A DNA stretch of 64,000 nucleotides, from positions 868,001 to 932,000 of the forward strand of contig CP145418.1 of the NCBI GenBank assembly GCA_036867785.1, written 5' to 3'. The position numbers and the translations under genes were made by a program. Within the stretch, counting starts at the first letter, position 1. Every line of letters begins with the position of its first letter. The notes below the pieces were generated by a model that saw only the letters and a program-made list of their open reading frames with translations, did not search any database and was not told where the DNA came from. Source of the stretch: Plasmodiophora brassicae (lineage: Eukaryota). This document shows, piece by piece, positions 1 through 64,000 of this stretch.

Positions 1-110
1 CTGTCCGCTCCCAAATCACCGGGTTTTGCACGTAGAAAAATAGACACTTCCCGCACGGCGCCGCCTTGAGGGCCTCCTCCAGTGTGTACTTCGTCGGTTG
101 CGTCGGCGTC

Positions 111-2077
111 ATGCAGATTGTTCCGACGACGGGTCCTGAGATCGAGCACAAGCTCGAGCGGGTCCGACAGTGTGCGCGCAATGGCGGTCTGTCACTCGAG
201 CAGCGTCGCCGGGCGCTGAAGTCGATCCGGGCGTTCTTGGTGGACAATCGCGAGGCGCTGATTGAAGTCATGGCCATTGATTTGCGCAAGCCGCTTATGG
301 AGTCGAACCTCCTCGAGATCCAGTACGTGATTAACGATGTCGATCACGCGCTGAGCAATTTGTCGTCGTGGATGCGCCCGAAGTATGTGCCGACGCCAGC
401 GGTTGCATTCCCGGCCCAGTCCCGGGTCGTCTACCGCCCACTTGGCGTCGTGCTTGTCATTGTGCCTTTCAACTGTAAGCTCCGCACGTCATTGGCGTAT
501 CGATATGGGGTTTGACTGTTGTTGTTGTTGTTGTTGTTGTTCAAAGTCCCTGTGCAGTTGTCCTTCGGTCCCATGATTTCTGCAATCGCAGCAGGGAACA
601 CTGTTGTCCTGAAGATGTCGGAAATGACGGCTGCGACGTCAAACCTGATCGCGGACCTGCTTCCAAAGTATCTTGACGAGTCGATCCTGGCAGTTGTGCA
701 AGGCGCTGCTACAGAAACGCAAATGCTACTGAAGCACAAGTTTGACCATATCTTCTTCACTGGTAGTGAGCGAGTCGGTCGCATCGTTCTTGCTGCCGCT
801 GCCCCACACTTGACGCCAGGTGATCAGGCTGTCTGCGACAACTGTTGTGGTTCTGACACACGATTTGATGCCCAACAGTGACGCTGGAACTTGGAGGCAA
901 ATCGCCAGCAATCGTGTCGAGCTCTGCCAACGTTGCCGTTGCCGCGAAGCGCATCATGTGGTCGAAGTGGATTAACGCAGGACAGGTAGGCAGAATCACA
1001 CGTGTCTCATACGCTCCTTGTCTTTACGATGCATGCTACGTCCTGCAGGTCTGTATCGCCGCCGACTACGCGATTGTGGATGAGAGCGTGTACGACGAGT
1101 TCATTAACGAATGCCGTCGCGCTGTCGTGTCGTTTTCCGGTGGCGTCGATCCAAAGTCTAGCCCAGACTTCTGTCGCATCATCACCAAGGTCCAGGGTCC
1201 CAGTCGCACCACTGCCGTGGTATCTGATAACGTTTTGTAGGAACATACTGAACGTCTCAAAGGCCTCCTGGATAGCTGCCGAGACTTAATCGTCTTTGGT
1301 GGCGATACCGACATTGGGGAGAGGTTCTGCGCTCCAACCGTTGTTGGTCCAGTCCGTGTCAACTGCGATCTGATGAAAAGCGAGGTCCACCTGCTTGTAC
1401 GATGCTATCTGCGTCGGACTGATCGTGTTCGGATAGATCTTCGGCCCGATTCTCCCCGTTATCCAAGTCGGCTGCATCGCGGATGCAGTTGATATCATCT
1501 CCAAGAACCCAAACCCGCTGGCGCTCTATGTGTTCGGGACGAAAAAGCAGGCGGAAAACATCTTCTCCAAGACGAAATCCGGTATGCACACCGACGGACA
1601 GGTCGTGGGTATCTGATCGTGGCGTATTGCGCTACAGGCAGCGCTTGTGTGAACGATTGTGTCTTCCAGAACAGCAATACAGATCTCCCGTTTGGCGGCA
1701 TCGGAAGCAGCGGAATGTAGTGCTGGCTCTGTTATAACATCACCGATTGGGGGATGACCTCTTGTCCCATAGGGGGAAGGCACATGGCGAGACTGGCTTC
1801 CGTACATTCAGCCATGCGCACTCGATACTGTACAGGACGGACGCCAGCATATTCGATGTTCCGCAACGTTATCCGCCCTGTAACGTCCGCCATGTCGTTG
1901 CGCACAAGGGCACGGGTCTGACTCGGGGCCCCGACAGATACTGCTGCGGCTGAGCGCTTCTTGCTGTTCGTAATGCGCGCAACCAAGATTAATTCGCGAA
2001 CGTTGGGACATTTCATCCATGGCCTGCTGCTGACCGGCGTCCTTCTAATTACTCTGCGCCTCTTCCGGCTTGTCTAG
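111..2077 (+). CDS. Fatty aldehyde dehydrogenase (ALDH3 family), multi-exon, C-terminal membrane anchor
   Basis: Spliced motifs PFNFP, LKMSE, FTGSERVG, LELGGKSP, NAGQ|VCIA (catalytic Cys), EIFGPILP and PFGGIG; ends RYPPY...GLLLTGVLLITLRLFRLV* (TAG 2075-2077). Confidence 0.93.
517..541. repeat. (TTG)8 microsatellite in ALDH intron 1 (475-546)
   Basis: Direct read tgttgttgttg... just before the acceptor aag. Confidence 0.9.
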
Positions 2078-2144
2078 ACTATTGCCTGCCGACGTCCGTC
2101 GAACAATACAGTGTCAGTTCATTTCAGATGCGCACCCAACTTCG

Positions 2145-3124
2145 TCAACCCTGTTTCGAATGGTATGCCCGGTAGGCAACTTCCTGGGACCCGACAACTC
2201 CAGGACCGACGCTCAGGGCAGACTTCCTGATATACCCGCTGGGTACGTCAACGTAGCCGTTGATACTGGCGACGAAGTGCTTCTCCACGCTGGCGAGCAG
2301 ACAGGCCCGCTGTGGAACTCCACCGCCCAGCACGATCCGCTCGGGCGAAACCATCAGGCAGATGCTGGCACATAGTTGGCCCAGGTAGTACCCGACGAGG
2401 TCCCAGACCGGATCACTGTCCGGCACGGCCGGCAACGCCGACTCGTGAATCGACAGTCGGGCGGCAATCGCAGTCGCAGACGCCAACCCTTCGACGCAGT
2501 CGCCATGCGACGGGCAGACCCCCTGGAATGTGTCCTTCGGATCAGACTCGTGCCGAGGGACACGAATGTGGCCCGCCTCCGCATGCGACATGCCAATCAG
2601 CGACTTGCCGTCGACGCAGAGGCCAACGCCGACCCCAGTTCCAACGGTGATGTACGCCAGGGAATGCAAATTCGCACCGCGACCCGTCCCGTACTGGAGC
2701 TCTGCCAGCGCAGCCGCATTGACATCAGTGTCGATCCCTACGGGCACGATTACCACACGGTGGACATACGTATCAGCAACGCGAGTACTGCTGCGTTACC
2801 AATCGGCACATTCGGCAACTTGGACGACAGAAACGACAGGATGTTGTACTGACGCCAGCCCTTCTTTGGCGTTGCCCCAATCTGCCCGTACGACGCGCTC
2901 GCCCTGTTCAAGCACACGGGGCCGAACGTCGCGATCCCGAGCGCGCCGATCGGCTTGCCGGTCTGGGCGAACCAGTCCAGCGCCGTCTGGTACGTCTCCT
3001 CCGGCGACGACGTCGTCGGAAACCGCTTGTAGTCGACGACGTTGGTCGGATCGCCAACCGCCAGCGACGCCACGAACGTGGTGCCGCCGGCCTCGATCCC
3101 TCCGAAGGCCATCTCGGACGGCAT
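2145..3124 (-). CDS. ROK-family fructokinase, two exons
   Basis: GIEAGGT, GIATFGP, DTDVNAAALAE, YITVGTGVG, HAEAGH and the CPSHGDCVEGLAS Zn-binding motif. Confidence 0.9.
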
Positions 3125-3324
3125 CGCCTTCGGAAATCACGCTTTATGCCGCGCGCGCGCAATGTCTGTGTTGTACGAACGTACTCTGTGCCCGTTGCAA
3201 TCAACAGTCCTGCATTGGCAGGGTACGCGTCTGTATGATCTAAACATGGTCGCCGAGACCGCCATGAATTGTCGCAGGGCCGGCCGCCGCCGTCGATTCC
3301 AGGGCGGTCGCTCCGGTTGCCCCG

Positions 3325-3967
3325 CTACGGCGGACCCAGGACGATGGGCACATAGTTATCTTCATGCGTCATCGTGTTGACGCCGTTGTAGAGGTCGCGT
3401 TCCAGCGCGAGCAGCTCCTCGAACATCTGGAACCGCGGCTGCGTCTCGGGCCGCATCTTCTTCACGATGGCGAACGCGTCGCGCAGTGTCAGCCCTTCCT
3501 CGCTCATCAGGTATGCCCTGGACGAACCGTCAGCGCGCGCAGCACGTCGCGTCTGAATGTGATGCCCCTCACATTAGCAATGCGGGCGACCTTGACTTGC
3601 CCTCGATGCAATGGACGAGGATGCTGAGGTTCTGCCTGGCAGCTCGATGCAGAAACGCGAACGCGTCGTCGAGATGCGGCCGTAGCCGTTCCAGTCCATT
3701 GTCGAGTATCGGGACGCGATGCGTCTCCAAGTGCTCCTCATGGTATTCGAGGCTGAACTCGTGCGCGGGCGCGACCGTCACGACGTGCTCGATCGCGTTC
3801 CGCTTCAGATACGCGACGTCGGACGCCATCCTGGCATCCCCGAGGTGCACGAGTTTCAGGAACGCGTCCAGGCCCCGGTCCCGATCGCGCCGCCCCATCC
3901 AGTACCGCGATACCGCAACGCCGACGACGACGATGACGGCGGCGATCAGGCTCGAGTCCAGTCGCAT
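3325..3967 (-). CDS. Dual-specificity protein phosphatase with N-terminal hydrophobic anchor
   Basis: Catalytic loop HCIEGKSRS, then AYLM...RP...P; N-terminal LIAAVIVVVGVAV; one intron at about 3513-3575. Confidence 0.88.
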
Positions 3968-4048
3968 GCCACGACGCGCTGCGCAATTGCACGAAGCCAC
4001 GACCGCCATGGACGACCCGGCCGCCAGCGTCCGCCGGCTCGAACTTTA

Positions 4049-5043
4049 TTACCAGGCGGTGTTGCCGCGTGGGAAGTACAGGACCGAGGCGTGCCGCCTA
4101 GACGCATCGACGATGACGTAGAGGCGGTTCCACGGCGACGGCGGCGAGGCGAACAGGCGCCCGTCGCGGATCCTGTAGACCTTGCTGGTGATTTGGAGCG
4201 TGTCGTTCGCCGTCTTCACGACGTTCATCAGGTACTTGTAGAAGGCCTTGACGACGTCGAGGTACGGCTGGATAGAGTCCTGTTGCGGGACGGCGTCAGT
4301 GTGTGGGGCGGGACGATCATGGGCGACGACGGCGGGCGACCTCGAACTGGCACAGTGGGCCGCCCAGGACCATCATCTGCATCAGCTGGACGATGAATTC
4401 GTGGTCGTCGACCGATCCGTACGCCTGCGATTCCTCGTCGTACAGCGCTCGCTGCAGCTCGTTCTGGGCGACGACGCCGTCGTCCAGGTAGCAATCCGGG
4501 CACATGCTGATCGACCCGTTCGGCCTGACGACGCCGCGATCACGCCACACGTCGAAGATGCCCATGTCGACAGCGGCGCTGGCCACCACATCGTAGGCGT
4601 CCGCACCTGTTATTGTACCAGCAGCGTTCAGCAACGTATCTGCCGTTTGTCAGTCGCCGTGCGTACCCAGGTCCAGCTTGGACGGGACGACGTCGGCGAA
4701 ACCGGACGCGAACACGTCCGAGCTCAGGAGAGATTGCAGGAACGCGGTCGTCTGCGGGACGCTGGCCGCGGCGGCGTCGAATCGCTCGTCGAAACGGAAT
4801 AATCGGATGCGCACGCCCCTGAGCACGTCCCTGCGTGGACGACCACGATTGAACAGGGTCGACCTGCACCGGGGAGCGGTGTGCGGTCGAACCATTTCTC
4901 CAGGAGCGCCTTCCGGTCCGGATCCCCGAGCAGCTCGCCGAGCGTTCTGCCCTCCTCACCCGACGCCCTCCACGTCCAGCGGTTCGCGGTCGGCGCCGCC
5001 CTTGCGCCCTCCTCCGTCCCGTCGACGATCGCGATCACCATCG
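4049..5043 (-). CDS. CFAP300: Cilia- and flagella-associated protein 300 (C11orf70 family), multi-exon
   Basis: LGGPLCQFE|DSIQPYLDVVKAFYK, QITSKVY and YVIVDASRRHASVLY match the remembered CFAP300 motifs LGGALCQYED..PYL and YFIVDPIRRHLHVLY. Confidence 0.85.
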
Positions 5044-5306
5044 TCCGTGCGAACAGCGCGTCACAGGTGGTGGGTGCCTCCGCCCTCTGCAAACCCTTGG
5101 ACGCATGCACCTCGCAACAATGGGGAACCCGAGGAGCCTGGACGAGCGTCGTCCAGGGGCCTTGATGGCCGACAAGGAGAGCGCGCCGGGCCCGGCGGCC
5201 ATTTTTCAGCCTTCACCAGAGCAGGGGCTGCTGTCGCAGTTCGACTGCGAGCGGCGTCGTCGCGCGTCACGCCGCGGTCCCGACTCCGCGACTGCCGTCT
5301 GCCGTC

Positions 5307-8096
<2,790 letters not shown>

Positions 8097-8129
8097 TCAA
8101 CAGGTATTTATTAACCCCCGATTGCCCGT

Positions 8130-8675
8130 TCACATAGGAGAATGCGGCCGCTTGACATCCACTCGGCCTCTCGTATGACCCGGCATAACAGGCGACATGC
8201 AACTGGCGACCGTTAGTCGCGATCTGCATTCGCCGAGTTCGATCCGTTGCCTCCAGTAGCTGGATGTCGATCCAGGGAGCGGTACGGGCGACGAGAACGC
8301 CGGCAGGGCGAGGGCTCGGGGCGATGCCGACGGAATCGGCGATACGGGCGGTAGCGGCGACGACGGCACCGGTTCCGCCGTCAGCAACGCGTTCATGATC
8401 GTCGATGCTGTCAGCGGTCGTTGACAATCCAACGATACATCGGTCATCGTCGCTGTCCCCGTGTCGTCGTCGTCGACCATGGCGCCGCTGTACAGATCCG
8501 CCATGGACGTGGGCGTTGCCGTTGGGCGATCCACGGCGTCATCGACGAGCGCGATCGGGCCCAGGCCTTTGACCAGCGTGTCCAGCGCGTCCGGTTCAGC
8601 GTCGTCCCGGCGGAACATCGCCGACGTGTCGGGGAAGTTGACCTCGCGCGGCATGGCATCGAACGGCGTCGACAT
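8130..8675 (-). CDS. Hypothetical Pro/Ser/Asp-rich protein (about 181 aa)
   Basis: Open frame from ATG 8675 fills the gap between Clf1 and Vps34; no recognisable domain. Confidence 0.5.
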   Translation of the reverse strand: MSTPFDAMPREVNFPDTSAMFRRDDAEPDALDTLVKGLGPIALVDDAVDRPTATPTSMADLYSGAMVDDDDTGTATMTDVSLDCQRPLTASTIMNALLTAEPVPSSPLPPVSPIPSASPRALALPAFSSPVPLPGSTSSYWRQRIELGECRSRLTVASCMSPVMPGHTRGRVDVKRPHSPM

Positions 8676-8854
8676 AGTCGTGGCTTGGCGGTATAGGACG
8701 GTCCCGGTCGGTGCCACGCCTACCAGTCCCCGCAGTCGGACGGACCCGTCTCTGTCTGTGGGAGCCAGATTGTCCCAGAGCGCAACAAGCTATTGTAGAA
8801 GGGGGCCAACCCAGGCAGGGCGTGTCACTGCATGCAACAACGGGCGTTCGTATT

Positions 8855-11030
8855 CTATGCGTCGTCTTCGGTGGCCTCCAGCCGCTGTTTCTTCCACAGG
8901 CGGGCCTTCTCCAGGAGAGCAATGTTGGCGGCGCCCTTGGCGTCGTCCGGGAACTCGTAGTCGTAGTACTCTTCCCAGCCGGCGTCGGTGCCGTCCTCGT
9001 TCGTGAGCAGACGCCGCTTCTTGAGACGCCGCGGCATGCGGTCCGACACGACCGTCTGCGTCGCCTCGTTGCCGTATTTCCGTTCAAAGTCGCGCCATGC
9101 TTCCAGGAGCTGAGCGCGTTCGCTCCTGCGAGATTCGGCTTTCAGGTACTTGTCGGCCCGCTCGAACACATGCCGGGCCTTGTCCAGCTGGTTCTGGGAC
9201 GTCTCGAACTGCGCGAGGCTGATCCAGACCTTGACGTGCTTCGTCTTTTCGAGCAGTCGGTCGTAGAGCGAACGCGCCCGATCGAACTGGCCTTGCTGGG
9301 TCTCAAAGTCGATATACGCTTTCCACAGGACCTCTGGCATGTCCAGCACCGGCTGCGATATCGCCAGCTCGAAAATGGCACGGGCGCGCTCTGCGAACAC
9401 ATGGGTGAAACGCAAGCACATCAGACGAAGCGAAACGCGTACCATTTTCAGCAAGCGACTTCTCGAGGTTGGCAAACTTTGACCACGCGTGACAGTTCTC
9501 GGGGGAGTATCTGGGCGAAAGGATCACCATATGTACCGCGAGGTCGTCTTGGCGACGCACACATACATTAAGTACTTCTCGTACAGCGTCCTGCATCGAT
9601 CGGCGTCGCCAAGCTGGAGCTCCAGCTGGATGTACGATTTGAACAGCTTTTCCTTGGGCGCCATGCCGATGGCCCGCCCCAGAATCCGGCGCGCCGCCTT
9701 CAGATCCATTTGCCGAATCTCGAACTCAGCGAACATGATCCATATCTTCGCGAACGTGAACCTAGCCAGCAGCCTTGTTAATACGCGTACCGAAGCAAGA
9801 CACAGTCGGGTCGTACAATTTGTGGGGAATGACCTTCAGGGCCGCCTTGTAGACTAGCCTTGTTCGTTCAACATCTTCTGTGGTCAGCTCTTCGAAGATG
9901 ACGTACTGGATCCACAAGTAAATATATCTAGCCCAGTAATGCTTCTCGTGAACCAGAGGGACGTTGGCAACGGCTCGCTCGAACACGTCCCGGATGCGAT
10001 CGTTGTTCCCGCAGGACTGCTCCAGCTTGATGTAATCAAACCAGATGTCGTAGTTGTGCGGATTCGCAGTCACCTCGCGCTCGTACTGTTGCCGGCGTTT
10101 GCTGATGATGACATCCTCAATGCCTTCACGGGTGCCAAACTGCTTCTCGAAGTTCGTGTATCGCCGATAGATCTCGTGCGACTTGGCCTTCGGCAACCGC
10201 TCCAAGGCGTACTTGTAGATCGCCCGGGCACGCTCCGTCTCCTGGCATTCGGCCTCAAATGCGGCAAAGTGCATGAAGAAGTCCTCCTCCAGGGTATCGT
10301 CGCCGAGTTCGCTCGAGCACCGTTCGAACACTTCCCGGCACTTGTCAGGGTCACCATGATTCTTCTCAAACTTTGCATACTTCATGTAGGAATCCACCGT
10401 CGGATGACAGACGATGAACCGCTCGTAGATGGCACGACACCGTTCCTTCATCTTCGCGTCTTTCCCGTGCCGCATCTCCATCATGACATAGGATTGCCAG
10501 GCATTCGCAGGTGGGGCCCACTTCATCCAGCGTTCGAAGATGACGCGGGCGCCGGCAACGTTCCCCAGCATCTCCTCCATGTGCGTGTACTTGAACCAGA
10601 ATTGGTCGACGCGAGGCAGCAGTGTCACCGCCCGGTCCCAGATGTTCCTGGCATGGTTGACGAAGCGGTTCTTCATCTCCATTTCGGCGTACTTCAGCCA
10701 GACGGAATGGTTGCGGTAGTCGACGTCCAGCGCGCGTTCGAAAATGGACCGGGCGCGCTCGAACTCAAGCTGCGATGCCTCCCACAACGCATACTTCATC
10801 CACACGCCGACGTTATGCTGCTGGCGGCGCAGAGTGTCTTCGTACTCCTTTCGCTTCCGCGCGCGATAATGCTGGAGCTCGTCGACATCCGTGATTTTCT
10901 GCTCCGGCGCCCGGATCACGACCTCGCGCCGATCCATGGCCTCACGCAGGATCTGCTCAGCCGTAATCTGCACGGGCGCGGCAGCCTTGTTCTTGACCGC
11001 CATCGGGCGGCCACGCGACGTTGACGCCAT
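8855..11030 (-). CDS. CRNKL1: Pre-mRNA splicing factor crooked neck / Clf1 (HAT repeats), multi-exon
   Basis: [41 protein letters not shown]-terminal [12 protein letters not shown]. Confidence 0.96.
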
Positions 11031-11639
11031 CTCCCAGCGCGCGTCCCGCCTGAAGCCGACACGACACGACAGCGCTTCGTCGCGTCGCGGACTCCGCAGC
11101 GTTGGACTGCACAGCTGACAGCACCAACCGAACCGCGCTCCTCCTGCGGCCGGCGAGTCGCCCACGAATCCGCAGCAGGTCTCACTCATCATATCGAAGG
11201 CCGCTTCGCTCGACGTGGACACGCGTGCAAGACCCTCCTGTCGCCGCGTAATACTGGGGCTTGTATCATCAGACAAGGGAGGTAGTAAACCGGGGGCGCT
11301 TGGACACGCGGGTACGGCGCCGGACCAGGACGAGGCGCAGGGGCAGGCTTTGATGGCAGCAGCAACCATGGAGTCCAATGACGACTGGTCTTCGCTCATG
11401 TTCGTCATGACGTTCTGATCCAGGCGGCGGAAGAATGGCGTATCCGAAATCTCCCTGTCGGTACAAGAAGGAAAGGCATCGTCGCCAAGGCGTCCTTTCC
11501 ATCTCGGCGCTTCCGTGGTCAGCAGCGTACCTGTGAGGCAGTACTCATATGCGGTGAGAGTTGCCGTGTCAGTTTCAGTCGATATAGCTGACTACAAGAT
11601 GTGTGTGTACTCAGGTTGCCAAGGCTGGCAAGTTCTTTC

Positions 11640-12510
11640 GCGCCTGGGTCTTTCTGACAACTGCTGCTCTGGCGGCGTGGAGTAGCACAAGTGTCTGGTG
11701 CGGAGAACCTGTGCCGATATTTCGAGGGAATCTCTCGTGCCAAGTCATTCAGCAACTGCGTCTTGATCGGATCAAGCACGCCGGGTCCTTCGTACTCCCG
11801 TTTCAGGATGCCCCGCTCTCCATCCACTTTGACTATCCGTATCTTTCCCCACGCTTCGTTCTTGCTGAACGAGTACCGGTACCACAGTTCGCCTGGGGGA
11901 TATACTCCATCGGTTTCCCCGAAGCTGAACCATCGAACCTGCTCGAATTTGATCGGCTGCCCCACGGTATGCTCCAATGTCTTTGCGATTAAGGATGGTG
12001 TACTTCCATCCAAGGTACTCCTTCCAGGTAGAGAAGTCCGGATAGGAAACATTGCTGACTCGTGGCTTGTGCTCCACAGTGTAGGGGTCCGAAATGATTT
12101 CTAGGACTTCTTCTGTCACATACACCTGGCGTTTACGGAACTGCACGTCGACTTTTGAAAAGAATCGGTCACCAGACAAGAACGTATGTCCAACGACTTG
12201 AAATTTCAGGTCAAGTATGCGAGTAGTGTAGTGGCGACCGTCTCGTAGGTTGTTCTCGTGAGCCCACATCATCACAAATTGGTTCTTGTTCTGTCCACGG
12301 CAGTTGTCAGAGATCAGGATGAGCCCACCACCGGGTCGACTGGGAGGCAACGCCACAGACAACTCATTTCGAGGGTAGATTGATGGCATGGAGATCCAGA
12401 TTGCTGAGCATATTGATATGCCTACCACTCAGGGAATTCATGCCGAAGTGATCTCTGACAATTGCCGTGGACAGTACAAGAATCAATATGTGATGATGTG
12501 GGCTCACGAG
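11640..12510 (-). mobile_element. Degenerate Sola-like DNA transposase fragment (frameshifted, 5'-truncated) with inverted partial copy
   Basis: SDNCRGQNKN...VVGHTFLSGDRFFS motif; C-terminal FEQVRWF...WYRYS...IPSKYRHRF in a shifted frame; intronless and more AT-rich than flanking genes. Confidence 0.7.
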
Positions 12511-12879
12511 CACAGCAGGCCATGCGAACGAATGCTGAACAGGCTCAGAAACGTCCGCGCCCCCAGACGAACGAACTTCGTCCGCAGCTCGATGCCACAC
12601 TCAGGGCAGCCTGCACCGCGCTGTTGAGTACACTGTCGACCGTCGATCGTGGTGATGACTGTCCTACTCGACAGATACGGCCAATGACACGTCCGCGGCG
12701 GGCTCGTCCTGCCCAGCTGCAAGCGCTACGTTGAAACAATCGGCTCCGATATCGCAGAGGGCTGATGACTGGCGGGCATCGGTTGGTTTAGGCTAATCGA
12801 TACGTGTACTACTGGATGGACTGCTCTCGGCTAATCGTACCAGAGTACACGGATCGGGGCCCATATGGGCTAGTGGGAA

Positions 12880-15800
12880 ATGTTGACGACCGCGCTTGTC
12901 GTCGCCTGCTTGGTGGTTGTACCACAGGCATGGTCGGATACGTACGTTTGCTCGCCCGTGGTCCCGGTATTGACGCCAGTGGGGTTCCTGTCGGTGCTCG
13001 GCCCTGTTCCATTGCCGACGAGTGCGACGCTCTTGGCCAACCCGAACCCCATGCTTCAGTTCCCGAGTTTGACCACGGCGACTTCGGTCAGTGTCGCGTT
13101 CTGGGTGCAAATGTGTCCAGGCGGCACGAGCTGTTCCGGCACAGCGTTCTCTCTTGCCTACAGCAACTCGTCAATGGGGACTCCGGCGCAATCTGGAACA
13201 TCGCTTATGGTGTCTCTGGACGCCTCGGCTACTGGACAGGTATGATCGCATGGAATTACATGTTCTTCGCGCATGACTTCTGCCTTAGCCGACTCTTCGT
13301 ATTTCTTTCTCATCGTCCTGCTACCGTTCATATCCTATCGCGGGCGTGCTTTCGTCGTACGTCCACGTCGCCGTGGCCACTGGTTCCAACATCGGATCGG
13401 TACGAGTGCCTTCGCCCGATGTTTGCTTGCACATGCCCACAAAGGTCTGCTCTAGATGGTTGTCTATATCAACGGGAGAGTTACTGCTCCCGATCCGTTG
13501 GCAACTATGACATGTAGCTCGCCGCTCCTGTACAACGGTGGACAGTGGATGCTCCAGGCAAGCGTGTCTGGCGTCTACATCTCCAATTTGCGCTTCTTCG
13601 ATCGGGCGATTGATCAACCGCAGGTGTCCAGCATCTACTCCATTGTTCCAGTGGCGTCTTACTCCGGCTTTCGTTATCCTACGCCGCCGTGGCCTCCATC
13701 ACCGTCTCCGCCTCCGCCTCTGGCAACGGGACCGATACTTCCAGTACGGAGCTACTTCGTGGCGCTTGACAGCAACAGTAATGGCATGGCAGCCATGACA
13801 ATAGCTTCGAATATCGGTTACTATTGGTCCTTATCGTTTTGGGTGGTGTTCCCAATGGCCCCTGTTGATACGTTCCAGCTAATCGGACTGTACCCAACAT
13901 CAACATTAGATCAGGGTGTTCAGGTCTGGATTAGCAGTTCGACGTTGTGGATCACGATGCAGTCAGATCCCGGCGTTTGCCCAATCGGGTCAATTTCGCC
14001 CATTTGGTCATACTCAATGCAACAGACCGGGGCGTATCATATCTTCGTTGGATACGATTCCAGTAGCAAGCAGATTGAAACTGTCAGGATCAGCGTGGAA
14101 TCTGTTCTGAGGTGCAATGTTCTAATGGTGGCACAGGTTGTAACAACTGGGACCGCGTCCACAGTTTCGTCTCAGACACAAACGTCAAAGGCTGTAACTG
14201 TAAATGCACCTGCCACGCCTGACCAGATGCGGCTCTGGATATCGGCGAACTGTCCTGTGGCTCAGACAACTGCCTTCCCCGCGTACATCATGTACGTTCG
14301 TATCGAGTATGCTGCGAGTAGTTTGTCGTTGTCTGGCGCCACCGGCCAAGCAACCAAAATACGTGGCTACGATTTGAGTGCAATGCAAGCTGGGGCCTAC
14401 TGCCAGATTGGCGCGAACGCCGACGCCTACCTGTTCCCACCTCCGTACTGCGTTCATGGCAGCGGGGACCCGGCCAACGGATGCAAGTGCGACCAAGGCT
14501 GGGCTGGCGCACAGTGTCGTCAATGTGCGCCGACGTTCGTCATGAATTTCACGGTTCCCTCCTGGCCCGGCATGGGTGCATGTCAGTGCCCGCCGTCTTC
14601 ATTTGTGAACGGCACCGCTTGCCAGCAATGCCCAGCAGGTAGGTCTGGACATGTCTGACCTGCCGGCCGCTCGATCAACAGTGCTGCTGCATCAGGGCGC
14701 TATACAAGTCTGCCTGATATGACGTCCTGTGTAGCGTGCCCATCAGGGACGATTACCAATGCCCATCAAACTGGGTGCATATCCTGCCAGGCTGGATACG
14801 CACCCACACCAGCCCAGGACGCATGCCAGCAGTGCTCTCAAGGTCGGCACCGTCCAACCGTCGTACGACAGGAAACATGAACTAACATATTGATGGTTGT
14901 CTCCAGGGTACTATAGCGATAGCGGGATCACTTGTACTCTCTGCCCATACCCAACCCCTGTATCGCCGGCCGGATCTCAAAACGCATCGCTGTGCACGTA
15001 TTGTAGATCTGGTCAGGTTGCAGTACAGGGCGCCCTACCGCCCAATAACGTCTGCCAGAATTGCGACCCAGGTGCATTCGCTCATCTGGTTTATTTCCCG
15101 GAGAACTTAGGCAGGTGTGTAGGGACTTTCGCAACGAACGGTGTCAACTGTACAGCCTGTCCTGTGGGGACTATTAGTTCTCTGCCGGGTCAGGCAGCCT
15201 GTACCCTATGCAAACCGGGGACGCAACCGAATCCCCAGATGACGCTGTGCCTTCCCTGCCCACCAGGTCAGTATCTGTCTACAGAATATCTGGGAACGCG
15301 GTGCCTTATCCCGTGGCAGGTTCTTCCGGCACCACACAGGGCACATGCCACCCGTGCGCACCTGGATCCTACTCGTCATCTGGGGCGGAATCCTGCACGA
15401 CCTGGTCCGTCCGATCCTTGAGCAGCAACGTCCACTGCTTAACCGATTTCCGCTGCTATTTAGCCCAGGCGGTTCCTATAGTCGCACCCAATCGTCATCG
15501 GCGTGTTTGCCATGGTATTGTGCACGCTCGGGCCCCGGCAATGCTCTAATACGGTTATCTTCAGTGCAAACGGGACGGTGTCGCAGCCAGGCGCCACGTC
15601 GTGCACGACGTGCTTGGCTGGCAAGCAGGCGAACTCGAACATGACTGCGTGCCTGCCTTGCCCAGATGGGCAGTATTCTGCCATCGACGGGTCCGCATGC
15701 ATTTCTTGCAGGTCAGTTCGATCCATCGCCATGGTGAATGCAGAAGACTGAACCTGGGAGCCAAGTGACCCGTACTCGGTTACGGGCTTGTCCATGACGA

Positions 15801-18800
15801 CGTGCAAACCATGCGGACTCGGCAAGATCCCTGATGCTCGACAGCAAGTGTGTGTCTCGTGCCCAGCGAATCAGATACGCGGGAACCTGTCCAGCGGATG
15901 TCAATCTTGGTACGCCCTGTTATGCCGTGATGGTCGTCGACATCATATGTGACGAACGGTTGACAGTGATCCTGGCCTGAAAGCGAACGCCACGGAATGT
16001 CAAGCGTGCCCTCCCGGATACCAAGCCGACTCTGATGGGCGCTGCGCGCCATGTGATCCTGGGCACTACACGCCACAGGGAACAGTATCGCCTCCCGTAT
16101 ATACCTGTCAAATATGGTACGTACGTCTTCCGATGGCACACGTATTAGAGTTCTGACATGTTTTCGGGGGGTAGCACGAATGGGACGCAACCCGCGCGTG
16201 GCGTGCAATGTGAACCATGCCCACCAGCAACGTACGGAAGCGCTGGGGTCTGCACTCAATGTTCGTGGGAGCAGGAACGATACCTTTAAAGTTACCATCT
16301 AACCAAGAAGTGTTCAGGTCCAGGCGGGACCTACAACAATGCTACTGGAATGACGTCGTGCAGCTCGTGCCCAAAGGGGTCGTTCAGTAGCGTAAAGGCG
16401 ACCGGCTGCACGTTATGTGATCTTGGGCAGTACGCGCCGTTATCAGGCAGCGGTTCCTGCTCGTTGTGCCAAAGCGGCCAGTATGCCGATACGCAGGGTT
16501 GGGCGTGTGTCGCATCGGTATCGCCACGTGATAACGAAATGGTGTTGAGCAGGATCGTCTTCGTGTAAGCCGTGCCCGCCCAACTCCAACTCGAACGCGA
16601 TCCGGGCCACGTCTAGGTCGAGCTGCTCGTGCAAACCCGGATACTATCAGAGCCAATCGCCAACAGTGTCTGATGACGGGTACTGTACGCCTTGCCCTAT
16701 AGGTTCTAGGCGTTCTCGTTTTCCTACGACCATCGTGCTCTAACTGTGATGTCGTAGGCGGCAACTGCACATCGAGCGGGACAATCGTTCCTGGCGTCCT
16801 GCCTGGTTATTACCGGGATATAAACGTCGATCCGCTTCTCATCGTCCTGTGCAGCCCTAGCGAAGCCTGCCTGGCGGCGATCGGCAATACGTCCACCACG
16901 TGCGCTGCCGGTTACCGGTCTGTCCATGGTCCTAACCCGTTGCGCCCACTGATGTCTTATACTTGGTGTTAGGGGCATTCGCTGTGGGACTTGCGGCCAC
17001 GAGTACTTTCGGCTGAATAATGTCTGCATTGCTTGTGGGTCCGGCGCATTCGGCATCGTCATGCTCGCCATTACAATATTCTTCGTGTGCTGCGCGTTCC
17101 TCGTGTCGGCGACGCCGTCGAAGGCGCCGTTCACGTCTCTCGGCATATCGCTCAGCAGCCTGCAATTAATCGCTGTCTTCGCCAACAACTTAACGGACTA
17201 CTGGACACCTGAGGTGACCTCCCTATGTGCTCCTCTATAGCGACCTGACAATTTACGCTGCTTGCATAGATCAAGACCAGCATCTCGTAAGCGCTGTTTA
17301 TATGAAGGCGCCTTATCGTTAACTGGGGTGTGCCCTGCTCACAGAATCGCATCCGCTTTCAACTTGAACCTCGAACTATTTCGTCAGTCGGACTTATTCG
17401 TGCGAATGTACATATGGGATTGCTTATTTACGTTGGGAAGGGCCGGAATGCGCCGTCCACATGGACTAGTAAGTGCTCGCCAATGGACACAACAGTCTTC
17501 CCCGCCTTTGAGAGCTGACTGCATTGGATTCAGCTGGACAAAGCAGCAGATCAAGCTGACGTTACCTTTAATGGCCATGGGCCTGCTTCTGTTCATTACG
17601 GCCATGGCTGTGGTCGGCAAGCGCGCGTGGGCACTCTTCCGAGGCAAGCAACAGTCGCAACATGCGTCTACAGGGAGTCAAATGGACGTGCTGACCGTAT
17701 CATCGACTATGAAGGATCGCCTGATCTATGCTAGGTGTGTAATAATTATCACTGATGGAAGCGTTGGTTTGCGTCTCAACGAACGTTGCCAGCGTCCTCA
17801 TCTTGAAGCACGGCCACACGTTACTGGTGTCGACGGCGCTAGACCCGGTGAATTGCATCGATGTCGGCGCAGGTCAGCGTGTGGTCCAGGTCGATCCGTC
17901 GGTATCGTGCAACGACCCCAGTTATGATTCCCACATTTGGTTCTCGTACATGTCGCTTTTCACCTACGCGGTCGTCGTCCATGACGTGTCGCTTTCGTTA
18001 TCCGCGGCTGATTCTCGATCGTAGATTGGAATTCCTGTCCTGTTCGGGGCCATACTTGGCCATCATTACAAGACGTGCACGCTGTCGACGCCCAAGTTCG
18101 AGAGACGGTTCGGGGATCTGACCAGTCCCTACACGGAGAAGTTCTTCTGGTGGGAGGTGCTCAACATGTTCAGGCGCCTTGTTCTGCTGTTGACCGTCAA
18201 CCTCATCGGGACAAAGTTCACTGAGCTGTTCAGCGCTCTGGCGGCGCTCTTCTTAGCCCTCGTCCTCCAATCATTCTGTAATGGGCCTGCTGCTCGATGC
18301 GCACTATGCAACCTCATTCGCTTTGTTGAACGACAGGTAATCCCTTCAGGACGACGGCGCAGAACCGACTATCGACTCTCTGGAATATCTACTCGGTCCT
18401 GATCCTGTTTTCGGCCGCTGTCCTGCAGGCAGGCGCCAACCTTCCGACCGGCCCAACGTCCACCCAGCAGCTCATCCTGACCGTTATGGTCTTCGTCGGG
18501 TTCTTCTGTATCGTCTGCTACTCCATCTACTGCATCGGCCTCGAGCTCAAGCTCCGCCAAGACCTGCGTCGGGAGAGCCAACGCGACCACCTCGGTAGGT
18601 CGCCCACGAATGCAGCCTGGACTGATGTGGTAACAGTCCCGATGGCAGGCGGTCCGAAGTCCCTTGTACAGCAATCGACACTGCGCAAATCAGATGCGGC
18701 TGCCTGGACGAGTACGCACATCGACCGATCGGGTCTGCTGACAACGACGGCGTTCCTACCAGAAACGTCGGGAATGGCGTTCCTACCAGAAACGTCGGGA

Positions 18801-19010
18801 ATGGCGGTCACCCCATTGGACAACCCGCTGCAGAGCACGACCATCACCGGATCGTCCTATTTCGGCCCGCAGTCCCTGGCCAGCATGACGCTCGGGCAGG
18901 CGTCCCGTATCGAGCAGAGGACGTCCTCACCGGCCACCATGCGCTACAGCTCTCTGCGAAACATGAAACCACCCGGGTCGCTGAATAACCTCAGCCCCCA
19001 TGCTCAATGA
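12880..19010 (+). CDS. Large multi-exon cell-surface protein: signal peptide, LamG/ConA-like region, EGF-like domain, many Cys-rich GCC2/GCC3 (ephrin-receptor-like) repeats, multi-TM C-terminus
   Basis: MLTTALVVACLVVVPQAWS; SVAFWV/SLSFWV and ISNLRFFDRA; CKCDQGWAGAQC; repeated CxxCPxGxY; several hydrophobic segments after 17.0 kb; PYTEKFFWWEV. Confidence 0.8.
18749..18806 (+). repeat. 27-bp in-frame tandem duplication (AFLPETSGM x2)
   Basis: ggcgttcctaccagaaacgtcgggaat occurs twice, exactly. Confidence 0.95.
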
Positions 19011-19248
19011 ACTACGCTGGACGCCACGTACAAACGAACCACCACGTGCCAATGTCGATAGGTATACAACGTTGTCCAAGCGATCAGGGCGCCGTCGCCC
19101 CTGATGCGCCAAATTCGCCGTTGACTGCAGCAGGTTCCTGCAGAATCTTCTTCCACAGTGCGTCTATTCTCGGAACGACTGGAGCACTGCCGGACGTGGG
19201 CTGAAGCGCGCGTGGCGGCCATTTCGATAAAGTGCAGCAGTCAGCAGC

Positions 19249-20082
19249 ATGCCCAGTGGGATCTCGATTGTCGCGTTGTTTGCCACCTGCGTCGTGTCGT
19301 CGGCGCTGGCGGACGACCCTGTCGTTGTGCCGGATACGCCTGCGGAGGCGGAGGGGCCTGTGTTGCAGTCGTCGCTGGATGACCTGGCCAAGGATATCAT
19401 GAGGACGGAGACGGTTGAAGAGTTCCAGCGCCTCAAGGTCGATTACCCGTTTGCGTCCAATATTCTCAGCCATATTGAGAACCTGTACGCGAAACAAGTC
19501 GCCGAGCATCACCATTGCGTTCATCACGGCCATGTTCATCCTTGGATGCAAGCTCCGTTCGTGGGCACGTTTGGGAGCAGCCTGGCGGACTGGCAGCGTT
19601 TGCTTCTGGACGCGATCACGCAATCGGGATGATACGCGCTCCCACGTCGCCGCATAGTTCGCATCGTCAGCATGGTGCCTGACGACATCGTGAAGCTGTC
19701 GGATGACCCCAAGCCAGCCGACGACGTTACCAAGAAGGTCCCGGCTCAGAGCAAGGTTCTGGACGACGCGGATCCGAGCAAGGCGCACCCGCCGGAATCG
19801 GTCGACAATAACGTTGCTGCCAGCCCCATCAGCGACGGCAAACGGGCCCCGTTAGAATCGAACTGATTCTCTGCGCCTCGTCCCCATTGGCTTGCGCCGC
19901 CACGTTTCGTGAATAGTAAACATCCGACTGTGGTCCGCTCCCTGAAACCGCCGATCGTACGTTGCCTCGGTCAGGCAGGTAAGACGGCCCCATGGACATT
20001 CCTATGGGCACACGAAGTCAGGCGCACCTGCCGAAGCAGGAACCGCCTGTCCCCGAACAAGGGCCAACGACGACGTCGTTAA
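19249..20082 (+). CDS. Putative secreted protein; 3' end and exon structure uncertain
   Basis: Signal peptide MPSGISIVALFATCVVSSALA; His-rich patch HHHCVHHGHVH; downstream acidic/Pro-rich frame at 19672-19866. Confidence 0.55.
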
Positions 20083-20200
20083 CGTCCAGGCGCTGTCTTC
20101 CGAGTGGTCGTCGTGGTGACCGCCGTCGCGAATCCGATTCTCGATTCATTACGTGAACGCGTACCGCCGATCGCCATACGCATTAACGCGGGTAAACGCG

Positions 20201-21856
20201 ATGACCGAAGACGCCATGACGCCCGATGGGACGATCGCCTGCCCCGGCGAGGTCGTTCTCGTCGACCAGGCCCAGCACCATTGCTGGCGATCCAGTGACG
20301 CCGTCGTCGACGCCGACTCGTCGTCGTCGCTGAGCCGCGTCTTGCAGCCCCTCGTCAACAACGCATTGCTGTCGGACGGTACGTACCCGACACACACGAT
20401 ATGCGGTCTTGCATCCCGACGTTCAATCGCTTCATAGTGACGTTCATGGCCGACGGGCAGGTCGTCCACGCGCATCGCCTCGTTCTGGTGTGTGATCAAT
20501 GCTATCCATGGCCCGGGTGCTATCCGCTGATCGGAGGAGGCACGCCAGGCCGCCTGGAGCGCTCCGTTCCGGGTCATGTTCACGAACGGGTGGGCGGAAT
20601 CGCGCATGGCCCAGATCGAGGTCGAAGCCGCCGACGTCGACGCCCTGAAGCTGATGCTCGAGTTCATGTACACGGGCAGCATCCACCTGGAGCCCCACAT
20701 GGGTGACCGCGCGCCTGCCCTGTCATCGCCCCCGCCGGGGCTAACAGCGTCGCCACAGCCCTGCCCGTGCTGGCCCTCGCCAATCGATACGCCGTCGTCC
20801 CCCTGCAACGCATCGCTGAGCAATTCATCGAGCAGCAACTCGACGTCGGCAACTGCTGCCTGTTCCTGAGCGCCGCTGACCGTTTCAACTGCGATCGCCT
20901 TCGACAGGTCCCTACCGGTACTGGATCGCGCCAGCGCCGCAGGCCCCTGAACACCATCACCCGTCCAGATTTGCTTCGAGTTCACCGTCGAACAGTTCGA
21001 GGCGGCGTCGAGCACGCGCGGCTTCCTGCTCCTGTCGACCGACTGTATGCGCCAGCTGCTGCACAGCAACGATCTCGTCGTGTGCAGCGAGGAGGTCGTG
21101 TTCCGCGCCCTGTCGACGTGGCTGGCGGCCGACCTGGCCAGTCGCGGCAAGCAGGCCGCCAACCTGCTCCAGCTGGTGCGGTTCCCGATGATGCGGAGCT
21201 CGTTCCTGTACGAGACCGTCGAGAAGGACCCGGTCGTGCAGGGCGTCGGCGTCATGCGCGACCTGTTACTGCAGGCGTACCGGTTCCATGCTGTGTCGCC
21301 GCTCGGGCACGTCCCTGATGGGTGCCAGGAGCGCGGCAAGGAGGCCATGCTGTTCGGCGATCGCGTCGGCCGCATCTGTGCATCGCTGTCCACGCCGTCG
21401 ATGTCGGGCGCGCACCCGGTCGACAACGTCCGGTACAAGGACGATAAGTACTGGCTGCCGTGCAATTCGGACCGGGCCGAGATCATGCTGGACCTGGACG
21501 GCCTGTTCCGGATCACGAGGATCCGCATGCAGAACCGGCACAGCGTCGAGTTCCAGGTCCTGTTCAAGGAGGCCCACGAGGAGCTCTGGCGCGAGCTCGT
21601 TCCGATCACGCAGAGCGGCCGGCACAAGGTCGTCAGCGAGATCGAACTCAACAAGGGCGTCGTCCACCACCGAACGAAAGCGGTCGCCAGGTACTTGCTG
21701 ATCCGGCTGCTGGGTCGTTCGCACTCGTCATACCACACCAGCGTCTACTGGATCGAAGTCCATGGCATGCGCGCCCCAAACACGACGGCGGCGCCATCGA
21801 CACCGAACCATGTCGTCGTGCCCTGCAAAGACGACCGGGCACATGACCAGTCGTAG
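20201..21856 (+). CDS. BTB/POZ-BACK domain protein with discoidin-like C-terminal region, multi-exon
   Basis: LSD|VTFMADGQVVHAHRLVL, FRVMFTNGWAES, LEFMYTG, LLHSNDLVVCSEEVVF, LLQLVRFPMM. Confidence 0.88.
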
Positions 21857-21916
21857 CGGCTGATCAACGCCAGGGAACGTAATGAAGATAGAGTTGGGTG
21901 TATTGTGGCGCCAGCA

Positions 21917-22408
21917 TTAGGCCTGGGCCTTAACGTGCTCCATGACCTTGATGCGGGCCTGCGACTGTTCGCCCCAGGACTTGATGACGACGCAGGAGCA
22001 GCCGACAACCTTGACGGGTTTGCCGTCGGCGTCGATCTTGCAAAGGCCAGCCCACTCGCCGAGGTCCTTGGAGTCGTCGACCATGATCAACGGGATTTTG
22101 CGCTGCTCGCACATGGCCTTGACGAGCTTCTTGTACGCCGCTTCGTCACACGTCGACGCCAGCAGGCACAGGTGCGCCTCACGACGGTCGAGAGCCTTGA
22201 CGGACTCCTTCAGGCCCCGGACAAGGCCGTCGTGGACGAGGGACTTCTTCAGGACCTCACGAAGGCACTCCTCGAGCGTCTTCGGCGCCTCCTCGATGAT
22301 CGGCGCAACGGAAACCTCCATGTCGTCAGATCCACTGTACGAATCCCGCACATCAGACAAGGTCCACAACCGACGCGAAGGGACGCCCTACACTTCAACG
22401 TCGGCCAT
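21917..22408 (-). CDS. RPS12: 40S ribosomal protein S12 (eS12)
   Basis: [20 protein letters not shown] and [26 protein letters not shown]; short first exon MADVE. Confidence 0.96.
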
Positions 22409-22578
22409 TGCGAACGATCGTAATGCAGGGGCGGTACTCTCCACCTAGATGCTTCCTCGAGTATGCGACGGTCCGCGGTCCGTCGCGGACTCCGTGGACG
22501 GGGTCTCTATGAACGCCCGCCCTAATAAGGCCCACAGTAAAGTTCACATAGACACACACCCGTCCGTCGCCGGCCAGA

Positions 22579-24558
22579 CTACAACGCCCGACGGTCTATT
22601 TCCGACTGAAGGATGGCGTTCGCGGCTTGTAGCATGCGAATCTCGTCGTCGCGTTCGCTGAGGGTCTCGGTCAGCGCATTCGCCAGGGCTTGCATGCGCT
22701 GCAGCACGCCGTTCTCGTCGGCGAAATTGCTCGACGCTCGCCTGATGCTGGGCCCACCTGTCCGAGCGCGGCTGCTGGTCGACACCGCCGCCTTGATCAT
22801 ACGCTCGAGGTCCTTGGCCAGCGACTCGCATCGGCTTCTTAACGCGTTGTTGCTACTGGTCAGCTCTTCGTTGGAACGCATCGCAAGAGCCAGCTGTGAC
22901 TCCAAGGCGGATCGTGTCGCCTGCTCGGCTTCCGATGACCTCCTCACAATTACCGTCCTCTGCCTTGGAATGGCAGGCGACACTGGCACAGCCGGAGCAA
23001 CTGGGACTTGCGACGTCTGGCATCGGTCCGTTTCCGTTGCCGCGTCGCAGGTGGGCACTCGCTGGTCCACCGCAGACGTGGATACCATTCCGGACGACGA
23101 CGTCGACGCCTCCATATCTGCAAGCCGAACCTTGACGGTTGCTAGCTCATGGTCACGCTGCTGCACAACGTCCTCCAAAGCCAACAGTTCGTCCCGAAGG
23201 CGATCCCGATCAACGCGCAGAACCTACATAGGTCGGCTCCGTTCAGTCAGGATCAGGCATCGTGCAACAGCAATGATGCTGCTGCTGCCTACCTCGATCT
23301 TCTCGTCACGCTCAGCGTTCTCTACCTGAAGCGCAGATATCCGTTTCGCCTGTCTGGCCACCCGTTTCTCTCGTCGCACGACGGCGCCGAGCCGATCGCG
23401 CAACGATGCATTGTCGGCAGCCAGTCGATCCCTCAACGCGATTAACGACTCGACCTGAGCCGGTAGATCCTCGTTGTCGCTGCCCGTCGTTTCGCGATGC
23501 TTGGTCGATCCTTCTGCGTCATCGGCCTCGTTCCCGTTCGATACGGGACATGATTCCCCTTGCTTATCCTGACCGACGGCCGCCTTCTTCTGGCCGGGAT
23601 CGGTCCGCACGGTCTCGTGGACGGGTATCGATCGCACACCATTCCGCAGCTGTGCGATCTCGTCCGCCAGCGCCGTCTCCTGCCGTTCCTGACCCTCCAG
23701 GGCGGCCTGATACTCGGCAATGAGTTGCAGCGCCTTCTGGCGCTCAGTAGTCAGCTCTGCGAGACGCGTCTCGCCCGCTTCGTACGCGCCCTGCAACGAC
23801 AGCTGGGCACGAGCCACGACGTGGAGGCGCTGCTGCAGATCGCGTATCCTTCTCGCCATCGCGTCGATGGAATCGTCACGGTTCCCGTGACGTTTCTCTC
23901 GAGCGCACGTCCTTAGCGCGCACGCGAACATGTCACGCTCCATCGGTGAACGGAACTCGACGCGTTCACGGCCGTCGACGATTGCAACTGTGGAGTCCGG
24001 CTCGAGATCGACTCTGGTCTCGCCTGTGATCGGGACACGCTGCGGGATGTCATCGTCGTCGGAAGAGAGCTCCAAACACGATCGATCGCGAAACGCGACG
24101 AGGCGTCCATCGCAGAGGATGAGGGACGACCCCTTCAGCAATGAGTCCGCCATGGACATGACGACCGCATTGGGCGGCACCCGCCCGATCTCAGCAAACG
24201 CCGGCGAAGGCGCTTCGGCGCTCTCCAAAGCAGCCTGGCACGCGATCATGCAGTCCCAATCGTCAATGGTCGGGTGGTATGCGCGCGTGCCAGATGCAAC
24301 CAGCTGCAGGCCGTCGTCCAGGCTCTGCCTGTACCATTGCAGGCGCCCAACGTCGGCGTGGGCAACGCCACTGACCACAACTGCGTCACCGGCCCAGCTC
24401 AGCGTCAGGCGCGACGGCGAACTGGACGACGACGGTGCCGAGGACGGCGCGCGAAGCAATTGCGTCGCCCGAGTCCACAACGACGCTGACGCCGCGCGAA
24501 TAGCATCGCCAGGCGCCACTGCCGGAACCGCAACGACGCCGCTAGCGTCCTCAGGCAT
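22579..24558 (-). CDS. Ig-like/PH-like domain plus long coiled-coil protein, at least two exons
   Basis: LQWYR...ASGTRAYHPTIDD (AIR9/SCAB-type Ig motif), FRSPMERDMF (PH-like terminal helix), then heptad-rich C-terminal half. Confidence 0.6.
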
Positions 24559-24774
24559 CCCCCTTCCGCGTCCTGTAGTAGATTCTTCCAAATCGTGCCG
24601 CACAGAGGTCGCGCGCGCCCAACCCCCGCCGGAGTGACGTTTTTGGGAGCCGCGACCGCCAGTCAGGAGCTGTCTCGGCGATACACGGCGAACTGCAGCC
24701 CGAGTCACGACGACGCGGCAAACTGCGCCGCATTAACGGGACACGCCTTACGTATGTATGCTTGCTGAGGTTGC

Positions 24775-26004
24775 CTACCGATGCCGATGTGTATTGTGGT
24801 GGTCTCGGCCGGGTGAACCGCGACGGTCCCGGCTGCGAGAGCGCCGCGAGTGGCGCCGTCTTGGGGAGCGATGACGGCTGGACGATCGGTAACGGCCTGG
24901 GGAACGATGACGGTGCCGTGGTGACCGTGATGGGGACCGAGGCTTGGTTCGACGGTCGAGGTCGGCCTCCCGAGAACAGGCCCCGTTGGAGGGAGCTGAC
25001 GCTTGACGAAGCATTTCCTCGTGATGCTTGATGGTCTGCCGGTTGTCCTCCTCGATCTTGGAGAAATCGACACGATCTGCATCGCTGAGTGGGTGATAGG
25101 TTGGGGCGCCCATTCGGTCGATGGATGCCATGCGAATACAAATATGCTCGAGCTCGGCCTTGGTAGATCCAAAGAGCTCGTACCAAGGAGGAGACGATGG
25201 CAACGGCATGCCCAGCTCGCGCGCTGCAAGCATGATGGATGCCGATGCGATGGCTTCAGGACCAAATCGCAGACAGTCGACCGACGTCTGAAAGTCATTG
25301 ATATAGTTCCACGAGGTCTACTCGACGATGAGCTGCAAATGCAAACGGATCATGGGATTGACACCGACCTGTGCAAGCACTTGTCCTCCATTCAGTCTCT
25401 GGATGTAGGACAGGAGGAACTTGTGTGGGTGGGACGTGTACACCATGAACCCGAGCGTGGATAGAATCGCTGTTTCATTCTTGAGCAGCGCATTTCGCCA
25501 GTTGTTGTAGTGCTGTGTTACGTGTATCTAAGAAACATCGATCCTGCAACCAAACCTGCACATGGGCCTGACGTTTGAAGCGACATCAAGCGTGGTGTCG
25601 GGCAGGTTGTACATCTTGTTGAGCAGGTGGAAAAAGACGGATAGGATGTCGCGAACCTTCCTTCGCGTTTCCTCGATCTTGGTGGCCAGAAACAGGCACG
25701 CGAACGTCGTCATGAGGAGTCGGTCGTGCCCGGACATCCTGACGCGACAAAAGTACCGATGCATCAGCACCTGTCAACCACGTCAATACAGAGTGACGAT
25801 GCCAGGCTGGGGCGAGTGGCTGACCTGTGCGGTCGCACACGTGACCCGCGGCAATCGGAGCAGCACGCATGCATCGACGAGCAAGGTCGCCGCCCAGAGT
25901 CGGTTCGACGCTTCCGCATGCGCATCGACGCCGTCCAGGACGACGTTCGCGTAGTGGTCCTCGTCGAACGCCAACTGGAACCGATCCTCGTCAGTCGACG
26001 TCAT
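24775..26004 (-). CDS. Cyclin L-like protein with RS-rich tail, multi-exon
   Basis: LLRLPRVTCATAQ|VLMHRYF, ACLFLATKIEETRRKVRD, LPSSPPWYELF and an RS-repeat C-terminus; last exon uncertain. Confidence 0.88.
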
Positions 26005-26258
26005 TGAGCAGCGCGAAGTCCGCCACGGCCACGGCCCCGCTCCTCAACCAGAGAGCAGCCGGCGAAGCCTGCAGTACCATCATCAGCGGCCATCAGCGTC
26101 CCAGACACCACCAGCCCCTGGGCAACCATCGACAAACGGCAGTGACGCTGTCAGCGTAGTTGGATCCACGCAGCTCGGTTGCCACAAGTTGGCGACGTGT
26201 TCGTTGGAAGGCCCGGCAGTCGTTTGATCGGACAGCGCGGCAAATTCCATTGGTGGTC

Positions 26259-26497
26259 ATGGTGGCGCGCGGCCCCATCGTCCTGTCGGGTAACGCCGCA
26301 CGGCGCGTGCTGGCAGTCAGACGGGCTGAAATGCATGCCTAGAGACGGAGCTCGAGTTGCTGATCGACCTGATTGAGCCGCCGACGAAACGCGATGAGGA
26401 CATGGACGCGGACGAGCAGCTGAAGGCGCGTTTGCGAGATCGGCTGTCATCTCTGTTGCGCGAGATTCGCAAGGAGCACGAGCAGCAACAAGGGTGA
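26259..26497 (+). CDS. Small two-exon protein (61 aa), absent from the ORF track
   Basis: Removing GT-AG intron 26290-26342 gives MVARGPIVLSETELELLIDLIEPPTKRDEDMDADEQLKARLRDRLSSLLREIRKEHEQQQG*. Confidence 0.6.
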
Positions 26498-26564
26498 CGT
26501 AACTCAGGGTCGTGAACCCATCCAAGAAGGCGTGGACTATGTATTACGATGCTTCTGCAATGAA

Positions 26565-28956
<2,392 letters not shown>

Positions 28957-29373
28957 TGGACGTCACGTTTCAGCGTGGCGGCCCGCGGCGGCGCCGCACG
29001 GCGGATCCGGATCACCAGACTCATGCAGGATCGGGTCATCATCGCCAGCCTCGAAGTTCATAGTTGCCACGCGCGAGGTGCAGATGCCCCCCGAGGAGAT
29101 GTGCCCGTCGAGAGGAACATGCGACAGCAAACGTTGAAGACTCGTGTGCTGGACCGTCATGTGGGAACCCGGATCGGACGGGGCGAAGGACAGAGCGGTT
29201 GTTGGGATCGTGCAACGGGAGGCGCGGGTCGCCATCCGGCAGATGCCCTGTGAGAACGTCGCCGTCGGCGTGCTGCGTGGGGCATGAAGAGGAGGCCGCT
29301 CGTGGCCACGGCTGTGGGACAGGGCAGCGCCAGCGAGCTGGGGTTGCTGCTGGTGCGTCGTGGATGATATTAC

Positions 29374-32300
29374 ATGGATGCGGCGCCGGGAGCGACGCCG
29401 ACCATCGCCGAGGAGATCGCTGCGGATATTGAGGAGCCGAGCCCATCGTCCGCCGGTATCGGCGCCCAGCAGCAGGCGATCCTATCGCTAGACTGCCGCA
29501 AATGTCACCTGAAGTTCAAGGTCGGTGCACCCGTCTTCGATCGCCGTGCCAGCTGACCGTTTCCATGTAGAAACGCGAGGAACTGGCCAACCACCTAGCC
29601 AATTTCTGCAAGGGCAGCAAGTACGGCGACATTGACCAGCTGAAGCGCGATCTATCGCATACATCGGCGGGCGGGGTCGCCAGCGAATCGCAATCAGCGC
29701 CGTTGTCGTTCGAAGGCGTCCGCGAATTCATCAACAGCGGTATCGGGGCGGTCGGCACCATCACGCTGGCCGACCTGCGCAAACAGATTCGAGGTGATGC
29801 GGCCGCCATGGCCGAGGTCAAGGCCGAGGTCCTGAAGGGACGTGAGAAGGAGCTGCTGGCGAGCCTGCGCGACCTGAAAGAGAAGCACAGCAGGATCATG
29901 GTGAAGCGAATGGAGGAGGAGTCGCGCGTCAAGGAAATGATCGGCGATTTGGACACGCAGCGATCAAACGAGATTCGGGCGCGAATCGAACGCGAACGCG
30001 TCAAGGACGCCCTGAAGCGGATCGATCAAGCGAACCTGCAGGCACTGGAGATCGAGAAGCGCGCTGAGATCGATGAGCTCATCAAGGAGCAGGAGCTCTT
30101 GAAGAAGAAGGAGGCGGAAGCCCTTGCCGAGATCGACAGGCTCGTCAAGCTCATCGCATCCAACAACGCCAACGTGATCAGCGTTCCGACCGAAGCAACG
30201 ACAGCAACGCGTCAAGGTACCATCGGAGAACGCCCTCTGGCGCCCGACGACATTCGCAAGAAATTTGCCACCTCGGGACGGCAGCTGGGTGAGGACGCTG
30301 CCGCCATGCGCCTGTCTCGTGAGCGCATGCTCAAAGAACGCGAAGCCATCGTCGCGAAGCTGGCCGAGATTGCCAACCAAAAGCACGCAGGAACCGGTCG
30401 CAAACCCACCGATCCGGCGACCGGCGTTAAACTCGACGACCACCAGCGGCGCGTCTTGATTGACAAGCTGAAGACGAACCAGGTTCGGTTAGAGACGCCA
30501 CTGTGCTGGGCCCAGCGTTTGACCGTGAATTTGTTAGGCGAGGGAGAGCGCTCGATTGGCGGCACTTCGCGACAAACTGAACTTGGTTCGCGCCGAACAG
30601 GAGCGGGTCCTGTCGAGCCAGGACACGGAAATGAATCGATTACTAGAGGATTCGGTTGCCGACGACCCGACGGACATGGGTCCTGCTGTCTTTGTCCCTT
30701 CGTCACCTGTCCTTGGCAGTGGTCCCGTCGGACTCGGCAATGCCGACCAGGCGATGCCGACGTCGTCCGCAATGGCAACGGCAGCAGAAGCATTATCGCC
30801 GACCAGAACAGCAATGACAGCGGAATCGTTTGCCTCGGGCGAGCGAGATCGACCACAACCGGCCCATACTTCGTCACCGGGTTTGGGCCCGCGTCAGCAA
30901 CGGCATGCTCTGCCCGAAGAAACGTACAACGCAGATCAGCCTGTTGCGACGAATGATGATGACGAAGTCGTGGATAACGAGAAACAGAACCTGTTGGAGG
31001 AGATCGAACGTTTGAGGACGTCGCTTCAGGCGGCGAATTCTCGGTCATCGCCACACCGACGAACGTCATCGGCAACTTCGTCGGCGTCTGCAAGTCCGGG
31101 TCCTTCTGCATCCCGTCGTCGTCCGAGGGAAGCGTTGCAAGCCCCCATGGCGCCTGTCGACGAAAGCGTCCAGGTCGAGGACGCTAGTTTGGGATCTCCA
31201 CGAGACTATCGCGGACCGGCCAGCCAAGGACCAGGTGCGGGTGTGAACCCGTTGCTGGTGACCCAGCTCCAGCAGCAGATGGCGCAAACGCAGCTGATTC
31301 TTCAGCAGCATCAGACCGAAAACACGCGCCTCCAGCAGGAGCTGGGCAGTATCGAGATGTCCAACGAGGTCCAGCGCCTCGATCGGCAACGTCGCGATTT
31401 CGAGGCAACCCTGCGACTAATGACGACGAAACTGGCCCTCCAGGCCGGGTTGGCTTCTGCTTCAGAAGGCGCGCCTGGCCCAGATAGCGTACAGCGCCAT
31501 CGTCTAGGGATGACGTTTCCCGGCGATGTCGTTGGTGATGCAGCGAGAATGCCAGCGCCGGCGGTCGATCTGAGCACGGTGCCCAAGGATTCGGAGCTGT
31601 ACAGATTGGAGATGGAGCACAGGACGAGGCTGCTGCGGGTGCGGTACGAGCGCGAGATCAACGCCGAGCAGCTCGAGCTCGCCAACGTCAAACAGCAGTC
31701 TGAGATGAAGGCGCGCGAGATCGAGGAACAACGACGGCACGAGCAGGCGCTGGCCGACCTGCGGCGGCAGCTCGAGAAGCAACGCCTTCGTCAAGAACTT
31801 GCCATGCAGCTGGTAACGCCTGGCCCATCCATCTTCGCATTGTCAGCATGGACTCACAGAACGTCACGCTTGTAGCCGATGAGCGAGTTCGTTGTCCCCA
31901 AAGGCGACCGCCCCCGTTACGATCCAGTGGTCGGGTTCGCGATCCTGTGGGACTTCATCTACGGCCTGGAGAAGACTGTGGCGTCATGCCGGTTGACGTT
32001 TCAGGTGCTAGATGGTGCATCGCCGAAACGCGACGCGCAGCAGTCGGTCGTGATGGAAACGCAGCCGGACGGTCCTTCTCTGGCCTCGAACCGCCTCTGC
32101 ATGTGCGGGTTCGTGACACACTTCCCGCGTCTACCACCACTTCGCTCCCTGAAAGTCATCGTCGAAGTCCAGGGCAATGTCTCCGGGTCGTCAGGCACCA
32201 GCGTCGGGTGGACCCTCGTCGAACTATTCAACGAAGACGGCGTGCTCTTGTCTGGCTTATGGCGAGCGCCGCTGTACACCGGGCCGATCCGCAAGGAGGT

Positions 32301-35124
32301 CGCGGCCGCCTCCCTGCACTCGTCGTCCATGACGCAGTACAGGCATCCGACCGCCGAACTCTTCTTGCGCGTGATTGCACCCGGCTACGACGCCGACGAT
32401 AACGTGCGCGCCGGCGGTGATCCCAACCTTGTTATGGGGTTGTACAAGCAGGTCGGCAAGGCGCCCGCGTCACATGCCATGTCGTTGGATGGTCCCACTG
32501 CCCAACAGCAGCCCCTACAGCATCTCCAGCGACCACAAACGGACAAACAACAGATGCCAACGCCACGATCTCGGGGCACACCAGCAACGGCTGTATCAGA
32601 ACCGGCGGTTCAGGGTGCGACGCCAGGAGTGGAGCCTGTCACCGGCGCAGGTGGCCCTAACACGCAACTGAAGACCGAACTGGGCATTGTGGTGCGATCC
32701 TGCGACCTGGCAGGCGTAACGTTTGCGCGTGTTCGCGTATCCCTCTACGTCAAGGGCGTGTTGTTGGACAACCCAGCCTGGAAGTGCACGACGCCGATCG
32801 CACAGGTCGGTGCGTCTGGCGCAATGGGCATTATCGCCTGGGAGCGATCTTTCATGTTCGTCGGGTGCCCGAACGATGGCACACTGTCGTTCGCGGTCGA
32901 GGTGATCAAGGTGCCGTCCGCCAGAGACGAGGCATCGGTGGAGTTCGCCCTAACGTCCGACGAGACGGTTGTGGCGTACACGGTCGTTGATGCCGTCAGA
33001 AACGAAACCGTCAACGTCGGCGAGTTCACGGTCCCTATGATGACTCCACCGGTTATTGTTCCGTTCCGGGCCGGGCCGTCACCATTGGGCGATGCGACTC
33101 TCCAGGTGGACGTGTTCGCTGGAGCGGCGAGTTGTCCACAGCTCAAGGCGGTTCCACTTCTGGCTGATGCGACGACGTCGTCGTCAGCACCCTGGATAAA
33201 GGTCGATGCCGGGCCGCCTCCCGATGTCGCATTCGAGCCCGGCGATGGGTTCGACGTCTATGTCGACCAGTGCCGGTTCCTACCAGACAACGTGACCGTT
33301 ACCCGAGCAGTCCTTCAAGTCTGGACATCTGACTTCGGCGTTGGCGTTGGCGAGAGAGCCTTGGCCGTCTGCTCGACAGGTTCACAGGTGCAGCATCCGA
33401 CATTCGGTAAGATGGTGATGTTTGTCCTCCAGCTGCGCGTAACTGAACGTCACCTCAGGAATTCGTAGTGAATATCGAGCGCGCTCGTTCAACCCGACGT
33501 GCACGCTGGAGGTGCAGGTCGAGGCAATCGAGCAAGGGTCGAAACGGCTCAAGGTTGGGTGTATGCGGTCGGCGTTCCCGTGCTCGACGCTAAGAAGCGA
33601 ATGTGTTAGCTTGTCGGTGTTGCCGCCCTGAACGTGTTCGTTACGAAAGGAACACGATCGCAACCCACCGAGGCGCAGACGCAAGAATTTTCATTGAACG
33701 CCGGATCATTCCAGTTGCCGCTACGAGTAGAAACCGTTCGCCCAAAGGATGTTTTCCTGGCATCCTCGTACGACAAGACACCGAAGAGTCAGTACTGAAG
33801 GGGGGCCATGTCGCACGATACGGGCACCAGGGCTGATGGGTTGTTGAACAGTCCCTTGCGCGACCGTCCTGGTCCGGATCATGCCTGCGGCCAAGTCGGC
33901 CGAGCTCGGCGAGGTCATGAGCACGGCGAACGTCCCTGAATCGGAATGGGTCAGTAGAAAGCTGGTCGTCCCGGCGGCCCCGTACCATTCCGGGTACGAA
34001 ACCGCTTGCGAGTCATCGTGTTCTCTTTGCCTGAGTGGTGTATGGAAGAACGTATGATTCAACGCGATGTGAACCGTCAAAGATCGAGCAGCGGTTGTAC
34101 AATATCAGAAGCGCACAGGACGCGATCCACGTGGACGCCATACTGGAGCAAGTGGATCCAGGGGCCAAAGACTTGTCGCAGGAGAACGAGGCCACCGTCA
34201 AGGCATGGATCGAGAACCAGTTCACTGCGCTGTCCAAGAAGATGGGCAGGAATGCTCCCCAGCGTATCGACCTGAAACGATTCGCTAGGTACAACCCAAC
34301 GACGGGCCTCCGAATCGCTATCGACGCTGCCTACAATGTAATCGTTTTCGGTACTTGTAAAGCGTCCCTGACAGATTCGCGCATAGGTCGGGGATGGCGC
34401 TCTTCTCCCGTTCGTCATCTACACGATATCGCCCCCGGGAACGTTTTATGGCGAATACCCGCTGACCGAAGACGTTCAGCTCACTGCACAGTGGGATTGG
34501 GATAGTCTCCTGAAGGCCCCAACCTTCTTGGGCGGGTACACACTGTTCCGTGACGTTAAGTACAGCGAGGTCGCACATTGCATCATCGACGTTCGACTGC
34601 TAAAGCGCGCCAACCAACCCTCCATTCAACCCTTCGGGTGGACCGTCTTGCAATTATTCGACAACGACGGGTACACCAACATGGGGTCGTTTCAGCTCCC
34701 ATTGTTCAAAGGCTTGCCTGACCCTGACATTCTCGAAATGATGAGGGCTGAGCCTGTTGCGAACGTTATCAAGCGGGAAATGTCAAAGGAAGGCAACAAG
34801 AAGCGGAAAGCGGCCAAGAAGCCATTGTTCGAGTTCCTGGAACCATCATCGGCTATGGTTCGCATTGCGGATTCGCTGCTGGAAGACCTGGCGCCAGCCA
34901 AGTTGAGCTGGCGAAGCACCGAGTTGTTATATGCGCCCTGGGAACGTCGTGACAAGTATGAGTTCGACCAGGAGCAGGCGAGCAAGGGTGGCATCTTTGG
35001 CAAGAAGCCGCAGAAGCTCTCGAGCCTCATGTCGACGGACGACCAGTCGTCGGTTAAGGCATTCGAACAGGCGACACTGAAGACGATCGCCACCGAGCTT
35101 AAGATTCTTCATCTCATGCGATAG
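29374..35124 (+). CDS. CCDC17-like protein: N-terminal CxxC..HxxxFC finger, coiled coils, several C2-like domains; multi-exon
   Basis: CRKCHLKFK...LANHLANFC; YDPVVGFAILWDFIYGL; GWTLVELF...LSGLWRAPLY; repeated GW.xL..F..G.FQLPL motifs. Confidence 0.7.
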
Positions 35125-35859
35125 GTCTCTGAATATGCTAACGGTAATCTATTGAGGCCATACATTGTTTGAAATGACCGCGGAGCTCAAATCCGATCTC
35201 GTCCAAGCCATTGGCATCCGCTTCGGGCGGTGCCTGATCCGTAATCGGACCCCGTTTTCTAGAATTCATTGCGGCTGTTGTGATACCTGGAGATATCGGC
35301 CCAACTACCGTAGGGTACTTCTTCTGTACCACTCAGGTTTCTGTTCAAATTTGGATGGCGATGATGAGCCGAAAGGACGCGGCGGCGGCGAACGTGATGA
35401 CGGCCTCAACAGAGAAGAATCGCGCGGTTATGCTACAAGAACGGACCTGCCAGCATGAGATCGGCATTCCAGTGCGCGACGTCAGGGTTCGGCGGTGACG
35501 ACCTGTCGTGCGTGACCCGCCTCGCCCGCTCACAGCACAGGCCTCGGCGCTCACATCAACATGGAACGGCGCGCCGGCCCGTGTGCCCGCCAGAAGGGGA
35601 ACCCCCGTAGCTACCACTCCGCCGACGACATCCGCAAGTTTGGCCTTCGTCGCTCGCGATCGGTCGTCAGTCCGTCTGCGTGTTCAGCCTGGGCTGGCTC
35701 GCATACGTGCCCTAATGGCTGAGCGTGAACAGGAACGTCCTGTCAAGCCGCTGCCCAAGTTCCGGTTTCGCAAGAAACGGGTGCGACCTCTTTCTCCTTT
35801 GAGTCTGTGCGGTGTGCGTCCGTTACCTCGATTGCGACGACCAGCTGCCGGATTTCTTC

Positions 35860-37538
35860 AGCGGCCTCAGGTGTCGGTCTTTGAGTGTGCACCAGTAGAT
35901 GACGACACGCCATGGTATTGCCTCTGTCCGACGAAAGGACATCGTTTCAGATTCCCGCTTTCCTTGGGAATATGTCAGTGGTGCGAGCCCCACTGACATC
36001 ACTCTTCGCCACCATTACTTTCGATGCAAACCCTGTTATTCCCCGAAACCGCTCAGATTGATGTCCTTGAAGAAAACGAACAGGTATGTCTGTGGAACGT
36101 ATTGGCTTACTACCAGCTGACCCATTGATATGCCTTTGTTACGCCAGGCTCTCTTCAGCTTCTATGCAAACATTTGCCCCTCTACGTTGATGCCGTTAAC
36201 GACCTGCCTGAAGACTTTGACCAAACACTGCCGCTACTCGGAGAATTCGTGACGCCCACGCTAACATCACGAGCGTTCGATAGGCTTCTCACAATAATGG
36301 TGAAACCGACCGCGGAATCGAAACGTCAACATCTGAAAGACGTCATACAAGACGTACGTATGCGAATTGACTACCCGTATGACGTATACGTACATCGTGT
36401 TCTTACTGGTGAGGTTTGGTCACAGTTAGACAATCTGCCGGATCCGTCGAGTGCTCTCAAACGAATTATCGACAAATATGGCCAGAAAATCAACGAGTTA
36501 TGTGGTGACGCCGAAGTTAACGACCTCGCGCAGAAATTGGCGCTGTCTCTGATTCGCGCGGGTATTATCTGCCGAGCCTTGGAGTTCCGTGTTTGCCATA
36601 AGGGCCATGTATTTCCTAAGGCCAACAAAAGCACCATCCGGCTGCAATGCTGCCAAGGGAAACCAGCCATTCTTCTATATGCCTCGAGTTTTGCACGTAT
36701 GGATACGGGTTGTTTCTGGATCCTTTAATGATATGTTATACTGTAGATTCAGCAAATGCTGAGGGTTAAATGTCTTGCGTATGCAGCCCATTCCCAGTTG
36801 GCTCGGAATCACGTTGACGAGGAGACGCCCAGGAAGTTCTATGGGGATTGGTGCATCGGTAAAATCTATCGCGGCCTTCTCGTTCCCTTCGCAAAGCAAT
36901 GCAAGCAGAATATGCTGCTCTTGTTGCGACGTATTCGTTTGAACTGATTGTGCACGGTAGGCATTCATGTACACCGATTACAGCATCGACAGCTATAGAC
37001 GCCGAACGGGTGACAAGTGGGTATCCAAGTCTAAGACGCCGGTGCTGTCCACCAACCTGTGTCTTCCCGAGAATGTGCGATGTAGTCGAGGACTTATAAT
37101 GCCTTATGGTCTCATGCCAGAGATCCAAGCAGGCGACGCCGCTGCACGTGCCCGCCACGCGGTTCAAAGTTTGCAACGTTCGCGTTTTGACTGCCTTCAG
37201 TGACTTCCTATTCTGGCAGGATTGACGTCTTCAGGCAGTCAAAGCGCGATCATTGCAAGCAACCTTTGAATCGCGTGGCGAGCTCGTGCAGCGGCGTCGC
37301 CTGCTTGGATCTCTGGCATGAGACCATACAGCATTATATATATAAGTCCTCGACTACATCGCAGATTCTCGGGAAGACAGAGGTTGGTGGACAGCATCGG
37401 CGTCCTAGACGTGGACACCCACTTTGTCACCCGTGCGGCGTCAATAGCTGTCGATGCTGCAATCGGTGTACGTGAATGACCACCGTGCACAATCAGTTCA
37501 AATGAATACGCCGCAACAAGAACAACATATACTGCTTG
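35860..37538 (+). mobile_element. Degenerate CACTA/En-Spm (Tnp2)-like transposase relic ending in a fold-back
   Basis: Broken Cys-rich frames (CHKGH..CC), GDWCIGKIYR, then SIDSY...SKTPVLSTNLCLPENVRC..LIMPYGLMP, resembling the Tnp2 DG..S.WPV...NLP..R...GxxP motif; stops and frameshifts. Confidence 0.5.
36902..37538. repeat. Long inverted repeat, arms about 36902-37196 and 37233-37538, loop about 36 nt
   Basis: ggtctcatgccagagatccaagcaggcgacgccgctgcacg pairs with cgtgcagcggcgtcgcctgcttggatctctggcatgagacc; near-duplicate ORFs on opposite strands. Confidence 0.95.
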
Positions 37539-38063
37539 GTACCCGAATCGCATCTGGAGACGCGGTATCCCTTTTCCAGGACCTATCCCGTTGGCGCATT
37601 TCGGGAACTGCCTTCAGACGTTGATATGTAATGATCACGTATGTAGACTTATGTAGTTGTGCGAAGCATTGCTCGACAGCATGCCACTAAAGTAGTTTGC
37701 GGGGATCAACATTCATCGGCCCGACGTCACGCGAGTTCGATGCTCCCTACGTGGAGGCAGAGATATCTCCCTGCATTCGAGTCGCCTGCGCGGTGCTTAT
37801 CATGGCTCGTGACGTACGCTGCTGCCACGGGAAACCACTTGGCACGGACGTTGCTGCCACGTGGTTTCCTGCCTGCAACGGTGCCAAGGGGATCTCGCGG
37901 AGCTGCGCACTCCGCTCCGGAGCAGGCCAAGCCCGGCCCGCCCGCCGGCGTTCTGCGGCATCCCGAGACCCGAGGCCCGCAGCGCGATCAAATTGTTTGA
38001 ACCGTCGCAGTGGCATCGACCAGAGAACCAGCGTGAAGTCGGCATCCGATCCCTACCGCTGAA

Positions 38064-39364
38064 ATGTCCAACGGCAATCGTGGTCATCGAATAATTGGCT
38101 CGTGGTCGGGTCTTCTTCTGACGGTCGTCCTGGCCGTTGGCATCACCGATGCCGCCACGCTCATATCCGAAGACGGTGCTGAATTCGTAATCGACGACGT
38201 TACACCTCTCGCTCAACATTCTCGCACGATTCAGCGTATGACTGAAGATGTCTTCAACGTCGGCATCGTTCCACTGCCTATCATCGGTAACCATTTACGC
38301 CTGATCGTCGAATTTGTCACTAGCCATTTTCCGTTGGAAAACTATCGGGTGTGTCAGCATACCCTGTTGTTAACCTCGATCCCCTCTGATGACTTCCCTA
38401 ACAGGTTGGAAGTGCAGCCAAATGGGTCTTTAAGAGGCTCCACCAAATTATGGGAAGCGATCCTGCTATGGTGGATCAATTTGTACAAGCCCTTGACTAC
38501 CTGCAGATGCACTCGTTGCCGGTCGCAATGGGATGGATGCTGCGACAAAACCCCGACTGGTTGGGCTGCTCGACAAATCGCCCTGCGTTTCGTGAACGCC
38601 CAGATGCGTACCGCTTAATTGCGGGCCCCATTCGACTTTATCATCTGGCTAAGAAGCTCAGGCACAAGATACGCGAAGCTGAGGATATATGTAACCTTGT
38701 CGTTAGCGGCGGCAACGCCTCGCACATCGACGCCCGGCGATGGCGTTATCGGGGGAACGTCCTGCACAACGCCGCACACGATGGTGAAGAATTCGTTGTC
38801 GAGATGCTTCTGCTTCTGACCGGTTTCAATATCAACGCTCAAGCCCATGAATATCAAGGGCAGACGGCACTACACTACGCAGCCCATGGAGGAGATTCTG
38901 CCATCGTACGGTTGCTACTGCAACAACCCGCTGTTGAAGTCAACACAATGGGCGACGGCAATTGTTACGCTCCTCTGCACCTGGCCAGTACGGTCGACGT
39001 CGTCAGGGAGCTGCTGAAACATCCAGGCATCAACGTTAACATCGCGTCTACCGACCAGGGGCAGTGGACGCCGCTGATATTGGCTGCCCAATATGGTCGT
39101 GACGACATCGTCCAAGAGCTGCTGACGGCACCCACCATCCGCGTCAATCAACCATCGGGCGATTCGTTCTGGTCGAATCGGTGGACTGCCTTGCACTGGG
39201 CCGCCGATCACCGTCATATCAACGTTGTCCAATTGCTGGTGACTGATCCCCGCACTGAGATCAATCCGCGAGATTCACTTGGCCGTACTCCACTTACGCT
39301 TGCTGTGTACAAGGGCAGCTGGGCCGTCGCGTGCATGCTGCTTGACCATGGGGCCATCGTCTGA
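38064..39364 (+). CDS. Secreted SKP1/BTB-like + ankyrin-repeat protein (candidate effector), copy 1; intron 38349-38404
   Basis: Hydrophobic leader LLLTVVLAVGITDA; TLISEDGAEF...SRTIQRM.ED...VPLP...LRLIVEF and ALDYLQM (Skp1-like); ankyrin motifs GQTALHYAA, WTPLILAA, WTALHWAA, GRTPLTLA. Confidence 0.85.
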
Positions 39365-40364
39365 AACACGGTGTGGTCATCAATACAGACGCCGTTGGTA
39401 CACTCAGGGACGTCGTGTCCGTTGGCAGAGAGTGTTGAATGGTGATATGTCTCGATCGTCGTCACCTGATCCGTCGATACTCAGGGGACTATGCCGACGT
39501 CGTGATTCGTGAAGGAGACGCACAGACACCGCAATAGCGTTGTTTTCATTCAATACTTTCTACAGACGGCGCCCGCAACACAACGGTCCTTCAGTTGGAA
39601 ATTGTCGCGCACGGCACGGTTCGGCCACGCAAACCGGCATGGCAAGCTTATTACTGGACCGCTATGTGCTCCTCTTGCGCCGTACGGGCCGGGCCAGTTG
39701 CCTCGGGCAGTTGCCATTGTCAACCCCATTGACTGACGTTACCGTCGATGGACCTGTCGGACGCAACGTGTCTTACAGGCTTTCGGCCTCGAACAAGCGT
39801 AGTACCTCGCCGTAGAGATTATTCATTTACAGGAGCAGGACCAATACACGCCTATAACTCTTCATTGCCTTGCGCTTTTCCAGCGCGGGCGAATACCTCA
39901 GTGATCAGCCGGGTGCGCTCGCAAGGTGGCAACGACGAAATGGGAACACCAGGCGGGATCGCATCGATGACGATCGTCTCCCGGCAAAGCGTCAGATGAC
40001 GGCTCCCTTTGTCAGCCTACAGGACAGCTAGATCAATCGAGACGATCCAGTATGCATAAATTCGCATACAGCCAGTCGATAGCTGCCTGGTGTCTAGGTG
40101 GGCATCACATCCGTCAGAAACGGCCTAATGGCGGCACAAAGCAACGGGTACCGGCGCTAGGCAGGCGGTCATGGACGCGGCGTCACCTGCGCGCGTGGAC
40201 ACGTCGGTCAGCAGACATGACAGCAGGAGTCACTCACAGAGCCGACATTTGATAAGGATCGGCAGAGCTTGACTCTTGGCAGTGACCGTTGTTATTTCAG
40301 GGGGCGCCCGCTCGCTGATCAACTGCAGTCGCGCTGCAACTGCCCGCAGAACTTGTCTCATTCG

Positions 40365-41091
40365 ATGCCCGTCGCTGGCAGCGAACGTTGCCAGGTGCTC
40401 CTGCGGCGGACGCGCGCCCGTGTCAGGTACATTGGCAGCGAGCGCAACCGATTACACGAGGCGGACCCGCTGGATCCTGATGCGCACGGGAACGTAGACG
40501 TCATCGTCGACGCGCAGGTGATACAAACTGTCCAGGGCGGCCCGCATCCGACCGCTTTTGTCACAACTCCGCAATGGGCAGGGTGCCCCGCCTGGCGCTG
40601 CTGGCTCTCGACACGGCCGTCGGTGCCGCCGCCGGGGCCGTCATCGGCGCTGCGGTCCGGTTCGCCATCGACTGGGGCGACGGGTGCGACCGCTGGTTTC
40701 GACCACCGTTTCAATTGGTCGCTTGCTAACGGGGGGTGACCGCGACAGGTTGCAGGCCATGGTGGATGCCGCCAGCATGCACCCTGTAGGGCGAACGGAT
40801 GCGATCGCCGGGACTGGTGACGACTGATGCGTGTCGTAGATCGTTCGGGAAAGGCTGGGGGCGCCGTTGCGGGCGTCGATGTTCTGGGAGGGGACGCACG
40901 ACGACGATGGGGCGTGGGCGACGATACCTGTGTCCGGCAGTCGGTCGCGCGCGCGAGGAACGATACGCGGGCGCTCGATCAAGATCGATGGCACGTGGCA
41001 CGTTGTCGAATTGTCCGGGCAGGTTCCCGGTGAGCACGCCCTGGTTGACCTGGCCGATAATGGGTCTGCATACACAGCAAAGTACAAGTGA
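40365..41091 (+). other. Possible small spliced gene or gene relic, duplicated at about 54450-55180 (-)
   Basis: Coding-like frames RVRYIGSE..VDVIVDAQ and FWEGTHDD..KIDGTWHVVE..YTAKYK* are kept in both arms; structure unresolved. Confidence 0.3.
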
Positions 41092-41229
41092 TGCTCAGAG
41101 GAATGCCCATCCCGTGGTCGCCTCCGTCGTAGGCATCAAGGTCCTGCTGGTCCCCGACCAACGGCTTCATACGACAAGGCTCTGCGTTACTGACGTTTTG
41201 TCTTTATCGACATGGCTGAATGCGTACAT

Positions 41230-42850
41230 TCAAACTCGTCCTGCCTGCAGGTCGTCCCTGCCGTTGGTCCCTCGTTGGGTTTGCGAATGTTCCCCAACTT
41301 GGGTCGTGCTGCTCGCCTGTGCAGTGACCAGGCCTCCGGCTGTGCTCTCCCAAACCGTTTCAGGGTTGCCTGGAGTGGTTGGCCTGCTTTCGAAGGTGGT
41401 GTCCAGGACGTGTCGTAGTGAGCGTATGGTTAGGCCCAGTGCTGGCGACTGTACGCCCAGACCCACCTGCGATACCGTTTCGCCTATGCTGGCGCATGGT
41501 CCGTTTGGCGGATGTACTGAGAACACGGTCGTTATCGAGATACAGTTGAGGATCTCCACGATGGCCGTCATTGCTGCGACGTAGGCCCTTACAGACGATG
41601 AGGCCTGCAGGATGCCGACGGTCGTCGCGAAGAGCAATAGCGAGGCGACCAGGGACGCGAACCGGAGAATGAACGAGACCCGTTTCGATCGAATGTCCTT
41701 GGGCACCTCAGACAAGGGCTCCGACAGCAACATGAGGACCATGCGACTGCCGAAGAAGAGGAACGCGGTCAGTATGGGGATCATGAAGGCGCAGGCGATC
41801 TCGGCGTCGTTGATCCAGAGAGCAACGTTGGCGAACTTCGATTGTGCCAGCTCGGATAGGCTGCTGCCAATTGCGATGGCGGTGAACAGGGCCGTTAGAC
41901 ATGTCATGCCGACCTCGACGAGGCGGATCTCAATGATGTTGATCGCGAAGCATGCCTGGTAGTGCCGGCAGATTCCGATTGCCAGGGCGGAGAACGACAC
42001 GAAGACAGCCATAATCTGTACCGTGCTTAGGGCGCGGAACACGGGAAACGAGAAGCCCTGCAATTGCAACGCGGCCGCGTTGACCATGAACGCGGACCGT
42101 GTCGCGTCACCAACCAAGGCCCAGAACAAGACGAAGACGGCGTTGGCGTTGAACTCGACCTTGTGGCGCTTCGTCATGCTGATATACATGAACAGGCGGT
42201 ACAGACCGGCAACGACGTTGGCGGCGCTGTGCACTGCGACCAGGTAGGCGGTGCCTTTTAGACATGTGGATTGCATGACGTCTTTGAAATCGTTGCCCGG
42301 GCTGGACTGGACCTGCAGGTGGGAATATGTCGTCGAGTCGCTCTGCAGCAATTGCCGGCGTATGAAGTCGCAGGATTCGCTGTCTGTGGACACAACGTTG
42401 CCCATCGTGAACGGACGATTCCGCCACCACGCCACCCAGGCCATGCCCGAGCGCTATCCAGTTCAACGTAAGCCGTTCGGTGTCTCCATACGAATCCACG
42501 TCACTAACGAGGAGCGGATGCTGGTCCATGCAGAACACCAGGGCGGCACACCGCTGCCGTTCACAGTAGCTGACCTGGTCGACAAGCCTGCAGGTGGACG
42601 TCAAGCTCTCGTAGAACAAGACGACGACGCCGGTCGCGTTGGCCAAGTCGGTGCTCGGGCACTGCGCGCTGCTGACGTGGGTGGCCAGGCGAGCGGTCTC
42701 GTTAAACGGATACCCGGCGAACGCGAAATACGGCGCGTCGAACTCGACCGGGTCGGCCCCGTTCTTCGCCGGCAGCAAAGTGATCGACGCTGCCGCCGTC
42801 GCCGCCAGTACGCCCGCCAACGAGAGCACCCACCAAGGTTTTACTTGCAT
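41230..42850 (-). CDS. Signal peptide + PA-like ectodomain + 7TM receptor-like protein; one intron at about 42454-42508
   Basis: MQVKPWWVLSLAGVLAATAAA; TGVVVLF...C...QRCAALVF; seven hydrophobic segments and a Ser/Thr-rich tail. Confidence 0.7.
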
Positions 42851-43084
42851 TCTCGTCGCTCTAAGCCCAAGGAACGTTTGATCGAGTCGGTTAACACGGT
42901 ACGGAAGGATATGAACATATCTATACTGTGCAGTACTGTACCTGCTTACCTAGGGCCCATGACGGGTCGCGCTCATGTGACGATGGTGGTGCTACGTTTC
43001 TGCAAGCTCTGCCTCTGCGGCCTGCAGAGCTCGCAGAGTGCAGCCGCCTGCCCTGTGCCTGGCCTGCGAGTCGCAGACGTACAA

Positions 43085-45314
43085 TGGATGTCGGTGCCGT
43101 CCGATCGCTGACGGACGCCATCAACGCCAGGACCGTCGCCTGCTGGCCCGACGACAGACTCGTCCAGGACGCTTTGGCAAAGGCGATCGCGTTCATCGAC
43201 GGCGACCAGTACGGGGATGCTGTTCGCGCGTTGGACGCGGCCCTGCAACAACACCCCCGGAATGATGCTCTGCTAATTGTTCATGCAGTCGCCGCTCTTC
43301 TGCAGGGACGCCCACGTGCGTCATTGGCCAGTCTGGCGATGGTGCCGGCCACGTCCCCGCTGGCGGCCAGCGCCTCCCAGCGTGTCGCTGAGATACGCGA
43401 TCGTCTACGCCGGATTGAGTCCTCGAAGCGGAAGGCGTATCGCCTGCAGCGCAACGGGAACCATCACGAATGCGTCCACGAGTGCGAGAAGGTCTTAGCG
43501 GCCAACAGCGATGAACCAGGCGTGCATGCCACGCGTATCATCAGCCAGGTCGCCATCGGCAACCGGCAGGCGGCCCTGGAATCCTGCCAGGCCAGGATAA
43601 ACAGCGCCGACGATGACGTCCTGGAGCGCGACCTTCTACAGGCTGTTCTGGAATTCGCAGGTCGGGACGCGACGCCTGGCGAACGCTTGTCGTACATGGC
43701 CGACGTCGTCGGGTTCGTCGCCGGGTGCGACAGCATCCCCGATGGGTTCCATCTGGTCGACCTCGACACCGACCCGCGTATGCACCGGTTCGTCTGCTCA
43801 ACCGACCTGGTCCTGGCCATGATGAAGCACCATCGCGTCCCGTACGCGATTGTCGTCGTCATCGACTCCCGCATCGATCCCGCTCTTCGCGATATCATGT
43901 CAGTAACGTCTTGCGATTGGACGGCGATTCGCTAACACGAACGGCAGGGAGCGCGCCAAGCAGGCTGTTCCAGCTGGAGTCGGACGTGACACTACCCTGC
44001 GTCATCTGGCGCGTTTCGTCATCGACCTAGGAAGAAGCGCTTGTCGAGAAGCACCGGCAGGCGAGCAGGACGCTGTTCGTGCCGTACTGCTGGGGTCGAC
44101 GTCGCCTTCTTCGTTCACGAGGTACAACGCGGTCCTGTTCAAGTACCTGGCGGACGCCCTCGGTTTAGAGGGCGTCCGCCTGGTATCCCGCGGCAGGAAT
44201 GCCTGGAACGAGATTGATAACGGGTCGTCGGCGACGGTCATCGCCCTGGAGTCGACCAGCGACACGATCATGTTCGACGAGGCGTCGTCGCATGCGGCCA
44301 GCATTCGCCTGCGACGATCGGTGGTGCCGCGCGCGGGTTCTCCCTTCATGCAGGACCGCTTCCGGGACATTCGGGTGCGCGTCAGGCGCTGCCGACGGTC
44401 GCTGAAGACGCTGGCGACGATTGGGAAGAAGTACGTCGAATGCTATGCGGTGCAGAGGAGCACCCGGCAGCAGATCCAGAAGAACAGCTCGAATCGCATC
44501 AACGACCTGTTGCACTTACAGCATCCGGCTCTGCTCGGATTCACCGATATCCTCCTCAACGACCAAGGAGGATGGACATGCGTCAGCCCGACGACCCCAG
44601 AGCTGGTCCCACTCAGCAACCTCGTCGCCCGAGCGCGATACCGGATCCCGCTGTGTACGTCCCTCCGAATCGCTCTGGAAATCGCCACGGTGTCAACGTT
44701 TGCTGGTCATTAAGGAGGGCTCCGCTGACCTTGCTTGACATGATTGTAGGGTCTGCAGGTTCTGCACGACAGCGGGATCATCCATGGCAACCTGCAACCC
44801 GGTTCCGTGCTCTGCGATTGGGACGAAGTCAGCGGCGATGTCGTGGACGTACGCCTGTCGGCGTACGGCACTTCGAACCATTGCCTGGACCTTGACGAAC
44901 TCACGCCGCTCTTTGCTCGCGAGCGGCAGCGGTCAACGCGACAGGGTGACATCCTGGCGCTGGCAACCATCCTCATGGTGCTGTTAGTCGGTGATCCTCC
45001 GCCAACGCTCGGCCCTGGCCAGTCCAACTACGCCCTGCTCAGGTACCATGCGATGCTGGTGCAGGTCGCCAACGCGTCTGAAACGAGGTCGTGCGCCTAG
45101 GAGTGCGTTGCTCGATCGGAACGCGGCCTACCGATTGCCCGACAGCTTGCCGTCCGATGTTGCCACGCTTCTGTTCGACTGCCTGAACGAATCGGAGAGC
45201 TTGCGGCCAGCCGCTGCGACCTGTGCCCGTCGCCTGCGACAAATGCTGACGCGTACGTGGTGCCGACGGACGCAGTCGGCATCGGAACTCATACATGAGT
45301 GTACTCCCACCTGA
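43085..45314 (+). CDS. TPR + EDR1-like domain + protein pseudokinase, multi-exon
   Basis: TPR-like helices; IPDGFHLVD..VVVIDSRIDPAL and AVLFKYLADALG..VRLV..NAWN; kinase LQHPALL, GLQVLHDSGIIHGNLQPGSVL, LRP. Confidence 0.7.
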
Positions 45315-45488
45315 TCCTCGTTTTCGTGACGCACCAATCCCGACGTTGAGTCATCCCTGCTAATGTCGTGACTCATAGCGGCGGCAGTAGCGCCCCACAT
45401 CCCGGCCGGTGCTTCCCATTATCAGATTTCGGGTGATTGTGTGCACCGGGCGTCCAAAGTTTGGGAGGCGTGCGCGTGCAGGGGACAT

Positions 45489-45858
45489 CATGGTGCTGTT
45501 TCGCGCCATGGTTGTGTCCGTTGTCGCCATCGTAATCGTAGTCATTGTGGCTGGCCCTGTTGACGGGTCCGCTGCACCCCGTTTCGAAGCGTTGGCGGAA
45601 ACGACAGCGCCGTCACCAACGAAACCATCACAGGCGGCGAGCCAGCCCAGTAAAGCGTTAGCGGGCAAGCATGACGCATCCTCATCATCATCATCAGGAA
45701 AGCCTCGCACGCACAGCCTGTGGAAAAAGTACCAATGGATCTGGATCACCCTCATCATCCTCCTGGCGGTCGTTCCTCTAGTCCTCATGGCTGTCTGCTA
45801 TTGCCAAACTGGGTCCTGGTGTCGCCGCCAACGCGGAGCCGATATCGACCCGCTATAG
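45489..45858 (+). CDS. Small single-pass membrane protein (signal peptide, Ser/Thr/Pro stalk, TM helix)
   Basis: MVLFRAMVVSVVAIVIVVIVAGPVDG...WIWITLIILLAVVPLVLMAVC; the 3' end may be spliced further. Confidence 0.6.
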
Positions 45859-46237
45859 GGCATCCCTGTACGTGTCGCTGATTAAAGCATCAGCACCTTT
45901 GTTCATAGCATCACCTGCGTGAAGGTACGGCGCGCGCTGGGACTGCGCCACAGGGTATGTGGGCGTGTCTCGGCCGCGTTTATTGACTGGTGACGGGACT
46001 GTCAGCGTCGGTTCCGCGCCGGTTCCGCAGCCACAAATTGGGGTGCCTGTTTTGGGGTGCGCGCGCGACTGACTGGTCAGGGCCAGCGCGCCTGGCCCCG
46101 CGTGTCTGCTCTTGCCAAGGGACGGTGACGTCCGCAGGCGACGTCGCTCGGTCCAACTCAGCACGGCACCCCGCGCGTTACTGGAACGACGTCCTCCGTA
46201 GGCGACGTCACCATTTCCAATAATCGGGTCGTCGGGG

Positions 46238-49200
46238 ATGGCGTCGAGGCCCGCGCCGCGACATCGCCGGTCGGCGTCCACGGCGCGCCCGGAAAGGCAC
46301 AACGACTGCGTCTTTACGAGCCAGACCTGGGCGCGTCACGCGACCAAGGAGCTGCTTCGGGCGTCTACCGCGGTACGGGCTCAGTTGTCCTGCATCGAAA
46401 GTCGGGTCTCTGATTAGGAAGTGTACAAGGTCGATAATGTCTGCCATGCGATCGTAACGGCAAGGACGGCGTATGGCGATGGTGACATCTTGGATGAGCT
46501 TAGGAGACTGGCATTGACCGTTGCCGTTCTTGAACGATCATTGTTCGCGTATGCGGATCGAATTCGGATTCACTCCACTGCTCCTAAGGCGGTACCACAC
46601 GCTTCGGCTGAAGTGGTTCGCCCTCCGACGATCAGCAGCCTTGGCGCGTTTATGGCGACGGCGCCTATGCCCCCACCGTCCTCCGATTCGCCTCCGAGGG
46701 CGAACACCAACTCGGCTGGATCTCTTGTCGGGCTGGTGGCCAACGGCGAACCCGCTACTGAAACCTCGTCGGTCAACGTTGGCCCGAACGCACATAGTCC
46801 CGAAAAGGCGCCGGTCGAAAGGCCTGCTTCCGTAGATGTGGGCAGACGTTCCCCACCGGAAGAACCATCTCGTGCGTCCGGAAAAGCCCCTGAAACAACA
46901 GCACCTGCATCTGTCAAGTCGCCAAATGGTGCCTCGGATGCCCGACTAGGTGTGGGTGTTTTCCTTCACGATGCCGGGGACTGTGGGGAAAGGCTCCCCG
47001 ACCAACAGCGCCGGGAGACTCACAGTATCCAGAACGACGATGCCGAGAGCACGGGATCGTTTCCGTCTGTGGTCTCCCGATCGTTTCGTCGTCAGAACAG
47101 CGTATCGTCCTCAATTTCGTCGATGGAATCCTTCGAGGATGCGTCGTCTCCTACTCGTGCTAACGTTCCGGTGTCGCCCTCCACGTCAGGGATGACCGCC
47201 AACTCAATGGCTGACCTTGTCAGTACGTCAGCCACATCGGAATCTCGACGGACGCCTTGGAAGCATCCGGGCGGGATCGTTTCACTGCTCACGCTGATGC
47301 ACAAGAACCTGTCCGCCATGCGGCAGACGCTCCACCTTCTGTCGAGGTGGAGCTCCCTGCGGTCGTTCGCGCATCACTCTCCAGATTGGTGCGCATATGC
47401 ACTCGCTTCCTCTGCCTTAACAGCGTTCGCTGCTGATATTGCCCTGAGAAAGAGCTCCTGGCTGCGCCGGCTTTTCAGGAGGTCAAGCCTGTTCTCCCTT
47501 GATGTGACATGGACCGGATTTGCTATCCTGCTGGGATCTCCGCTCTGCATCATCTCCATTCTGCATTCTCGAATGCGCCAGGCTCGTTTTCGACTGCTGA
47601 GGGAGCTCCACCTTCAGCTCAGGCTGTTGCAGCAGCTATGGAGTATGGCCGTTGAACATCTTGACGAACCTCGCGCTGGAGCAGGCGTCCCCATTTCTAG
47701 ATGGACGTAAGACGCTGTTGAATTGCCCTTGTTCCAGAGTGTCTGACGCGCATGCAATAGGCTCGATTACGTTCCTCCCATTGGAATTAGCTACGCTGAG
47801 GTGTCCCGCAGCCTATGGTTCCTGTCGTACATGCTGAACGTGTTTTACGCAAGCGCAAGCGTCTGGTCATCGACATCGTCTTGTCGATGGTATGGAGTTC
47901 CGATGGCACTGGCAGCGGGAGCAACGTTCGGCATGTGCCCGCAATGGGCCGCATCCGTTGCGAGGGATTTCCTCTCGTCTCCCCGACTACGTGACGTGAA
48001 ATGTGAATGGGCGGTCGCTGACGCCTGGTTTGTGCAGCGCATTTGTTCTGTGTTCCTGGATCTGATCGACGCGTGTAGGTTGACGAAACGACTGTCGCCT
48101 GTGTTCCTGTCGATCTCGGGGAATGCGAAATCGCTTGACCTGAATCGCTTCCTCCACTACAAGGTTCCCAGTGGCCAGGACATCCGCCTGCGATGTTTGC
48201 GGCAACGTGGTGGCTCTTCAATGATAGGAGACGTATGTGTATCGCGTTCCAGTGACGTTGCCTTTGCTGACAACCTTGTTCAGATGGCACAAAACCTCGC
48301 CCGTTTCGGATCCGAGCTGTCTCCTATTGTCCTTGTTGTTCGAAGCGGCTCATGGGTGTCCAACGTCGTCGCAGCCGACATGGGCTTCTTGTGCACATGG
48401 GCGCATACGACAGGTGCCCTAGTCGTGGCTGCTGACTTCCCAATGGAAGCTGACCATGCTTTCCCCGATGCTGTCTGTGATGCCTTCGAAACATACAAGT
48501 TCGCCAACATCTGTAAACCTGGAGTGCTCTTTATACTGATTGTGCAATCAGATGGATCGTTGGTGGGGGTTTGGGGTTCGTCCCGCCTCGAGTTCGTGTT
48601 TGGCGTTTGATACGTAACGGCATTCCCGGTTCTGATTGTGGCACAGGTCGTTCTTGTTGGAGATGGTGCTGGCGGCACCCTGGCAGCGTCTCTGTGCATT
48701 CAGGCGTCGTTACGATGTGTTCGCCGACCTGATCGCCTCATACTGCTGTACCCGGCGCTGAACGTGCGTTCCACCCTGACCCCATCGCGATCCGCTTTCC
48801 CGAACGATATGATCGTCCCGGTCGCATTGCTCACACAGTCTAAGGCAATATTCATTCCCTGCAATTCTTCCGTCGAGCTGGACTTCTCTGTGGCCCCGAT
48901 GTCCGCTCCTGATCGCCTCCTTGCGTCCTTTCCGCCAACGTCGATCGTCTGCGGTGCTATAGACCCCCTCGTGCGTTTATCGTTGCACCTATATTCGGGT
49001 GTTGCACGTTTTGAATCGTTCACAACAGGTGGATGATTCGATCGATTTCGCGCACCGCCTATCGTCTGTTGGTACGTTATCGTTTATTATTCAGTGGGAG
49101 CAGGCAGTCTAAACGATGGGAATCTGTTCAGGTGTATTCTGTCAGCTGAAAGTGTACTCGAAGTTGATTCACGGGTTCCTCGGATTCGCTGCTCTTCTGC

Positions 49201-49307
49201 CTGCTGCTGCTGGTGCTGTGGACCTGGTTGGACAGTGGCTGCTGACTGGGCTGAATAGCCGCAATTCAGCTGGAGGAGGCCTTGTCACTGACAAGGTTAT
49301 TCCCTAA
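46238..49307 (+). CDS. Hormone-sensitive-lipase-like alpha/beta hydrolase with long N-terminal extension and altered catalytic motif, multi-exon
   Basis: ADF..EADHAFPDAVCD, VVLVGDGAGG, LILLYP, FPPTSIVCGAIDPL|DDS, LIHGFL. Confidence 0.8.
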
Positions 49308-49371
49308 CTGCATAAGTAAATATATATGTATTTCGAAACGCGTCGTGACCGTCTGCCTTCGACGGCCTGGT

Positions 49372-50453
49372 TCACTGAGCGGCCTGGGTCGGTTTCTGGA
49401 TGATGAACGCCCAGTGGTTCTTGTTCAGCTCGTTCCGCTGGGCAGTTTCTGGCGTGATTTCTCCATTGAACTCCTGCTTCATCGTCTGGTTCTTCGCCAC
49501 TTCCGCGAACGTCTTGGCGCACACTTCGTACTCGACCCCGAAATCGTTGTCGAACTTCACCGTGTCGGAACTCAGCGCCTGGCGCGTCTGAGAGTGCACG
49601 ATCATCAACTCGGCATGGCACTGCGCGAATCAAAGTCAGCGAACGGTATCCGGCCTCCGTAATCGAGGACCTGACCGGAATTGGTTCGCCTTCCATTTCG
49701 AAGCGGATGTTCTTGTCTTTATGGTACGCTTTCCAAACGCTGTCGAACGAGTTCTTCGCTGGGTGCAGCAGGACCTGCGTCGAGCGGACTTCAGTGGGCA
49801 GGCCATTGACAGGTTGTATCCAGTCTGGCTCACCTCTTGGTTCCTGGTGTACTTCGATGCCGACAAAGGCGACACTGGCTGCGAATGCAGGTACAATGCC
49901 TTGTCGCCTGTCAGTGTCGGATGCGCGCGAAGTCGAAACGGGCTCCCAAATCGCAGGACGTCGCCAGGTGCGTTGTCGCCAACGGCCTCGATGATCTAAT
50001 GTGCTTTCATGAGCGGTTGGCATTGGGCTTCGGCATTGGTTCACGATTGCTTACGTAGACATTACGAGCAGCAGGTCCTTTGACGACCTTGCTCGTGCTG
50101 ACGCTATAAGCTTGGGACCCACCCGACACGACCATGTCGCCGATGTCGTTGGACAGGACGCCCTGTGTCCTGACAGAGTAGACCAGGACGCGGTCGCCGA
50201 AGTGCACGCACCCGTCTGTGCTGGTCGACAACTCGACTGGTTGCAGGGAATGGTTCATCTTTGCCTGGTATTTCGTGATCAGCAGCTGCCCAGCCGCCTT
50301 CCGAGCCAGGTAGTCCTTCATCCTCAGCTGCGACCAGCCTCAGTTCGTCCCTGTTGGGTCACACTCGCAGCGGCAATACTGCACCTGTTCCAGTTCATAG
50401 TCTTCGCTCCAGTTGCCGATGCGGCATTTGTGAGTGTACGACCCGTCCGCCAT
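49372..50453 (-). CDS. CFAP161: Cilia- and flagella-associated protein 161, multi-exon
   Basis: CRIGNWSEDYELE|LRMKDYLARKAAGQLLI, DGCVHFGD, RFEMEGEPI, NDFGVEYEV, NHW. Confidence 0.88.
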
Positions 50454-50668
50454 CGGCGAGCACAATGGCGATTCTGGGTGGCCGACCGACGACACCCGAC
50501 GCCTATCAATGCGGATCTTATAGAGTGTCCGATCGATAGGTACCGTTTGGCCCACATGTCGCCACTACTGCCTGAACAGGCTGAGCGGCTGTCGCACGTG
50601 GAACATTCTCGGCCAAGAGCAGTTTGTATATTTAAACGCTGAAGTAGCCATGCCGCTCGATAAATTAT

Positions 50669-51136
50669 TCATTCGCGTACCTCGCCACGTTTCTTGCTCA
50701 GGTTCACGGTCTCTCTCTTGAGGACATGAAGCAGCGTTTGCGAGCTCTCCAGTATCTGAACAGGAATCGCACCTCGTCAGTAGGGCAGCCAGACCGAGCT
50801 CAGACCGGACGGGACCTTCATGTATGCTGCCTCGGTCTCATGAATCGTCCTATCGTACTCCGTCCGCGCCGTGACCTTCTGCGCGATGCTCTCATTGAGG
50901 CGGTGCAACTTCTCGGTCAGCGTCGCCAGCTCCTTCTGCACAATGGCCTTGTCGCGTTCCTCTTTCTCAATGCATTTGCCCACGTGGTCCCTCTTCTGCC
51001 TCAAATCCTCAATGCCTATCACACCGCACCGTCTGTCACGCTCCCCCGGATCCATCCTCCCCAGCGTCCCAATCGCTTTCGTACACTTCACCAGCTCCGT
51101 GTTGTAGTTCTGAAGCGTCGCCCCCTGCGATGCCAT
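50669..51136 (-). CDS. SSNA1: SSNA1/DIP13/NA14 centrosome-axoneme coiled-coil protein, three exons
   Basis: MASQGATLQNYNTELVKC|IEDLR...YDRTIHETEAAYMK|ILESSQTLLHVLKRE. Confidence 0.95.
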
Positions 51137-51382
51137 CGTCGTCGTCGCAACGGACGTGCCCAGTCCCTGTGACCTTTCTACTGGACAGGGGCTGCGGGGG
51201 GCGGCCCTGTTGTTCAGGTCCAAAACGACGCTCCTCGTGGGCGACGTGGGCCCTGCCCCTGGCAGTTGCATGAAATGACGTTGACGTTGGCCACGTCTTC
51301 GCGAAGTCCGTTTTTGTCCCCCGTTTAGACGTGCGGCACGCACCGCCACCAGGGCCCGGCAGCGACGACGTTGCTGTCGAAC

Positions 51383-52653
51383 ATGTTGAGGGCGGCGTTG
51401 TCGCGGGGCGGGCGTCGCGGGTTGTCGTCCAGGGCGGCGGACTTCACCGAGGTGCCCATTGTCGACGTCAGCGCGCTGACGGCCGCGGGGGGCAGCGATG
51501 ACGACAAGGCGCGGGCGGCGGGCGCGATCGACGATGCGCTGCGCCGCGTCGGGTTCATGTACGTCGTCGGGCACGGGGTTGACGAAGACCTGTGCGACGA
51601 TGTCGTCCTCGCGTCGCGGGAGTTCTTCGCCAAGGAGAAGTGTGTGAAGAACCGGATTTCCATCAAGCATCAGGACCCGCCCGTATGGCTCACCTGTCGC
51701 GGATGGGACCAGTAACGCTAACGACGTGTAGGTTCGTGGCTGGCAGCGCATCGCAGATAACGTAACGGGCGGCAAGCCGGACTGGCACGAAGCCATTGAT
51801 TTCTATCGAGAATTACCGCAAGGGCACCGCCTTCTCAAGATGAACGACGCCTTGTTACACTCGTCGAATCAATGGCCAGCGCAGCCGCCTCGTTTCAGAA
51901 CGCTGTTCGAAACGTACGTTGAGCGCATGCTCAAGTTGGGCGGCAGCATCATGGAGGGCATCGCTCGTGCCTCTAAACTGCCACCTGATTACTTTTCAAA
52001 GTGCGCCGGTTGTTATTCTGGAATGATGTTGATCCGCTGAACCTGCCGCAGGTACTATGATGAATCGTTCTGGGTGCTCAGGACAATCGTAAGATCTGAC
52101 ATCCGGTATGGCTATCGTTGCCATTGTATCTGATGCCAACTTCCAGTATTACCATGCCACCGACGAGATACATCATCTGAAGAAAGACGGCGAGTTTGGC
52201 TGTGGGGAGCACACTGATTGTACGTCAACGCTGAATTGCTTATCCGACCAGCGTACAAATTTAATGTGTGTAGACGGCTGCTTAACGTTCGTCAATTGCG
52301 ATGAAGTCACAGGGGCCCTGCAAGTCAAGAACAGACAAGGGGTCTGGGTTGCCGCCGACCCAGTCCCAGGTGCGTTCATTGTTAACGTCGGGGACATGCT
52401 GAACCACTGGACGAACGGGGCGTACAAGTCCACCCCTCATCGCGTCAACAACGTTGGGGGCTGCGGTCGCGTATCAGTCCCGTTCTTCTTCGAGCCGAAC
52501 TATGACGCCCGGATCAAACCGCTGGAAGCGTTTGGCGCCAAAGACGGGTTCGAGGTCACCTTTGGCGAACACCTGTCGAAACGTGTCCTGTCGAACTTCC
52601 GCTATAGCCCAAACGTCGCCACAGACAACATGTCTCGAGGTATTGGCGGGTGA
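51383..52653 (+). CDS. 2-oxoglutarate/Fe(II)-dependent dioxygenase (IPNS/DIOX_N type), possible mitochondrial presequence, multi-exon
   Basis: VPIVDVS, GFMYVVGHGV, GEHTD, VNVGDML..WTNG.YKSTPHRV, RVSVPFFFEP. Confidence 0.92.
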
Positions 52654-52994
52654 CACGTCGCTCAATACACCAGCAGTTGCTGGGTGGCTAGGACGAACAA
52701 TGGCGAGTGGTCGCGTGAAAGCATCCGACACCGCGTACTGACGCTTTCAAGGTGGGTTCTGTTCGTACAGCAACGGCACGTGCTCGGCCCCTTTAACTGG
52801 ATAATGGTCTTGCTCGTCGTACACTGAATACGCTGACCCGCTTCCAGAGGCGCGCCCGGGAGAGACAAGACACCTACTGACCGCGGATAACATGAATCGG
52901 GCACTGCTCCAGGAGAGCTCTCTCTCTCCACCATCCACGGGTTCAGTGATCGGACGTTCTCAGTACTCTCCGATTCCGCATCCGTGCTTCGAGG

Positions 52995-53405
52995 ATGTCA
53001 CGTGGAACGCCGCTGCTCTGCATCGTCTGCTTCGCAATGATGGTTCATGGGCAGCAGGCTGCCGGGCAGGGCATCCCTGCGACCGCCGCCGGGTCGTCGC
53101 CGCCTCCATTGGCGCCCAGTGCCGGGAGCGGCCCAGGTGACGTGGTGCCGCCACCAGCGCAGAGTGTCAATACACCCAGCACGGGCCCGAATGCACCTGA
53201 AGCGTATCGCCTTGTCAGCAGCCCTGCACCTGGTCGTCCTGCAACGTCCCAGCCGTCGGACGTCCTCGTTATTCGTAATTTATCGCTGCCGAACGATGCT
53301 CGGAATCGCTACCGTATCCGGCTGCGGGACGCCTCGACGATGCAAATCCTGACACCGGATATTGCATACCCGGCTATTGCATTCGTGTCCGGAAATCTGA
53401 AGTGA
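52995..53405 (+). CDS. Small Pro-rich putative secreted protein (136 aa)
   Basis: Signal-like MSRGTPLLCIVCFAMMVHG; single ORF. Confidence 0.55.
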   Translation: MSRGTPLLCIVCFAMMVHGQQAAGQGIPATAAGSSPPPLAPSAGSGPGDVVPPPAQSVNTPSTGPNAPEAYRLVSSPAPGRPATSQPSDVLVIRNLSLPNDARNRYRIRLRDASTMQILTPDIAYPAIAFVSGNLK

Positions 53406-53612
53406 ACGTGACGCGCCGGGACCGTCGTGGACGACCTCCGTTCAATACACGGCAACCATCATGAAGACCGATTAAGACGGTGCTCTGGCACACATCATTG
53501 TGTTAAGCTTTGGGACAGACGACGTTATGCGCTCGGCGCTCTTCGTCCTCATCATCAGCGCACGGTTCTACAGTGTATACTCTGTACAACTACCTAGGGT
53601 GTCATGGGAACG

Positions 53613-54311
53613 CATTGAGATCCGCCTCGTCGAGGTCGGCATGACATGTCTAACGGCCACCGCCATCGCAATTGGCAGCAGCCTATCCGAGCTGGCACAG
53701 GCGAAGATCGCCAACGTTGCTCTCTGGATCAAAGACGCCGACATCGCCTGCGCCTTCATGATTCCCATACTGACCGCGTTCCTGTTCTTCGGCAGCCGCG
53801 TGGTCCTCATGTTGCTGTCGGAGTCCTTGTCTGAGGTGCCCAATGACATTCGATCAAACGGGTCTCGTTCATTCTCCGGTTCGCGGTCCTGGTCATCTCG
53901 CTATTGCTCTCCGCGACGACCGCCGGCATCCTGCAGGCCTCGTCGTCTGTAAGGGCCTACGTCGCAGCAATGACGGCCATCGCTGAGATCCTCAACTGTA
54001 TCTCGATAACGACCGTGTTCTCGATACATCCGCCAAACGGACCATGCGCCAGCATAGACGAAACGGTCTCGCAGGTGGGTCAGGGCGTACAGTCGCCAGC
54101 ACTGGGCCTAAGCATACGCTCACTACGACACGTCCTGGACACCACCTTCGAAAGCAGGCCAACCACTCCAGGCAACCCTGAAACGGTTTGGGAGAGCACA
54201 GCCGGAGGCCTGGTCACTGCACAGGCGAGCAGCACGGCCCAAGTTGGGGAACATTCGCAAACCCAACGAGGGACCAACGGCAGGGACGACCTGCATGCAG
54301 GACGAGTTTGA
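53613..54311 (+). pseudogene. 5'-truncated, frameshifted copy of the 41230-42850 7TM gene (TM4-TM7 and tail only)
   Basis: Homology begins at IEIRLVEVG; 6-bp deletion (LF lost) and a 1-bp deletion near 53856 (cgatcaaacgg vs cgatcgaaacgg). Confidence 0.85.
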
Positions 54312-56176
54312 ATCTACGCATTCAGCCATGTCGATAAAGACGGAACGTCAGTAACGCAGCGCCTTGTCGTATGAAGCCGTTGGCCGGGGGCCAGCAGGAC
54401 CTTCATGCCTACGATGGAGGCGACCAAGGGTTGGGGATTCCTCTGAGCATCACTTGTACTTTGCTGTGTATTCAGACCCATCATCGGCCAGGTCAACCAG
54501 GGCGTGCTCACCGGGAACCTGTCCGGACAGTTCCACAACGTGCCACGTGCCATCTATCTTGATTGAGCGCCCGCGTATCATTCCTCGCGCGCGCGGCCGA
54601 CTGCCCGACACAGGTATCGTCGCCCAAGCCCCATGGTCGTCGTGCGTCCCCTCCCAGAACATCGACGCCCGCAACGGCGCCCCCAGCCTTTCTCGAACGA
54701 TCTACGACCCGCATCAGTCGTCACCAGTCCCGGCGATCGCATCCGTTCGCCCTACAGGATGCATGCTGGCGGCATCCACCATGACCTGCAACCTGTCGCG
54801 GTCACCCCCCGTTAGCAGGCGACCAATTGAAACGGTGGTCGAAACCAGCGGTCGCACCCGTCGCCCCAGTCGATGGCGAATCGGACGGCAGCGCCAATGA
54901 CGGCCCCGGCGGTGGCGCCGACGGTCGTGTCGAGAGCCAGCAGCGCCAGGCGGGGCACCTTGCCCATTGCGGAGTTGTGAGAAAAGCGGTCGGATGCGGG
55001 TCGCCCTGGACAGTTTGTATCACCTGCGCGTCGACGATGACGTCTACGTCCCCGTGCGCATCAGGATCCAGCGGGTCCGTCTCGTGCAACCAGGTGCGAT
55101 CGCTGCCAATGTACCTGACACGGGCGCGCGCCCGCCGCAGGAGCACCTGGCAACGTTCGCTGCCAGCGACGGGCATCGAATGCGACACGTTCTGCGGGCA
55201 GTTGCAGCGCGACTGCAGTTGATCAGCGAGCGGGCGCCCCCTGAAATAACAACGGTCACTGCCAAGAGTCAAGCCCTGCCGATCCTTATCAAATGTCGGC
55301 TCTGTGAGTGACTCCTGCTGTCATGTCTGCTGACCGACGTGTCCACGCGCGCAGGTGACGCCGCGTCCATGACCGCCTGCCTCGCGCCGGTACCTGTTGC
55401 TTCATGCCGCAGTTAGCCCGTTTCTGACGGATTTGATGCCCACCTAGACACCAGGCAGCTATCGACTGGCTGTATGCGAATTTATGCATACTGGATCGCC
55501 TCGATTGATCTAGCTGTCGTGTAGGCTGACAAAGGGAGCCGTCATCTGACGCTTTGCAGGGAGACGATCGTCATCGATGCGATCCCGCCTGGTTTCCCCA
55601 TTTCGTCGTTGCCGCCTTGCGAGCGCACACGGCTGATCACTGAGGTATTCGCCCGCGCTGGAAAAGCGGAAGACAGCGAAGAGTTATAGACGCGTATTGG
55701 TCCTGCTCCTGTAAATGAATAATCTCTACGGCGATGTACTACGCTTGTTCGAGGCCGAAAGCCTGTAAGACACGTTGCGTCCCACAGGTCCATCGACGGT
55801 AACGTCAGTCAATGGGGTTGACAATGGCAACTGCCCGAGGCAACTGGCCCGGCCCGTACGGCGCAAGAGGAGCACATAGCGGTCCAGTAATAAGCTTGCC
55901 ATGCCGGTTTGCGTGGCCGAACCGTGCCGTGCGCGACAATTTCCAACTGAAGGACCGTTGTGTTGCGGGCGCCGTCTGTAGAAAGTATTGAATGAAAACA
56001 ACGCTATTGCGGTGTCTGTGCGTTTCCTTCACGAATCACGACGCCGGCATAGTCCCCTGATTATCGACGGATCAGGTGACGACGATCGAGACATATCACC
56101 ATTCAACACTCTCTGCCAACGGACACGACGTCCCTGAGTGTACCAACGGCGTCTGTATTGATGACCACACCGTGTT

Positions 56177-57726
<1,550 letters not shown>

Positions 57727-58439
57727 TTCGGCGGTAGGGATGGAATGTCGTCTTCACGCTGGTTCTCTAGTCAATGATAATGGCACTGCGACGGTTCAAA
57801 CAATTTGATCGCGCCGCGGACCTCGGGATGCCGCAGAGCGCCGGGGGGGCGGCGGGGCTTGGCCTGCTCCGCATCGGACTGCGCAGCTCCTCGTGGGCCG
57901 TGGCATACTGCAACGCGTCGTGCCGAGCGCACGTCGGTAATGATGACTCGCCAGCCACCCTGTCCCGGGCATGCCGTACGCAACCCTGTTAGTCACGTAC
58001 GGCATGCCCCGCGAAACGGATGACACCTATCCTGTTCTGCGTTTTCATGGTCGTCCGCATTATGCTGGAACGAGGCGGTGTAAGTGCCACCCCGAATGTT
58101 GGCTGATGACGCTGGTGACCGATTCCACCAGGTACGTGGTTCACCAGTACTGGCAAGCCGTCACCGATGATCTCTTCAGCGAAGCCCGCATATAAGGTGC
58201 CCGATCTATCGGAACCTTCTCGGGTATGCACTGCTGTCAGAGTCTCGCTCCGTTATAAGGTTGTCCTCAATAACAAGCAAATCAGCTTCATTGCGGATCA
58301 CAGCTTCGATGAAATTTCGTCGGTGGAAAAGATGTACTCGCGTTCGATATTCGGACGCGGACATGATCAGCTAACGCGTGAACAGATCGCTCGCGGCAAC
58401 ACAGCCCTCTCCAAATAGTTTTCGGATCGTCCGGAACTC

Positions 58440-59690
58440 CTGGCAGTTCCTGACCATCATGCCCGCCAGCGATCCATTGGCAAGCTTCAACAAGATGCAC
58501 ATCGTCGAATACGGTCTCACGATTATCGGCCGAGATCCTGTGACTCACCAGATGTGCGCCTCTGAACGATGCCAGTCCTTCGCCTTCTGTGGGCGCGAGG
58601 AGAAGGTTGGCGCGAAGCGAAAGAAGACGGGGAACGTCAAGTACTTCGATAAGTTCAAAACGCAATATTACGAGCAGCTCGTCAAAACACAACACGCCTA
58701 GGAATTGGAAGCGTACCGCTTGCTCTCCAATGACGACAAGCTGTCGCGTACTTCCAGAACAGTCAAAACCTGCAGAACACCCTTCTCCCTTATTATGCAG
58801 CTGAAGGCTCGACCACGTTCCTGTTCCACCGCCGATAGTCGACGATATCGTCGACGACCTCCTTTTCGACCGCAACAACGAGGACGTTGCGCGCGTTGCC
58901 GCGCGAACGTGCTCTGCCGCTGTTCAAGCTTTCGTTCCTCATGTCGACTAGTAGTAACGATGTCGTGGCGCAAATCGTCCGTGTTGTCGTTGCGGCAAAT
59001 CTTCAAGGCTTCTGCGTTCTGCAGGTGTTCTGTTGTATGTGGTGTAGCTACTGTCGTCGCAAACACTGCCCGCGGTGAGGCTAACTTCTCGACAATTAAT
59101 CGTGAGAAAGGCGATGGTGGCAAGCCATCACTCTCCGATTTCTCGCTTGCCACCATCGCCTTTCTCACGATTAATTGTCGAGAAGTCAGCTTCAACGCGG
59201 GCAGTGTTTGCGATGACGTCAGTAGCTACGCAGAACTGGCCTGCAGGACGTAGAAGCGCCGGTCGAGAATCTTCCAAGGCTCCTCAAACGAGGTTAACGT
59301 GTGTAGGTCGTCGATGGCCGCCTTGGTACGAGGTTCCTGCCGGTATGCAGCGCGAAGCTCGCCAAACTCGGTTTCGATTTGCTGGATGTCGGCCTCTGTT
59401 TTACCATTTCGAAGTAGCCGCGGCTTTAACTGGGTCATGGCAGCTCCGAACGCAGAACCACGAACCTTCAACAACTCCTGTATGGTGACAGGGGGTAGTT
59501 TGCGAACCAAGGCCTTGCTCATGCTATCGCGCTCAGCAACAACGTTCGCAAGTCCATCAACTGCGCCTGCAAACAGCTGCACTAAAGATACGACCATGGC
59601 TCTGTCATCCGGGCTCAAGGCTGCCATCGACTCCATCACGTGTGATCCCAGGTCATATATAGCTTGACACGACCCACCAGACATAATATA
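58440..59690. mobile_element. Rearranged hAT-like transposase relic: N-terminal piece on +, C-terminal piece on -, meeting at a hairpin
   Basis: YGLTIIGRDP..C..FCGREEKVGAKRK..NVKYF (in-frame stop at 58699); AERD..LPPV..EL, TSFEEPW and ATV.ANTA.VEADFS..EK..SLSDFSL, resembling the hAT C-terminal dimerisation region. Confidence 0.65.
59044..59229. repeat. Inverted repeat, arms 59044-59125 and 59145-59229, 19-nt loop, 42-bp perfect core
   Basis: acttctcgacaattaatcgtgagaaaggcgatggtggcaagc and its exact reverse complement. Confidence 0.95.
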
Positions 59691-59882
59691 TATTCGGCTG
59701 GGTTAGACGTGAGAGCTTGCCCAAGAAACAAAGGCCCATCGGCGAAACAGAGGTCGCGTAGGCCTTAAGGACTCACCGAGTTAGTAACACCGCAGATTCT
59801 ATAGGCAGATCATGCCCTTTACTTCCGGATAAGTAGGTAGTTGTTGCCCAGTTTCTAATCACGTCGGTTGTGTATTTGCCCG

Positions 59883-61457
59883 TCAGTCCGGGCCCGATAT
59901 CGCTGCTGTCCTCTTCGCAAATGCGACGAAAATGATTGGCGGGGCAGTGGCGCCGGGCGGTTCGTTGACCGCAGTAGGCGCATCAGCCTGTCTGGGTTGG
60001 AACATGAGGACGCGGAAGGCGGTGTCCAAGGCCCGCCCATTACAATACAAGGCAGCAGCGAGGAGGTACCCCTCAGGAGTGTACGCGAACCCTGGTAGTA
60101 GAGCGAGGATGACTGTCCCAGCACCGGCCATTATCATAGAGAGAGCCAGGCCCAGAGCACAGCGACTCAGGCGTTTCATCAGCATGTCCACCGACGCATG
60201 ACCTTGGTGTACCGCGTTACCAACCGTTCGATGCAGCACGTTCACAGTGCGATAGAACCGGACCACGCCGACAATGACGTTCATGCTGACGGCGACCTGC
60301 AACTGGATAGAGATGGCTGCTCCTCCCAACAGTATAAGTGGGGACTGGATGTTCATCGCGAGGCAGGTGCTGAACGCCGTGTCGAAGACGACTGGGACAA
60401 GGTAGAGCATTACCGATATGGCCGGATAATCGCCCTGGATGATCCGGTCGAACAGGGAAGGTTGGCGGCCGGGCATAATGTCGCCCAGCTTCTTGGCCCA
60501 CAGCCTGGCGGACACTAGTGAACAGTCCATACTCCATCCGCCCAGCAGTGTGATAAAGAACCCAGTGACGCTGGCTGGTAGCGTGTCGTCGCCCCACAGG
60601 CCGCCGACGGCCAGGATAACACCGGCCAGCGTCGCCGTGACCATTTCGATGTGCAGAGCGACGTATGGCAGGTCGGCCGTGTTGATAAAGAAGCGCAGGC
60701 AGCGACGACAAGTACGATGTTTGGCAGGCACTGTTTCAACGAAGCGTTCGTGCATGATGGCCGAATGCTGTACAACGAACATCATGGCCAGCAGTCCGGA
60801 ACCGATCAGGATCGCGCTCGGCAGGATCCGGACGAAGACCTGGTAACGCCACGAGGAGTACATGGGGCCCCACACATTCGTGTCGGAAAACATGGTGGCG
60901 TTGAGGTTCGGTGCCAGATCGGCCATGGCCTGGTATTCGTCCAACGTCGGGTGGATCTCCAGGAACATGGTCTTTGACGATCGGGCTAGTGCCCCTCTGG
61001 ATCCATCGTGATGGAACATGAATATGCCGGGTACCCCCAACCTCCTAGGCACTGACACCAACCATCAGCAACAACACACGTTGGCTGCGCCATCGTCCTT
61101 CTCGGCCTTACAGAGAATGCCAGCGGCACCTCGTGATTGCAGGTTGTAGAATATTGTCTCGTAGGAGCAGGACGCCGAGACGAGCCTCTGCACGTCGGCC
61201 AGGACGATCCGGTCCGCTAGCGACGTCACTGCCGGTGTGTCAAAGTCGCACAGGTCGCCATGGTAGACGTCGACAGGACGGGTGATCGGACCGGCATTGT
61301 CGCCCGGTTGAGGTCCAATGAACATGGTGGCCGATGGCGAGTACAGGACGGTGCTGTTGAGCCCTCCGGAATGGAACGTGACGGATCCGAGCACCGCATG
61401 CAATGCCGACCAGCACAGCAGGGGCGCGAGCACCGGCAGTGCCTGTCTCCACGCCAT
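59883..61457 (-). CDS. Signal peptide + PA-like ectodomain + 7TM receptor-like protein (paralog A), one intron
   Basis: MAWRQALPVLAPLLCWSALHAVLG; DLCD...DRIVLA...SCSYE...QSRGAAGILC; seven hydrophobic segments. Confidence 0.8.
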
Positions 61458-61528
61458 CGAACAAGCCATTCACAGTACTGTTTGCCGGTCGAACCGTACA
61501 CGTGGGAACATATCTTATGGCGGACTGT

Positions 61529-63103
61529 TTATTGCTGTTGATCGAAGACCGTTGTCTTCTTCTTAGCTGACGCGACCAAAGTTGGAGGTGGCTGAGTGCC
61601 CCGGCCCTGCAAGTGGATATCGCGTCGCCTGGGTTGGAACATGAGGACACGGAAGGCGCTGTCCAGAGCCCGTCCTGTGCAGAACAAGGTGGCCGCCACG
61701 AAGTACCCGTTCGGGGTGTACGCGTACCGGGGCGCCGCACCCAGCATGAGCGAACCGGAACAACTAAGCAGCATCGATATTGCCAACCCCAGCGCGCACC
61801 GGCTCAGCCGTATCATCAGGCGATCCACAGAGGCGTCACGCTCGACCGCATTGCGGACGTTGTGGTGGATCCCACTGACCGTTCGATAGTAGCGAACCAC
61901 GCCAACAATCACGTTCGAGCTGATGATGAGCTGGAGCAGGATCGTTATAGAAGGTCCAGAGGCGAGTATCCCGGGGGAGTGGATGTTGGTCGCCAGACAG
62001 ACGCTGAACAATGTGTCGAACACGACTGGCACAAGGTACAGGAATACCGAGGCGATCCAGAAGTCGCCCTCGACGATGCGGGTTATCAGGGAAGGTCGGC
62101 GACCAGGTGTGATATCGGCGAGCTTCTTCGCCCAAAGCCTTGCGGATACCAACGAGCAATCCATACCCCATCCGGTCAGGAGCGTCGTAAAGAACCCCAC
62201 GACGCTGGCTGGCAGGGTCGCGTTGCTCGAGTACCCACTGACGATCAGGAACGCACCGGCCAGCGTCGCCGTGATCGTTTCGAGGACAAGAGCGGCGTAC
62301 GGCAGGTCGACAATGCTGAGGAAGAATTGCAGACGGCGACGACCGGTGCGACGGCTGGCGACGACGGCCTCGTTGTACCGATCGTTCATAATCGCAGTGT
62401 GCTGCACGAGGAACGCCATGGCGAGCAGGCCGGAGACGATCAGGGTCAGCCCTGGCAGGATCCGGACAAAGATCTGATAGGGCAGTGAGGCATACATGGT
62501 GCCCCATACGTTCGGGTCAGGGAAAATCGTGGCATTCAAATGTGGCGCCATTGCAAGCGCCGCGTGGTACTCGACCTCGGTGGGCTGGATCCGCAGGCAC
62601 ATCGTGTGGGAGAAGCGGGTTCGCGCCCCTCGGCTGCCGTCCTGGTAGAACATCAGCATGCCTGGAACTGCCAGCATGCCCGGTACTGAGACGCGTGGTA
62701 CACACATCAGGGGCAGCCGGCCGCACATCAACGTCATCGGATTCGACCTACAGAGGATGCCGGCGGCGCCTCGCGACACCATGTTCAAGTAGATGGTCTC
62801 CTGGGAGCAGGACGCGGACGTCACCGCGTCGGTGCTCGCCAGGACAATCAGGCCCGATACCATCGTCGTCGACGCTGCCCCATTCGGATCGCACAGATCG
62901 TCGTTATAGACGACGACGGCGCCGGTGATCGGATCGTCACTGTCGCCGGGTTGGGGGCCGATAAACGAGGTGACCGATGGCGAGTATAGCGTCACGCCGT
63001 CGAGCACGCCCGAGTGAAAGGTCACGGTGCCGAACGCGACGCGCATCGTTATGCAGCAGCACAGGAAGCGTGTCACTGACGCGCGTGGCACCTCGCCCCT
63101 CAT
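61529..63103 (-). CDS. Signal peptide + PA-like ectodomain + 7TM receptor-like protein (paralog B), probable stop-free in-frame intron at about 62690-62750
   Basis: Aligns end to end with paralog A: VTFHSG, FIGPQPGD, RGAAGILC, GW.MDCSLVSARLWAKKL, RLSRCALGLA, GRALD.AFRVLMFQPR. Confidence 0.8.
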   Translation of the reverse strand: MRGEVPRASVTRFLCCCITMRVAFGTVTFHSGVLDGVTLYSPSVTSFIGPQPGDSDDPITGAVVVYNDDLCDPNGAASTTMVSGLIVLASTDAVTSASCSQETIYLNMVSRGAAGILCRSNPMTLMCGRLPLMCVPRVSVPGMLAVPGMLMFYQDGSRGARTRFSHTMCLRIQPTEVEYHAALAMAPHLNATIFPDPNVWGTMYASLPYQIFVRILPGLTLIVSGLLAMAFLVQHTAIMNDRYNEAVVASRRTGRRRLQFFLSIVDLPYAALVLETITATLAGAFLIVSGYSSNATLPASVVGFFTTLLTGWGMDCSLVSARLWAKKLADITPGRRPSLITRIVEGDFWIASVFLYLVPVVFDTLFSVCLATNIHSPGILASGPSITILLQLIISSNVIVGVVRYYRTVSGIHHNVRNAVERDASVDRLMIRLSRCALGLAISMLLSCSGSLMLGAAPRYAYTPNGYFVAATLFCTGRALDSAFRVLMFQPRRRDIHLQGRGTQPPPTLVASAKKKTTVFDQQQ

Positions 63104-63339
63104 CGCGTACGATACTGGCCAGTGTGCATCCGAACTAGTACTATTGTACGTTGAGGTCCAACTGTACAGCGTACCTCGGGCGATAATATCAAAGGATCGA
63201 AACCAATGGTGAAGACGCTGCCTGCGGGGCGAAGCGGCTCGTACCGGTGCTGCTACCGCGACAGCCCTGCTGGTCACGTACAGTATCATCACGCCCTAGT
63301 CGGGTGCGCGTTGCTGTCTGCTGCATCCGTCGCCAGTGA

Positions 63340-63530
63340 GGCCGTTCATTGGCCAACCGCAGGGGCCACAGGTAACGCCGAACCGGACACCCGACATGGG
63401 GCGATCTGCAACGACGATATCTGCGACAGGAACGCAGGGACCTCAACGACGCTCCATGATCGAATCGTCCTTGCGAACGCTAACTGGTTCGCTCTCGCGT
63501 CTTGCACCTGCGAGGCCATCGTCTCGTCCC
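63340..63530 (+). pseudogene. Inverted, frameshifted fragment of the PA-7TM ectodomain
   Basis: FIGQPQG, then in a shifted frame NDDICDRNAGTSTTLHDRIVLANANWFALASCTCEAI, versus NDDLCDPNGAASTTMVSGLIVLASTDAVTSASCSQETI in paralog B. Confidence 0.7.
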
Positions 63531-64000
63531 ATGTACGCTCAGGGTCAGACGGCGTCGACCTGATCTTCGAAGTCAATGTGCCTGATGACCCAGCCGTCTG
63601 TACGCAGACATCAGGTCGTTTGACCTGACACGAAGTCTCAATGCCGCCACGCTCCCCAATATGAACGTATGGGCGTCATCTACTCCCCCTGACGTTGCCT
63701 TCGTCCGAATCGTAACGTGTAACGGATCTTGTGGTCGTCCGACACGATGAGCATGGCATTTGCCGTCCATCACCGAGCCATAACGAGTACGTCCGGCAGC
63801 GACCCTGGCATCGCATACCATATGAAAACCGCCCTGTCGGATATCGTGGATCGAAGTGTACTCGAGAGGTAGGCAACGCCCGCCGCACATAGACCAACCT
63901 GGGCTCGCCCGTTGCTGCTGAGGATGCCGGTGCCCGTGCTGAAGCTGATAGCTCTGTCCTGGTCGGCATTGCACGTCGTCGTACGAGGATCCGTGACATT

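Follow-up and report, generated by a model that had tools for sequence, protein, structure and literature searches.

Predicted seven-helix proteins with a PA-domain ectodomain form two expanded families in the clubroot parasite Plasmodiophora brassicae

The window analysed here is a stretch of 64,000 nucleotides of the Plasmodiophora brassicae genome (contig CP145418.1, positions 868,001 to 932,000 of the forward strand). It contains three intact genes, referred to as genes A, B and C, whose predicted products join a PA-like ectodomain to seven membrane helices (PA-7TM proteins), together with two relics and the start of a further paralog. Gene structures, domain folds, the division into two families, copy numbers, local duplication and the expansion of G-alpha and RGS genes were established computationally. 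The features are as follows.

38336..41935: arm of an inverted segmental duplication, on which an ankyrin-repeat gene accompanies the 3' half of gene A
41230..42850, minus strand: gene A, family II PA-7TM protein of 521 aa (exon 1, 42850-42509; exon 2, 42453-41230)
42508-42454, minus strand: predicted intron of gene A, 55 nt, phase 0
53613..54311, plus strand: relic 1, copy of the gene A 3' half, with a frameshift near 53856
53613..57205: arm of the inverted segmental duplication that carries relic 1 (blastn of the window against itself)
59883..61457, minus strand: gene B, family I PA-7TM protein of 504 aa
61111-61052, minus strand: intron of gene B, 60 nt, phase 1, after GAAGIL
61529..63103, minus strand: gene C, family I PA-7TM protein of 502 aa
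62751-62686, minus strand: intron of gene C, 66 nt, in-frame, phase 1
63272..63714, plus strand: relic 2, decayed family I ectodomain fragment
63924..64000, plus strand: start of gene D (PBRA_007176); this intact paralog belongs to family I and continues beyond the window end

All three intact genes are open and spliceable on the minus strand, at the coordinates proposed in a sequence-only reading of this DNA. Gene C corresponds to the public model PBRA_007177 (CEO99063.1), which has an identical splice and a start 62 codons upstream, and it is 59% identical to gene B (291 of 497 aligned positions). Hydropathy analysis found an N-terminal hydrophobic stretch and seven peaks across 185-406 in gene A, and six of the seven helices in gene B. 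The AlphaFold model of gene C contains a PA-like ectodomain and seven membrane helices and, together with the folded family II paralog of gene A, bears out the architecture assigned earlier to all three proteins. A signal peptide had been claimed for each of them; the hydrophobic N-terminal stretch is present in gene A (hydropathy 2.1) and gene B (1.7), but it is weak in gene C (1.3). Similarly, an SC.....GAAGIL motif that ends at an intron is found in genes B and C but not in gene A, which reads CERQRCAALVF at that position and has its best intron, in phase 0, several codons further on. An intron of gene A at the family I position was rejected, as no phase-1 solution was found in that stretch among the models listed. 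When four sequencing runs guessed to be RNA were mapped on 41000-57000, spliced joints appeared in genes neighbouring gene A, and gene A itself was almost uncovered (depth 1.8, one bin, one run). For 59800-63300, 53-84% of the sampled words are present in 15 runs guessed to be RNA, none of which is on record as RNA.

Judged by sequence comparison, genes A, B and C represent two families, not the single one first proposed. Family I, to which genes B and C belong, has about 75 long loci and a conserved phase-1 intron; family II has about 40 long loci, with gene A as a divergent member whose predicted intron lies elsewhere than that of family I. Gene A can be aligned over its full length with family II paralogs, and the alignment takes in the W..RxxPFT loop (E 4.3e-8 to 6.1e-7, 21-22% identity). 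BLASTP detects no significant similarity between genes A and C (best E 1.6), gene A is absent among the 83 genome matches of gene C, and the 82 family I places and 59 family II places in the genome show zero overlap. Homology emerges by profile comparison only (hhalign, 98.1%, E 9e-14, 407 columns), and it is remote. In total, the 25-Mb genome holds about 115 or more PA-7TM loci; Pfam misses them, and most carry the annotation of a hypothetical or a transmembrane protein. Family I homologues are found in Spongospora and chytrid fungi, with orthologues in the soil chytrids Lobulomyces and Clydaea. Word-indexed homologue searches returned five matches for alignment A1, all close paralogs, none for gene A, and, for the chytrid protein, only Clydaea; a metagenome scan with the chytrid protein gave 137 pattern matches, 0 of them confirmed. 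Mean column conservation is 0.49 in the ectodomain versus 0.40-0.62 in the helices; the ectodomain does not exceed the helices in variability and therefore gives no sign of ligand-driven diversification.

Comparison of the window with itself by blastn showed that relic 1 belongs to a larger structure. The arms 53613-57205 and 38336-41935 (3600 nt) are 96.75% identical, and the inverted duplication extends at 90% identity over 57450-57893 and 37896-38340. Relic 1 is without the ectodomain and first helices and shares 88% and 92% amino-acid identity with gene A in two frames; an independently decayed paralog was ruled out, since relic 1 is the truncated end of this 3.6-kb inverted duplication. 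Relic 2 contains the PA core and the linker before TM1, in different frames, with no membrane region matched; it is recognised by the profile (E 5.5e-5) and by tblastn with the proteins of gene D (E 1.5e-8) and gene C (E 2.4e-8). Both relics proposed earlier are real, but relic 2 had been drawn too narrowly. The idea of birth and death in the family likewise stands for expansion and local duplication, but one of the deaths is a by-product of segmental duplication. Gene D is followed by a fifth paralog, gene E, and the B-C pair is oriented away from relic 2, D and E. In a quick tree, genes B, C, D and E form one clade with one C15 gene (SH-aLRT 100).

Structure prediction was performed for gene C and for one family II paralog, a distant relative of gene A, with genes A and B represented via these relatives. 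The family I model (mean pLDDT 83.3) consists of a mixed beta/alpha ectodomain and seven long helices, and the family II model (pLDDT 84.9) also has seven helices. In Foldseek, PA-domain chains (ZNRF3, RNF43 and an M28 aminopeptidase) occupy all of the top 13 rows for the family I model, with a best E of 0.016 and none reaching 0.001; the family II paralog matches the ZNRF3 ectodomain at E 4.2e-4, with a TM-score, normalised by target length, of 0.61-0.70. Both models match the PA domains of ZNRF3/RNF43, and the outer domain is predicted to have the PA fold in both families. Against a Pfam PA (PF02225) cut-off of 23.9 bits, genes C and B score 14.6 and 12.5, while gene E attains it (23.9) with one exon; among 17 family I members, six have a match at E<=1 (best 4.3e-4), compared with none of 29 family II rows. 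The best E in a PDB sequence search was 0.2, with a keratinase match in the ectodomain region at E 0.46. ZNRF3 and RNF43 (PA-TM-RING E3 ligases of the Goliath/GRAIL family) and VSR1 have the ectodomain fold that is predicted for PA-7TM proteins; however, they span the membrane once and carry a RING domain or a sorting tail, whereas PA-7TM proteins have a seven-helix bundle and no RING.

The predicted bundle has GPCR topology at the level of fold, which agrees with the GPCR-like character proposed earlier: both models match the class A GPCR fold at Z 18.8-20.1. The family I bundle matches MRGPRD (Z 18.8, rmsd 3.6, 240 aligned residues), and all 50 of its listed fold matches are GPCRs; the family II bundle reaches Z 19.1-20.1. 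Class A receptors such as MRGPRD (9dqj), GPR34 (8xbh), P2Y14 (9j0i) and PAR1 (9d4z) share the seven-helix fold (Z 17.5-20.1, rmsd 3.6-4.2 A over 240-266 residues, 7-13% identity), and the N-terminus, extracellular in these receptors, is tentatively predicted to be so in PA-7TM proteins. Identity to GPCR structures is 4-14% overall, and, unlike class A receptors, PA-7TM proteins lack NPxxY and CWxP: neither motif occurs in any of the long sequences, 60 from family I and 19 from family II. Scans of both families gave zero matches to Pfam 7tm families, including 7tm_1. The pattern [DE]R[YWF] is found anywhere in 10 of the 60 and 4 of the 19, and in genes B and C it sits in ICL1, away from the end of TM3. 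Conserved polar and intracellular-face residues include TM2 E315, TM3 W364, TM4 D403, TM6 R472, TM7 R518 and F529-x-P531. A PA-internal loop (182-206 in the numbering of P0060, the public model with the start 62 codons upstream) conserves P187, D195, G199, T202 and R203. A shared fold would not in itself show function.

A literature search found no description of PA-7TM receptors (it did not extend to the GPCRs listed by Bi et al. 2019), so the earlier statement that none has been characterised holds as an apparent absence from print; the PA ectodomain is also absent from all GPCR structures listed. The same organism has other unusual combinations of an ectodomain with 7TM, the SBP/PBP-7tm3 fusions, which differ from PA-7TM proteins in being class C 7tm3 proteins with bacterial solute-binding domains, according to portions of Rolfe et al. 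2016 (PMC4815078); neither 'PA domain' nor 'protease associated' was found in the portions of its main text consulted.

The P. brassicae genome contains about 25 loci for G-alpha subunits. It also has 82 RGS matches, each of which reaches or exceeds the cut-off. G-protein-coupled sensing is therefore the likeliest mechanism for PA-7TM proteins. Our preferred reading, to which we assign a probability of roughly 0.55, is that they are orphan GPCRs that use the PA domain as ectodomain and read a peptide or protein cue with it. A putative N-terminal signal sequence would direct the PA domain to the cell exterior or into a lumen, directly atop the GPCR-fold bundle, where it would most likely bind a peptide or protein cue from the host, a soil microbe or the parasite itself. 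Binding would shift the PA-internal loop lying over the outer pocket of the bundle, and the loop in turn would switch the cytoplasmic face of TM3, TM6 and TM7, which could then engage one of the many G-alpha subunits of the parasite. Repeated local duplication has led to about 115 or more loci, presumably a repertoire of specificities. What we infer in this scheme is how the proteins are oriented in the membrane, that they reach the cell surface, what kind of ligand they bind, the lid step and coupling to G proteins; a role as peptide or host-cue sensor is likewise conjectural. Complex prediction for the gene C membrane domain and one G-alpha exon gave a median of 0.33 against a mark of 0.34 (runs 0.00, 0.46 and 0.33; no alignments), a value that counts neither for nor against coupling.

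The alternative that survives best, although we consider it unlikely, is that these are endomembrane proteins with a GPCR fold that act independently of G proteins, the PA domain binding lumenal cargo or sorting peptides, as in VSRs and RMR, and the bundle working in the lysosome or vacuole as a scaffold or sensor, in the manner of GPR137/TOM1. PA domains are established in sorting receptors, VSR1 is among the Foldseek matches of the family II paralog model, and the missing class A motifs fit this view. By language-model features, the membrane region of gene A resembles THH1_TOM1-3 (0.93) and GPR137_N (0.92), with a recognition value of 2179, below the 2300 mark. GPR137_N (PF27607) is absent from the Pfam scan results, the family being possibly newer than the Pfam copy used, and no GPR137/TOM1 structure is among the fold matches listed. 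GPR137 is described in sections of PMC12716839 as a lysosomal mTORC1 regulator with no further domain beyond the 7TM. Against this reading, PF06454 has a single genome match, under the cut-off (E 0.061) and at no family locus, G-alpha and RGS genes are expanded in parallel, and more than 100 loci would suit a sensory repertoire better than housekeeping sorting.

It is also unlikely, in our judgement, that the proteins couple to G proteins with a small molecule or lipid as ligand in the 7TM pocket, the PA domain being a structural lid or built-in plug and not the ligand site. In both models, the structural alignment with PAR1 bearing its tethered ligand begins inside the loop of the PA domain (residue 182 of the family I model with PAR1 residue 45, residue 108 of the family II model with PAR1 residues 42-43, where ranges give the first and last aligned residue only), and the CB1 N-terminal plug aligns likewise. 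The conserved residues of this loop point the same way, and receptors for lipids, nucleotides or acids make up many of the best matches. On the other hand, known PA domains bind proteins, as passages of PMC3937510 report for the ZNRF3/RNF43 ectodomain and R-spondin.

A degenerate SPPL2-like intramembrane protease, or a transporter, is hardly credible: SPPL2-type proteases (PA plus Peptidase_A22B) likewise carry an N-terminal PA domain before a polytopic membrane domain, preceded by a signal peptide such as PA-7TM proteins may also have, and Pfam links gene A faintly to TMD0_ABC (E 0.011, under the cut-off), but GxGD is missing from every long sequence of family I (60) and family II (19), YD is absent from genes A, B and C, as the sequence-only reading had noticed, PAL is lacking, Peptidase_A22B matches three places, none a family locus, the true PA-SPPL gene lies elsewhere (C1:1868467-1869711), and the bundle has the GPCR fold in all structural matches listed, so that this alternative is largely refuted.

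Extending the preferred reading of PA-gated orphan receptors, we tentatively regard it as possible, at less than even odds, that PA-7TM proteins are an ancient undescribed GPCR class of phytomyxids and early-diverging fungi, in which the PA domain reads extracellular peptides or proteins and gates the bundle via the loop, and that the more than 100 copies in P. brassicae are its main repertoire for sensing host and environment. To our knowledge, root sensing by clubroot spores and zoospores and host tracking by the plasmodium are not known at receptor level; the PA-7TM architecture may serve the parasite in sensing its host or its environment, and the approximately 115 or more loci provide a concrete candidate receptor repertoire that might also be targeted to control the disease. 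With regard to the evolution of receptors, PA would be a new type of ectodomain for the GPCR fold, in Rhizaria and chytrid fungi. A passage of a review citing Bi 2019 (PMC9180986) reports that a GPCR-pathway inhibitor reduced clubroot symptoms.

The proteins of Plasmodiophora brassicae that join a protease-associated (PA) ectodomain to seven transmembrane helices (7TM) represent a real receptor architecture, apparently undescribed so far. Public records give P. brassicae names to proteins that match the window. The genes in and beside the window (G000:C9:868001-932000 of a 25.3-Mb genome in 20 contigs) are as follows:

Gene A, 42850-41230, minus strand, 521 aa with a predicted 55-nt phase-0 intron at 42508-42454
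Gene B, 61457-59883, minus strand, 504 aa after a required 60-nt phase-1 intron at 61111-61052, following GAAGIL
Gene C, 63103-61529, minus strand, 502 aa with a 66-nt phase-1 intron at 62751-62686, positioned as in B
Gene D (PBRA_007176), starting at 63924, an intact paralog; D and a further intact paralog, E, both lie just right of the window

The reading frame of gene C is open even unspliced, and its public model (PBRA_007177, handle P0060) uses the same splice, with a start 62 codons upstream. The intron length in gene A must be 1 mod 3, and the best candidate, at 42508-42454, leaves the C..C..xIV strand and the W..RxxPFT loop as far apart as they are in its paralogs. Among 32 distinct genes in the family of B and C (family I), a model with a phase-1 intron of 48-73 nt after GAxxx(I/L) scored highest for 31 and came second by 0.3 bit for the other; this test is partly circular, since the scoring profile was built from annotated spliced proteins. 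Public annotations of gene D (G000:C9:931924-933498) conflict over an in-frame intron, giving 505 aa when spliced and 524 aa when read through.

The sequence-only reading placed A, B, and C in a single family, which has to be abandoned. B and C are 59% identical (291/497), the best BLASTP similarity between A and C has an E of 1.6, and gene A is absent from the 83 genome matches of gene C (82 of 126 candidates scored). Used as a query, gene A retrieves the partial copy of itself plus three genes, mostly without introns (22% identity, E 4e-8 to 3e-6), one of which in turn gives 77 genome matches at E<=0.01, including A. For family I, 73 of the 83 gene C match rows (10 short exon rows were dropped) and 22 entries from a further 89-row match list were merged into 82 places, of which 75 measure 800 nt or more. 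For family II, that of gene A, all 77 rows merged into 59 pieces (40 of at least 700 nt), with hydrophobic chance matches possibly included among the weak rows. The two sets of places do not overlap. These counts, made for most loci by match rather than by intactness or PA domain, are rough lower bounds and suggest roughly 115 or more PA-7TM loci in two families. Compared as profiles, the families align with 98.1% probability (E 9e-14, 17% identity, 407 columns including the ectodomain), a score of the kind that helices can inflate. A tandem array of at least eight multi-exon family II PA-7TM genes lies some 35 kb to the left of the window (G000:C9:817292-835287).

Structural models support a PA-like ectodomain followed by seven helices, as had been proposed from the sequence. 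The AlphaFold model of gene C's public protein (107-row alignment, pLDDT 83.3) places a mixed ectodomain, at about 86-246, ahead of seven helices spanning 247-528. In Foldseek, PA-domain chains (ZNRF3, RNF43, and an aminopeptidase) occupy the first 13 rows, with GPCRs after them; the best PA match has an E of 0.016, and none falls below 0.001. In a wide structure search, GPCRs made up all 50 matches listed, with MRGPRD at Z 18.8 (rmsd 3.6, 240 aligned, 10% identity). A paralog without introns, P0076 (21% identity to A; 29-row alignment), stood in for gene A; its model (pLDDT 84.9) also has seven helices and matches ZNRF3 in the ectodomain at E 4.2e-4 and GPCRs at Z 19.1-20.1. Helical bundles reach Z of about 14 through arrangement alone, a value exceeded by both models. 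The Pfam PA domain matches weakly but consistently within family I (6/17 members) and not at all in family II (0/29), and no Pfam 7tm family matched the sequences scanned from either.

The PA-7TM proteins are a variant among GPCR-fold receptors, outside class A, with a putative function. The likeliest reading, to which we give a probability of about 0.55, makes these proteins orphan GPCRs: the PA domain would capture a peptide or protein cue, after which the seven-helix bundle would activate a G protein. It is favored by the presence of both folds, by polar residues conserved within the bundle and at its cytoplasmic face, by about 25 G-alpha loci (merged from 41 of 85 match rows) and 82 RGS matches, and by the binding of protein ligands by the PA domains of ZNRF3/RNF43 (PMC3937510). 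Counted against it are the absence of the class A switches NPxxY and CWxP from 60 and 19 long sequences, an identity to GPCR structures of 4-14%, and an ectodomain without excess variability. Many of the RGS matches are arrayed in tandem and fall in frames of 450-600 aa.

The helices of gene A also resemble TOM1/GPR137-type proteins by language-model features, which speaks against an orphan GPCR, and GPR137 is described as lysosomal (PMC12716839). An endomembrane role independent of G proteins would fit this resemblance, but the G-alpha and RGS repertoire counts against it; we regard it as rather unlikely. When either model is aligned to PAR1 bearing its tethered ligand, or to CB1, the aligned stretch starts at a loop within the PA domain, a hint only that this loop may lid the 7TM pocket. 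A GPCR for small molecules, with the PA domain as a lid, would accommodate that loop, the protein ligands of ZNRF3/RNF43 weigh on the other side, and we find this explanation more doubtful still. A protease or transporter is highly improbable: as first noticed, SPPL motifs are lacking (GxGD and PAL are absent from the same 60 and 19 sequences), and the true PA-SPPL gene of the genome is a separate locus.

Scanning 1.84 billion representatives for homologues yielded 59 matches at E<=0.001. Among the 20 whose clusters were looked up, those named to species belong to P. brassicae, Spongospora subterranea, and the chytrids Clydaea vesicula and Lobulomyces angularis. The Spongospora match is named 'PA domain-containing protein', a label that automatic annotation already gives to some family members. 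Two Endomyxa-dominated Atlas clusters (0.97; 0.95 with PA in 10% of members) and one dominated by Zoopagomycota (0.95) are leads only. Sequence search found family II members only in P. brassicae. The suggestion that no PA-7TM receptor has been characterized apparently holds: no such fusion was found described in literature listings and the opening parts of abstracts, although Bi et al. 2019, a study of GPCR signalling in P. brassicae, may name these genes among predicted GPCRs, in its text or its supplements. The literature found to join the PA domain with 7TM and G protein-coupled consisted only of LGR/ZNRF3 work, and none was found joining it with GPCR and chytrid. The main texts of a 2025 survey of 18 choanoflagellate GPCR families (PMC12716839) and of Rolfe 2016 (PMC4815078) contain neither 'PA domain' nor 'protease-associated' ('protease associated' in the latter).

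Of the proposed birth and death of these genes, the turnover is real, while one of its two relics has another origin. B, C, D, E, and one gene on another contig (C15) form one clade (SH-aLRT 100; quick tree of 42 rows), in which B and C stand head-to-head with D and E on either side of a decayed piece of ectodomain (about 63272-63714; E 5.5e-5 in one search, 1.5e-8 in another). The same tree shows other tandem pairs, on contig C5, to be of very recent origin, with end branches of 0.05-0.1. Contigs C13 and C11 carry family fragments or stop-ridden copies. The relic at 53613-54311, 88-92% identical to the 3' half of gene A and frameshifted near 53856, is the end at which an inverted duplication of 3600 nt (38336-41935 / 53613-57205, 96.75% identical) is cut off; thus, as far as the window shows, it was never a whole gene at its place.

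One arm of the duplication holds a 247-nt pure C run (57203-57449) without a counterpart in the other, probably an assembly artefact. An ankyrin-repeat gene is duplicated at 38402-39364 (+) and 56177-57753 (-). The C run splits the right copy, which is accompanied by an upstream ORF that matches Skp1_POZ and is hydrophobic near its N-terminus. This copy looks like a secreted protein of the Skp1/ankyrin kind, a candidate type of effector. Just beyond the ends of the arms lie two imperfect palindromes (36902-37538 and 59044-59229, 86-87% self-complementary), possibly foldback elements tied to the inversion. A TPR-containing gene at 43037-45041, adjoining gene A, shows 21 differences in 862 nt from RNA contigs of four runs, unlike 51084-51682, which is identical to RNA contigs; the 43037-45041 region is a locally divergent haplotype block.
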